A stretch of 64,000 nucleotides of DNA from Pecten maximus (lineage: Eukaryota), in assembly GCF_902652985.1 (NCBI RefSeq), contig NC_047027.1, forward strand, positions 12,028,001 through 12,092,000, given 5' to 3'. Shown piece after piece: positions 1 through 64,000 of this stretch (within the stretch, counting starts at the first letter, position 1; every line of letters begins with the position of its first letter). The translations under genes were made by a program, and so were the position numbers. The notes below the pieces were generated by a model, which did not search any database, had not been told where the DNA came from, and saw only the letters and a list, made by a program, of their open reading frames with translations.

Positions 1-3000
1 ACCGTGCTAACAAACTGGATTGAAGGAGACACGATGAGCTAAGGTTGACACCTAGACCGTGCTAACAAACTGGATTGAAGGAGGCATGATGAGCTAAGGT
101 TGACACCTAGACCGTGCTAACAAACTGGATTGAAGGAGACATGATGAGCTAAGGTTGACACCTAGACCGTGCTAACAAACTGGATTGAAGGAGACATGAT
201 CAGCTAAGGTTGACATCTAGACCGTGCTAACAAACTGGATTGAAGGAGACATGATCAGCTAAGGTTGACATCTAGACCGTGCTAACAAACTGGATTGAAG
301 GAGACATGATCAGCTAAGGTTGACACCTAGACCGTGCTAACAAACTGGATTGAAGGAGACATGAGGAGCTAAGGTTGACACCTAGACCGTGCTAACAAAC
401 TGGATTGAAGGAGGCATGATGAGCTAAGGTTGACACCTAGACCGTGCTAACAAACTGGATTGAAGGAGACATGAGGAGCTAAGGTTGACATCTAGACCGT
501 GCTAACAAACTGGATTGAAGGAGACATGATGGGCTAAGGTTGACACCTAGACCGTGCTAACAAACTGGATTGAAGGAGACATGATGAGCTAAGGTTGACA
601 TCTAGACCGTGCTAACAAACTGGATTGAAGGAGACATGATGAGCTAAGGTTGACACCTAGACCGTGCTAACAAACTGGATTGAAGGAGACATGATGAGCT
701 AAGGTTGACATCTAGACCGTGCTAACAAACTGGATTGAAGGAGACATGATGAGCTAAGGTTGACACCTAGACCGTGCTAACAAACTGGATTGAAGGAGGC
801 ATGATGAGCTAAGGTTGACATCTAGACCGTGCTAACAAACTGGATTGAAGGAGACATCATCAGCTAACGTTGACACCTAGACCGTGCTAACAAACTGGAT
901 TGAAGGAGACATGATGAGCTAAGGTTGACATCTAGACCGTGCTAACAAACTGGATTGAAGGAGACATAATCAGCTAAGGTTGACATCTAGACCGTGCTAA
1001 CAAACTGGATTGAAGGAGACATGATGAGCTAAGGTTGACACCTAGACCGTGCTAACAAACTGGATTGAAGGAGACATGATGAGCTAAGGTTGACACCTAG
1101 ACCGTGCTAACAAACTGGATTGAAGGAGACATGATGGGCTAAGGTTGACACCTAGACCGTGCTAACAAACTGGATTGAAGGAGACATGATCAGCTAAGGT
1201 TGACACCTAGACCGTGCTAACAAACTGGATTGAAGGAGACATGATCAGCTAAGGTTGACACCTAGACCGTGCTAACAAACTGGATTGAAGGAGACATGAT
1301 GAGCTAAGGTTGACACCTAGACCGTGCTAACAAACTGGATTGAAGGAGACATGATGGGCTAAGGTTGACATCTAGACCGTGCTAACAAACTGGATTGAAG
1401 GAGACATGATCAGCTAAGGTTGACACCTAGACCGTGCTAACAAACTGGATTAAAGGAGACATGATGGGCTAAGGTTGACATCTAGACCGTGCTAACAAAC
1501 TGGATTAAAGGAGACATGATGGGCTAAGGTTGACATCTAGACCGTGCTAACTAACTGGATTGAAGGAGACATGATGAGCTAAGGTTGACATCTAGACCGT
1601 GCTAACAAACTGGATTGAAGGAGACATGATGAGCTAAGGTTGACACCTAGACCGTGCTAACAAACTGGATTGAAGGAGACATGATGAGCTAAGGTTGACT
1701 CCTAGACCGTGCTAACAAACTGGATTAAAGGAGACATGATGGGCTAAGGTTGACATCTAGACCGTGCTAACAAACTGGTTTGAAGGAGACATGATGAGCT
1801 AAGGTTGACATCTAGACCGTGCTAACAAACTGGATTGAAGGAGACATGATCAGCTAAGGTTGACATCTAGACCGTGCTAACAAACTGGATTGAAGGAGAC
1901 ATGATCAGCTAAGGTTGACATCTAGACCGTGCTAACAAACTGGATTGAAGGAGACATGATCAGCTAAGGTTGACACCTAGACCGTGCTAACAAACTGGAT
2001 TGAAGGAGACATGAGGAGCTAAGGTTGACACCTAGACCGTGCTAACAAACTGGATTGAAGGAGGCATGATGAGCTAAGGTTGACACCTAGACCGTGCTAA
2101 CAAACTGGATTGAAGGAGACATGATGAGCTAAGGTTGACATCTAGACCGTGATAACAAACTGGATTGAAGGAGACATGTTCAGCTAAGGTTGACACCTAG
2201 ACCGTGCTAACAAACTGGATTGAAGGAGACATGATGAGCTAAGGTTGACATCTAGACCGTGCTAACAAACTGGATTGAAGGAGACATGATGAGCTAAGGT
2301 TGACACCTAGACCGTGCTAACAAACTGGATTGAAGGAGACATGATGAGCTAAGGTTGACATCTAGACCGTGCTAACAAACTGGATTGAAGGAGACATGAT
2401 GAGCTAAGGTTGACACCTAGACCGTGCTAACAAACTGGATTGAAGGAGGCATGATGAGCTAAGGTTGACATCTAGACCGTGCTAACAAACTGGATTGAAG
2501 GAGACATGATCAGCTAAGGTTGACACCTAGACCGTGCTAACAAACTGGATTGAAGGAGGCATGATGAGCTAAGGTTGACACCTAGACCGTGCTAACAAAC
2601 TGGATTGAAGGAGACATGATGGGCTAAGGTTGACACCATTTGGATGTGCTAACAAACTGGATTGAAGGAGACATGATGAGCTAAGGTTGACACCTAGACC
2701 GTGCTAACAAACTGGATTGAAGGAGACATGATGAGCTAAGGTTGACACCTAGACCGTGCTAACAAACTGGATTGAAGGAGACATGATGAGCTAAGGTTGA
2801 CACCTAGACCGTGCTAACAAACTGGATTGAAGGAGACATGATCAGCTAAGGTTGACATCTAGACCGTGCTAACAAACTGGATTGAAGGAGACATGATCAG
2901 CTAAGGTTGACATCTAGACCGTGCTAACAAACTGGGTTGAAGGAGACATGATGGGCTAAGGTTGACACCTAGACCGTGCTAACAAACTGGGTTGAAGGAG

Positions 3001-5710
3001 ACATGATGGGCTAAGGTTGACATCTAGACCGTGCTAACAAACTGGATTGAAGGAGACATGATCAGCTAAGGTTGACACCTAGACCGTGCTAACAAACTGG
3101 ATTGAAGGAGACATGATCAGCTAAGGTTGACACCTAGACCGTGCTAAACAAACTGGATTGAAGGAGACATGATGGGCTAAGGTTGACACCTAGACCGTGC
3201 TAAACAAACTGGATTGAAGGAGACATGATATGACGAGCTAACGTTGACACCTAGACCGTGCTAACAAACTGGATTGAAGGAGACATGATCAGCTAAGGTT
3301 GACACCTAGACCGTGCTAAACAAACTGGATTGAAGGAGACATGATCAGCTAAGGTTGACACCTAGACCGTGCTAAACAAACTGGATTGAAGGAGACATGA
3401 TATGATGAGCTAACGTTGACACCTAGACCGTGCTAAACAAACTGGATTGAAGGAGACATGATGGGCTAAGGTTGACACCTAGACCGTGCTAAACAAACTG
3501 GATTGAAGGAGACATGATATGATGAGCTAACGTTGACACCTAGACCGTGCTAACAAACTGGATTGAAGGAGACATGATCAGCTAACGTTGACACCTAGAC
3601 CGTGCTAACAAACTGGATTGAAGGAGGCATGATGGGCTAAGGTTGACACCTAGACCGTGCTAACAAACTGGATTGAAGGAGACATGATGGGCTAAGGTTG
3701 ACACCTAGACCGTGCTAACAAACTGGATTGAAGGAGACATGATGGGCTAAGGTTGACACCTAGACCGTGCTAACAAACTGGATTGAAGGAGACATGATGG
3801 GCTAAGGTTGACACCTAGACCGTGCTAACAAATTGGTTTGAAGGAGACATGATCAGCTAAGGTTGATACCTAGACCGTGCCAACAAACTGGATTGAAGGA
3901 GACATGATGAGCTAAGGTTGACATCTAGACCGTGCTAACAAACTGGATTAAAGGAGACATGATGAGCTAAGGTTGACACCTAGACCGTGCTAACAAACTG
4001 GATTGAAGGAGACATGATGAGCTAAGGTTGACACCTAGACCGTGCTAACAAACTGGATTGAAGGAGACATGATGAGCTAAGGTTGACATCTAGACCGTGC
4101 TAACAAACTGGATTGAAGGAGGCATGATCAGCTAAGGTTGACACCTAGACCGTGCTAACAAACTGGATTGAAGGAGACATGAGGAGCTAAGGTTGACACC
4201 TAGACCGTGCTAACAAACTGGATTGAAGGAGACATGATGAGCTCAGGTTGACATCTAGACCGTGCTAACAAACTGGATTGAAGGAGACATGATCAGCTAA
4301 GGTTGACATCTAGACCGTGCTAACAAACTGGATTGAAGGAGACATGAGGAGCTAAGGTTGACACCTAGACCGTGCTAACAAACTGGGTTGAAGGAGACAT
4401 GATGGGCTAAGGTTGACATCTAGACCGTGCTAACAAACTGGATTGAAGGAGACATGATCAGCTAAGGTTGACACCTAGACCGTGCTAAACAAACTGGATT
4501 GAAGGAGACATGATGGGCTAAGGTTGACACCTAGACCGTGCTAACAAACTGGATTGAAGGAGACATGATGAGCTAAGGTTGACACCTAGACCGTGCTAAC
4601 AAACTGGATTGAAGGAGACATGATGGGCTAAGGTTGACACCTAGACCGTGCTAACAAACTGGATTGAAGGAGACATGATCAGCTAAGGTTGACACCTAGA
4701 CCGTGCTAACAAACTGGATTGAAGGAGACATGATCAGCTAAGGTTGACATCTAGACCGTGCTAACAAACTGGGTTGAAGGAGGCATGATGAGCTAAGGTT
4801 GTCACTTAAACCGTGCTAACAAACTGGATTGAAGGAGACATGATCAGCTAAGGTTGACACCTAGACCGTGCTAAACAAACTGGGTTGAAGGAGACATGAT
4901 GAGCTAACGTTGACACCTAGACCGTGCTAACAAACTGGATTGAAGGAGACATGATCAGCTAAGGTTGTCACTTAAACCGTGCTAACAAACTGGATTGAAG
5001 GAGACATGATCAGCTAAGGTTGACACCTAGACCGTGCTAACAAACTGGATTGAAGGAGACATGATGAGCTAAGGTTGACACCTAGACCGTGCTAACAAAC
5101 TGGGTTGAAGGAGGCATGATGAGCTAAGGTTGACATCTAGACCGTGCTAACAAACTGGGTTGAAGGAGACATGATGAGCTAAGGTTGATAACTAGACCGT
5201 GCTAACAAACTGGATTGAAGGAGACATGATCAGCTAAGGTTGACATCTAGACCGTGCTAACAAACTGGATTGAAGGAGGCATGATGAGCTAAGGTTGACA
5301 CCTAGACCGTGCTAACAAACTGGATTGAAGGATACATGATGAGCTAAGGTTGACATCTAGACCGTGCTAACAAACTGGATTGAAGGAGACATGATCAGCT
5401 AAGGTTGACACCTAGACCGTGGTAACAAACTGGATTGAAGGAGACATGATCAGCTAAGGTTGACACCTAGACCGTGCTAACAAACTGGATTGAAGGAGGC
5501 ATGATGAGCTAAGGTTGTCACTTAAACCGTGCTAACAAACTGGGTTGAAGGAGACATGATCAGCTAAGGTTGACATCTAGACCGTGCTAACAAACTGGGT
5601 TGAAGGAGGCATGATGAGCTAAGGTTGTCACTTAAACCGTGCTAACAAACTGGATTGAAGGAGACATGATCAGCTAAGGTTGACATCTAGACCGTGCTAA
5701 ACAAACTGGA
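1..5710. repeat. 55-bp tandem satellite, about 104 copies, running off the left edge of the window
   Basis: Unit ACCGTGCTAACAAACTGGATTGAAGGAGACATGATGAGCTAAGGTTGACACCTAG recurs at 1, 56, 111 and onward, with few variant sites (gag/cag/ggg, cc/tc). There are no unique spacers. Confidence 0.98.
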
Positions 5711-6291
5711 GTGGACCTTTCTGTTGAGTACAGGTAGCAAATGACCAGGTGTAACTGGGGATAAGATCGATGGTCCTGGTAATCTACTAATAGTTGCTTT
5801 TTGTTGTAGTAACCTATTTACCCTTTGACTATTACGATACTAATTTTCTAAATATAAATGATGTTTTACAACTGATAATTTGCGCTAGCATGTAACCTGT
5901 TACCAAATCGAAATCCACATTTCTTATTTCTCTGAATCAATATTCAATTGCCGTTTGTCGCTATATCAATTGAAGTCTTTTTGAAAGTCAGTCATTGACG
6001 TACATTGAGTGAAGAAAATGTGATAAACTTTCCCCAAGTATTAGGCCCCGTGAACATAGACAAAAACGATACATCAGAATTGTACCTAACACGGGATTTT
6101 AAATCTCATAAAGAATAAAGAATTCAAAATACTGAATTCTTTTCCTCTGACTCCACCAGCAAAAAAGTTTCAAAAGTCTGTTTCTATTTACATTATAGAA
6201 GACTTTAAACGTATTTAATGTTAAATAGCATTAACTCTAACATCAGATTTCGTATAGAGCAAGACATGACCCAACTACCTAAGTACAAATT

Positions 6292-6810
6292 TAGGTTTGG
6301 TTTGATCTATCATTGTTTAACGTCCTATCAACAGCTTATTCAAGGACGGCCTCCCGTGTTTGCGATATGCATGCGTGTGTGTGAGTGCGTATTTGTGTTT
6401 TTGGGAGGCTGCGGTATGTTCGTGTCAAATCTGCGTATGAGAGTCCGGAACGTTTGCATTTATAGTGTTACCTCACTGAAGCATACTGCCGAAAACACCC
6501 AGCAGGACACCCCACCCAGTCTGACAACGGGCAAACCAGTCGTCCCACTCCCAAAATACAATGTACAGAGCGCTAAGCAGAAGTATGAACTACAATGTTT
6601 AAAAATTCTAGTATGTCTCGACCAGGGATGGATCACAAAGCCTTCTTTACAGTGGTGAACGTGTAACTTAAGGCTAAGTCAGTCACTGTCAAAGAAGACA
6701 TTAGGAAGAAGAAAGCTGTGAAAAAAGAAAAGATGATATACCAAATTTAGTCGCCTTTTACTATCATGCAATGTGACTAGTATGTATAATTCTTACGTCC
6801 TACCTGGTAA
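6292..6810 (-). mobile_element. SINE, degenerate copy (Meta/MESC-like core)
   Basis: Colinear with 6865-7365. Shared segments include CCTCACTGAAGCATACTGCCG, CCAGTCGTCCCACTCC and GACATTAGGAAGAAGAAAG, plus the reverse complement of the AAACCAAACC tail. Confidence 0.7.
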
Positions 6811-6863
6811 TCAGAACTGAGGAGGCTAGTTTACGTAACTGTAATCACGGGCCCAGCATTCCG

Positions 6864-7365
6864 TTTGGTTTGGTTTTATTTGTTTGACGCCCTATTAACA
6901 GCTAAGTTTATTTAAGGACGCCCTCTCGTGTTTGCGATATGCATGCGTGTGGTGAGTGCGTATGTGTGTTTTGGGAGGCTGCGGTATGTACGTGTTATGT
7001 CTCATTGTGATAGGCCGGAACTTTTGCCGATTTATAGTGCTACCTCACTGAAGCATACTGCCGAAGACACCCAACAGGACACTCCTACCGGTTACATTAT
7101 ACTGACAACGGGCCAACCAGTCGTCCCACTCCAAAAATGCTGTGCGCTAAGCAGGAGTAGCAACTACCATTTTTAAAGACTCAGGTATGTCTTGGCCAGG
7201 GGCGAACGCTCAACTTAAGACCAAAAGTGAGGCATTGTCAAGGGAGACATTAGGAAGAAGAAAGTTGTTCAGAAAGAAGAGAAAAGATCAGATCCAAAAT
7301 TTATTCTCCTCTTACGATCATGCAATGGGGGCAGCAGGTACAATTCTTACGCCCTACCCGCAGGG
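6864..7365 (-). mobile_element. SINE (Meta/MESC-like core, AAACC tail)
   Basis: The minus strand reads ...AAAAATGGTAGTTGCTACTCCTGCTTAGCGC...GACTGGTTGGCCCGTTGTCAGTATAATGT...CTTCAGTGAGGTAGCACTATAAA... and ends in AAACCAAACCAAAC. This resembles the mollusc MESC/Meta SINE core, and the same tail occurs at 21450-21488. Confidence 0.72.
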
Positions 7366-7907
7366 AATCCAGCATTCCCACCAGTGTCGACCAGCTCGTA
7401 TTACAACCCGCAATAGACATTCCACGGTGTGATTTTAACTGAATATCTTTCACTCTGACACCCCTAGAGACGGGATAGTCCGTTACACCTAGCGGTATCG
7501 ACGTGAAGCGTCTTCTCTTATTTTTGCAGGAGGATGCGAAAATTATTCACAAAGAATATAGATTTCCACAGAGGTGCTTGAAAATATACGATGTAGAATA
7601 AGACCAGGTGTCTGACTGAGTGAGCGTCGTTTGCATCATCGACGACATCCACAGTACAAAAATTGTTGAAATATGAGTAAAGTCACATTCTCAAAAGCCT
7701 AAGTGAATCCTTAATCCAAATGTATATTATTACCTAAACAGAATATCTATATATCATATTGATAATGCCATAACCTGTACGCATGTGCAAGCCTTGATAA
7801 TTGATAAATTCGACAAAAGAAAGATTATTGAAAGGGTTTTAAAAAGACATAAAATTATAGCATCTAGAAACAAATACTTCAAATAAACGTTAAAGGAGAA
7901 ATGTTGT

Positions 7908-7911
<4 letters not shown>

Positions 7912-7978
<67 letters not shown>
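7912..7978. repeat. compound microsatellite (CT)n(CA)n
   Basis: Directly visible in the sequence. Confidence 0.97.
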
Positions 7979-9639
7979 CACTATCTGGTACTTCAACGCT
8001 TTTTTCTGTTATCTACGTGGTTATGATTTTAGTAATCGGAATAGCAAAAAAATAAATAAATAACGTTCGCAACGATTAAGTACAACAAGCGAATGTCATA
8101 CATGTAACTTACCTTCGTTCAGCATATTCTTAACTGGACATCCTTGCGGATAACTCTGAACTATGGAAGACGAACTTTGATGAATAAATTGTTGATGAAT
8201 ATCCCAATATTAATTGCCATGTAGAGTATTATCGAACTATTCCAACAACCTTTGCACCAGGCAAATGACTGTATTTAGTGAGATCAGCTGAACACTTCCA
8301 TTATGTGAATTATTTACCAAACAAGTTAACCTTGGCGCCAGGAACGCTATTTACCTCAAAATAGGTTTCAAATTATGATTGACTGCTAGAACAGACGAAA
8401 TATCAATTACGAACTCGTAGTTTGTTCACTGTGTCACCTACATGTCAATACATCATTAACGTAATGCCTAATTGACATGTGCTCCTGGGGCTGAAATCAT
8501 CTTCCCTTGATCCACTGAGACTCGGCTTTTATATGTAGACAACCCCTGTTCATGTATTATATATCAGACTTGAGTAGCATGTCATCAGGATCCCATACCT
8601 GAGTACTACTAAATATCGTCTATCATTTTCTAACAAAATATACTAAAAACGGGAGGCCAAGCGCCTGTCGTCCCTCTGTTATTTAGATTAATTTAGAAAA
8701 ACACCATTTCAATGTAAAGTTGATAAAGTCTGTCCTTGTTGCTGTTTTAAATGACGTCCGTATACCGTAACTAGGCGGGGTGTCCAGGAATGACATTTCA
8801 GTATAATTGCACTTTAAATATGTCGGCCCATTACCTGTTTATAAGGCGAACCCCTCTTGAAATAACCTGTACGTGATGATAGGACCAATACTAAACCTGT
8901 CCTGTAGGTTTAGAGTAAAAATTGTAACTGTTCCCTGATTGCACGATTCCTCAGTAGTAAGTAACTGGATATGATATATTGCCGCATTGTCATTTAGCAG
9001 ACGGTTCTTAAGGTGATAATTCCATCCTTGTAAAAGTGCTTAGGACTGTTGGATCCTGACAAAAATGTTTAGCTCCGAAGTCCGACCTCGTAATTTGCCT
9101 CACTTTGGCCTTAAACTTAATTCAGTACGACCTTAATTCTTCCTTGTCTGGAAAGATTTGGCCCCCTGGAAAGGATATGCCGATGTTTCTACATTTGTAT
9201 ATGGGTTGTTCTCTGATTGACGTTAAATGTTGTTAAGAATTAGTTGTCAGTATAATGCGACCGAATTCCCGTGTTCAGGTGCGGTATTTCAAATTTGAAG
9301 GTATAAAACATTATGGGAACCTTTTTAGTCGAAGGTCAAGGTCAGAGCATAGCAGCGACAATTTCGAAAAGTTGTATTCCGGCTCTTACGAAGTGAAACG
9401 ACAACGACATAAATTATACAATTGTAACGTGCACCTGGTCCGTCCCAAGTGTCTCCTGGGATAAGCTGTGCTTTTAGCGCACTTGACTAATGTACTCTCA
9501 ATCGGAATATAATCGGGAATATTTACAAATGATTAATCTATAGGTGACATATAAGAACAGATAAAACGGGCGTGCTGCTTGCCACGGAACCTCTTAAACT
9601 ACAAAACAAACATAACTATAGTAGGCACCGACGCCCACA

Positions 9640-9956
9640 AATACCTAACGTATGTGCTCTCGCCATGCACTGGTACGAGCCGTGGCTGTCGTGCGCGCCG
9701 GCAATGACCAATCAAACACGCCGGCTACCTCGGGAACCGGCAATGCCAGATCAAGCACGCCTATTACTTGCACAGCGCACCGGCTACCTGCGCACCAGCT
9801 TATGAAGCGCAGTAGTAATGCAAGTGCTCCCAGTGTCTACCTTGCGCACTGGCTTATCCAGCCCTGCGCAACAGCAATTCAATTGCTCCCGGCACTGGAA
9901 CCTCGCAGTGGCTTCCTTACGCACCAGCTTCCTTCAGCGCACCAACCATACAATTG
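9640..9956. repeat. degenerate GC-rich tandem repeat, left part of the transposon target; continues at 16865-16980
   Basis: The motifs CAA(G/T)TGCTCCC(GG)CACTG(G/T)AACCT and GCACCAGCTT recur on both sides of the transposon. Confidence 0.65.
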
Positions 9957-10086
9957 TGGGATCGCCAGATTTTGATTGACAGATCAGTTCGACCAATCGC
10001 GTGACGCGTTACAAATAACTTCGGCGACACATGAAACCGCCGCCATTTTGCCCGTCACTGTCGGACTTTTCTGAAGTGTCACAACA

Positions 10087-13000
10087 ATGGTGAAAAGATG
10101 CTGCTGGGGTACCTGTAACACGGACAGCAGGTTCCCCGACCGTCTGGAAGGTGGGGTGACATTTATACCCTTTCCTAAACCCGGCAGGAGTTTGGAAAAA
10201 TGCAAAGAATGGATAAGACTGTGTGGCAGACCACAATCACAACTGAACGAAGAAATCTTGCGTGAGCGTAGTAAAGCCAAACACCTGTTTGTCTGTTCTA
10301 AGGTAATATTGATATTTCAATGTCATATCCTCTTTATATAAATGATAATGTAGTAACTACTTTAGATGACTGCCATGCTCACAGAAATAGGTCGTATGTA
10401 GCGTATGCGTACATGTGTGTGTGTGGGGGGGGGGGGGGGGGGGGGGGGGGGGGATGTACGATACCATACGAATTGTAAAGTATTTCTACCGAGTGTTTGA
10501 ACATGTTTAGCACAGTGCATGTTTCTATAAGAAAAAATCAGCCACAGGGACATGCGTACGCTTGAATCACAAGGACATGTCTAGTCCTTATATACAGCAT
10601 AGGTAATTCTGACTATTTTTTAATATTAATAGCTGTTGTTTACATTTTATGACTGTATATATATATATATCCTATTTAAAGATTTATTTTAAAGGCTAAA
10701 GCAGTTCAGCTCTATGATTTAATAACAACTAACTCTGGCATGAATTCATTTCAATAACAGAAATATTTGTCAGACATACCGGCACTTGTCCAATCTATAG
10801 ATCTATCAAAATGAATTACTTTTAGATGGATATGACACCTGAGACAGCATACATGTATTTAAAAAAAAAAAAAAACAGTAAATGAAATAAAATCCCTCTC
10901 TGCATGCACCTTACACATATAGTACCACAAAAATATAACTATTTATTATAATATATTATACTATTTTAATAAAATGACTTTTACGCGTGCCTTTACTGGG
11001 AATCAAATTTTGTATTTTTTTTTTCATTTACAGTATCTTCATTTTCTTATTGTAGCATTTTGTTGATGGGAAGCCATCCGATTTGTATCCAAATCCAAGG
11101 TCTGCACTTCCCTATGACAGGATAACACCAAGCAGAAAGAGACCAATGCCAAGACCTGATTTGACAAAAAGTACCAAACGAAAAATTCTGGATATCGTGG
11201 ACGAAAACGATAAGTTAGTAATGTTGATTATTTCTATTTAAAAAAAAAATTAAAACACATACATTTATAAACATAGTTATTTCTACATTCTTTTGTATCA
11301 AAACAATTATACAGATCAGGCCTTAATTGAAAAATTGTTTGTTTTTTTTTTTTTTTTCAAATCTGAGCTATGTTTTTTTCAATGGGTAGGTAAAAAAAAA
11401 ATTTGTATATGGTTCAGGGCCCACATGAGGCATTTTGGCAGGTAGTGTTAAAACACAATATTTGAATTTCACCTTAGTCTGGGTGGGAAAATGGAACAAA
11501 CCTGGCACATCCTCAAATGAACCTAGCTGTTAGTTAATAGGACATGGTACATATATAACAAAATCAAAATATTGACACTTCCACACACTTTGGAGACACT
11601 CTGGACAAGGTGATTCATTTTAATATGTTGCTATGAATTCAACACAATATGTAACTCCAAATAAAAACAAATACTTGTATTTAATATCTTTATTTTGATT
11701 ACAGCATCGAAATGGAGAGCATTGTGGTGCCATCTGAAGTGCAATTAGACATGCAGAAAGATGACAATTTGCTTATGAAAGGTAACTGTTTACAATACCC
11801 CATATTTTACTTTGCAAAATAGGGTTTGAAATGGTCAACATAAAAATGGGTAAGTTTTTCCACCAGAGTTTTCATGGTTTCCTTATGTGGAAGGATTCTG
11901 TCAATGTTGAAGTCCTGTTTTGTGTAAGTTACAAAGTCACAAAATTGGGCACCTGTGACCAAAAGCTGCCCTTGCACTTGGAACCAGTGCATATGCATAT
12001 TAGATAATTCATATTTCCCTCCATTTTTTTCTAAGAAGAATTTGTTGCTGTTGGTACATGCATCTTCAATTGTCATGTCTCTCACAGAATATGGGCACTT
12101 GATTTCAACTAATCCAGTAACCATTTTGTCACAGACAATTGCATCTGGGGTAGCTCCTATAAAGGGTAGCTTGGGGTTTATCACAAGGCCAATATCATGG
12201 ATATGGTTGCCACTTTGTTTGATGTACATTTGTTTGGCTATTAGTTCATTTGCCTTTCCATAAGATGTTGGAGCTGATGTAAAACTTCGCTCCTGAAAAG
12301 TGCTCATGAAAGCATCATTAATAATTTTTTTTCGAAGCATTATCCTACCAAAGTTTGATGCAGTGATTCTTTTCTTTCTCTCTGTGAACCACAGTTGTGT
12401 ATCTGACTGAGAGCGAGTTGACTTTTCAATATCCTGTGCCTCTGTTTGGGTTAATGATACATCCCCCCATTCTGGTGTTGGTGCTGGTGCATCAATACAG
12501 CTGGGTAGCTCCTTAGGAAATGCTATATCTCCACATTTGTCAGAATTTACCTCCCTTGGTTGAGTGACAGGTTGTATAAGGGGAGCCTGAAATTATAAGG
12601 GAAGTCTGCCTGATATTATACAAACTAAAATTAATGTGATCATCACAACACAAATATGTTAAATTGAATAATAAATTAATAATATTATGGATGATACAAG
12701 TATTTCATTGAAATAAGAGAAGATACACTGTAATTAAATCAATAATTTAAAGAAAATACTTTTAATTTTTGTCGTTTGATGTATATTATCCTCTCTTATC
12801 TTTGATTGAACAGTTGTTATCTGTGTAATATTTGCTATATGTACATAGCAAAAATTGCTATTAGTTTGTGTTTGTATTTTAAACAGATATTTCCTATTTT
12901 CCAGAAACACAACCTTTAGACCTACTGGCTCTGGCTGCTGAAAACAGAAGATTAGACCAGGAGCATGCCAAACTTATATCAAACAACGCACGTTTAAGTG

Positions 13001-14001
13001 AAGGTTATTCCAAAATGATACTTCAATATGAACAGTTATGTCGAAAGACAACTTCCCATGAGGTACAGGGGGATTCCAAGGCCATGTTCAGCTGTAATAA
13101 TTTGAAACCATCAGATTACCAGTACTACACCGGATTTTCCAGTGACAGATTTCACAATTTGGTCAAGTTTTTTATCCCATCAGAAGAAGAGCCATTTACA
13201 TTTACAAAAACAGTGAGTGGAACAAAAAATATTTCTTTGGAAGACCAGCTTCTTCTTGTGCTGATGAAGTTACGACAAAATTTTGATTTTGTACATTTAA
13301 GTAACCTATTCATGTTTTCTTCTCAGGCTTGCAGCACAATATTTTCCAATTGGATTAATTACATGTTTTTCAAACTTGGTTCACTTGTGATTTGGCCCAA
13401 AAGAGAGGAGATAGTGAGGAATATGCCATCGAAGTACAAAGAGGATTTCCCTGACACGATTGTTATCATCGATGGAACAGAACTCAAAATTCAAAAACCA
13501 AGTGCATTAAATCGACAGAGTCAGTGCTACTCGGACTATAAATCCTGTACTACCTTGAAAGCTCTAGTTGGTGTTGATCCCAGAGGATCGGTTATCTTTG
13601 CCTCAATGCTTTTTTCTGGATCTATTTCGGATAAAGTTTTAACCAAAGAAAGTGGTTTTCTTAACCTTCTGACAGACCTCATTGAGCAACAGAAAATAAA
13701 CAGAGGGGATGGTATCATGGCTGACAAGGGTTTCCTTATTGAGGATGAACTGAAGGAACTTGGACTCAAGTTAAATATTCCACCATTTGCTTCAAGTGGA
13801 GCACAGATGAAGCCAGGGGATGTTTCAAAAACTATAAAAATTGCAAAACACAGAGTTCATGTGGAAAGAGCTATTGCACGTATCAAGCAATTTAAAATTT
13901 TGTCTGACAAAATAAGCCTATCTTTATTTGGCTGTATAAACCAAGTTTGGTTAGTTTGTAGTTTGTTGACAAACTTCATGCCATATTTAATACAAGACTG
14001 A
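10087..14001 (+). CDS. THAP-domain DDE transposase (Harbinger/ISL2EU type), 4 exons, 515 aa
   Basis: Exons 10087-10302, 11056-11213, 11705-11781 and 12905-14001. All introns are GT-AG, phases 0/2/1 join in frame, total 1548 nt. The THAP motif C-x4-C...FP...W...VCSK|HF is completed across intron 1. An HTH-like segment LEDQLLLVLMKLRQN follows. Catalytic motifs are IIDGTE, MADKGF and RVHVERAI. Confidence 0.92.
10414..10453. repeat. (GT)n followed by a ~30-nt poly-G tract in transposase intron 1
   Basis: Directly visible in the sequence. Confidence 0.9.
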
Positions 14002-16780
14002 TCTTTTTTGTATTGTGCCTTGTACATGTTCCATTGATACCTCTTTTAGTATACAGTCTAAGATATTTCATGTATTTTATGTTATGCATGGGATATATTG
14101 GTTTGGTTTATTTTATTTTACCTAATACAACCAGGGTCATTTAAGAATGAGCTGGAGTACCCAGAGGAAAACGACCAACCTTCCATCCTAAGGTCACTTC
14201 CAGGCAGTTGCCACAGGGTTTCGAACTTGCAACCCAGAGGTGAAGGGCCAGTGATAAAATGTTATGATCAGGACACCTTGACCCCTTGGCTTCCACGGCC
14301 CATTTAATATGCATGTGAAAGATATTTGGTATGATGTTTAAAATCCCTAGAAAATCAAGTGTTTAACCTTATAAATAATAGTTATAAAACAATTACATTT
14401 GAATATCATGCAGCATACATACATGATAGCTTAGAGCTGAACCAATGAACTGGGGGCCTAATGGGGTATTAACTGTACTTGTGTCACTTCCATTTTCCAC
14501 CAAGTATGAAATGGGGCTGTTGCTGAGACTCTTTAAATGAGCAATATCGGATGTCGTCAGGGGCATTTTCCTGCAATGTAATTAATATATGTGATAAATG
14601 ATATTTAGGTTGAATTCTCTCAACTGTATATTCACATGTTAAACTTCTGCAGTTTAATTGATGAAATTGAAATATGTACATGAATGTATAAACAACAAAA
14701 TTAACCAATTTGTCAATCAAAACCTCAAAGGAAGTTCCACTACACTCTGTGTGTTACAAATAAATTAAACGATATATTGAATGGTGCGACTCATCCTACC
14801 AAAGGAATATGTATCTCAAAGAGTATCATACTATGTATACCTATTGTCAACAAAAGAGGCAATAACTGGTTTCCTTTTCCGATTCATATTGAGTGGTCTG
14901 GATATGACCATCTGCGACACAGGCTCTGGCTTTATTTTATGTCCTCTCGGTTTATCCCACTGCTGTGGTAAACTTGTTGATGAAGGCTGAGAGGGAACTT
15001 CTTTCAATCCAGCGATTTTCCACTCCTCAATTATAACTATCACAGCAAGAATGTGTGCACACTGTCCAGATATTCTGTAAATTTTGGTTTTCAATTATTG
15101 ATCTCTTGCAAACATATCGATGGCAATTGCAGTTGATTGTATTAATATTGACTTTTAAATACATTCCGGTATATACAATAAGGACTGCAAATAAAGAAGG
15201 TAAGATCTAAACAAAGATTTAAATGCTGTTATAAAAATGTACAGTAATTAAATTAGTTTAAAAAAAAAAACCAAGATTGATCAGATAAATCGATTTGTAA
15301 TTTGAATCAAATTTTTATTTTAAAATGTCCTTTAATTCAGTGCCATAATTATTGAGTTACTGAAGTATGTCCACACATATATATATATACATACCCATTG
15401 TTTAATGTTTAAAAATCTGTTTAACAGCTGCATGCATGTTAATATCAGGAACATCAAAATCCGTAAAAAAATTAACTGCTGGAAATGAAAATTTTACTTG
15501 TAGAAAATGTAATGTTGTTTCTGATAGGTAAAAGGAATAATCTTGGTTGTGTAGATGGACTGGACTGGGATGATCAGGATTAATTACCAGGTAGCTCAGT
15601 CATTAGTGTGTCTGGTAATTATAAGAGTACCGGCTGTCCCAGGTTTGAATCCTTTTTTCATTTGATATCTAATTAGGCTGTCGTAGGATGTTAAAAACCT
15701 GATAGCCATACATATTGTAGTCGCTATCATGATATGTGTAATGTAGCCTATTTAGGGCCTATACATCGGTACAATATGTTTTGACATATTCCATCATTGC
15801 TTTTAAATCATTTCATTTTAAACGATATGCATGCACCATTGCAACACGAATTTAATTTTATGATTTAAAAAGAAATATTTTGTGCAAGGACCCCATAACT
15901 TGTTTTAACAGCTTTGGCTTCCATTGGATATTGTAGTGAAAATCCAGGGAGAGCGAGCTGTTTTCTCAACAATATTTTGAAACTTTTTTTCTACTTTGAT
16001 AGATCTACTGATAGGCCTAATTTGGTTACATTGTTACAGTACTAGTCATCACATCAACTCTACTGTCAATAAGGCAAACAGAACATTCCCTTCCGGAATC
16101 AATTTATCTGCTTTGTTGATATCGATCTGTGATATATATTAATATGCTATGTGTACTAAACTGTAGGCCTAATTATTCTGAATTTTAATGTCTGTATTCA
16201 TGTTGTTTTCACAATTTTTAATTAAAATGATTTTTTCTTAATTTACACTTAATATTGTTCTATTTTCACTAGATCAGAATGGGAGATGCAGTGCCATTTC
16301 TATTGCATTTGTGACTCCACTAACGTCATGCATATTTCTTTTTGCCTTTCGTATTCATTCAACGTAACCTTACACACATAGGCTAACATGTTAGGCCTAA
16401 TTGATCACACACTGTACATGCACTCAAACAAAATACAAAAAGAAATAAAAACAAACAAACAACAAACAAATCAGAACATCTTAACTTGTTTATTATTCCT
16501 ACCCAGCTTTACAGCTGCAATGCGCATCTGTGATCTTCCGTTGATCGAGGTCTATATTGATGACAGTTGAGTGAGGGTCCTCCGACTTCCTCTGGCTGCG
16601 GTAAACCCGGGCCGATATACACGCATTTCTGCTGCTTTCGCCGCTAATTGTTACACATTTGATGTAGCTACCTCTTGCAAAAGAAATGGCCTTTTGTTTC
16701 TGTCGCAAGGAAGGAGTATAAGGCAGGTATGCCGCAGAAACGTCGTCGGGTATGTCGCCGAAAGCGGTCTTGCCCGCCAT
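11807..16780 (-). CDS. SWIM zinc-finger plus YqaJ/lambda-exonuclease-like protein, 4 exons, 479 aa
   Basis: Exons 16780-16503, 15074-14841, 14570-14423 and 12586-11807. All introns are GT-AG, phases 2/2/0 join in frame, total 1440 nt. The SWIM motif CSCKAG|ISGQCAH is completed across intron 1. YqaJ motifs are TRSQS..WFTERKKRITASNFG, YGKANE, GATPDAIV, VEIKCP and QVQGQL. Confidence 0.92.
14098..14302 (-). mobile_element. tRNA-derived SINE inside the transposon
   Basis: The minus strand shows an A-box-like GTGGAAGCCAAGGGG, a B-box GTTCGAAACC, a V-domain-like GTTTTCCTCTGGGTACTCCAG and the tail AAATAAACCAAACCAA. Confidence 0.65.
15588..15700 (+). mobile_element. degenerate tRNA-like SINE head inside the transposon
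   Basis: GGTAGCTCAGTC resembles an A box and GGTTTGAATCC resembles a B box. Confidence 0.4.
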
Positions 16781-17809
16781 ATTTGTTTACGTTTGATGAC
16801 GGGCCTTTCCTACTTGACAACCGTCGTTAAGGTGGGCGTGGTTAACTTTGATCTGGCGATCCCACAATTGCTCCCGACACTGGAACCTGGTAGTGGTTAA
16901 ACTTGCTCACCAGCTTCCTACAGCAATACAAGTGCTCCCGGCACTGTAACCTTGTGCATCTGCCTCGTACAGCGCAACAACACACTACCTCACGACTAAT
17001 GGACACTTATTCAGCGACCACCAATCGCTACATGAGAGACTTCTCAGTCTCTCCACAAAGACTTACTCAGCCTTCGTAGCTACCGGGGTTTGAAACCTGT
17101 CAGTTTCAATTAGAATCACGCCCACTTTTCAGCGGCATATTCTCCCCCCGATCACAGTTTGTAGCTGGCTATTTATCTGCCAGGCTATTCGGCGAGCCGT
17201 TGGTACCATTCATTTTCATATTGCACATTTCGCTCTAAAACCTTGTATCATCTTTATATACAAACACATTTATATGGTATATTATCTTTCTTATCAATCA
17301 AGGCTTAACAATTGTATGTAAAAGGGAGATAACTCCAACAGAAAACCAATTTTCCTTACACAATTATGATACGACAAAATCGTTAATTTTGGCCAACCAG
17401 CAATTAGAAATTTCTAACTTTACATACCAAGCTTGCTCTTGAAACCAGAGGGGTCAGCAATGTTCCGAGACGTGTTTTCAACAACAAACGTCTGCTTTAT
17501 TTATGATACCCTTCAGGTGACCATGCTATTTAAATCGAACTCCGAAACTAATAAAGCCCTTAATTATGTTAATTACTTCGTTCCACAGGGAAAGCATAAC
17601 TGTGAGATGTTGATTGCATTACGGAGACCTACATTGCACACACGTGGTGCTAGTTTCTGTTGAACAAGTTCAAATCCTACGGGGAAATGTTAATGGATAT
17701 TTCGCCTGTTCAGTGTAAGTAAGCATTCCGCAATTTGCATGTAATCATAAACCGAATGTGGCAATTAGAAATCCATCAAGGCGATCGTGTAATGACATTT
17801 TTTGTGTTT

Positions 17810-18090
17810 CTCAGTTACACCACGAATTCAACCCCATCCACTTGTGTGAGACGGTTGCGTGTAGTGAATGTATCTCCTTGTGAAAACATGCAACTGATGC
17901 CGACTTTGTAGTGCTACCTCACTGAAACATACTGCTTATGAATCCCATCCGGTCACTTTATATTGACCCCAGGCTAACTAGTTGTACAATGAACCGAGTT
18001 TCAAGCAGGAGTAAATCCACTACCAATGTTAGAGATAATGGCATGTCCGGGCCGAAGCCAAAATCCTTCCTCACAATGACAAACGCTTAG
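17810..18090 (-). mobile_element. old SINE relic of the 6864-7365 family
   Basis: GTGCTACCTCACTGAAACATACTGC and AAGCAGGAGTA match the 7037-7160 segment. Confidence 0.55.
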
Positions 18091-18352
18091 TACCTTACAT
18101 ACGTTGATAGTTACCGTTAATCATTATAGTATTAATGTTAATATGCTTTCGTACATCACAAATAGGCATTTCTATACACACCATCTGTAATATCCTGATG
18201 TATGGAACTGTACAAACGGACAGGTCTTTTTAACTACACTAAAGTAATAATTATTATATTGTTCGATGAGCATGGTTTGGTTTGGTTTATTTTGTTTAAC
18301 GTCCTATTAACACCATGAGCAGGTAAATATACCGGATAACTTTTATACACTA

Positions 18353-18813
18353 AGCTCCATTCTGATGGAGATGTTGCTCACGTTTTGCCTTGTGAGGAAG
18401 ATCTTACCCAGACTAGTTGTTTCTGTTTTAATTTCAGCTAACACCCAACATATAAACTTTGGCCAGTAGTGTGTCATAGCTCCATTCTGATGGAGATGTT
18501 GCTCACGTTTTGCCTTGTGAGGAAGATCTAGCCCAGAGTAGTTGTTTCTGTTTTAATTTCAGCTAACACCCAACATATAAACTTTGGCCAGTGGTGTGTC
18601 ATAGCTCCATTCTGATGGAGATGTTGCTCACGTTTTGCCTTGTGAGGAAGATCTAGCCCAGACTAGTTGTTTCTGTTTTAATTTCAGCTAACACCCAACA
18701 TATAAACTTTGGCCAGTAGTGTGTCATAGCTCCATTCTGATGGAGATGTTGCTCACGTTTTGCCTTGTGAGGAAGATCTAGCCCAGACTAGCTGTTTCTG
18801 TTTTAATTTCAGC
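18353..18813. repeat. 125-bp tandem repeat, ~3.7 near-identical copies
   Basis: AGCTCCATTCTGATGGAGATG... starts at 18353, 18478, 18603 and 18728. An isolated copy of the last ~40 bp of the unit lies at 19000-19038. Confidence 0.95.
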
Positions 18814-21229
18814 TCGGAAGTTAGCGATATCGACTGGTGTCCCCGTTGTCAATATGATATTTTGTGTTGGTCCTCACATTTCCATGTTCAGATTACCATT
18901 TTATTGTGACGGCACTATAAAAGCATCTGTCAGCTGCCAAATCATACCCAGACATTGCATTGAAACGAACTTACCGTGTTAAAAAAATATATAACCTTAC
19001 CCAAACATATAAACTTTGGCCAGTAGTGTGTCATAGCTTATATTAGAGTTATATAACTTTTATCTGTAAAGGCCTGCCTGTGACAACTTCTGTCTGCCGA
19101 AGTCAACGTCTTGTTAAAAGACATTGCTGAAAGTTATCGCTATATTTATTTAACAATTCCTAAAAATGTATAGTTGTATGTGTTTGATACAACTGTGTAT
19201 GTACACTTTAAATATGAAGTGAACGCGAATAATGTGTATAGAATATTTCATTTCAAAATATTTTATTATCAAGTAATACATGTATGTACAATAATATAAA
19301 GATATATAAATAAATGGATTAGACAATCAGATATAAATCAAAAATAATATATCTATTAATACGTTTCAAATATGTTGAGATTTAGTTCATCATATATACA
19401 CATATATAATGTTCATATTGTTAATTTGTTCAATTTTTTATTTGATGTCATTATTACTACCTATTCAATAATCATCAAGTTTACGGACTTCATACATGAC
19501 TAATTAATTGTATATATCACAAACATTGAGAACAAATATGTCTCTCCTACCAATACCTAGCTTTACAATTATTTTCATTCATTATGAGTTTACAACATAA
19601 ATAGAAAATAATTTCTTTGTGAAATTCACCATTGTTGGAAAAACAGAAACTAGACGAAACTATCGAATAGTGTCTGCTCCCGTAACATAGATAGGCATTT
19701 TGTAACCATGCAATAATTAGACGTTTCATTTATCTAGGTAAGTTTCTACAAGATGCAAATATTACAGAAATACGACACTAATGACTCGGATATGGAAATA
19801 ATACCTTACCTAACTTGATTATATATTTTCTTTACATATATCTAACTACACAGGCGTCAACGGGTGTCCGAGTCAGATTGTTGTTTTGAAAATTGGCAAA
19901 AAAAACCCAACATCAAACAAATGAAATATGAAGAACATGTCAATATGGATTGGTACACTCTACATAAGGTTTTAATGAAAAATGTGGCTTTAGCTACTCA
20001 AATCATGCGAAATGCTCTCTTGTAGGCTGAAAATCAATACAATCCAATACTTTTTCAACTGTTGTCAAACGATTGATCGCCAAATATACGGCTGCCAAAA
20101 AAAAATAAAAAATACCGGTATTAATGAATCCGAATGATTATTCTTGTTTGGAAGCACTAATTGACTAACCAGGAGCGTTGATCAACAATGCCTTTGATGG
20201 AATTCTTAATAAAACCACAAATACAATATTCGCACACGTAGCAAATTAGTTATTAATTAGTTCTTATTGGTACATCAACACTTTAAAGGCTATTAGGGTC
20301 AAAAAGATGGTGAGTACAAATAATGAATAAAAGTAGCAAAAAAGAAACAATGTCGGGCAACCAAAACATGTAAAAATGTAAATGTATATTGATAAACTAA
20401 CAATTAAATTGTAGTTTAAAATCAAAACGTGGCTATGGCTATTCAGACCTTGTACAGTCCAACAGCGTTCAGAAAGTTAAAAATTTTGTATATACTAACA
20501 GACCCGAACAGAGCATTCAGACTTGCTATGCTGTTATAAAAAATCGCATTGCAGTCCAATAAAAATGTTTAACGGTAAATGGTTCATTGCACACAACAAA
20601 AACTCAAATGAATAGAAATACAATATAAATATATCTAAATATATAATGAATATAACACAAATATATCATAAATAGAAGATAACATCTGATATAACAGAGA
20701 TACAATTAATGATACATGTATTCAAGTTATCATCATCAAACATTGTAAAGAAAATTATATTCAAATGCAATGATAACGATGGCGGAATCGATGGCCTTTT
20801 AAAGTAGACCCATAAAGGAATGTCTCTTTAGAATGTAATATTTCTACTTGACATTTAAAGTAGACCCATATAGGAAAGTCTCTTTCGAATGTGTTTTTTC
20901 TACTTGACTTTTACTTAGTTTTGTTTGATAACAATGATCAATTTGGTAATGAACGATGTAATTGTAGCATCAATTGTACTTAATCTGTACAAAATCAGTC
21001 AATAGATTTAGGTTCTCCCCGTTTGGGCAGAAGACTTAATAGGAAGGAGAATGCTGGGCAAGGTAATACATGTAAATGTTAAATACATATTATGTATATC
21101 GCATCCATGTATGTAAATACATTACGACCCAGGTATTCATATAATCTATTAGTCGACTTTCACTATGATATCATGACAGGATATTGGGCCGACCATCATT
21201 GCGCCATTGAAATGTTCTTTTTTATGATC

Positions 21230-21488
21230 GCCGATGTGTCACAGTGGTATAAGCTGCGGGTATTTCTAGCTAGGCGATTGGGTGTCGTAGATCGTGCGTT
21301 CGAGGCCCGGTCAGAGCAGGAGTAATGAAGTTGTCTTCTTCGTCAATTGTGTTACTGTGTTATATCTCAAATGATTAGCACAATGTATCATATGCACAAT
21401 GTGTTGGTGATTCGAAGATTTCTTTCGTAGTTGTAATGACCTTAGCTGTTAATAGGACGTTGAACAAAATAAACCAAACCAAACCAAA
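21230..21488 (+). mobile_element. tRNA-derived SINE
   Basis: Head GCCGATGTGTCACAGTGGTATAAG (A-box-like) and GTTCGAGGCCC (B-box-like). Tail GACCTTAGCTGTTAATAGGACGTTGAACAAAATAAACCAAACCAAACC, shared with other copies in the window. Confidence 0.7.
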
Positions 21489-23121
21489 TTGTACTGTGAT
21501 GAATATATATATCATTGGTCACACTGTTAGAATTACTTCTTTACCCTATATTAATTTTTCAAGTAATTCCTATCCTGCAAACAAAGTTTTGCAAGGATCC
21601 CTCGTTATCTGGATTCTGACCGTTTATATTAATTCCTTGACTCATATAAACGTTCAAGTTTTTATCAGGAGTTAATTAAATGTATAATTTGTTGTCAGTT
21701 AAGGTGATTTTTTGGTGCTAATTACAATACAGGATAGTGACACAATATCATAAAAGTCCAAAATGGTAGAATGTTTAAAAAAATATTTACAAATTCGTGA
21801 GATGACATTCTTCAAAATTAGGATTAGTTGACCAGAGTTGGAAAGTGCATCTAAGGAGGACAGTGGTAAACGGTAACACAATCATATATGGGGTATAATT
21901 TGGTTCCATGGTTTCTATAGACATTGCATTGACGGGTGGCTTAATCTACGAGTATAATAGACATTAACATTTACAACTTGTCAGGTCTATTACATACATG
22001 ACATTTACAAATGACTTACTATATTACACGTGTGTATAAATTTCAATTGCGAATAGCCTAGTATCTTATAGACATTACATTGAAAAATCGAATCAGGAGT
22101 CAATATATACGCAGTGCTATTTTTCAGTTAATACAAGTACAGATAAATTGCTGAATAGACTTTGCAAAATATCCCTTGTAGTTAAAATTGGTTTAGCATA
22201 TAGTAAACACTTAATATTATTTACATTTAATGCACACACCATTATCACAATTGTTTTGTACTAAAAATAGTGCAACCACTGTTAATCTATGATAACAATT
22301 CCACATTTATGGAGAATGCATGCATTGGAGTATTCTCCCTTTAACTAAACATTTCAGTTTTCAGGGTACATATTTGCTTGCCGTTACATTCAACCAGTCC
22401 TTGGGAAGGTGTAGACATTGAACAGATAATGAACTAATTGTTTTACCGGAAATACAATATTACTTTAAACATATTCCTTGAACTATCATACGCGAAACAT
22501 TAAACCATAACGATGATATCGTTTCCTTCACATCAAAACTGTTTCAAAGTATACAGCGTTGGAAACAAACATGCCGGCTTTTGTCATTCGGCGTCGTGGT
22601 TAGTTTAGTCATATTTATTTCCTACAGACTGAATAATACATAATACATATAAACATTCCCACAAATATTGTAAATGAATCATTAACCATACATGTCTATA
22701 AATACAAAGACACAAAAAACGCAACGTACGTACATGAATATCAGTAATACATCATGATGTTCTGCCAGTCGGCCCGTTTGAAAATAGATGAATACAGATA
22801 CCTTGCCGCATATTTATCCAGTCTAAAATGAATACAATTTCTTTATAAAAAATGTCAAATAATATTTCATAGCTTGCTATAATTAGTAAACTTTCTCCAA
22901 AGTCTATTTCATGTAAATGATGGGATCATTGTATCTCTTGGTTACAATATGAATTAATGACTAATTTGACGATTATGAATTGTCACCACGTTTTACAGGA
23001 AAACGAAAAGATATACAAAGTATGTATTGAAATAGCGATAATAATGGTATAAGAACCATCACAATCATTTTTATGGTTTTCGATATCTAGTGATTTCAAC
23101 CATCATCCGCGATACATCAAA

Positions 23122-26100
23122 TCACCCATCATGTAATGGAGAAACATAATGCTCATCTGTAGTCCAAAACTTCTTGCTTAAATTAACATTCATACTTTCA
23201 TTTAATTTGACTAGCAACTGTTGAAACACTATATTTTTTGTTATAGAATTTTCCAGGTCTGGAAAATGAACAGCAGACACGTCAGTTTTACGAGGAAAAT
23301 AATCAATTTCTATCTCCTGTAACATCATTCTTCTAAAAGCATAAAAATCCTTAATAGCTTGAAACGACATTTTATCTTAATATGTATTAACAAGTTCATC
23401 CGTCCTTTCTCCATTGAAGAAAGACAGTGATACCGAACGAATAAGGGAATATTCACTAAGAACATGCTGTCGATGGTTAACTTGTGCATTGAGATGCATT
23501 GCTTTCATCCAATAAATATTGTTTTGTCTCATATAACTGTATGTTTCCTCGAATTTTATTTCTAAGATAAACGAAGGGCATGTCCTCATATTAAATGTAT
23601 TTAAAATTACAGCATTTTTAATTACATTTCGAAACATTATCCGTAAGGGAGGTCTAGCATTTATCGATTCATCCCTACTGATGTTAAATCTGTCTAATGT
23701 ATGATTTGAAAATTTTGCTTCTATATCTTGCATATCAGCTGGAGTGAATTTGCTATCTAAAAGCGCCCGAGACAACTCGGGTGATATTTTAGCAAGATCA
23801 GTACATAAGCGCACTAACGGTCGAATGAAAAGCGATTTGTGCATTGCTTTCGTATGATATAAATACGGATGTGTTAACCTCGTTATGAAATGCACGTGTA
23901 CAGGAGCACTCATTAGTGTAGAAACGTTATCTGTGGCAAACATTTGTAAAAATACTAACTCGGCCATTTTGTCCGGAGAAACGTCGACCACAAACTTTTT
24001 ATGTAAAAATTCTATCACGTCAGAATGATCGAAAATCTTAGCAAAATACAAAGGAGTAAATGAATGTACATTTGTACACTTTAGAACGCGTCTGCGGAAA
24101 GCTTTATACATAGTCATTAACAGAGATAAATGACCTTTTATAGCAGCCCTGTGTACCAAACTTAAGTTTTTAGACTTTGGTTTACAGACATCAGCAAATC
24201 TTAGTTTGTTCAAATTCAACATTTGAGATAACATGTATGAAGAAGTCTTGTCAAAGTTCTTTGTCAGATTATAAAAATCCCTTTCGTAGTAATGACGGTA
24301 AAACTGTACTTTACCGTTGTTTATGTAAGACACTTTGTAAGTCATGAATAGACGCGACTTTAAGTGATCCATCAAGTAGATATCTGCATGCGACACACCA
24401 AGGGAAACCAGGTCTATAGCTTGAGAGGAAGGAAGCCCGCGTACAGTCATGCCCCTCTCTATCAAGAACTTCACTGCGACATAATTACCACCCATCACAG
24501 CATGGTGTAGTACATTGTAACCATCTCTATCATAGCATGTTTCCCAAAATGAAATAAGTTGGGATTTCAATACATTAAATGCCTCATCTTTTGTAAAATA
24601 AATCCAGTACCTATTATTTTCATTCCTTATTACTCTGTGAATAAGACTTTCCTCGAAGGTTTTGTTACAAAAGTCAGAGGTGTATTGCGACAATAAGCTT
24701 AACATACCCTTTGCAGGTTTTTCGACAGAAAAGAACGCCCTAAGTAGTTGTTTATCGGCGGATACAACCATATTCCTCGGCTGGAACATAATGATAGAAT
24801 ATAGGATGAATGTGTTACCCTTCATTACGGCCAATCTGTGGTACTTAGGAAAGTCCACTGATCGCTGGATATCTGATATTTTCTCCCGTAAAATCTGAAA
24901 TATTCTATAAATGACCGTTTCTTCCTTGCTCAAAATGCCATCATACTCAAAAAAATGTTGTTTCTTTAAAAGATCTATAATTGAACAGTTATCACATAAA
25001 GTGTTCTCGTGGTGGTGTGGTAAGTTGTCAAATGCAATATCTATAACATTTTTATTCATGTTGTTTACGTCTAATAAAAGTGATATATTAGACCTCAGGC
25101 AAAAAGGTATAATTACCTGATGATTTCCTATTTCAGCCGCAACATGTAGAAAAGTATTTAAGTTGTTGTCTTTTGTTGACGTACTCAACCTGTATTCATC
25201 TAGTAGAAGTAAAATGTCATCTTTACTTGTATATTCTACTCCTAAGACGCGGTAATGAAACAATCCCCTACCTGCTTTGTCTACCAGTTGTTTATTCGCA
25301 ACAACATAATGAGGGAGGATATAACGCCGCATACGACATCAATGCGTTACACAAAACGGCAGAGTGTATCGGCAGAGATCCATTTTTCGCAGACAAAAAT
25401 ACATTACTATCCCCAGCGCTTATAATATATTGTATCATTTCCCATTCGTTATTACAAGCTGCGTAGTGTAACGGCGTATTACCTGATTCATCTTGTACCG
25501 TCCAGTTTAGATATATGCCTTGAGACCGTAGATTTTCCGCTATTTCTTTTTCTCCGTTCATTGCGATAAGATGTTCTATTGTAGTCCCTAGTTGACACAT
25601 GCCATTATCTAAAGCCGTTTTCTCGTTGATATTGAACAATCGGAGGGAGTGTCTATTTGTTACATTGTATAAATGTTCACATTTGTCCGTAAAACTTCCT
25701 CCCTTGTCTAAAATAAGATCAAGTATTTCCGATCGGTTATACCTTACAGCCGTAAGAAGTGGGGTTCTACCTCCATACTCCCGACAATGTAGAGCGTTGG
25801 TTGTTTGTGCTAGTAGATAAGATACTATTTCAGTATAACCTCCTTGAACGGCAACTTCTAAAGCGGTTAAACATTCTATTAATCTTGTATCATCGTTTAG
25901 AACGAATGTCACATTCTCTAACTCTTCGTATTGATTGGGATCTGATAAATCAAAAGAAAAAATATCACTTATGTTAGAATATGGATGCCACTGCATTCGT
26001 TTAGTGATGTTAGCGATCCAGTGAATTCTATCTTCACATTTAACACAAACGTCCTTGACACTATGATTTAACAGTAATAGCACAGACCGCAGGTGACCAT

Positions 26101-29100
26101 TCTTTGCGGCTAAATACAGCGAATGTTGATCAGCTAACGAAGTATTTATTTCTAAAAACCTTTTCAAAATGTCTGCATGACCATGCTCAGCAGCTAAGTG
26201 AACAGCGTTAACACCTAATCCGTTTTTGAAGTATAATAATGAGTGGTTTTTAGACAACAAAACATTCACTACATCTGTGCGTCCATTTTGAGCAGCGATA
26301 TCTAGTAAACCGTAGCCCCATAAAGCTTTATATTTGCAAACGTTAACTACATCTTCCCACCCTCCTTTATTCGGGTGGTTTTGTACTCTAAATGAGTAGT
26401 TGCCACCCTCCTCTATCAGTGCTTTTAGTGTTTCCGAATTCCCAAACGCCGCCGCCAGAAATGAAGCAGTTACATTTGTGGATGTTAGGCTATTGATGTG
26501 TTGACTACCAATAGCTCTAATTAGCAATTTGGTTCCGCGAAAAGAATTTCTCGTTTTGGCCATTAGGTGGAGATGATGTGCTGTATACATATTCTTCAAA
26601 AAGTGTTTGCTGCGTTGGAATGAATGAAGAAGATCAGAATCTGATGACTCGGCCGTGTGTATGAATAGACTTAGTATATCTGTCATACTGTTGTTATGTT
26701 TACTCAAAAGGTAGTTCGCAAACAACTTGTGACCGTTGTGTGTAGAAATGTAATACTTATGATATCCGGAGCTGTTGCTAGTAAGGTAATCACAGATTGC
26801 CTTGTGATATATGCTTATATAGGTTTTGTGTTCAACGAAATTTGAAATTTGGTTTCTGAGCAGATCTCGCAGATCGTATGGATGATTTGTAACATTTAAA
26901 ATGGCTTCCAGTTCATCTAGTTGTAATCTTATATAAGAAGTACATAAAACCTCAAACACATTCCTAGCAACATCGTACAAATGTTCCTTATCACCAAATA
27001 CACGGTCAAGATTATAAGCATATAATTCACTAAGAGACTGGGGGATATCTGTTACTTTACTATGCGGAGAGTCTATCCAGAATTTAACGGCAAGATCCAC
27101 ATATAAAAAATTTGATCTACTGATATTTAAGATATGTTTTGTTACCACCTTCTTATCGGCGTGTATCCCAAACAAACGAGACATCACGGGTTTGTGTATG
27201 AACAGAATTTCTTCGAGATAGGCTGTGATGTCGTTTTGATTCTGGACATTCCCAGGCTCTTCTTGAAGTATTGTCATTTCAGGCAATTTCCTAGTAACTG
27301 CATTTATATTCCTAGCCGTAATAAAGAATTTCAGCCACCATGGCATTTTGCCGATTCGTTTTGATAAGACATCAAGAATAGATATATCGATGGCGGCCGA
27401 AACACCACACTCATCGATAGCGTCAATGACAACATACCTCTCCTCGTCAAATGTAAGTCCGCGTAAAGGATGAATGACTGCGGCGTCGATACAACCAACA
27501 GGATCCTCCGCACACTTGCTAGTTTGTAAAAAGGCCATCGCTAATCGACTAGTCAAAATAGCAAAACCTGCTTCTGGTAACTTACTTATTAACATTCCTG
27601 CGAGGTTTTTAATGAAATAATCTGGTTTCTGTGTACTAATAACGTCAAACTTACAAATGTGATATGATAAAATATAATTTTGTATACCACTTTTACTCGA
27701 CAGCTTACTGGTACAAAGAATGTGTGATACTAACGTAGATTTACCGTACCCCATCTTAGCTGTCAGCAGGATGCCTCTGGAAGGTGTACCGATTAAGGAT
27801 GTTTGGATCTTATCAATAAGCCACTCCCGGCCAAACAGGGGACGACGATCCTGAAGATAGCCGTCGAAAGTAAAATCAGATTCAAATGGACACGGTTTAG
27901 CAAATGTCATCGTTAAACATTCTGAAAAAAAGTTTGAATATTTAAATGAATATATGTACACGAGTGCGAGTGTTAGTTACAGTAGCACGTTGAAGTAAAA
28001 TAGTCTCTTTATAATGTTCAGATACTTAACAATCTCAAAAACGTTTAATGTATAAACCGCATATAAGATACCTTTAAATTAAGATTTTCCCTTTATTTCG
28101 TAAATTAAAAGTGTCCGCAACCACGTTTTCTAAATACTTGAATCAATGAAATGCAATATTACAATTCGATTGGCGTTCAATTCAATTCAATTATTGCGTT
28201 GTATACAGATTAGGCAGCAAAAAAAATTGAAATGTCGATGAAAATATACCACGCTTATATTAGAGAAGCATAATAGGAAATTGACTGACAATAATTGCAT
28301 CTGACTTGTTTCTATAAAAAGAGACTGATATTTCAAAACAAGCCGATTTGATTTTTATTCATCAATTTCGATTTAATCTGCAAATGATAAATTCAAATAC
28401 AATACAATATAGACAGTATATCAAGGAAGAAATTAATAGATGTTGCGACCTTTTCGGGAGTAATATACGACGGAAGAGTAGAGCTTGAGTACAGAAAAGG
28501 TACGTGGAAGAAATTTCGAAGACGAGTGGCTTCCAATTTTTCAAATTACACTATCATTACATTCGATTACATATTTTTATTTCCCGTAAATCGACCAATT
28601 TCGAATTGCGTTCCCTTTCCCTTATCTGTTTAACATTACCTTTTTCATCGCTGAGTCCTTTCCTAGTTGTATCATTCCAACGGATGTTAACCACCCAGCC
28701 AATCACGAGGATAAGTATACATACTATCAATGAGGCAAGTAAGTATTTTCTGTATCCGTCATTGTTCTCTTCGTCACGCACACATAATCTCATTTCCTGA
28801 ATGTTTTCATTTCGGTCCAATATATCTCTTTGGGCGTCGTCGTGTGGATTCAATGCAAGGACCAGATGGTTCTTAATATTGTCATCCTCTGTTATAAGAT
28901 CTAAAACGCATCTTGATTTTAAACGTTTCAGTTGTGAAATAGCCAGTTTGCCACTCCCGGTTCGAGAGATTTCTGGGAGGTTGAGGAATGAAATAAGATT
29001 CCTTAAAGCGGCCTTCTTTTTTGTATTACTTACTTGAAGATGTCCATGAGCGAACAGGGCGTTCCGAACATCTCTAACACGCTGACAAGTCAGAACAGGA

Positions 29101-29534
29101 ATGTTAAATTTTGTACAGTTGTGTAACACATGTAATCCTACAGAAAGGTCTTCTGTGAATGGAGTCCTTACCCTCCACCATTCTGGGGCGAAAGCCTTCA
29201 CCATCTCGTCGACATTTTTGGGCAAATCTGATGAATTAATCTCTTCCCATTTGATGTGTCTTTTTCTTGCCCTGTATTTGTTATATAACATGATTTGTTC
29301 TTTCCATTTGATACACGTCGGACACCATGTTGAAAACTTTCGTTGGGTCTTGCTACAGTTTCTTCCACAGATCGGCAGTTGTGCGCATGCTCCATACTTT
29401 ATGTCGTGGTGCAAAGCTAGAAAAGTACCCTCCAGATATTCTGATATTCCCTTTGTCGTAACAGAAATTGCTACAGCCACGTCAAGCCAATTGGAAAAGT
29501 CGATGTCTCGAATCTGTTGATGTAGCGAATCCAT
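23122..29534 (-). pseudogene. Paralog A: HEPN(DUF4559/CXorf38-like)-TM-NACHT-ankyrin gene, disrupted (pseudogene or truncated 1174-aa form)
   Basis: Coding exons 29534-28640 and 27921-23122 with a phase-1 GT-AG intron at the same position as in B and C. Motifs: RNALFAH, TM YLLASLIVCILILVIGWVV, Walker A AKMGYGKS, Walker B VVIDAIDEC. There is a 4-nt insertion (CCCT, ~25312-25315) relative to C and an in-frame TAA at 23379-23377. Confidence 0.85.
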
Positions 29535-32500
29535 GGTGATGCGACTGAAATAAGGAATGGAAATTGATATTGACTATATTGCATGCATTTTCAGAAAATC
29601 TACTCCGACGTTAAAGGATAATAATATTTGTTATACAAATGTATCAACGTTAAAACATTGTACGACTCCGCGATTTATATCTTTCTATCTTTATGTACCA
29701 TTCAAAACAATGAAGCGAATTTAAGTTTCTATTGGGTAAATACTGCTTGGCTAGAGAGAGTTGTTTTCAGTTCGATCGAATGAGCATAAACTAAGTATGC
29801 CATGTGTTATGGATTCGATCCCCTACGAAGTCATTCGACTATATCTATCATTATATACATTGCATTAACGTGTCATTAATACGGTAAAGGTCATAAGGAT
29901 TAATACATGGTTTGTAAGAATGAAAAAATCATACAGCAAACACAACACTTAAAACAGGTCTTGAATCACCAACGTATATAATTTAAGATTAAAAATGTGC
30001 TTATCATATCTTATGGCACAGAAAGACAGCTGACAGATAATTAATCATTTTTCTTATTCTTTGAATATAAGTTTACAGAATAATGTTATAGAAACTCTTA
30101 CAGGTTATAAATCAGTACAATCAGATAAGATATGTTTAACAGTAAATGGTACAGTTTACATTATCATGCTCATCGATATAATCTATCTATGGATATCGGC
30201 CCCATAAATGCGATATATTGATGATCTGTTTTGTATTGTTTTACGTGATAATTGGAATCGCGTTCTGGTTCTGCAGATTGATATATGTCGGCAGCAATGA
30301 CAAATAGTGTGTTAATAAAGAAGAATCCTTGTCGAGGAAAAAAGGTTTACAGACATAAGGCGTACATTCTGTCCCAGCATGTAGATATATAATAGTTCAA
30401 TGCGCCATTTTTATTGAAAATAAATGTATCAGTCGAACTAGTAACACTAAACGTTTGGGTATATAAGAGGTGTATTTTTCTCTTATGACGGTGTCTACAC
30501 TCATTTATAACACACCTAGACGCTTGACACACGAGTCATGGAAGCGTCTCGTTGATTCCGATGAATAATAACAAAAAAATGAATGACAGAAACCACGAGG
30601 GAAGACGTGATATAGGGCCAAAACAAAAAAGATAAAACAAGTAACCGACTTCGGGCGTACTTTTACAATTAATATGGGTGTTATGATAGTAAGTGTACAT
30701 AGGGGCGCAGCTGCACAAATATCTAACACGGTCGTGGATGCTAACGATGATGAAAGAGACATTTTGAGATTTATTCATCAAGCCGATTAACACACGCAGC
30801 ATCTGACATACCGCTCGATAATCTGGAGAATATTAAAATATCAGCTACGCTTTTGAATCGATAGCAATATCTTATAAAACCATTGCTCTGTCTATGTGTG
30901 CGGAGTTGAAACGTAAGTTGTAATGTAATTAATCGGTATTGTTTTCCTTCTATCTTCAAGGATGTATACAATTTCACTTTGAGACCTAGTATTGCAATTT
31001 GTTCAATTTATATGGTCAAGAGTGATGATTATAGTTCATTTACTTCCTCTGTTCTGTTTAGGTATGAGATTACTCATTTCATATATTTCACTGCCTATTA
31101 AATATTTTGTTATCACTATTTCACATAAGTAGTCATTGCAGGGTGGATCGAAAATGGGCTGTTTGAGTCAACTATTCAATATTACTGATTTGTTGTGAAT
31201 TCTTCAAAAACATTCTTCTCATTCACTAATATTGTGCCTTTGATATGATATTTTTTTAGGTTTTTTTTTTTTTTTTTTTAATGACAAGTATAATTTTATC
31301 AAGGAACAGTATGTCATTAAATAAACGTTGGATTTTTAACATGCATATTATTGTTTTGTTAGTTATTTGTGTATGGAACCTGGATTAATATACAAGTTAA
31401 GTTTTTTTTAAATGTAGGGAAAAGATATCGCTCGCACAACATCAGGAGCCTTCGCCTCTTAAAATCTCTAAATAAAATTTCCGGCAAAAAAAAAAAAAAA
31501 AAAAAAATCGCTCACTCGCTCCCTTTTATTTTTCCACTTTCCAAAAGAACAACCATTTAATTTGGCGTGTACTAGAAAACTTCTTTCAAAAATGACACTG
31601 GTTTATAAAAAACGAACATTCAGTTTTGGCGCTCTAAGATACAACAGTGATACAGAAGAAGTATTGTCGAGGAAAAAAGTTTAAATAAAGACATTTATTC
31701 ACTATATATCACTACGTGAGTCTTATTGAAAACGTTCCGAATTAATACCAGTCACACTTGTAACATACGTGTACTATAGCTTGTGTCATGTGTCTTTTTA
31801 TATCGTATGTGGGCTACCCGTGAGAGTGTATATAGTAATTTGAAATTGTAAATTGATCTTCTTCCTGTACATCTCTGTCTACATTCCTGTATAAATATAA
31901 ATTGTTGTGTTGCAAGTCTTACCGAAAAGATTTACGTCTATTTTTAAATTCAAAATAATGATTACGTCAGACTATGCTTTCAATGATAGAAAATGTATTT
32001 TGTGTAACGGCCCATTACCTACGGTTTTGTTTGATTTAAATCGGACAGTGGACACGACACGAAGTGCGCGGAAGTGTTAGGCCGTTTGAAGTTCGACTAT
32101 ATGCCGTTGTTTCATGAAGTCTCAAGAAATAATTACAACACACATATATATATTATATATATAGTAAATCATGCCAGTTTGAAGACAGAAATCATACTGC
32201 TTTTGATTTAAACTGTTAACAGACAGCTGTGAACACTTTTCACAGTGATGAAACTAGTCAGCCGAACAGCCCGAGTAATTTACCGTGACTGTATATTGAC
32301 TTTTGCCTGTCTTTTAACTTCAGGTGTAGTATTAAATCTTTAAATAAATGTTCTTGTTTATACTCACATGACAATATTGGTAATAACGTTTCGCTACCCT
32401 CACTTTATAAAGCTTGGTAATCCAGTGTCTACCTTATACTTCCGTAATGGCCGACAGTATACTGTAAATTACGCAACGGTAAATATCTTCCTGTTTAAAA

Positions 32501-32749
32501 TTAGAACATAATCTTCTGTACTCATTCAAATGTACAAGTTAATGGTTGTATCATAACCTACACAAAACAAATATACCCCACGTATATCAGAATGAAAAAG
32601 CATTTAGCTTGGTATTTTCAATAGGACTAAAGGAGTGGGATTGGAAAAGGGAGACCCTTTAATATTACCACCCGTTAAACGCTGTAGATTTCACACATGA
32701 TTCGTGTGTAGATGTTAAGACTGGTCTATATCGATTCAATTAAGTCATC

Positions 32750-33420
32750 CACAACTAAATACAGCCCTTCACAATACACTAAAATCAACAAATGCCAAGT
32801 ATAGTATTATGAAGAATGTGTCTTTAAATCTCAGGTGATGTTGATGAATTTCATTTAATCGCCCTATATACAATGTATCTCTTCTGTGTCCCAGTACCGT
32901 AGAATAAATCTACATCCAGAATAAAGTGTGCTAAAAATGTTATAATAATTTAACTTATGGACATATTTTGAAAAAATACTGTTGAATCTAGAATATGGGG
33001 TAAGGGAGTTCGACTCAAATTTCACGACATTGTCAAAATTACCATTACGGCTTTGAAAAAAATCAGGAGACACAAACGAAATCCATTTAATATATTCCTT
33101 TCAAACCGTTTATTCTGCGGTAATCAGCACCTGGCAACTGAAACTGGTAGATAGAAGGGTCAGCGCAGTTCTGAGAGAATATCTGCCTTTTGTTTCAATA
33201 TGTACCAAAGATCTGTGGTCGAAGACGAGAAAGATTTTCTCGTTGAATGTTCTTTACACGAAAAACTTCGAGGAGAGCTGTATCAGAGTATATTTTTTCC
33301 TTAAACAGTGACACAGCTAGTATAGTTTGCACTCTTATGACCGACCTACAATATGCAAAGAAGTGAGGTATGTTTTGAGAGATACCATTAAGGCCAGAGA
33401 AGACTATCAGAATAAACAGT
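32750..33420 (+). mobile_element. degenerate LINE ORF2 3' fragment (L2/CR1-group-like)
   Basis: The relic translation RLFCGNQHLATETGR*...ER...C...VEDEKDFLVEC..LR matches the H-L-x-I-E-x-G-R...VEDE-x-HFL-x-x-C C-terminal zinc-knuckle region of LINE ORF2. Confidence 0.6.
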
Positions 33421-34699
33421 GTCAAGTTTGAATTTAAAAGTTTTAAGTGTAAAAAATAAAGTTTTTGTATATTATATTATAAGATACTATACATGTATTG
33501 TAGTTATATTTTTATACTGGTAAGTTAGTAAATTAGGACAATTTTAATCTATGAACTATATATGTATAATTGTAAGTCGTATCCGAAAATCAAGGTAATA
33601 GAAGGGAAAGTGTATACTGTTATTGCACAATATGATTAATATTAATAGTACTACGTGTATTTTCTTATATCTATCAATATTTGTGTCACAAAAGGAGATA
33701 ATAAATACATTATACATTTTTGTCATACAGTCTTTTTGCCATCGCTTTCTTGATTTTTATAATATATATGATGTTTATATTACTGATTTGCATAAAGACT
33801 TGCACATCTTATATTGTATATCAAACTTTTCTTGCAATGATTTGTTAAATTCGTAAATATTATATTTCGGAACAAATTATATGCTTTTTTCTATGATGTA
33901 CTGTGGGCTGGAGGCCTTAAATACTGAATAAAATAAAAGTTAGTTAATGAATTAAATACCTTTATAATTTATGTAATACTGCACATCGAGTTTCCTCGAA
34001 ATATTTTCAAATTTACTCACGATATCGTGTAAAAATAACGAAGAACAATTACGGTATAAGCTAGAAACAAATCCATCGTCGAACTTGTACCAGATCTGAT
34101 TGATATAAGGCTGTATACCAAATTACATCAAAATCTATTCATGTGTATTCTAGTTATCGTTTTTAATAGAAAAAAGTTGACATATGACTACCAAAGAAAG
34201 GGGATAACCATGAACCTTCAGCCCAGGTAACCTAAAATACCAAATCTTAAACAAGTATTACAAACCTCCACAACATCGGCCACAAGCAGTACTGGGCCAT
34301 TTTGTTCACTGTTCCTTACACCACATACGCCTGCACTTAAAGAGTCTCTTTCAACATTTCACTCACTCCAATCATTTAATACACTGCCATTCATTGTTTT
34401 TAGTTCCTCCATTAATAATATCCTGATATAATTTTAATACCAACATTTTAAATCACAATATTAGGAGCATATGTTGTCAATTTTATTTCTAGTCCCTTGT
34501 TTGGGTGTATATGATAACCGGGAACTGCTGCGTAGTCAGTAATAAAATGTACTTCCTGATGGAAAACAACATCACCGTTACCATTTTCAGTTTAAACATA
34601 TCTCTGTAATTGCACAATCTAATACCCACAGTAATATTCACAGTAATGCTTTTACCTGTAAGCTCACTGAATTGAAGTATTGAACGTCAGTATCCGACG

Positions 34700-34870
34700 C
34701 AGTGGTAGCGAGTGTGATAGACCGTGAATTGCTCTCCTTTGATTGGACAGGTGTTTGAGATTGGGTGAGTACAATTATAAACACGGTCTTTTTCACCTTG
34801 ACTGGGATCTTAAACAGACTCCTCGTAGGTACGTTATAATCCAGCCATTTCTGTAATATTTTGCAAGCTT
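34700..34870 (+). promoter_or_regulatory. candidate core promoter and short non-coding first exon of paralog B
   Basis: Reverse CCAAT box GATTGG at 34741, TATAAA at 34776 and donor CGTAG|GTACG at 34829. The block is conserved with 46770-46930 upstream of paralog C. Confidence 0.6.
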
Positions 34871-36925
34871 TCATATACTACAGAATGATAAGATAGTATG
34901 TAAGTATTTTACATGTATTTGTGTACAGCATTTACTGACACTGTATCAACGCTATCCGGTCCTGGGTGATATTGAAGCCGTGGAGCATTACTTTGTGTTT
35001 ATTACATCTACCCAGACCATGTTTGTGTCTACTGGTGATATATTGTTGCTTTCTGTTATAATTTTCTCTGACTCAGATCATTAAATACCAACAAGTACAT
35101 ATTAAACTATGTAATGGAGATCTAGGGTTGACTGAGTATATATCGCCTGCTATCGATTGCGGGTGTTATCGGCTTTTATTTTAGTTTATGCTCTATTTGA
35201 GAAGGTATCCCACTAGGCTAGACCTTTGTCTGTCATGTATAGAACTATGACGATGATTCTAAATTTAGGTTGAAGTGGTGGGGTTTTATTGTGTAGAGGT
35301 AACTCACTTCCTGTTTATTGTTTGTAAGCAGCATGCCTGTGTTGATATTTTATTACATTTCCCATTATTGAACATTTGATACAGTTAATTTATGAAAATC
35401 TTATAAATTGCAATATCGTTTCGCTTTCGCTTTAATCCTTTCAATGCTATTCTTATGTCTGGAAATTTATCGATCGAAATTATTTTGTGAGCTTTATGAA
35501 ATAATCATTATTGTGATTTCATTAAGGTTTTATGAGTGACATCAGATGGTTGCTTACTTTCGGTTTATATTCCTGGAAGTTTCCTTTTCTTAGTAAATTG
35601 TCAAATTCTCTTTCACTTTTGGTTTAGAAAATGTGTGAAAATATGATTTTGTGTTTAAGGTGTCTTCTATTTCAAACAGGAACAAAAATTATTTCATGTC
35701 CTATAAGTTAACGGAACGTGACACCATATAAAACCGTGTAGCCGGTTTAATATGTTTTTCGTAGAAATATTTCATACCCTGACATATTGTGGGTTATATG
35801 GTTCTCATCAGATATATTGAGTTTGATTGTGTAGATTTCCTGTAAACCTCAATACTCTTCTATGAGGTCAAGAATCAAATACTTATCAAATGGGAGGGTT
35901 CCATATTTTGTGGTTGTAATGTTCATACATTCTGTATTGCATCTGCCTATATGTCATAAGTATCAATTGTATTCATTAGACTTTATACGGCAATTTACAG
36001 TGTTTCGGTCAGTGTAAAAATACAGCTCTAGGTGTAACATATTAAAACAATGGCCGCCAGTTACTGTTCCGGTATTTTAACTTGATGACGTCAGTGATAG
36101 GGGTCCCAGGGGTTGTTTGATTGTAAGTTGTCCATTGGTCTGTCTACAGTGAACTAGTGTTCACTTCCACGATCAAATCAGTGTCTTCTCGGAGTCCCTG
36201 GCTAGGTCAGGTGAGCGTTAGTATGCTGTGTTAACATTCATATGTAGGTTGATTTTGTGTTTTAATTGAACAGAACAAAATCACAATAATTGTTTTAGAT
36301 AAATGCATTGATCAATCATTTCCTAGTTAAAAACTGGAATTAAATGTTTCGTTGCCAACGTCTCTATCTTGATATTTTCTTATGTCCCCATTCCACGTGA
36401 CTGGCACGAACAACCTCATGATCGGTAATTTGGCAACCCATTAACGTATCTCTTCGTACAAATTAACATGATACAATAATTCATCATTTAAAAACATGAC
36501 AATTTGTTGAACGTTTCTCTAATTATTCACGTACAATTATTCAAATGTTTTAAAAACGGGCCTTATTTGACAAAGTGTCATCTTATTTACTACTGTTTTG
36601 ATAAATTTGACGACTTTTTGCATTTCCGTAAGAATGTAAAGCACTTTTCTTTGCTTTTGCACAACTACCTTCACGCACTATATAAGGCATATATAGAGCC
36701 ATTTAACAGTTGCAAACATTCGCTTCAGTTCAAGAACACGCCATATTAATTAGTTTTGACGTGGATTTATTACCCAGGTGACCCTATCGTAGTGGCATAC
36801 CTTCCTGCTGCTACTTTTTGGTTTTTTTATCATCTATGTTTGTCTCGAAAAGAAATTTTGTCAAAATAAATTGCAAAGGTATCAGTTTGTTATTAATGTT
36901 CATTCTTTGTTTTAGACTCATTACT

Positions 36926-39900
36926 ATGGATGCACTACATCAACAGATTAGAAACATCGACTTTTCAAACTGGCTTGACGTGGCTGTAGCTATTTCTGTT
37001 ACGACAAAGGGAATATCAGAATATCTGGAGAGTACTATTCTAGCTTTGCATCAAGAAATAAAAAATGGAGCATGCGCACTGTTACCGAACTGCAAACAGA
37101 ACTGCAGCAAGACTTTACGAAATTTCTCAACATGGTGTCCGACCTGTGTGAAATGGAAGGGACAAATTAAGTCATATAACAAATACAGGAATAGAGAGAG
37201 GAAAATAAAATGGGGAGACATCAATTCATCAGACTGGCCCCGGAATGTCGACGAGATGGTAAAGGTGTTCGCCCCAGAGTGGTGGAGAGCTAGGACTCCA
37301 TACACAGAGGACCTCTCTGTAGCGCTGCATGTCATTCAAAACTGTACGAAATTCAACATTCCCGTTCTGATTTGTCAGCGTGTAAGAGATGTTCGGAACG
37401 CCCTGTTCGCTCATGGACATCTTCAAGTAGACAATGCCGAAAAGAAGAACGCTTTCAGGATTCTTCTTACAATCCTCAAACTGCCAGAAATCTCTCAAAC
37501 CAGATCTGGTCGATTGGCTATTTCTCAACTGAAACGCTTAAAATCAAAATGTGTTATTGACCTTATGACAGAGGACGAAGCTTTTCGACATCACTTGGTC
37601 CTTGCCCTGAATCCCTACAAGGACACTGATAGAGAAATATTGAACCAATATGAACACGTGAAGGAATTGAGACTATGTTTACGTGAAGATCAAAACGGTC
37701 AATTACAACGAATATTGACAGAGCGAACACGAATTGTCGGTAGAGTATATGGAAATGGGCGATTTGCAATTGCCTTGATAATTTCTTTCATATGTATAAT
37801 TATTATCCTGTTAAATATTGGTCACAGGGATGACACGACATGGGAAGGACTACACAATGAGAAAGGTAGGTTTGCTTTGTGTCTTCAGATCAAATAACCT
37901 CCGATTTTTTTGATTTTTTTTTTGGAGGGGGGATGGGTGACGATAACACACTCTGTCTTTCAAAATGTTTTATCCCAGCGACTATTTTATCTAACACATG
38001 ATATTTAAAAGAGAAGGCAACAATTTAATAATTAAGAAAAAAAGTTATGATGCTGAATAATTGGTAGACTTCTATAGAGCACCAGATTTATCTTCTAGAA
38101 CTTGTCAGTAATGCCACAGACAAATTTCGTAATATTTTCTAATAAATCGGATATATTTTCCTTAATATTTTCGTCAAGTGACAAGATAAGGAGTGTTTTG
38201 CTCTTTTATGCAGGTATTGATTGTCATGTCATGAGTTTGCGTGAGAAAATCATGTCGTTTTCTCACAAATTCACGACGATACTCTCAACAAGACTGCATT
38301 ACGAAAGGACAGAATAATATGATTACAAAATTTTGTTTCCTCCGACGAACTATAGTATAGGAAAATAACTGATTTTGCCTTTCAGGTTGTTTGCCGATGA
38401 CGTTTTCTAGCCCCTGCCCATGGAAACCTGATTTTACCTTCGACGGCTATCTGACAAATCGTCCTATCCTCATTGGGCGGAATTGGCTTATCGACAAGAT
38501 TCAAACATCTCTATTTGGAACATCTTCCAGAGGTATCCTGCTGACAGCAGAAATGGGTTACGGTAAATCTACGCTAGTATCGCATGTACTTTGTACCGGT
38601 GAATTAACAGAAAGAAAATTGTTACACAGTTATATTTTATCATATCACATTTGTAAGTTTGACGTTATCAGTACACAGAAACCAGATTATTTCATAAAAA
38701 ATCTCGCAGGAATGTTAATTAGTAAATTGCCAGAAGCAGGTAACGCTATTTTAACTGATGAATTAGCAATGACCTTTTTAGAAACAAGCAAGTGTGCAGA
38801 GGATCCTGTTGGTTGTATCGATGCCTCAATCATTCATCCTTTACGCGGACTTACATTTGACGAGGAGAGGTATGTTGTCATTGACGCCATTGATGAGTGT
38901 GGTGATTCGGCCGCCATTGGCATGTCTATTCTTGATGTCTTATCAAAACGAATCGGCAAAATGCCATGGTGGCTGAAATTCTTCATAACGACTAGAAACA
39001 TATATGCGGTAACTAGTAAATTGTCTGAAATGGAAATACTTCATGAAGTGCCTGGAAATGTTCAGAACCAATACGACATCGCTGCCTACCTCGACAACAA
39101 TCTGTTCTTAAACAGACCCGTGTTATCTCGTTTGTTTGGTACACATGCTGATAAGAAGGTAGTAACGGAACACATTTTAAAGATAAGTGGATCCAATTTT
39201 TTATATGTGGATCTCGCTGTAAAATTTTGGATAGACTCCCCGCACAGCAAAGTAACAGATATCCCCCAGTCTCTTGGTGAATTATATGCTTATAATCTTG
39301 ACCGTGTATTTGGTGCCAAGGAACATGTGTACGATGTTGCTAGGAATGTGTTTGAGGTTTTATGTACATCTTATAAAAGATTACAATTAGAGGAATTGGA
39401 AGCCATTTTAAATGTTACAAATCATCCATACGATCTGCGAGATCTGCTTAGAAATCAAATTTCCCATTTCGTTGAATACAAAACCTATATAAGCATATAT
39501 CACAAAGCAATCTGTGATTACCTTACTAGCAACAGTTCCGGATATCATAAGTATCACATTTCTACACACAACGGTCACAAATTGTTTGCGAACTTTTTTT
39601 TGAGTAAATACAACAACAGTATGAACGACGTACTAAGTCTATTCATACACGTGGCCGAGTCATCAAATTCTGATCTTCTTTATTCATTCCAACACAGTAA
39701 ATACTTTTTGAAGGAGAACATGTCCTCGATACGCCATCTTCACCTTATGGCAAAAACGAAAAATTCGTTTCAAGGTACAAAATTGCTAATTCGAGCAATT
39801 GGAATTCAACACATTAATAGTTTAACATCCGCAAACGTAACTGCTACATTTCTGGCGGCGGCGTTCGGTAATTCAGAAACACTTAAAGCGCTGATAGACG

Positions 39901-42900
39901 AAGGCGGAGATTATTTATTTAGAACTCAAAATCCCCCGAATAAGGGAGGATGGGAAGACGCTATTGCGTTCTGCAAATATAAATCTTTGTGGGGTTACGG
40001 ATTACTAGATATCGCTGCTCAAAATGGACACGTAGAAGTAGTGAATGTTTTGTTGGCTAAAAACATCTCATTGTTATACTTCAAGAACGGGCTAGGCCTT
40101 AATGCCGTACACTTAGCTGCCGAACATAGCCATACAGACATATTACAGAAGTTTCTGGAAATAAAAAGTTCGTTAGCTGATCAGTATTCGCTGTATTTAG
40201 CCTCAAAGAATGGTCATTTGCGATCTGTGCTGTTATTGCTAAATCATGGTGTCGAAGACGTTTGTGTTAAATGTGAAGATAGCATTCACTGGATCGCTAA
40301 CAACACAAAGAGAATGCAATGGCATCCATGTTCTAATATAACTGATAGTTATGACTGTGATCCGATATTGATTGGTAAATACAATGAGTTAGATAATGTG
40401 ACATTCGTTCTAAATGATGATACAAGATTAATAGAATGTTTAACCGCTTTAGAAGTTGCCGTTCAAGGAGGTTATACTGAAATAGTATCTTATCTACTAT
40501 CACAAAAAACCAACGCTCTACATTGTCGGGAGTATGGAGGTAGAACCCCAGTTCTAACGGCTGTAAGGTATAACCGATCTGAAATACTTGATCTAATTGT
40601 AGACAAGGGAGGAAGTTTTACGGACAAATGTGAACATTTATACAATGTCACAAATAGACACTCCCTCCGATTGTTCAATATCAACGAGAAAACGGCCCTA
40701 GATAATGGCATGTGTCCACTCGGGGCTACAATAGAACATATCATCGCAATGAATGGAAGAAAAGAAATAGCTGAACATCTGCGGTCTCAAGGCATATCTC
40801 TAAACTGGACGGTACAAGATGAATCAGGTAATACGCCGCTACACTACGCAGCTTGTAATAACGAATGGAAAATGATTCAATACATCATAAGCGTTGAAGA
40901 TAGTTATGTATATCTGACTTCGAAAAATGGATCCCTGCCGATACACTCTGCCGTTTTGTGTAATGCATTTATGTCATATGCAGTGCTACATCCGTATTAT
41001 TTAAAAATGTTAAAAACTATTAAAAAACTTGTAGACAGCGCTGGTAAGGGATTGTTTCATTACCGTGTCTTAGGTGTAGAATATAATAAGGACGTAAGAG
41101 ATACAATAGATCTGCTAACAACAGATGAATATAGACTGAACACGGCAGTAAAAGATAACAACTTAAATACTTTTCTACATGTTGCGGCTGAAATAGGAAA
41201 TCATCGGATCATTATACCTCTGTGTTTACGTTCTAATACGTCACTTTTATTAGAAGTAAATAACATGAATCAGAATGTAATAGATATTGCATTTGACAAC
41301 TTACCACACCATCAAGAGGACACATTATGTTTTAACTGTTCAGTCAGAGATCTTTTTACAAAACAACAAAATGTTATGTATGATGGCGTTTTAAGCAAGG
41401 AAGAAACGGTTATTTATAGAATATTTCAGATTTTACGAGAGAAAATATCGGATATCCAGCGATCAGTGGACTTTCGTAGGTACTATAGATTGGCCGTAAT
41501 GAAGGGTAACACATTCATCCTATATTCTATCATTATGTTCCAGCCAAGGCCTCTGGTTGTACCCGTCGATAAACAACTACTTAGGGCGTTCTTTTCTGTC
41601 GAAAAACCTGCAAAGGGTATGTTAAGTTTATTGTCGCAATTCACCTCTGACTTTTGTAACAAAACCTTTGAGGAAAGTCTTGTTCACAGAGTAATAAGGA
41701 ATGAAAATAACAGGTACTGGATTTATTTTAAATTATGTGAGGCTTTTGAAGTTTTGAACACCCGGCTTATTTCATTTTGGGAAACATGTTATGATAGAGA
41801 TGGTTACAATGTACTACATCATGCTGTGATGGGTGGGAATTATGTCGCAGTGAAGTTCTTGATAGAGAGTGGTATAACTGTACGCGGGCTTTCCTCCTCT
41901 AAAGCTATAGATCTGATTTCCCTTGGTGTGTCGCATGCAGATATCTACGTGATAGATCACCTAAAGGCACGACCATTTATGACATACAAAGTGTCCTACA
42001 TAGAAAACGGTAAACTGTCGTTTATTAAGCATTACAATGAAGATTCTTTTTACAGGCTGACAAAGAACTTTGACGAGACCTCTTCATACATTTTATCTTC
42101 AATATTGAAATGGAACAAACTAAGGTTTGCACATTTCTGTAAACGAAAGTCTAAACAGTTAAGTTTGGTACACAGGGCAGCTATAAAAGGCCATTTGTCT
42201 CTGTTAATGACCATGTATAAAGTTTTTGGTAGACGCGTTCTACAATGTGCCAATGTACATCTATTTACTCCGTTGTATTTTGCTAAAGTTTTCGATCATT
42301 CTGACGTCGTAAATTTTTTAGGAAGAAAATTAGTGGCTAACCTTCTTCCATACAAAATGGCCGAATTAGTATTTTTACAAGTGTTTGCGGCAGATGACGT
42401 TTCTGTACCAACAAATGTCCCAGCCCACGTGCACATCATAACAAAGTTAACTCATCCATATTTATATCATATGAACCCAGTGTACAAGTTATTTGTCCGG
42501 CGAACGTTCGCGCGATTGTGTTTCGATGTTGTTAAAACGTTACCGGAACTTGGTTCGGTGCTTCAGAAAAGTACATTTAATTCGGCTGATATACATGATA
42601 CTTTATCTCCCTTTTCAAATCATACATTGAAAATGTTAAACATTACCAGAGATACACCAATAAATGAAGAACCCGATTTAAGTGAAAACATGCAAATTTT
42701 AGTTAATGCGACAATGAAAAAAAGTGCAGATTTGGCATGGGCATGTCCCCAGATAGTTTGGGCCTTGAGGTACGAGGACTTTTGTGTCTGGCAAAGAAAA
42801 AAGATAAATTTTTGTATTTTGTCTGAGATTCATTCCTCACTCACCAATATTCACAAACTTTATACTTGGTTTCAGTTTTCAGTAATCAATTCGAGATCAC

Positions 42901-43202
42901 TTTCATATTTTCATACAGACAGAATTCTTCAATTATACAATCATTACATGGTAGATATGTCCTTTCAAACTATTAAGGAATTTTATGCATTTAGGAGGAA
43001 ATCATTAACTGATATGGAAAGTGATATTTTCCCACGTTATTCCAATGTATCTACGACTCACTTTCGGTCCTTGGCATATTCAATTAATGAACTTCTATTG
43101 AGTAAACAGAAATTAGTTATGATAAAGAAGTTAACGGCGTTTAATCCGAGAATAAAGTTCTGGCATAAGATCGATAAATTGCCATTTCCATTATACGAAT
43201 AA
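36926..43202 (+). CDS. Paralog B: intact 1918-aa HEPN(DUF4559/CXorf38-like)-transmembrane-NACHT/STAND NTPase-ankyrin repeat protein
   Basis: Exons 36926-37865 and 38386-43202 (AAAG|gtagg ... ttcag|GTTGT, phase 1, 5757 nt open). The N-domain FSNWL...CKQNC...CPTCVKWK...W...WP...EMVKVFAP...NCTKF...VRNALFAH follows the CXorf38 pattern. TM FAIALIISFICIIIILLNIG at 37763-37822. Walker A AEMGYGKST at 38547, Walker B YVVIDAIDEC, sensor FITTR. Ankyrin motifs include GLNAVHLAA, GRTPVLTAV, GNTPLHYAA, GYNVLHHAV and FTPLYFA. Confidence 0.9.
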
Positions 43203-43261
43203 TTCACTTGATATCAGAAAGTGTCTCAATGAGACACAATGAGACATGGTTTTATTGGAAA

Positions 43262-43585
43262 GGGTGTTATGTAGACACCAGCAGGCAGAGTTATATCAGA
43301 AAGGGTGTCACGGAGGCACAAGCAGGCAGGGTTATATGAGGAGGGGTGTCAAATAAACACCAGCAGACAGGGACATATATGGGATTAAAATAGTTATCAA
43401 TATTAGGTATTTCACGAACTATGGACATAATTTGGAGCAAAATAGGCAGGATTATATCAGAAATGATGTCAAGGAGGCACCAGGTGCCAATTTTTATATC
43501 ATAGAGGGCGTTATATATATGTATAGGATTAAAAATTATCAATATTAGTTATTTTACGAACTGACGACATAATTTGGAGCAAACG
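43262..43585. repeat. degenerate ~39-bp units plus a ~60-bp duplication just after the stop codon of B
   Basis: GTTATATCAGAAAGGGTGTCA..CACCAGCAG-like units. GGATTAAAA..TATCAATATTAG..ACATAATTTGGAGCAAA occurs at ~43381 and ~43526. Confidence 0.6.
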
Positions 43586-44670
43586 AACTGAACAAAGATA
43601 AAAAAATGTATTGATTCATATTTATTCTGCAATTTTCACAATCACTTAACATAGTGTGCGAAATAGCTACGAAATATTGTGGGGTACAAAAAGCGGAGAT
43701 AAGTCAAACACCTCTATGACAACTTGCAAAAGCGAAAAGTGTGCATAAAATACTAAAATGTTCGTTACTGAGACTGCATAACTCAATTATTTTCACAACG
43801 TGTAGGTCCATATTTGAGTTCAAAATCTACATCAACCTTAACTGATGGCTATACGAACAGATGTTGAAAAAAAACTGACTGTGGTGTTTGTATTTAATTG
43901 TTAAACAGGGGCAGTCATGTGATAATTGGATATACCTTCTTGTACCTTCAAGTTTGACCTTTTCATCAGTTCCCAATTTCCTAAAATTTTACCATCAATA
44001 CTAAACATATCATCCCAAGTACTTGCAAATGTTTTTTGGTGTACAAGAACCGGAAGTGGGTCTTTCACTTCCATAAGATATTGAAGTAGCTAAAAACAGT
44101 GCCTCAATATATGAACATTATTTGGTTTTTAAGATTGTGTAACATGAACATATCCATTGTGTGATATTTACTTACATATTTAAGCTCATGTTGGGTTTTG
44201 TTTTTTCAGAAAATCATGCTCTGAAGGATATAAGTTCATTGAACAACATCCTTCATTGTTTTGATGAAATGAACCCGTCCGATACATCTTGTAGGTAACA
44301 CAATGTGATAAAATAGACTTGACATAGACTTAGAGGGCGTTGTCAATGAAGCTGATCAATTGTTACCTTCCGAAATGCATGTTCTGGCTTGTGTACTGTT
44401 CATTGGCGTTATTATATATACTGTCACTTTTTATGTTGTTTTGAGTTCTGAGGTTTAACTCACATTTCGCTTCTCTATAGATACTATTTGTTGTTTATGA
44501 TATAACATAGGCTTTCACATGAAAATATCGTTTAGTTATTTTCATTACATTTGTAGTCCATGCACAAATATTTCATGATTTCTTAACTATTTTTTACTTA
44601 TATTTCATATATATGTTTTCTTGTAGTTATTTATGTATGTAAACAGACCACTCACCACCATATCATAAAC

Positions 44671-45700
44671 AATGTTTAGTTACTGTAATGTCTGTCTGAC
44701 GTCTGACTGATGTTTGGTTACTGTAATGTCTGTCTGACGTCTGACCAATAATTGGTTACTGTAATGTCTGTCTGACGTCTGACTGATGTTTGGTTACTGT
44801 AATGTCTGTCTGACGTCTGACCAATAATTGGTTACTGTAATGTCTGCCTGACGTCTGACTGATGTTTGGTTACTGTAATGTCTGTCTGACGCCTGACCAA
44901 TGTTTGGTTACTGTAATTTCTGTCTGACGTCTGACCAATGTTTGGTTACTGTAATGTCTGTCTCACGTCTGACCAATGTTTGGTTACTGTAATGTCTGTC
45001 TCGTGTCTGACTGATGTGTTGTTACTGTAATGTCTGTCTGACGTCTGACCAATAATTGGTTACTGTAATGTCTGTCTGACGTCTGACTGATGTTTGGTTA
45101 CTGTAATGTCTGTCTCATGTCTGACCAATGTTTGGTTACTGTAATGTCTGTCTCACGTCTGACAAATGTTTGGTTACTGTAATGTCTGTCTCACGTCTGA
45201 CTGATGTTTGGTTACTGTAATGTCTGTCTGACGTCTGACCAATGATTGGTTACTGTAATGTCTGTCTCACGTCTGACCAATGTTTGGTTTCTGTAATGTC
45301 TGTCTCACGTCTGACCAATGTTTGGTTACTGTAATGTCTGTCTCACGTCTGACCAATGTTTGGTTACTGTAATGTCTGTCTCACGTCTGACCAATGTTTG
45401 GTTACTGTAATGTCTGTCTCACGTCTGACCAATGTTTGGTTACTGTAATGTCTGTCTCACGTCTGACAAATGTTTGGTTACTGTAATGTCTGTCTCACGT
45501 CTGACCAATGTTTGGTTTCTGTAATGTCTGTCTGACGTCTGACCAATGTTTGGTTACTGTAATGTCTGTCTCACGTCTGACCAATGTTTGGTTACTGTAA
45601 TGTCTGTCTCACGTCTGACCAATGTTTGGTTACTGTAATGTCTGTCTCGTGTCTGACTGATGTTTGGTTACTGTAACCTATGCGACACGTCTGACAAATG
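44671..45700. repeat. 38-bp minisatellite, ~26 copies, downstream of paralog B
   Basis: Unit GTTACTGTAATGTCTGTCT(G/C)ACGTCTGACCAATGTTTG, period 38 (for example 45363 and 45401). Confidence 0.97.
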
Positions 45701-46769
45701 TATTCCATATGTATATAATTAACGAAGTGCAAAAATAATGTTTGACCATTGTTTAAAAAATATCCATTATTGCCTTAAATGGTTTTGTTTTCTAATACCA
45801 ATTGCATGGAAGTTTATGTTTCGTTAGCTTTACAATTTTAACTGAGCAAATGTTTGACGTCAATGTAAAAGCTGATTGTAATAAATTTAGCCGGACGAAC
45901 ATATATGTATGTATGATGCAGAGAAAATGTCAAACTTATTATGGTTGTATCGAGGACGTACACTTTGATTAAAACCGTCTGGATGTTCAATGAACCATGT
46001 CAACAGTTTAATGATTAAGCGTTATGTAACAACATGTATATTTAATGAAAGCATTGTTTTATTGCATTAAATTAATCACTTTCGATTTTCTAAATATGTT
46101 TTTTCGATTCACTGAATAAAGTTAGTTATCAAAGTTAGATGATTTTAGTCTGTTGTCTGTCTACAGTCACCTACAGAAATACAGTTAGACTGACCACCAG
46201 ACACTAGGTGTTTTGTAAGGAATTGCCAAGATAAACTATAATACTAGAGTATCTCCCCTAGTTTGAAATTCTAGAATCAGAATATCCTAGAGACCAAAAT
46301 CATAGCTCACTTAATTATTATTTCATTCATAATTTTGATATTCTAGAGACAGGAGACATGGGACCAGTCTACACTACAGTATGAAATGTGAGCGGTGATA
46401 TCTCAGACCCCTTACAGGTTATTCGTTTATAAAATTAAGATACGTTCTTTCATATGATATTTGACTTTCCTTTTAGCACCTTTTACTATAGAGTTAGGAG
46501 TACAGTAGGGCAACAAATAAATGAAACTGCATCATACAGCTATTTCGCAGCTCGTTATGGGACTTGGTTTCATAGGTTTTAGTTACACTTGCATTGTAAA
46601 CAGTTATGGCTATTGAAAGACGGTCGGCGCTGTGTGCGATATGCACGCGGTTAGTGAATTGTATGTGTGTGTATTTTGACAACGGGTGACCTAATTTATA
46701 TCATAACCTTGCACTGCCACGCTGCTTGTACTGTAACGTTGTATAGCTGTTCGTGGAGGTAGTGTGTGT

Positions 46770-46930
46770 GTGTTGTGTGTGTTAGACCGTAAATTGTCAT
46801 GTTTTGATTGGACAGGCGTCTGCGGCTGTCGTATTACTTTAAACAGAAGTCTCTCTCTCATTGACCGAGTTCCTAAACAGATCTATCGTAGGTATTTTAT
46901 ATCCAACCATTTCTGTAATATTTTGCAACT
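46770..46930 (+). promoter_or_regulatory. candidate core promoter and short non-coding first exon of paralog C
   Basis: TGATTGGACAGG at 46805, TTTAAA at 46838 and donor CGTAG|GTATT at 46892, followed by CCATTTCTGTAATATTTTGCAA, which is identical to 34845-34866. Confidence 0.55.
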
Positions 46931-49589
46931 ATGAAATGTAGAACTGATGCTAACAGTGGATATTCGTTCTACATGTACATCAACTTTACCATGCATTGAG
47001 CTAGCTTTTATTTACTCCGAAATCACAGTACCTTTCTTTAAAGCATGTTTACATAGACTCCGTATATGTCATTAGTTTATATGATTCTGTTACAAATTTA
47101 GATGAAGACCTCAAATTATCCATAACTATATTTGTTAATAAGTTATCTTTTGTCTAAATACAAGATGTCGTCACATGTCGCTCGCTGTTGCTATCTATGT
47201 ATCGTCGCGTTTTTTAGTACAACCTCAAATTGTAATACAACTTCCTGTTTAGTGGACTGTACCTGTAACAGCAGAGTGTTACGAATATCGGTGTGTATAA
47301 ATCAGGTTAATCAATACAGGTCCTTGTGTAAGTAAACAAGTTAAGGCTCGTTTTATGTAGGTCGCAGCAGTTGTCTAGACTAGAGCACCTGTAATCTCCA
47401 TTGCCTTGTCAATTTAGGTTCAAAGCCTCGAATGTTAGCCGAGTATCCGTATTTCTGTGGATTTTTTGGCTTTTGGCGATAGGCGAGGGCCTATAGCCAT
47501 ACTAGGCATAGGATCTAGTATGTACATTTGATAAGAAATGCATGCGAGTGTATGTTAAACTCTGGATAATGCATTTTGTATTTCTAATAGAAATTAATTG
47601 ATTAAAACACTGCTATATAAATGCTAGTTAGCTTCACACAATCTAGTAAGGAGGGGAACATGTCCTGTCATTTAAGTATTAGTTTACACCACGTGTTACG
47701 AAGCTATATACACCTCTCTCCGTGTATATCTATGACTGATCAATTCAGATTATTTAAAAATGTAATCGGCCTTTCTAATAAACATATTTAATTTTGAAAG
47801 TTGCAATAGAAACAAACTAAAAAATCAAATATCAAAGAAATTGAAAACTTACAAAATTATTTTCAATAGCGTCTTTTATTTATAGAAAAATGTATGTTTT
47901 TATTTCCAGCATATTTCCAAATTAACACATTTTATCGCTTCAATAGCTTCCCTATGTTTTAAAAGGGTTTCTTCCACTAAAAGCTAGATTAATCACATTG
48001 TATAATGGGGATCAGATCTTCGCTTTCACAGACAGAGAGACACAAACATATCCAAGTTTCCCAAAGCACACATACTTTTATACATGCATGCAGCTCGTAC
48101 GTAGGGGAGGCCTTCCTTGAATTACTATGGATGTTTATATTATCAGATGTTAAACATCATATGCTCACAACTGGAATAGACAAATTATTTCATATAAAAT
48201 TTAATTTGCAGTTAAACTAATTAAATTTTTGTCAGAGGAGTAGTTTATGTCCGATTTGCATTGTTTATATTATTTTTAGGTACAAAAATACTGCTTTGGG
48301 TCGACGATTCATCCATATGAAGTCAAATCAATATGTTGTCAACTATAATTTGATTTCCGTACGAATAATGTTTATTCTTTTGAATTGATAATCTGTCTTT
48401 TGCACTGCCCACTAAACAACTGCAATCAGCGACGATCACGATGGTATCTTACACCGTTCACCATGTCAAACGGGTTACATAATGTCTTTGCCTCCTGACA
48501 GGTAGATGTTTACAAGTAGTTGGCTGTGTTTTGTGCTATCAGAATTACCTTGCAGTTTTTTCACGTTTGTTCACTGAAATTTTTCAGAGAGCATTTGCCG
48601 TACAATAGAATGTCGCTCGTCGTTTAGGCCATTACTTAATGTGCCACCTCGTTAATACATATATTTGATTCAGCCTACTCAGAATGTTAATGTAAGTAAA
48701 TTACATGGTATTTTAGACTGTAACAGATGTTAGAAAGTAATGTCATTTGTTAAACATGTGACAGCGCCGACATTGTAAAAATATCGTCCACGGAAAAGTA
48801 AAGTATATAAACAATATAACGTATTAAAACTAACTGCGCCCTATATCAATCGCTTATTAGAGCCGAAAAGTATATAAAGACAAACTCTGAAATTCTTTCT
48901 TTGGTATATAATTGATTATTTGTTCACGTTGAATTTAAACGACAAAAAGATAATCTCAAAATTTCGTATGATGATAATAAGTCAAACTTTTGTAATTAAA
49001 TAAAATTATATAACAACCTGTCCATGTTTCCAGTCAAGCTGAATCACCTCGGCAATATGTCATTGTTATTCAACCGCCTCTTCGATCCGAGTGTAGAATG
49101 GAGTAAGGGAGATCATCCCTATACAAAATAGATACATGTACCATTCACAATATTAAACTACGTGGAGATCCAGCCAAATGAAAACGCACATCTTCTGGAT
49201 GAAATTTTATCTGAGCATTTGATCGCCATATCTTATCTAATATAAGTATCTAACCTAATAATTAGGGCTCCGTATTGTGTGATATGGCACTATAATACTA
49301 GGAACCGGTTTCTGATATAGCGACCTTATTTAGGCAAAATCTTGTCATTTCTACAACTTTTCTTTCTGATCCAGTTCCCTTCGCCAACGCATGCCTCAGA
49401 CCAGATATAGACCAATCCTTCCACTCCTACACAGGAAGGATAGTAAATGATTTGCTATATTTCCCATAGTGTACCCCGCCGCCCATAAGTCCTTGAAAGA
49501 CTCTATCATAACATGACAGGTCATACTAAAAACTTACATTGATGTACATTATCTTTCAAACTGTGCTTCAGAATATATTCATGTATGTA

Positions 49590-50530
49590 TAAATAAGTGT
49601 AAAAATAACATTTTGGAAAGATTATTCCAAAGCATGGTACATTTTAAATTCAAAATACAATGATTAGTTTCTTCAGAAAAACCTAATGAAAGTTCCCATT
49701 TGGTATACTACTAAAATCAAAACAGAAGGAAGAGCTATATTTTATAAGACATACTAAAAGAAAAACATTTGTATAATTAATTATTTGATAAAAAAGACTA
49801 ACATAGGTGCATTTGACACATTTGTTGAATTTATTCATAAATACAAAGTAAAAATAAATTTCTTACAATACCAGGGCCTTATCTCTGCCGTTAAATATTT
49901 TATATCGTCATATGATATACATAATCATACAATATTGTATCCACATATGCCTATTTATTTATACTTTCGCCTCAAAGATAGGAAAAGGTCAAAACATTTT
50001 TACAAAATTGTGATCAAACTTGACGTGATGCCTTCCGACACTAGAAAATGGTATTCTTTATTTGAAAACATTGGTTAACAACTTAGTACAAAATCTACAA
50101 AATGCCATTTTAGGTATCAGCAAACACAAAACTCCAATGGTTCCAGTTTAGAGGAATTCGTCATGTTATAACTACTAACTTAGAACCAAAACCAGAAAAT
50201 ATAACCCATCTATTATGGGAGTGTCGAGAAGTACACACATTACTGGATCGTCTAGATTCATTAATGGAAGCTTTGATAATCCAATTCTCTGTAAATAAAA
50301 ATAATCATCTTTCGTGCCTCCTTCATCAGAATTACGTTCCCAGTAATCGAGTAGATAACGAAATTGTCATCATTATAATGCAATACATTTACAGAATGAG
50401 ATGTGTACATAACTAACTTAATATAAACTCTCTCATAAACATAATAAAGGACAAATACATGATCCAAAAATACATTTTATTAGTAAGGTTGGAAATGCTG
50501 AACATAAATTCGAAAATGAATGGAAGAAAT
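49590..50530 (+). mobile_element. degenerate L1/Tx1-like LINE ORF2 3' fragment
   Basis: Relic peptides VPIWYTTKIK, EFIHKYKVKINFLQYQGLISAV, TKLQWFQFR and ENITHLLWEC are typical of the region after the reverse transcriptase in L1/Tx1 ORF2. Many stops. Confidence 0.7.
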
Positions 50531-51552
50531 GGGACACATATTATGGTATAGTTATAGTATTGTTCCATTTCATTATCATTATTATCATTAGTCTTCTGTT
50601 TTGATTTAAGCATCTTAATCAGTTATTTGAATGATATGTTGCTTCCTTAATTGAATATCTGTGATAGCCCTTCTCACAGCCGATTAATTTCTTGTTTTGA
50701 AAGAAAGAAAAAACAGCTTTAACTTATCTAAACTTTTTTCTCCCTATTCATTACTTCCATCCCTGTCGTTATTATCTCCCTTTCATACTAAATACAGTGT
50801 ATTCATTAGACAGTTACAGATCAAGTAATATCATTACTGAATAAGGAAAAGAAAAAAACTTTTGTTTTTCTCCTTTTTCGTATAATGTGGATAGTGCCGT
50901 TTTCTAAGTAATGTGGATGATAAAGTATGGATGTGTTTTCTATTTGTTAGATTGGATGTAATATATATATACATTATTGTATAATACAAGAATTATCTTT
51001 AAAAAAAGATAAACGGCATAGTTTAAATGCTGGTAGTTTTAATGTAAAACTGCTGGTGAAATAATACATGCAAACTAATGCGTTTCAGCACGGATAACAA
51101 AATTATATCAGTTTGAATCATGTTTGGTGATATGAAGACTGTATTTTGATCAGGAATATAATTGTATTAATGTGTCATTTGAAAACATTCATCCACTGAT
51201 TCAGCTTTGCATTCAATCTTATCTTTGGTTCGTTTGAAACTGCATATCTGCATTTTGCATCAACCGCTACATTGACCAATCACATACTTCATCTTGACCA
51301 GTAACGCCACCTGTCGTGTCATAACCAGGGCCAAAGAATATTATACGGCTATGCCGAAAAAAATGATTATATCATCAATTGATTTTATGATATAACATTA
51401 CAGTATATTGATTATAAAACGCTGATGTATTTTGTAGCACACTCAATGTATTAGATAATATGTGTGCTAATGAAATATTGAAAAGGTCCTGTCTGCAATT
51501 GACATAATATAAACTGTGTGTATATAGTGTAGTACATTAATTATAAACGTCG

Positions 51553-52625
51553 GTATGTTTTCTTGCATATTTTGTATGTGTATATGGGGTGATGTGTATA
51601 ACATTGTATGTTTTCTAGCATATTTTGTATGTGTTATGGGGAAATGAGTATAACATTGTATGTTTTCTAGCATATTTTGTATGTGTATACGGGGTGATGT
51701 GTATAACATTGTAAGTTTTCTGGCATATTTTGTATGTGTATATGGAGTGATGTGTATAACATTGTATGTTTTCTAGCAGATTCTGTATGTGTTATGGGGT
51801 GATGTGTATAGCATTGTATATTTTCTACCATATTTTGTATGTGTATATGGGATGATGTGTATAACATTGTATGTTTTCTGGCATATTTTGTATGTGTATA
51901 TGGGGTGATGTGTATAACATTGTATGTTTTCTAGCATATTTTGTATGTGTATATGGGGTGATGTGTATAACATTGTATGTTTTCTAGCATATTTTGTATG
52001 TGTATATGGGGTGATGTGTATAACATTGTATGTGTTCTGGCATATTTTGTATGTGTATATGGGGTGATGTATATAACATTGTATGTTTTCTAGCATATTT
52101 TGTATGTGTATATGGGTAATGTGTATAACATTGTATGTTTTCTAGCATATTTTGTATGTGTATATGGGGTGATGTATATAACATTGTATGTTTTCTAGCA
52201 TATTTTGTATGTGTATATGGGGTGATGTGTATAACATTGTATGTTTTCTAGCATATTTTGTATGCGTGTATGGGGTGATGTGTATAACATTGTATGTGTT
52301 CTGGCATATTTTGTATGTGTATATGGGGTGATGTATATAACATTGTATATTTTCTGGCATATTTTGCATGCGTATATTGGGTGATGTGTATAACATTGTA
52401 TGTTTTCTAGCATATTTTGTATGTGTATATGGGATGATGTGTATAACATTGTATGTGTTCTGGCATATTTTGTATGTGTATATGGGATGATGTGTATAAC
52501 ATTGTATGCTTTCTAGCATATTTTGTATGTGTATATGATGGTAATGTGTATAACATTGTATATTTTCTAGCATATTTTGTATGTGTATATGGGATGATGT
52601 GTATAACAGTGTATGTTTTCTGGCA
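51553..52625. repeat. 53-bp minisatellite, ~20 copies
   Basis: Unit TGTATGTTTTCTAGCATATTTTGTATGTGTATATGGGGTGATGTGTATAACAT, period 53 (51921 and 51974). Confidence 0.97.

Positions 52626-64000: not shown

Follow-up and report, generated by a model that had tools for sequence, protein, structure and literature searches.

An ISL2EU transposon of Pecten maximus with two interleaved genes, a layout of one derived branch and probably of single origin

An intact element with convergent, interleaved genes

The window analysed here (64,000 nucleotides of Pecten maximus DNA; positions are counted from its first letter) contains an intact, young ISL2EU transposon whose two inward-facing genes run past each other. 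The catalytic exon of the exonuclease lies in a spliced intron of the transposase, and the catalytic exon of the transposase lies in a predicted intron of the exonuclease. We give a probability of about 0.6 to the reading that this layout, which belongs to one derived branch of the family, arose once, by tandem duplication of a central block and reciprocal loss of catalytic exons.

The element spans 9955-16866 (6912 bp, or 6.9 kb), with two genes in one pair of terminal inverted repeats (TIRs). The left TIR (9955-9970, + strand) and right TIR (16851-16866, - strand) are perfect 16-bp repeats. The left one starts TGTGGG, a terminus found in all close copies that have that end. The element is flanked by a duplicated AT (9953-9954 and 16867-16868, no strand assigned) from an A|AT|T target site, as judged by comparison of copies, and AAT...ATT flanks occur in 6 of 6 copies with both ends. 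Public contigs from 4 of 8 runs contain a joint of the empty site, from 9949 to 16864, that skips 6914 positions (6912 + 2) and may equally stem from an allele or a paralogue. Formally, the same flank letters also fit a TIR extended by one base and no duplication.

The gene content is that of ISL2EU (PHIS) elements: a transposase with THAP, HTH and DDE domains (PF05485, PF13613, PF13359) and a second gene with a YqaJ exonuclease domain. The TIR length is within the 6-259 bp range of this group. The ISL2EU assignment of the preliminary description is supported. Elements described in the accessible text of PMC4482050 share these domains, short TIRs, animal hosts and the duplication of AT at an A|AT|T target; they differ in having tail-to-tail genes, TIRs that usually start GG rather than TG, and an average length of ~ 4.8 kb. 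The GG start is treated there as a tendency and not as a strict criterion, and that text is silent on introns and the arrangement of exons. In a tree built without named Repbase sequences, the DDE domain nests among THAP-DDE and YqaJ elements, apart from Harbinger-like rows. PIF/Harbinger elements (TWA duplication, Myb/SANT second gene) are ruled out by the AT duplication and YqaJ gene, and Spy elements (single ORF without THAP, AAA|TTT target, no duplication) by the two genes, the THAP domain and the xAATTx target.

Nine loci share 98-100% identity in the DDE exon, and both reading frames are intact in the window element and in one other copy (L004). The element is therefore a young, recently copied and putatively cut-and-paste transposon. 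A high-copy fragment within it (14098-14300, no strand assigned), which we take to be SINE-like from a B-box-like motif, has contig depth in the thousands and loose ends at 14215-14262 in 8 of 8 runs.

Gene models and splicing

The transposase gene (515 aa, + strand, four exons) begins with a start codon 132 bp inside the element end. Exon 1 (10087-10302) encodes the THAP domain (PF05485, E=2e-5) and is joined to 11056 in contigs of runs X3 and X18. Exon 2 (11056-11213) completes the THAP domain and enters a linker that continues in exon 3 (11705-11781), both delimited by contig junctions as well as by the gene model. Exon 4 (12905-14001) encodes the HTH (PF13613, E=2e-11) and DDE (PF13359, E=9e-40) domains, with all of D340, D424 and E471 present. 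Intron 3 (11782-12904; 1123 nt, phase 1), which contains the exonuclease catalytic exon, is spliced at its GT..AG borders in 5 of 8 runs (X1, X5, X7, X18 and X3, from four studies); splicing of intron 2 appears in four of the eight runs and that of intron 1 in two. The same three junctions underlie NCBI protein P0002, which is identical at 412 of 414 residues. An alternative exon 2 acceptor at 11034, out of frame, is used in X1.

The transcript evidence consists of public contigs from eight runs, only one of which (X7) is recorded as RNA. These contigs give neither strand nor level, and they carry variants of sibling copies, so the splicing seen in them is that of the copy family and is not assignable to this very locus. 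Low YqaJ cover in the contigs was left out of any ranking of the two genes.

The exonuclease gene (479 aa, - strand, SWIM-YqaJ, four exons) starts 86 bp inside the opposite end. Exon 1 (16780-16503) and exon 2 (15074-14841, with an LPQQW motif) encode the two halves of the SWIM domain, which in the homologs P0121 and P0122 matches Pfam SWIM (E=0.0035, below the curated cut-off). Exon 3 (14570-14423) terminates in a GSALSYH motif conserved in homologs and related loci, and exon 4 (12586-11807) encodes the YqaJ / lambda-exonuclease catalytic domain (PF09588, E=1e-14), with D368, E381 and K383 present. Just one combination of candidate splice sites left this frame open. The exonuclease stop codon is 25 nt from the transposase exon 3 donor. 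A candidate poly(A) signal (AATAAA, 11689-11694, - strand), recognised by sequence only, sits in the pyrimidine tract of transposase intron 2; if used, it would yield an exonuclease 3' UTR that spans transposase exon 3.

Splicing of exonuclease intron 2 occurs in one of the eight runs (a single X8 contig, depth 2). Splicing of introns 1 and 3 appears in none of the public contigs; these can show presence but not absence, so the null count is no counter-evidence. One X3 contig terminates exactly at 12586, a weak hint of intron 3 splicing. Intron 3 (14422-12587; 1836 nt, phase 0), with the transposase catalytic exon inside it, is predicted with strong comparative support. Its donor directly follows the motif GSxLSY[QH] in 10 of 13 interleaved loci, and P0121, which has 485 aa and comes from a contig of 1743 nt, aligns with the spliced model over residues 6-479 (49% identity); P0122 and P0123 are likewise colinear with the model.

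The anatomy first proposed for the element holds. Each of the six introns has GT-AG borders and keeps the frame, the split motifs are rejoined (THAP CSK|HF, SWIM CSCKAG|ISGQCAH), both genes begin just inside the TIRs, the catalytic exons have the proposed positions and order, and there is no overlap between coding exons. With such an anatomy the primary transcripts would have to overlap in antisense, probably over more than the stated 2.2 kb.

A single derived branch

The preliminary description had allowed that interleaving might be the ISL2EU standard. In fact, every one of the 79 other relatives whose two catalytic domains could be placed is tail-to-tail, and both gene trees gather the interleaved elements into one derived branch. 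For G000 loci, the DDE tree gives this branch 19 rows (12 interleaved, 7 without YqaJ; support 100/100), and 26 of 26 tail-to-tail rows fall outside it. With metagenome loci included, 12 interleaved and 79 tail-to-tail rows are separated by one change (support 99), and the YqaJ tree agrees (11 versus 70 rows, support 97). The agreement indicates that the YqaJ exon was rearranged inside the lineage rather than acquired from another element. In the rooted DDE tree, the interleaved branch is nested (99) and its sister is tail-to-tail (96). The root consists of five Harbinger-like rows on a long branch; these were the usable ones of 12 stretches, six of which had no frame under the filter and one of which (L172) is ISL2EU. 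The larger trees were made with FastTree or quick IQ-TREE, and the YqaJ tree with FastTree.

Interleaved elements also occur in metagenome contigs, and transposases of this sub-lineage are found in many molluscs, a hemichordate and fish, where they are known from the transposases and not from the layout. DDE-core identity between interleaved families is ~ 45-76%, and both DDE and YqaJ are under purifying selection between families (pN 0.14-0.32 versus pS 0.70-0.86).

The tail-to-tail relatives bear on the origin of the introns. Both genes are intronless in the sister loci L066 and L069, and the GSxLSYQ motif is read through in one frame in 24 of the 79 tail-to-tail loci; in the other 55 the motif was unrecognised, and the absence of the intron holds for the 24. 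Linker introns exist in some tail-to-tail families, and four (L027, L029, L034, L059) carry an intron immediately before the YqaJ domain. Tail-to-tail families gave no match to a THAP profile seeded from the window element's family, and their 5' structure is known here from a motif check.

Origin of the layout

The rooted tree shows that the ancestor was tail-to-tail, THAP-DDE> <YqaJ-SWIM. In the sister lineage an unbroken frame crosses the exonuclease junction, so the layout likely stems from a single tandem duplication with reciprocal loss. Duplication of the 'DDE> <YqaJ' block would have given THAP..DDE1> <YqaJ1..DDE2> <YqaJ2..SWIM. Duplicated AG|G-type sites may then have let the 5' exons of each gene splice to the far catalytic copy in each transcript, after which DDE1 and YqaJ2 would have been lost. 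Both introns would thus have been made in a single event, with both proteins unaltered.

Introns are known to arise when AGGT is duplicated in tandem: both splice sites, donor and acceptor, come from the copied exonic AG|G(T), and the protein is unaltered (PMC3443670, in its accessible text); here, a single duplication would have produced two introns, on opposite strands and in two genes. The donor reads CAG|GT in 5 of the 10 loci in which it follows the motif, and G follows the phase-0 acceptor in the window element, L010, L018, L061 and L062. This proto-splice signal is weak because splice sites in general favour AG|G, and the transposase junction of the window element (AAG|AAA) does not keep AG|G. 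A profile search detected no trace of an additional DDE or YqaJ copy at the predicted places, so the duplication stage is one that we infer. An unsampled ancestor that already had introns would account for the layout equally well, as some tail-to-tail families have linker introns.

Absence of duplicate remnants and the introns ahead of YqaJ in the four tail-to-tail families are also what might be expected had one catalytic exon, already bounded by introns, moved as a block through gap repair, template switching or inter-copy recombination, without passing through a duplication. We regard this route as distinctly less probable, given that sampled members of the sister lineage either lack introns or read across the motif at the junction. 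A single inversion would yield THAP-YqaJ and SWIM-DDE chimaeras and not the observed order, and a captured, nested second element is rejected in view of the congruent gene trees and the single TIR pair.

On our reading, the element would remain an ordinary two-protein ISL2EU. Both genes would be transcribed inward from the ends, and the transposase would bind the TIRs, cut, and paste into A|AT|T. The SWIM-YqaJ protein would be a needed partner that likely trims DNA ends, by analogy with lambda exonuclease. The layout itself may be a frozen accident that is hard to reverse, in which each polymerase must cross the catalytic exon of the partner gene; if collision or dsRNA has a dampening effect, that would be a by-product. 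Persistence across families of ~ 45-76% identity could instead reflect selection rather than irreversibility.

Antisense transcription as possible regulation

The interleaved layout may plausibly bring antisense regulation with it. It is a more tentative proposition that the layout is a selected device whose transcripts exclude each other, timing or limiting transposition through polymerase collision, splice-site masking or dsRNA, with a long transposase 3' extension over exonuclease exons 2 and 3. The obligatory overlap and the retention of the layout across deeply diverged families are consistent with such a device, as are exonuclease exon 3 donors that lie 24 nt (L016) and 62 nt (L018) beyond the end of the DDE domain. 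A probable extension (14002-16250, + strand by inference), antisense to exonuclease exons 3 and 2, is suggested by a spliced X3 contig that passes the transposase stop and reaches 14244 and by unspliced contigs that run from ~ 14219 and stop between 16071 and 16247 in 7 runs, near a candidate ATTAAA at 16221; the DNA-like run X17 continues. Against this, the contigs carry no strand or level, spliced and unspliced contigs meet only at the high-copy repeat, and tail-to-tail families are at least equally successful in the same genome.

Maize MuDR is a parallel, with two genes (mudrA and mudrB) that point inward from the TIRs and produce antisense RNA (PMC3440606). MuDR genes are tail-to-tail, and their antisense RNA arises from termination failure; the accessible text of PMC3440606 reports that extra antisense RNA did not suppress sense transcripts, a precedent that urges caution over antisense self-limitation. 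Unlike MuDR, the window element needs read-through of the partner's catalytic exon for either mRNA. That a widespread animal clade gained two opposite-strand introns from one duplication, and that the forced antisense now acts as a switch timing or limiting exonuclease expression and transposition, is a doubtful extension. In this switch reading, the transposase 3' UTR covers exonuclease exons and splice sites.

Retention of both genes

The preliminary description also proposed a physical lock, with interleaving kept since neither gene could be lost without the other. Five YqaJ-exon deletion derivatives (L011, L012, L047, L054 against L010, and L055 against L015) do also lack the adjoining stretch with transposase linker sequence, and the loss in L055 includes transposase exon 2. 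These larger deletions read as ordinary non-autonomous decay. Since no coding exon of one gene overlaps one of the other, each can be deleted or mutated on its own, and the 780-nt YqaJ exon could be removed from its 1123-nt intron with transposase codons untouched. In 4 of 9 close copies (L002, L003, L005, L006) the exonuclease frame is damaged and the transposase frame open, with two of the lesions near the C-terminus only and assembly indels possible. YqaJ-less loci are commoner inside the interleaved branch (7 of 19 rows, near-copies included) than outside it (2 of 28). We therefore consider a lock very improbable.

The idea that the nesting is not truly reciprocal, the YqaJ exon being an independently promoted small gene or part of a nested second element, draws on the 0 of 8 runs with intron 3 spliced and is barely credible beside the colinear homologs, the retained donor, the one TIR pair around everything in 6 copies and the agreement of the two gene trees.

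Comparison with other elements and implications

In En/Spm (CACTA) elements, the coding sequence of one of the proteins tnpA and tnpD lies within an intron used for the other. These share a strand and arise by alternative splicing of one transcript, unlike the opposed, reciprocally nested genes described here. KolobokE (PMC9587614) also pairs a DDE transposase with a lambda-exonuclease-like PD-(D/E)xK nuclease, but belongs to another superfamily and has the nuclease lying downstream from its transposase domain. The interleaved layout is undescribed in the ISL2EU/IS4EU and nested-gene literature searched, with figures, Repbase/Dfam entries and supplements (PMC4482050, PMC4122938) outside its scope, and reciprocal nesting of two essential genes within one DNA transposon was likewise not found in the literature searched. 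Judged by protein size only, ISL2EU-11_CGi (534 and 477 aa) may be a further interleaved element.

Interleaving marks a recognisable ISL2EU sub-lineage and explains why ORF-based annotation would call such elements divergent, THAP-less or SWIM-less. The role of the YqaJ protein is an open question in the accessible text of PMC4482050, and two copies with both frames intact make it testable with separated cDNAs. The branch is a rare candidate for double intron gain via a single duplication. One genome houses young relatives of both layouts, the L021 and L033 families being tail-to-tail examples, and together they constitute a natural experiment on convergent transcription.

Structure and splicing of the element

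The element at 9955-16866, an intact transposon with 16-bp terminal inverted repeats (TIRs) and AT on each flank, encodes two genes, modelled by trying every nearby GT/AG pair for open frames. The transposase (515 aa, + strand) comprises exons 10087-10302, 11056-11213, 11705-11781 and 12905-14001; six variants were open, intron 2 being their sole difference. The SWIM-YqaJ exonuclease (479 aa, - strand) has a single open model, with exons 16780-16503, 15074-14841, 14570-14423 and 12586-11807. Pfam matches are to THAP, HTH_Tnp_4, DDE_Tnp_4 and YqaJ, and the catalytic residues of the DDE and YqaJ domains are all in place. Along the + strand, the exon order is as claimed in the preliminary description: THAP, linker exons, YqaJ (-), DDE (+), then exonuclease exons 3, 2 and 1 (-).

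By domains, target site and TIRs the element is an ISL2EU (PMC4482050, PMC4122938, PMC9179366), differing in its TG terminus and exon order; the text consulted does not describe gene orientation or introns. Topic searches of the literature returned no report of an interleaved ISL2EU layout; figures and Repbase entries, outside that search, could already show it.

Splicing was assessed in contigs from 8 of the 24 listed sequencing runs; X7 is the only run registered as RNA; X17 (organism B) is DNA-like. Contigs from 5 of the 8 runs (4 studies) lack transposase intron 3, the one containing the YqaJ exon, and join at GT..AG boundaries; intron 2 is spliced out in 4 runs and intron 1 in 2, and all three junctions occur together on one contig of run X3. 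Run X1 uses an alternative intron 1 acceptor at 11034 (22 nt upstream, out of frame). The NCBI protein P0002, labelled Pecten maximus, has the same transposase junctions as our model, with 412 of 414 residues identical, which makes this scallop the most likely host. Exonuclease splicing was found in the eight runs for intron 2 only, in a single X8 contig at depth 2, and for intron 3 in 0/8; one X3 contig ends precisely at the intron 3 acceptor. Sequence comparison lends strong support to the predicted intron 3: alignments of the spliced model with the database proteins P0121 and P0122 (both 49%) and P0123 (41%) run from one end to the other, and in 10 of the 13 interleaved loci the exon-3 motif GSxLSY[QH], situated past the DDE exon, has a GT immediately after it. 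Contig variants are common to sibling copies, so the contigs are evidence that the family is expressed but do not demonstrate this for the window locus. The GG donor at transposase intron 1 of locus L005 recurs in X1 and X5 contigs, so a splice-defective copy apparently produces transcripts.

A degenerate GC-rich repeat surrounds the element (9700-9954, 16867-16960), its unit at 9880 being found again at 16865, and high-copy short-repeat fragments lie at 11498-11532, 14098-14300, 18273-18312 and 21435-21489, two of them inside element introns. A tandem satellite (55-bp unit, ~95-100 copies, 95-98% alike) occupies window positions 1-5500. Three related gene copies (23377-29573, 36782-43202 and 53733-60853; 75-92% DNA identity, the first inverted relative to the others) each contain a long NPHP3_N-type NTPase and ankyrin-repeat frame with a DUF4559 frame upstream; the second has a 1609-aa open frame, and the other two are broken into several frames.

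Distribution of the interleaved layout

In the genome where related loci were collected, 60 of 61 loci (window included) have a DDE domain: 26 are tail-to-tail, with convergent genes that do not cross, 22 have YqaJ upstream of DDE and 12 are without YqaJ. Half of the 22 (11) represent the element's own family and its older subfamily. The 80 metagenome loci divide into 53 tail-to-tail, 3 interleaved (L061, L062, L064) and 24 without YqaJ, mostly short; in L063 and L070, DDE is followed by the exonuclease N-part, with YqaJ missing between.

The preliminary description left room for the layout being standard for ISL2EU, and it is not: in a 138-row DDE tree one change suffices to separate 12 interleaved from 79 tail-to-tail rows (support 99), the former on one branch. 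The YqaJ tree is in accord (11 versus 70 rows, support 97). A 47-row DDE tree of the collection genome, with 9 near-copies and short rows left out, places 12 interleaved and 7 YqaJ-less rows on a single branch (100/100). Rooted on five rows that we take, from their motifs, to be Harbinger-like, the interleaved branch is derived (99) and its sister is tail-to-tail (96). Nineteen database proteins from molluscs, a hemichordate and fish, picked from top matches, group in the interleaved branch of the 138-row tree, their layout being unseen. Interleaved families share ~45-76% DDE core identity; their synonymous sites are close to saturated, and pN is 0.14-0.32 in the DDE and YqaJ domains.

ISL2EU is represented in the collection genome by dozens of different families, several of which (e.g., those of L021, L033 and L034) have numerous identical, intact copies; the genome also contains YqaJ frames of ~970-1000 aa with no paired DDE among the matches listed. 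In two other loci, both oriented with DDE on the + strand, the end of the exonuclease frame is notable: at L052:3700-3711 its stop codon adjoins the transposase splice donor on the opposite strand, and in L015 its stop codon shares bases with an AATAAA near 3859.

Copies of the family

The element is young: nine loci match the window DDE exon at 98-100%. Both ends are present in 6 of 11 copies examined, with the target AAT...ATT in 6/6. Of 9 close copies, 2 (window copy and L004) keep the two reading frames undamaged. Contigs of 4 of 8 runs contain an empty-site joint, whose source is an allele or a paralogous repeat. The idea that interleaving physically hinders loss of one gene without the other is not borne out by geometry or by the close copies: the exonuclease frame alone is damaged in 4 of 9, two near the C-terminus only and some possibly through assembly error. 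Larger deletions take out the YqaJ exon together with adjoining sequence.

In X17 the family is present along its whole length, mostly at 90-99% identity, and one contig (11725-12359) crosses the boundary between transposase exon 3 and YqaJ; its presence in organism B may reflect close relationship or horizontal transfer. Multi-copy, decayed derivatives of the L010/L014 family without the YqaJ exon (L011, L012, L013, L047, L048, L049, L053, L054) are probably an amplified non-autonomous subfamily.

Possible origin and consequences of interleaving

How could the layout have arisen? A single inversion cannot produce the observed exon order. We slightly favor (probability roughly 0.55-0.6) an origin, both plausible and unusual, in which the central 'DDE> <YqaJ' block was duplicated in tandem and reciprocal loss then left the interleaved order. 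Internal tandem duplications do occur in the element's family: in L001 (G000:C1:11233800-11243700) the region equivalent to 10699-13185, YqaJ exon included, is repeated in tandem, the extra copy being decayed. A profile search at the predicted places found no remnant second DDE or YqaJ copies.

Exonuclease intron 3 looks clade-specific, because both genes are intronless in the sister loci L066 and L069 and, of the 79 tail-to-tail loci, 24 read through the GSxLSYQ motif, which went unrecognised in the remaining 55. Exonic AGGT duplication is a described route to intron gain (PMC3443670). The intron 3 donor is CAG|GT in 5 of 10 loci, and G follows the acceptor in five; this AG|G pattern is only suggestive, since AG|G is the general consensus, remnant copies were not found and linker introns occur in some tail-to-tail families.

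Regulation through polymerase collision or dsRNA is putative and unproven, and the MuDR precedent for antisense regulation is negative (PMC3440606). Each polymerase must cross the partner gene's catalytic exon. The predicted antisense overlap probably exceeds the 2.2 kb proposed: the nearest minus-strand AATAAA (11694) is situated past transposase exon 3, and in 7 runs the stretch from 14219 to 16071-16247 is covered by unspliced contigs, with ATTAAA at 16221 close by. These contigs, strand-blind and broken at the repeat 14215-14260, fit a candidate transposase 3' UTR long enough to run antisense across exonuclease exons 2-3, but X3 and X8 have additional contigs further on. The interleaved layout is real and shared across its clade, a new form of an already known transposon.

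Follow-up and report, generated by a model that had tools for sequence, protein, structure and literature searches.

A 64,000-nucleotide stretch of Pecten maximus contig NC_047027.1 (positions 12,028,001 to 12,092,000; the window) holds two forward-strand open reading frames, at 36818-37897 and 38391-43202, that had been listed separately. The question raised by this locus is whether they encode a single protein and, if so, what a HEPN domain, a membrane helix, a STAND NTPase and ankyrin repeats could do in one chain.

Gene structure and transcription

The original prediction had spliced both frames, here called gene A, into one protein of 1918 residues, and this model is confirmed by RNA. The start codon lies at 36926 and the stop codon at 43200-43202, and removal of a phase-1 GT..AG intron of 520 nt (37866-38385) links the coding parts (36926-37865 and 38386-43202) into one frame, with the donor AAAG/GTAGGT at 37865/37866 and the acceptor TTTCAG/GT at 38385/38386. 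The codon count is 313 + 1 + 1604 = 1918, where the single codon is a Gly formed across the junction. The first coding exon (36916-37865, CDS from 36926) carries the HEPN domain, a linker and the membrane helix, while the second (38386-43202) carries the STAND NTPase and the ankyrin array, ending in a region at the C-terminus that is repeat-like. A 798-nt contig from RNA run X1 joins 37863 to 38384, and moving this GT..AG cut by +2 gives exactly the predicted junction. Depth over the intron (37950-38349) is zero, and contigs of the same run tile exon 2 to beyond 42749. An X1 contig also has a 64-letter loose end before 36913, whose 30-letter consensus has a unique match at 34796-34825; an upstream non-coding exon (3′ end 34765-34828, donor CGTAG/GTACGT) is thus spliced from 34828 to 36916, and its stretch 34765-34828 contains no in-frame ATG 5′ of 36926. 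NCBI model P0001 has the identical junction. Gene A is intact and transcribed.

The long frame could instead be a read-through or chimera of two adjacent genes with separate products, one coding for a tail-anchored HEPN protein and the other for a STAND-ankyrin protein. A vertebrate-type CXorf38 protein corresponds to exon 1 by itself, in many database entries just one of the two exons is represented, and the NCBI gene model at the locus is itself chimeric. Intron retention would also end the frame after 10 codons, so that about 25 residues would follow the helix. Against this, the depth of the junction contig (15.8) is close to that of the exons (14.6-21) with none in the intron, fused models from scallops to mussels keep the phase-1 junction, as do three paralogs in the window, and exon 2 lacks a conserved start codon ahead of the P-loop. 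We consider separate products very improbable.

The intron had been described as conserved in all three paralogs; its position is indeed common to them, but only gene A is an intact copy. Paralog B (23377-29534, reverse strand; exon 1 29534-28640, intron 28639-27922, exon 2 27921-23377, helix 28745-28689) has a frameshift in exon 2 near 25311-25321, at which the 1174-residue NCBI model P0003 stops. Paralog C (53787-60853, forward strand; helix 54598-54651) is a pseudogene with a longer intron, an exon-1 frameshift around 54385-54398, a stop codon within the P-loop (56266-56268) and more breaks at 58656-58671 and 59523-59549. Between A and B, dN/dS is 0.19-0.45 in every domain, beyond the break in B too, and pairwise dN/dS gave no sign of positive selection. 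The P. maximus genome holds at least 8 loci of this family, in tandem clusters that include pseudogenes.

The N-terminal HEPN domain

Residues 10-205 (36953-37540) match Pfam PF15112 (DUF4559) with E 8.6e-22 and 78.4 bits, far above the cut-off of 27, and the assignment of the N-terminal domain to the CXorf38/DUF4559 type is therefore upheld. The domain includes a conserved, Zn-ribbon-like Cys cluster (C56, C60, C71, C74), and its AlphaFold2 model is all-alpha with a pLDDT of 90.3. The predicted catalytic motif RNALFAH (R157, N158, H163; 37394-37414) is conserved as proposed: across 65 homologues, these three residues and D129 are each at least 90% conserved, the pattern expected of a catalytic site. 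The domain does not end at this motif, as had been stated, since the helices run on to about residue 230. Other HEPN models were matched among the same homologues, namely HEPN_Swt1 by 24 of 65 (best E 1.7e-6), HEPN_AbiU2 by 8 and HEPN_RiboL-PSP by 4, and the Swt1-like HEPN group includes CXorf38 (PMC3710099). In human CXorf38, R162, H167 and D134 align with the scallop site, with a D-to-R spacing of 28 residues in both (bioRxiv 10.64898/2026.05.28.728550).

On this conservation, exon 1 encodes a predicted RNA-cutting HEPN domain. Alternatively, the domain may be a sensor or RNA-binding module, with the output coming from the STAND-ankyrin half. Foldseek and two VIA-align searches with the exon-1 model returned no solved HEPN structure, so that the canonical HEPN arrangement was not confirmed by structure search; the wide VIA-align list was taken up by the long helix 232-301 of the model. 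Some family members lack the R-N-x4-H motif, and in a model of human CXorf38 the downstream helices partly occlude the site (bioRxiv 10.64898/2026.05.28.728550). Set against the retention of all four putative catalytic residues in the homologues, a sensor or RNA-binding role appears quite unlikely, and we retain the reading as a putative RNase.

The STAND NTPase, ankyrin repeats and C-terminal region

The P-loop motifs are located where exon 2 was expected to carry them: Walker A AEMGYGKST (38547-38573), Walker B VVIDAIDEC (38874-38900, with its DEC) and sensor-1 FITTR (38982-38996). They lie in an NTPase core (38484-38996) that matches Pfam NPHP3_N (PF24883, E 3.8e-15), where all 32 sequences compared have the same G57, G59, K60, D169 and R203. 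The claim of a NACHT domain holds for a STAND NTPase with NACHT-type motifs but not for the Pfam family, since the protein does not match NACHT (PF05729) and matches NPHP3_N instead. The core is followed by the helical lid, winged-helix and helical domains (38997-39824; AlphaFold2 pLDDT 86.3), and Foldseek aligned the STAND model with MalT (8.6e-8), Apaf-1 (1.5e-5), Avs3, NOD2 and NLRP3, all with probability 1.00, over about 390-550 columns (about 475-490 in the best alignments), extending across the lid and winged helix. The ankyrin array is equally clear (39825-41882, with a Cys-containing insert; Ank_2 at E 9e-40, plus matches to four further Ank models), and the DUF4559, NPHP3_N and Ank_2 matches follow one another in the predicted effector-NOD-repeat order. 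The C-terminal region of about 440 residues (41883-43199) matched no Pfam domain; it possibly consists of degenerate ankyrin-like repeats, as ankyrin clusters neighbour it in the Atlas (0.95-0.96), but with recognition low this likeness is only a lead.

The NTPase-ankyrin half is most like TANC/ANKRD50-type proteins, which counts against reading the protein as an immune switch. TANC1/TANC2, ANKRD50 and NPHP3 share the NPHP3_N-type P-loop followed by lid, winged helix and ankyrin repeats; to our knowledge, they have neither a HEPN domain nor a membrane span. Matches to the TANC-specific Pfam models HTH_TANC1 (E 0.01) and AAA_lid_TANC1 are all below cut-offs (E 0.002-0.01).

The membrane helix and its predicted topology

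Residues 280-298 (37763-37819) form a hydrophobic helix with a Kyte-Doolittle value of 3.12 over 19 residues; no other window of the protein exceeds 1.35. This predicted single membrane span, part of the original prediction, is found at the equivalent place in all 31 long family members examined. In frog and fish homologues of CXorf38, the chain ends 1-3 residues past the helix, making it a tail anchor. Given these anchored vertebrate relatives, the scallop gene looks like an anchored HEPN gene to which a TANC/ANKRD50-like module has been joined. Neither the retained helix between HEPN and NTPase nor the tail anchoring of the frog and fish proteins appears in any paper searched, and the claim that such a helix was undescribed stands as far as the literature searches reach.

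With one membrane span, the HEPN effector and the NTPase would lie on opposite sides of the membrane. By standard membrane-insertion rules, the charges flanking the helix favour a cytosolic HEPN domain in 28 of the 31 members, and if the charge rule holds, the STAND-ankyrin part would be outside the cytosol. We know of STAND NTPases and ankyrin repeats otherwise only from the cytosol and nucleus. Because a single span would part effector from switch, and because such switches and repeats are elsewhere known as cytosolic or nuclear, an ordinary NLR scheme would have to be modified to fit here. The receptor model first proposed for this locus had overlooked this problem.

Family range and comparison with known systems

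Fused HEPN-helix-STAND-ankyrin proteins occur in several bivalve genera (Pecten, Ylistrum, Argopecten, Mytilus, Saccostrea, Ostrea, Pinctada, Mercenaria, Mya, Ruditapes and Sinanodonta), so that the layout spans scallops, mussels, oysters, clams and freshwater mussels. Mercenaria has many diverged copies. In amphioxus and bivalves, the same HEPN domain is N-terminal to NACHT-LRR, NB-ARC-TPR and nSTAND3-Ank proteins.

The novelty of the architecture is partial. Fusions of CXorf38-family HEPN domains to NACHT, ankyrin, CARD and DEATH domains were published for amphioxus and cnidarians (Anantharaman et al., 2013; PMC3710099, Table 1), and over 50 proteins of the HEPN-NACHT type were reported from a pearl oyster (Takeuchi et al., 2022; PMC9646362). 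The scallop protein shares with the CXorf38/DUF4559 family the PF15112 match, a HEPN domain with the Cys-cluster insert, an R-N-x(3-4)-H motif and the upstream Asp, with RNALFAH one residue longer than human RNEIMH; it differs in the NPHP3_N-type NTPase and in the helix retained between the two domains, and the 2013 account lists no molluscs and does not mention a membrane helix (PMC3710099). The bivalve HEPN-NACHT proteins likewise carry HEPN, with Rx4-6H, at the N-terminus, a STAND NTPase in the middle and repeats at the C-terminus, are expanded and clustered, and were proposed to be NLR-like sensors. However, their HEPN domain is of the DZIP3/hRUL138-like family (PF18738, not PF15112), their NTPase matches PF05729 rather than PF24883, no membrane helix was reported, and the genes with NACHT domains number more than 200, compared to the at least 8 loci here (PMC9646362). 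As far as the papers searched go, the new elements are the retained helix and the tail anchoring of the frog and fish CXorf38 proteins.

Ire1 and RNase L, KEN-type HEPN RNases that oligomerization switches on, offer an analogy of mechanism, not membership. In both, as proposed here, HEPN RNase activity requires pairing that a separate domain brings about, Ire1 being a single-pass protein that signals across a membrane and RNase L sensing through ankyrin repeats, but the scallop protein has its HEPN domain N-terminal, reversing the order, lacks a kinase, belongs to another HEPN family and uses a STAND switch. Fungal NACHT-ankyrin proteins of the HET-E/NWD type share the layout of effector, NACHT-clade NTPase with a D-A-h-D-E-C Walker B and non-LRR repeats, a comparison that does not imply common descent of the whole architecture. 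The effectors of fungal NLR-like proteins belong to types such as HeLo, HET and lipase, unlike the scallop HEPN.

A proposed membrane-bound switch

The RNase site of HEPN domains forms on pairing. Exon 1 encodes the equivalent of an entire CXorf38-like protein (HEPN, inserted Cys cluster, D...R-N-x4-H site and helix), to which exon 2, via the phase-1 intron, adds ankyrin repeats preceded by a STAND NTPase of the TANC/ANKRD50/NPHP3 type, within the NACHT clade, whose residues at Walker A, Walker B and sensor-1 are intact. In the mechanism we propose, the repeats would sense a ligand, nucleotide-dependent STAND oligomerization would gather the anchored HEPN domains, and these, once paired, would cut RNA at that membrane, likely in defence or a stress-triggered shutdown.

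The same protein might instead have a non-immune role, either as a constitutive membrane-bound RNA processing or decay factor, or as a TANC/ANKRD50-like scaffold that carries a HEPN domain. TANC/ANKRD50-type proteins have known roles in scaffolding and trafficking. The TANC2-like or ANKRD50-like names that NCBI gives to the relatives, the weak TANC matches, the purifying selection on all domains, the small family in P. maximus and the single, conserved, unexpanded tail-anchored CXorf38 gene of vertebrates fit such a role. The ER-associated HEPN protein C6orf70/ERMARD and Ire1-type decay provide parallels, and ER-membrane RNA decay has been proposed for another HEPN family bearing a TM helix (PMC3710099). 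Tandem duplication with pseudogenes within one 40-kb stretch, the diverged Mercenaria copies and the effector position that this HEPN domain takes in NACHT-LRR and NB-ARC-TPR proteins speak against it, and we judge a non-immune role fairly unlikely.

An immune or allorecognition role is suggested by the architecture, the tandem duplication and the pseudogenes. Overall, gene A belongs to a two-module, bivalve-wide family, and it is reasonably probable that it acts as a membrane-bound NLR-like switch, which would likely serve these animals in defence or stress shutdown.

Gene structure and transcription

The window lies at C13:12028001-12092000 in the 918-Mb Pecten maximus assembly, and gene A runs along its plus strand in two coding exons. 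The coding sequence opens with an ATG at 36926, leaves exon 1 at the donor AAAG/GTAGGT (37865/37866) and resumes at the acceptor TTTCAG/GT (38385/38386), ending at 43202. The intron is in phase 1 and the codon that it interrupts makes Gly. Both of the separate ORFs named in the original prediction are present and splice in frame into one gene of 313+1+1604 = 1918 codons. Exon 1 encodes a protein identical (100%) to NCBI LOC117340258. Similarity and structure searches were run for each exon, with the exon pieces joined only in scripts for reading-frame checks.

Splicing was checked by aligning contigs of four public sequencing runs to positions 36750-42749. A 798-nt contig from run X1 crosses the proposed junction at 37865/38386, matching 37246-37863 and then 38384-38563, with 520 nt skipped and GT..AG ends. 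In all four runs, the intron has zero depth in bins 37950-38349, and X1 contigs tile exon 2 unbroken. Because the depth of the junction contig (15.8) is about that of the exons (14.6-21), the spliced form that includes the hydrophobic helix is the main product in the X1 sample. Runs X3 and X4, both recorded as RNA, likewise contain exon pieces of gene A. One X1 contig also carries a 64-letter loose end before 36913, the single match of which at 34796-34825 points to a non-coding exon further upstream; this exon stops at 34828 (GT), is joined to 36916 and adds no in-frame ATG. The NCBI model at this locus (P0001, 382 residues) takes the true junction of gene A as its first, then leaves the P-loop after GYG (38565) and continues at 53782, immediately ahead of paralog C, in a short frame with LLLWRGYMD as its last residues; this is probably a chimeric gene model. 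Two further X1 contigs contain odd joins, one (depth 5.8) running from 39624 back to 37903, inside the intron, across 27 unmatched letters, the other carrying 255 unmatched letters ahead of 39606. Possible sources of these joins are another paralog, a structural variant and an assembly chimera.

The HEPN domain

The assignment of the N-terminal domain to the CXorf38/DUF4559 pattern, first made by eye, is borne out by the Pfam profile PF15112, which matches residues 10-205 (E = 8.6e-22, 78.4 bits against a cut-off of 27). A phmmer search of the full library with exon 1 returned 173 cluster representatives at E <= 0.001, and conservation was read from 65 sequences, namely exon 1 of gene A and 64 short representatives; PF15112 is matched by 62 of these 65 aligned homologues. 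Conservation in this set is 90% or more at residues C56, C60, C74, W77, W96, D129, R157, N158 and H163, and C74 is invariant. R157, N158 and H163 make up the R-N-x4-H motif, which reads RNALFAH in genes A and B and RNGDFAH in C, just as had been noted from the DNA. In the long family proteins C56, C60, C71 and C74 are 100% conserved and appear to form a Zn-ribbon-like Cys cluster inserted in the HEPN domain, matching the description in Table 1 of PMC3710099. The Cxorf38 family is placed in the Swt1-like group of HEPN domains in the same work (Anantharaman et al., 2013; PMC3710099). In human CXorf38, the proposed residues D134, R162 and H167 match D129, R157 and H163 of gene A, with an Asp-to-Arg spacing of 28 residues in both (2026 preprint, bioRxiv 10.64898/2026.05.28.728550). 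An RNase site in gene A would be a composite one, formed by dimerization of the HEPN domain.

Other HEPN profiles are found among the 65 homologues: HEPN_Swt1 in 24 (best E = 1.7e-6), HEPN_AbiU2 in eight, HEPN_RiboL-PSP in four and DUF4145 in two. The gene A protein itself matches none of these at E <= 1, and the AbiU2 and DZIP3 matches whose positions were inspected lie over the motif. In a protein atlas, the neighbours outside DUF4559 are clusters of HEPN_Swt1 and HEPN_DZIP3 (0.84-0.86), which is a lead only. The AlphaFold2 model of exon 1 is confident and all-alpha (pLDDT 90.3). This model includes a long helix, and no solved HEPN chain was among its matches by Foldseek against the PDB, by the wide VIA-align search or by VIA-align re-ranking, the wide list being filled by the helix of ~70 residues at 232-301. 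Sequence searches of the PDB with either domain, and with the A1 profile, also returned nothing meaningful. Since no solved HEPN chain was matched by structure, the HEPN assignment rests on sequence profiles. A predicted HEPN homodimer scored 0.36 against 0.29 for the control, which counts neither for nor against pairing.

The STAND NTPase and ankyrin repeats

Exon 2 was originally described as a NACHT domain followed by a long ankyrin array. The best description of the first part is a STAND NTPase with NACHT-clade motifs; its Pfam match is to NPHP3_N (PF24883, E = 3.8e-15, 56.9 bits against a cut-off of 24.8) and not to NACHT (PF05729), which has no match in exon 2 at E <= 1. The P-loop motifs picked out by eye, AEMGYGKST, VVIDAIDEC and FITTR, are all found, and correspond to Walker A, Walker B (signature D-[GA]-h-D-E) and the sensor-1 Arg; the D-A-I-D-E-C Walker B together with the sensor-1 motif fits the NACHT clade. 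In a relative (P0158), the NACHT and NPHP3_N models overlap on one NTPase region, indicating that the two models describe related domains. Across an alignment of 32 exon-2 sequences, G57, G59, K60, D169 and R203 are invariant, while S61, D166 and E170 are conserved at 90% or above. The conservation of these nucleotide-site residues shows that the ATPase site is under constraint.

A structure model of exon-2 residues 1-481 (pLDDT 86.3) gave 59 Foldseek chains at E <= 0.001, including 8bob MalT (8.6e-8), the STAND-TPR protein 6mfv (7.7e-6) and 3sfz Apaf-1 (1.5e-5). Further STAND matches were to 8dgc Avs3, 5irl NOD2, CED-4 and 7pzc NLRP3, and all seven proteins named had a probability of 1.00. 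The modelled region is thus predicted to adopt the nucleotide-binding, helical and winged-helix fold of a STAND NTPase. TANC-type models fall below their cut-offs in gene A (HTH_TANC1, E = 0.01, 16 bits against 27), with values of E = 0.002 for HTH_TANC1 and E = 0.005 for AAA_lid_TANC1 in paralog C. Five ankyrin Pfam models match in exon 2, and no leucine-rich repeat was matched in the gene A protein, which is therefore NLR-like in layout only and outside the strict definition of NACHT plus LRR. The last 440 residues match no Pfam domain and at best resemble degenerate repeats.

A single helix between the two halves

The hydrophobic helix of ~20 residues noted between the two domains recurs as one predicted span, its position kept in 31 of 31 long family members. 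In gene A, residues 280-298 reach a Kyte-Doolittle value of 3.12 over 19 residues, with the rest of the protein at or below 1.35 (our own score, not that of a dedicated predictor). The hydrophobic core measures 19-30 residues across the 31 members (mean 22), a length that corresponds to one membrane span and is too short for a hairpin. Every fused relative examined carries one helix between HEPN and P-loop, little conserved in sequence. The genera with both fusion and helix are Pecten, Ylistrum, Argopecten, Mytilus, Saccostrea, Ostrea, Pinctada, Mercenaria, Mya, Ruditapes and Sinanodonta, spanning all three major bivalve groups sampled. In one amphioxus protein (P0126), DUF4559 is followed by a helix and a different STAND NTPase; in other proteins from amphioxus and bivalves, DUF4559 directly precedes NACHT-LRR, NB-ARC-TPR or nSTAND3-ankyrin, and no helix intervenes. 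The helix is also missing from a Mizuhopecten gene model (P0002), and gene A has phase-1 GT sites upstream of its helix, the best at codon 272 (~37740), which together make a helix-skipping isoform of gene A conceivable. No RNA contig uses these sites.

An equally hydrophobic helix lies close to the C-terminus of CXorf38 homologues from frogs (Dendrobates, Ranitomeya, Hyla) and a fish (Enoplosus), which end 1-3 residues after it. Read from its sequence, this is the layout of a tail anchor, which would leave the HEPN domain in the cytosol. The comparison was restricted to these named proteins; unnamed short database proteins that end just after the helix were rejected as evidence of tail anchors, as many are probably exon-1-only gene calls.

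Membrane topology

With a single span, the HEPN domain and the STAND-ankyrin part must lie on different sides of the membrane. In 28 of 31 members, Lys and Arg are more numerous in the 15-residue flank ahead of the helix than in the equally long flank behind it, and in no member is the balance reversed. The positive-inside rule and comparison with the tail-anchored relatives both predict a cytosolic HEPN domain and an exoplasmic STAND-ankyrin part. For the opposite orientation, a folded domain of 280 residues would have to cross the membrane with no signal peptide to direct it; in the exon-1 model, the N-terminus forms a confidently predicted helix that belongs to the fold, and is not a signal peptide.

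Two features of the region after the helix point weakly to an exoplasmic location. N-x-S/T sites are enriched ~1.5-fold (20 against 13 +/- 3.3 expected from shuffles; up to 25 against 14 in relatives), and Cys is the most conserved residue type (0.71). The sequons are a weak topology marker because their positions are not conserved (0.23 for sequon Asn against 0.21 for other Asn in distant members) and some of them belong to the ankyrin consensus. Cys conservation was set aside as a sign of disulfides, being confounded by family-typical cysteines such as that of the DEC motif, which we take to be typical of NPHP3_N-type STAND NTPases.

A full mechanism can be proposed on this basis, one that we regard as possible and rather unlikely. 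The helix would be a type II signal anchor with the HEPN domain in the cytosol, and the luminal or extracellular STAND-ankyrin part would sense there, oligomerize and pair the HEPN domains across the membrane. The model for this type II arrangement is Ire1, in which RNase domains are paired across the membrane. To our background knowledge, STAND NTPases and ankyrin arrays are without precedent in compartments other than the cytosol and nucleus, and the type II arrangement, if true, would provide the first.

Paralogs and genomic neighbourhood

Gene A is the only intact one of the three copies in the window. An intron common to all three had been proposed, and its codon phase is indeed the same in each. 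The reading frame of B (minus strand, 29534-23377) is broken by a frameshift near 25311-25321, where its NCBI model (P0003) terminates. As dN/dS between A and B is 0.19-0.45 in every domain, also past this break, the break is either recent or an assembly error. C (plus strand, 53787-60853) is a pseudogene: its exon 1 is frameshifted, a stop takes the place of the P-loop lysine (56266-56268), and there are two further breaks. Its intron, at ~1.4 kb (54700-56086), exceeds those of A (520 nt) and B (718 nt) and probably contains an insertion. At least eight DUF4559 loci are present in the assembly as a whole. Three of them, each on the minus strand, make up a second tandem cluster (G000:C15:9611650-9654578), and single loci lie on C5 and the unplaced contig C1481.

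The remainder of the window contains a 55-bp satellite (~103 copies, 94% identity) at 1-5710, which runs off the window start and accounts for the strong GC and AT skew in the first 6 kb. A YqaJ-type exonuclease ORF (11807-12340, minus strand, E = 1.9e-12) and a DDE_Tnp_4/HTH_Tnp_4 transposase ORF (13015-14001, plus strand, E = 6.8e-40) form a transposon-like pair at 11807-14001. AT skew is strongly negative downstream of A (44001-46000, -0.23) and C (62001-64000, -0.20).

Origin and significance of the family

Exon 1 corresponds to a whole CXorf38-type protein and exon 2 to a TANC/ANKRD50-like module, and the family looks like a fusion of both through one intron. None of the literature searched states such a fusion, and a search on TANC2 in bivalves found nothing. 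Fusions of the Cxorf38 HEPN domain to NACHT, ankyrin, CARD, DEATH and dsRBD domains have been described in deuterostomes and cnidarians, with a role argued for them in defence against RNA viruses (PMC3710099). In a pearl oyster, more than 50 NACHT proteins carry an N-terminal DZIP3-type HEPN domain (PMC9646362), and HEPN is among the variable domains of bivalve apoptosis and immunity expansions (PMC8195603). These three papers mention neither a DUF4559-helix-STAND-ankyrin family in molluscs nor a helix between HEPN and NTPase.

From the architecture and the turnover of gene copies, we infer an immune role for the gene A family. Fusions of a HEPN RNase to a STAND switch recur as a design for defence in bacteria and marine invertebrates, and to our knowledge none has been characterized in an animal. 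The bivalve family offers a compact, conserved and expressed example in which to test them. Its helix also links these proteins to vertebrate CXorf38, an uncharacterized human gene family, and the tail-anchored frog and fish members suggest that the CXorf38 family acts at a membrane surface. In essence, the helix leaves two choices: a STAND-ankyrin module that functions beyond the cytosol, or a breach of the usual rules of membrane insertion.

Follow-up and report, generated by a model that had tools for sequence, protein, structure and literature searches.

Since a gene of the scallop Pecten maximus appeared to place one hydrophobic helix between a HEPN domain and a NACHT-ankyrin module, we asked whether these two parts could really lie on opposite sides of a membrane, which would be very unusual for this class of immune-type protein. 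The window that we analyzed is a 64,000-nucleotide stretch of P. maximus DNA (NC_047027.1, positions 12,028,001 to 12,092,000), and all coordinates below refer to it. An earlier note, made from the sequence alone, had proposed a type II (N-in, C-out) topology, with a cytosolic HEPN controlled in an Ire1-like manner by a luminal or extracellular STAND-ankyrin ectodomain, and with a P-loop that might bind luminal or extracellular nucleotide. We found that every sequence feature listed in that note is present where it was said to be, so that the observation itself is confirmed. Its interpretation, however, is only partly supported, as described below.

We first verified the gene model. The focal gene lies on the forward strand, with its ATG at 36926 and its stop codon at 43202. 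RNA contigs from two sequencing runs (X1 and X2) join 37865 to 38386 with 180-191 letters on the shorter side of the joint, showing that a phase-1 GT..AG intron (37866-38385) is spliced out in frame, and this intron was left essentially uncovered (zero depth). An X1 contig also shows the joint 34828^36916 (GT..AG), which adds a 5' non-coding exon of which the part seen in RNA spans 34762-34828. This exon has no ATG in any frame and an in-frame TGA lies just upstream, at 34740, so that no signal peptide is supplied as far as the transcript is seen. That an upstream exon might do so had been named beforehand as a possible refutation of the topology. Independently, a 5,944-nt Logan contig from another bivalve encodes an uninterrupted 1,870-aa HEPN-helix-NACHT-Ank ORF (P0252).

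We then characterized the domains, searching the products of the two coding exons separately. Coding exon 1 (36916-37865) encodes a CXorf38/DUF4559-type HEPN domain (Pfam PF15112, E 8.6e-22, 78.4 bits against a gathering cut-off of 27), followed by the hydrophobic helix and a short stalk. The HEPN R-N-x4-H motif (RNALFAH, 37394-37414) has R157, N158 and H163 invariant across bivalve homologs in our two alignments (A1 and A2). A cysteine cluster C-x5-C-x3-C-x10-C-x2-C (aa 50-74, 37073-37147) is inserted in the domain, with C56, C60, C71 and C74 invariant in both alignments, and resembles by sequence the Zn ribbon described as an insert of CXorf38 HEPN domains (PMC3710099). The AF2 model of the exon 1 product is all-alpha, with a pLDDT of 82. 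Foldseek against PDB returned nothing, and VIA-align gave only weak matches, with Z scores of 4.1-4.9 to the Swt1 C-terminal domain (4pqz) and to HEPN entries (2hsb, 3o10) that are within the noise for helical bundles. Coding exon 2 (38386-43202) begins with a conserved motif C-L-P-x-x-F...D-F-x-F-D-x-Y-L (38388-38453), whose first Cys is an invariant column of A2 (C294) and lies 8-26 residues after the helix end in the members tabulated. It continues with a NACHT-like NTPase (NPHP3_N, PF24883, E 3.8e-15, 56.9 bits against a cut-off of 24.8), a helical, putative winged-helix part, ankyrin repeats (Ank_2, E 9e-40) and a C-terminal helical region. Walker A (GYGKST, 38556-38573; G, G, K and S) and Walker B (VVIDAIDEC, 38874-38900; D, A, D, E and C) are invariant in the family. 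The winged-helix model HTH_TANC1 scores 16 bits, below its cut-off of 27, in the focal protein, but 33.5 bits, above the cut-off, in its relative P0034. The ankyrin-repeat region (39834-41882) includes a Cys-rich insert (CVKC at 40263). Since only ankyrin repeats, and no leucine-rich repeats, were found after the NACHT, the protein is NLR-like and not an NLR in the strict sense.

To evaluate the membrane segment, we scanned the hydrophobicity of the whole product. The ORF starts with MDALHQQIRNIDFSNWLDVAVAIS, and the most hydrophobic 19-residue segment of its first 270 aa has a Kyte-Doolittle (KD) mean of only 1.23 and is placed by the AF2 model inside a confident helical domain; there is no signal peptide. 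By contrast, FAIALIISFICIIIILL (aa 280-296, 37763-37813) has a KD of 3.1-3.4 and a summed Hessa scale of -4.7 kcal/mol, and AF2 models it as one long helix that is not packed on the HEPN domain (pLDDT 50-70). Nothing else in the remaining 1,900 aa exceeds a KD of 1.35, leaving no candidate for a second spanning segment. The helix is followed by the juxtamembrane stretch NIGHRDDTTWEGLHNEK(G) (37814-37865; net charge -2). It is kept in the two other copies of the gene in the window with unrelated sequence, as LLASLIVCILILVIGWVV in copy A (28689-28742, minus strand) and as IAILPCILIVAVFLIYA in copy C (54601-54651, plus strand), and the three copies share basic residues before the helix and a DTT..G..(E/K)(G/E)C stretch after it.

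To test whether the helix is a general feature of this architecture, we looked at relatives in other genomes. It is present in every relative with this NACHT-ankyrin module, in Pecten, Argopecten, Ylistrum, Mytilus, Pinctada, Ostrea, Ruditapes, Mercenaria, Mya and Sinanodonta. Bivalve models without it (P0008, P0010, P0013 and others) begin at or just before the post-helix Cys motif and look as if they had lost exon 1, while in the Mizuhopecten model P0002 the HEPN runs straight into CVPLTC, which may reflect exon skipping or a model error. The helix also occurs with a DZIP3-type HEPN (P0034/35) and in a Branchiostoma HEPN-helix protein with another STAND type (P0212). Stand-alone CXorf38 homologs of a frog (P0189, helix 324-340 of 344 aa) and of a fish (P0249) carry the same kind of helix at their very C-terminus, with the chain ending 3-4 residues later, as in tail-anchored proteins, which always face the cytosol. 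In the focal protein, about 1,620 residues follow the helix, so that post-translational tail-anchor insertion cannot apply. The charges flanking the helix agree with a cytosolic HEPN: +3 before and -2 after it in the focal protein, and on average +2.0 against -0.26 among 19 homologs, the N flank being more positive in 14, equal in 4 and less positive in 1. The three local copies and the chromosome-15 paralogs had first suggested that this bias is not conserved, an impression that was reversed by this wider sample. Altogether, the N-in half of the proposed topology is well supported.

To test the C-out half, we compared N-x-S/T sequons on both sides of the helix. The counts given in the earlier note are exact, with 20 sequons in the exon 2 product, the first at residue 342, and 4 in the exon 1 product, and that note had taken them as weak support only. 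A wider comparison gave much more statistical support than was anticipated there, although this support is still indirect: protein parts that follow an internal helix had 343 sequons observed for 218 expected in a first set, 208 for 144 in a second set and 16 for 7.8 in the amphioxus protein, or 553 for 357 in total when using local-block shuffles (sd 17), an enrichment of about 1.5-fold. Five kinds of control were near 1.0: HEPN sides (0.98-1.04), fungal NACHT-ankyrin proteins (0.91-0.93), helix-free HEPN-STAND fusions (0.84-0.97), a C-terminally anchored relative, P0227 (1.01), and the reverse motif S/T-x-N in the post-helix sets (0.98-1.00). The enrichment spares the NTPase core (0.95-1.04) and reaches 1.45-1.9 elsewhere, with most of the excess in the ankyrin region (1.8-1.9). 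We considered that it might come from the ankyrin G-x-T-P-L-H consensus, but while G-x-S/T is also enriched in fungal ankyrin proteins (1.42), N-x-S/T is not (0.91), and the excess is also seen outside the ankyrin region. Recurrent positions nevertheless explain part of it: most sequon columns are lineage-specific (112 of 141), but when about a dozen recurrent positions, some of them tied to ankyrin motifs, are removed, the excess among ten divergent members falls to about 1.15-fold. In addition, the homologs are related, so that their counts are not independent, the amphioxus replication rests on a single protein, and the controls include no close helix-free relative of exactly this NACHT-ankyrin family, since the helix-free bivalve models, initially tried as cytosolic controls, look truncated and show the same enrichment (1.43). 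Eight nearly invariant cysteines also follow the helix, one pair of which (C629/C684), in the ankyrin region, covaries perfectly.

Our preferred interpretation, which we consider slightly more likely than not, is that the gene encodes a single-pass type II membrane protein of a family found in every bivalve genus sampled, with its NACHT-ankyrin part in the lumen or outside the cell. What the data show directly is a spliced mRNA that joins a CXorf38-type HEPN domain, one hydrophobic helix and a NACHT-ankyrin module in one frame, the absence of any visible signal peptide and the retention of the helix in all relatives carrying this module. The rest is inferred from sequence, including the RNase activity of the HEPN domain, metal binding by its insert and the exposure and glycosylation of the C-terminal part. 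In this view, the helix would descend from the C-terminal anchor of stand-alone CXorf38-type HEPN proteins and would therefore hold the HEPN domain, a predicted RNase, on the cytosolic face of a membrane. Because of the residues that follow, it would act as a co-translational signal anchor, and the NACHT-ankyrin part would be threaded into the ER lumen, N-glycosylated outside its NTPase core, and stay in the secretory pathway or reach the cell surface. Ligand binding by the ankyrin/C-terminal region and nucleotide-dependent oligomerization of the NACHT module would then cluster the helices and bring the cytosolic HEPN domains together, which is the usual way HEPN RNases are switched on (as in Ire1 and RNase L), so that RNA would be cut at that membrane. 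Both the Ire1-like control and the binding of luminal or extracellular nucleotide remain inferences. Against this view, STAND NTPases and ankyrin repeats are cytosolic in practically every characterized case, including the relatives of this module (TANC, NPHP3, ANKRD50 and fungal NLRs), and the invariant Walker motifs imply that a nucleotide supply is needed on the far side of the membrane. In its boldest form, which we see as about as likely as not, animals would have built at least twice, in bivalves and in amphioxus, an inside-out NLR-like receptor by extending a tail-anchored CXorf38-type HEPN RNase with a glycosylated STAND sensor lying in the ER lumen or outside the cell and signalling across the membrane by clustering the cytosolic RNase, which would be a working STAND NTPase outside the cytosol and a second, independent invention of Ire1-like logic. 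If the NACHT-ankyrin part does lie on the far side of a membrane, NLR-type sensing, which is textbook cytosolic sensing, would extend to the secretory pathway or the cell surface, raising the question of how a P-loop switch is fuelled there and giving a simple, testable model of signalling across a membrane to a HEPN RNase.

Some elements of this architecture have been described before. CXorf38-family HEPN proteins fused to NACHT, ankyrin, CARD, Death or dsRBD are known (Anantharaman et al. 2013, PMC3710099) and share the HEPN family, the R-N-x4-H motif, the inserted Cys cluster and the N-terminal position ahead of a STAND NTPase and repeats. That paper, however, lists no membrane helix for this family, and our literature searches found no description of a helix in CXorf38 proteins or of HEPN-helix-NACHT proteins. 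Ire1 and RNase L also use a HEPN-type (KEN) RNase switched on by oligomerization, with a luminal sensor and a cytosolic RNase in Ire1 and an ankyrin-repeat sensor in RNase L. Ire1 is nevertheless type I, with a signal peptide and a kinase domain, RNase L is soluble, and neither has a STAND NTPase. Since the Pfam search gave no kinase or KEN match, the focal protein does not belong to the Ire1 family, and there is no sequence relationship beyond the HEPN superfamily: the resemblance is one of logic only. Sea cucumber membrane NLR-like proteins, AjNLRC4 and AjNLR-new (PMC8699970, PMC13133943), are animal NACHT proteins with membrane helices, and AjNLR-new is reported with its NACHT outside the cell, a claimed precedent (PMC13133943). 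They have Ig domains and no HEPN, use another NACHT type and come from another phylum, and AjNLR-new has two helices. TANC1/2, NPHP3 and ANKRD50-type P-loop proteins and fungal NACHT-ankyrin NLRs share the NPHP3_N-type NTPase, the ankyrin repeats and, as seen above the cut-off in relative P0034, the TANC-type winged helix, but are soluble cytosolic proteins without HEPN or a helix. ATF6/CREB3-type ER proteins resemble the focal protein in layout only, with a long cytosolic N-terminal effector, one signal-anchor helix and a luminal sensor part, but their domains are unrelated and they signal by proteolytic release rather than by an RNase.

The rival that survives best, although we find it unlikely, is a membrane-tethered but fully cytosolic NLR-like protein, in which the helix would attach the protein to a membrane without carrying the 1,600-residue C-terminal part across, being half-inserted, shielded until activation or inserted only after oligomerization, like the N-terminal helices of plant resistosomes or MLKL. 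HEPN and NACHT-ankyrin would then work side by side in the cytosol, as in ordinary HEPN-NACHT proteins. All characterized relatives of both modules are cytosolic, and the Walker motifs are invariant. Helix-free CXorf38-HEPN-STAND fusions exist in unionid mussels, and other helix-free CXorf38-HEPN fusions, without a recognized STAND P-loop, in amphioxus and fishes. Moreover, P0227, a HEPN-NB-ARC-TPR protein anchored by a C-terminal helix, shows that a cytosolic, membrane-tethered version exists. However, the helix consists of 16-23 uniformly hydrophobic residues (KD 1.9-3.6), which is the length of a spanning helix and too short for a hairpin, no second hydrophobic segment could bring the chain back, and AF2 does not pack the helix on the HEPN domain. 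This reading also does not explain why sequons are enriched only after internal helices and not in P0227 or in helix-free relatives. Even if both parts turned out to be cytosolic, the family would remain an old, unannotated class of membrane-bound HEPN-NACHT immune-type proteins, present in all bivalve groups sampled, and the link to tail-anchor-like CXorf38 homologs would still give a first clue to where that uncharacterized vertebrate protein family works.

Two further readings appear very unlikely. In the first, the working membrane protein would be a short tail-anchored HEPN protein made from unspliced or early-terminated mRNA, the NACHT-ankyrin ORF would be translated on its own from an ATG at 38397, and the fused form would be a minor by-product. 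Exon 1 alone does encode a complete tail-anchor-like protein, with a stop 10 codons into the intron, an ATG follows the acceptor in the three local copies, and 310-aa read-through forms are on record next to the 1,870-aa form. This two-gene model was rejected because spliced contigs occur in two RNA runs, the frame across the junction is kept in all bivalve lineages, and the Met is not conserved, being Leu in the chromosome-15 paralogs and in Argopecten and other residues in Mytilus and clams, while the 310-aa forms are simply unspliced DNA or pre-mRNA read through the donor. In the second, the orientation would be reversed, with a luminal or extracellular HEPN-like domain and a cytosolic NACHT-ankyrin part, like a receptor with an NLR-type signalling domain. 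This would keep NACHT and ankyrin in the cytosol, a sea cucumber NLR with an outer Ig domain and an inner NACHT has been described (PMC8699970), and the N-terminal domain holds a conserved N-C-S and several cysteines. However, without a signal peptide, 260-290 folded residues with a zinc-ribbon-like insert would have to cross the membrane, and the flank charges, the tail-anchor-type helix of stand-alone relatives and the sequons at expectation on the HEPN side all speak against it. An upstream in-frame stretch of the focal copy (MFVSKRNF...LLLMFILCF) does look like a signal peptide, but it lies in the 5' intron, is spliced out and is absent from the other copies. An Rfam search of 34000-38500 returned nothing.

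The other copies in the window have features that the earlier note had not recognized. Copy A (23377-29534, minus strand) has the same architecture, with a frameshift near 25292-25332 where the NCBI model P0003 stops. Copy C (53787-60853, plus strand) is a pseudogene, with a frameshift near 54390, a TAA inside Walker A at 56267 and further frame breaks near 58660 and 59530. Although two of the three copies are thus broken and the NCBI model of the focal gene is a chimera, a decaying gene cluster without function, in which the architecture is an accident of exon fusion tolerated because the genes are dying, is the least likely reading, since the focal copy has an intact 1.9-thousand-codon reading frame and is transcribed and spliced, and since the architecture, the HEPN motif, the Walker motifs and many cysteines are conserved across at least ten bivalve genera.

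The window of Pecten maximus holds three paralogs of one gene, and five further paralogous loci lie elsewhere in the genome. The focal copy is intact and consists of a 5' non-coding exon seen from 34762 to 34828, an intron from 34829 to 36915, coding exon 1 from 36916 to 37865 with the ATG at 36926, a phase-1 intron from 37866 to 38385 and one giant exon from 38386 to 43202. The other two copies are broken: copy A (minus strand, 29534-23377) has a frameshift near 25300, while copy C (53787-60853) is a pseudogene, with a frameshift near 54390, a TAA in Walker A at 56267 and later frame breaks.

The exon-1 product matches Pfam DUF4559 (E 8.6e-22), a family that was classified as the CXorf38 family of HEPN domains, with an inserted Zn ribbon, predicted to be active and fused in some animals to NACHT, ankyrin, CARD, Death or dsRBD (Anantharaman et al. 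2013, PMC3710099). The R-N-x4-H motif (R157, N158, H163) and four cysteines of the insert are invariant in bivalve homologs. An AF2 model of this part (pLDDT 82) is an all-alpha domain up to about residue 240, followed by one uninterrupted helix, 243-310, which contains the hydrophobic stretch and is not packed on the domain (pLDDT 50-70). Structure searches with this domain gave only weak helical-bundle matches, with HEPN entries and the Swt1 C-terminal domain among them at Z 4-5. The exon-2 product has an NPHP3_N-type NACHT-like NTPase (E 3.8e-15) with intact Walker A and B motifs, followed by ankyrin repeats.

Since the earlier note had described a single transmembrane helix lying between the HEPN and the NACHT-ankyrin parts, without any N-terminal signal peptide, we first aimed at verifying each element of this observation, and all of them held. 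The helix FAIALIISFICIIIILL (aa 280-296) has a Kyte-Doolittle (KD) mean of 3.1-3.4 and a summed Hessa scale of -4.7 kcal/mol, and nothing else in the protein exceeds KD 1.35, so that there is neither a signal peptide nor a second or re-entrant helix, the latter having been set beforehand as a condition that would contradict the proposed topology. The helix is kept, with unrelated sequence, in copies A and C. The N-x-S/T sequon counts were also as the note had given them, with 20 after the helix, the first at residue 342 of the exon-2 product, and 4 before it.

To test whether the two coding exons are indeed joined and whether an upstream exon might supply a signal peptide, we examined contigs of RNA runs. 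Contigs of two runs (X1 and X2) join 37865 to 38386 (GT..AG) with 180-191 letters on the shorter side and give no cover inside the intron, showing that the HEPN-helix exon is spliced in frame to the NACHT exon. One contig joins 34828 to 36916, so an upstream exon exists, as the earlier note had suspected, but the 67 bases of it that are seen in contigs, which cannot fix the true 5' end, hold no ATG in any frame, and an in-frame TGA lies at 34740. A signal-peptide-like ORF extension found just upstream of the ATG in the focal copy is intronic and is absent from the other copies. Inside the same 5' intron, a 37-40-nt stretch at 36064-36103 that contains the palindrome TGACGTCA is covered by very deep short contigs in all four RNA runs (word depth about 1,300 in X1 and X2); it has no Rfam match and is probably part of a high-copy repeat. 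One 389-nt contig of run X1 links 39624 in exon 2 back to 21 bases of the intron between the coding exons (37903-37923), with 27 unrelated letters between, and is probably an assembly chimera.

The NCBI model of the focal gene (LOC117340258, P0001, 382 aa) uses the same junction between the two coding exons, but it leaves the NACHT exon at 38566, right after the Walker A GYG codons, and joins the first coding exon of pseudogene copy C (53777-53805) 15 kb downstream, out of frame, ending after 9 residues. It is therefore a chimera, probably caused by paralog cross-mapping, and no annotated protein of 880 aa or more covers the intact focal NACHT-ankyrin ORF. Independently, a 5,944-nt Logan contig of another bivalve encodes an uninterrupted 1,870-aa HEPN-helix-NACHT-Ank ORF (P0252), whose 310-aa cluster mates are the same exon 1 read through the donor into the intron.

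To determine how widespread this architecture is, we searched databases with the two exons separately, then with an alignment of full-length homologs and finally, exhaustively, with the exon-1 product. Every protein found that combines a CXorf38-type HEPN with the GYGKS-type NACHT-ankyrin module has the helix, in the genera Pecten, Argopecten, Ylistrum, Mytilus, Pinctada, Ostrea (KD 1.9), Ruditapes, Mercenaria, Mya and Sinanodonta. A Mizuhopecten yessoensis gene model (P0002, 405 aa) does lack it, running from the HEPN domain straight into the Cys motif that otherwise follows the helix, which could reflect an alternative donor that removes the helix or a model error; an alternative donor in the same phase (AACG|GTCAAT) exists in the focal gene at about 37695, but no RNA contig uses it. 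The same NACHT-ankyrin module also occurs behind a DZIP3-type HEPN plus helix (proteins P0034/35), and a Branchiostoma protein (P0212) has a CXorf38-HEPN, a helix and then a different P-loop STAND. Helix-free CXorf38-HEPN fusions exist as well, including nSTAND3 proteins of unionid mussels, proteins in amphioxus and dsRBD proteins of eels and lungfish, while one HEPN-NB-ARC-TPR protein (P0227) carries its only helix at the very C-terminus.

These searches also gave an indication of where the helix may come from. Stand-alone CXorf38 homologs of a frog (P0189: 344 aa, DUF4559 at 9-304, helix at 324-340) and of a fish (P0249: 350 aa, helix at 331-347) end 3-4 residues after a strongly hydrophobic helix, which is the layout of tail-anchored membrane proteins, although we found no paper that mentions a helix in CXorf38 proteins. 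Tail-anchored proteins have their N-terminal domain in the cytosol, and exon 1 of the scallop gene is exactly such a module. We infer that the bivalve genes arose by extending a tail-anchored HEPN protein with a NACHT-ankyrin exon, making no claim about the human protein.

We next asked on which side of the membrane each part may lie. A cytosolic N-terminal part is supported by the absence of a signal peptide, by a long folded N-domain with a zinc-ribbon-like insert and by the tail-anchor-like relatives. Flank charges agree: the mean net charge of the 15 residues before the helix is +2.0 and that of the 15 after it is -0.26, with the N flank exceeding the C flank in 14 of 19 homologs, equalling it in 4 and being lower in 1.

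A C-terminal part on the far side of the membrane is the default consequence for a single internal signal anchor. To test the idea, raised in the earlier note as weak support only, that sequons may bear on this orientation, we compared observed N-x-S/T counts (x not P) with those expected from composition-preserving shuffles. The parts after the helix showed 343 observed against 218 expected in 19 bivalve proteins (ratio 1.57), 208 against 144 in a second set of 14 (1.45) and 16 against 7.8 in the amphioxus protein P0212 (2.05), the latter replication resting on one protein. By contrast, ratios were 0.98-1.04 for the HEPN sides, 0.91 for fungal NACHT-ankyrin proteins, 0.84 for unionid helix-free HEPN-STAND proteins, 0.97 for other helix-free fusions and 1.01 for the C-terminally anchored P0227, these controls including no helix-free close relative of exactly this NACHT-ankyrin family. 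The reverse motif S/T-x-N was at 0.98-1.00 in the post-helix sets and showed no excess beyond 1.20 in any set, which rules out local composition as the cause. When shuffles were confined to 40-residue blocks, the pooled figure was 553 against 357 (sd 17), that for 13 divergent members was 250 against 159 (sd 11.5), and controls stayed at expectation. Since the homologs are related, however, these counts are not independent events. By region, the NTPase core is at expectation (0.95-1.04), while the helical/winged-helix part is at 1.85, the ankyrin region at 1.8-1.9 and the C-terminal region at 1.45, so that the note's remark that the core is free of sequons becomes "not enriched" at family level. 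Among ten members that share 24% identity, 112 of 141 sequon columns are private to one lineage, but if the roughly 12 recurrent sequon positions are removed, some of which sit on ankyrin motifs, the excess among these ten divergent members falls to about 1.15-fold.

Eight cysteines after the helix are invariant or nearly so in 30 sequences. One pair (C629 and C684 of the exon-2 product) is present together in 20 sequences, absent together in 10 and never present alone, which fits a disulfide or a shared metal site, but may also reflect a single loss in one clade.

HEPN-NACHT fusions are well known in bivalves and cnidarians, mostly of the DZIP3 type (PMC9646362, PMC8260672), and CXorf38-NACHT fusions were noted in 2013 (PMC3710099), but none of these papers mentions a helix between the two parts. 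Membrane NLR-like proteins have been reported in a sea cucumber: AjNLRC4 has an Ig domain outside and a NACHT inside, whereas AjNLR-new is reported with an extracellular NACHT (PMC8699970, PMC13133943). An exoplasmic NACHT therefore has one published claim, in another phylum and with other domains. The layout also resembles that of Ire1 (outer sensor, inner HEPN-type RNase) and of ATF6-type type II proteins, but the protein is not a member of either family.

Altogether, the observation of the earlier note is confirmed and extended: the helix is an old, obligatory part of this family and most probably derives from a tail anchor. The note's interpretation, a cytosolic HEPN controlled by a luminal or extracellular STAND-ankyrin part, is partly supported. 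While the in-frame splicing, the single helix and its conservation were seen directly in transcripts and sequences, the tail-anchor origin, the side on which each part lies, the RNase activity of the HEPN domain and the control of this predicted RNase by the outer part are inferred. A cytosolic HEPN is well supported. An exoplasmic NACHT-ankyrin part is the best-supported reading and in our view somewhat more likely than not, but it is unproven. NACHT and ankyrin outside the cytosol contradict almost all precedent, and the invariant Walker motifs would require a nucleotide supply there. The main rival, a membrane-tethered but fully cytosolic protein, appears unlikely.

Beyond the three paralogs, the region 10087-16780 contains two convergent ORFs (11807-12340 on the minus strand and 13015-14001 on the plus strand), one resembling a transposase-type DDE nuclease and one a YqaJ-like exonuclease. 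Between the focal gene and copy C, an ORF at 52142-52636 is made of tandem copies of a unit of about 30 residues (…HIHIQNMLENIQCYTHH…) and is most likely a tandem DNA repeat. Finally, positions 1-6000 show a strong strand asymmetry (GC skew about 0.19, AT skew about 0.24) and a higher G+C content (0.44-0.45) than the rest of the window.
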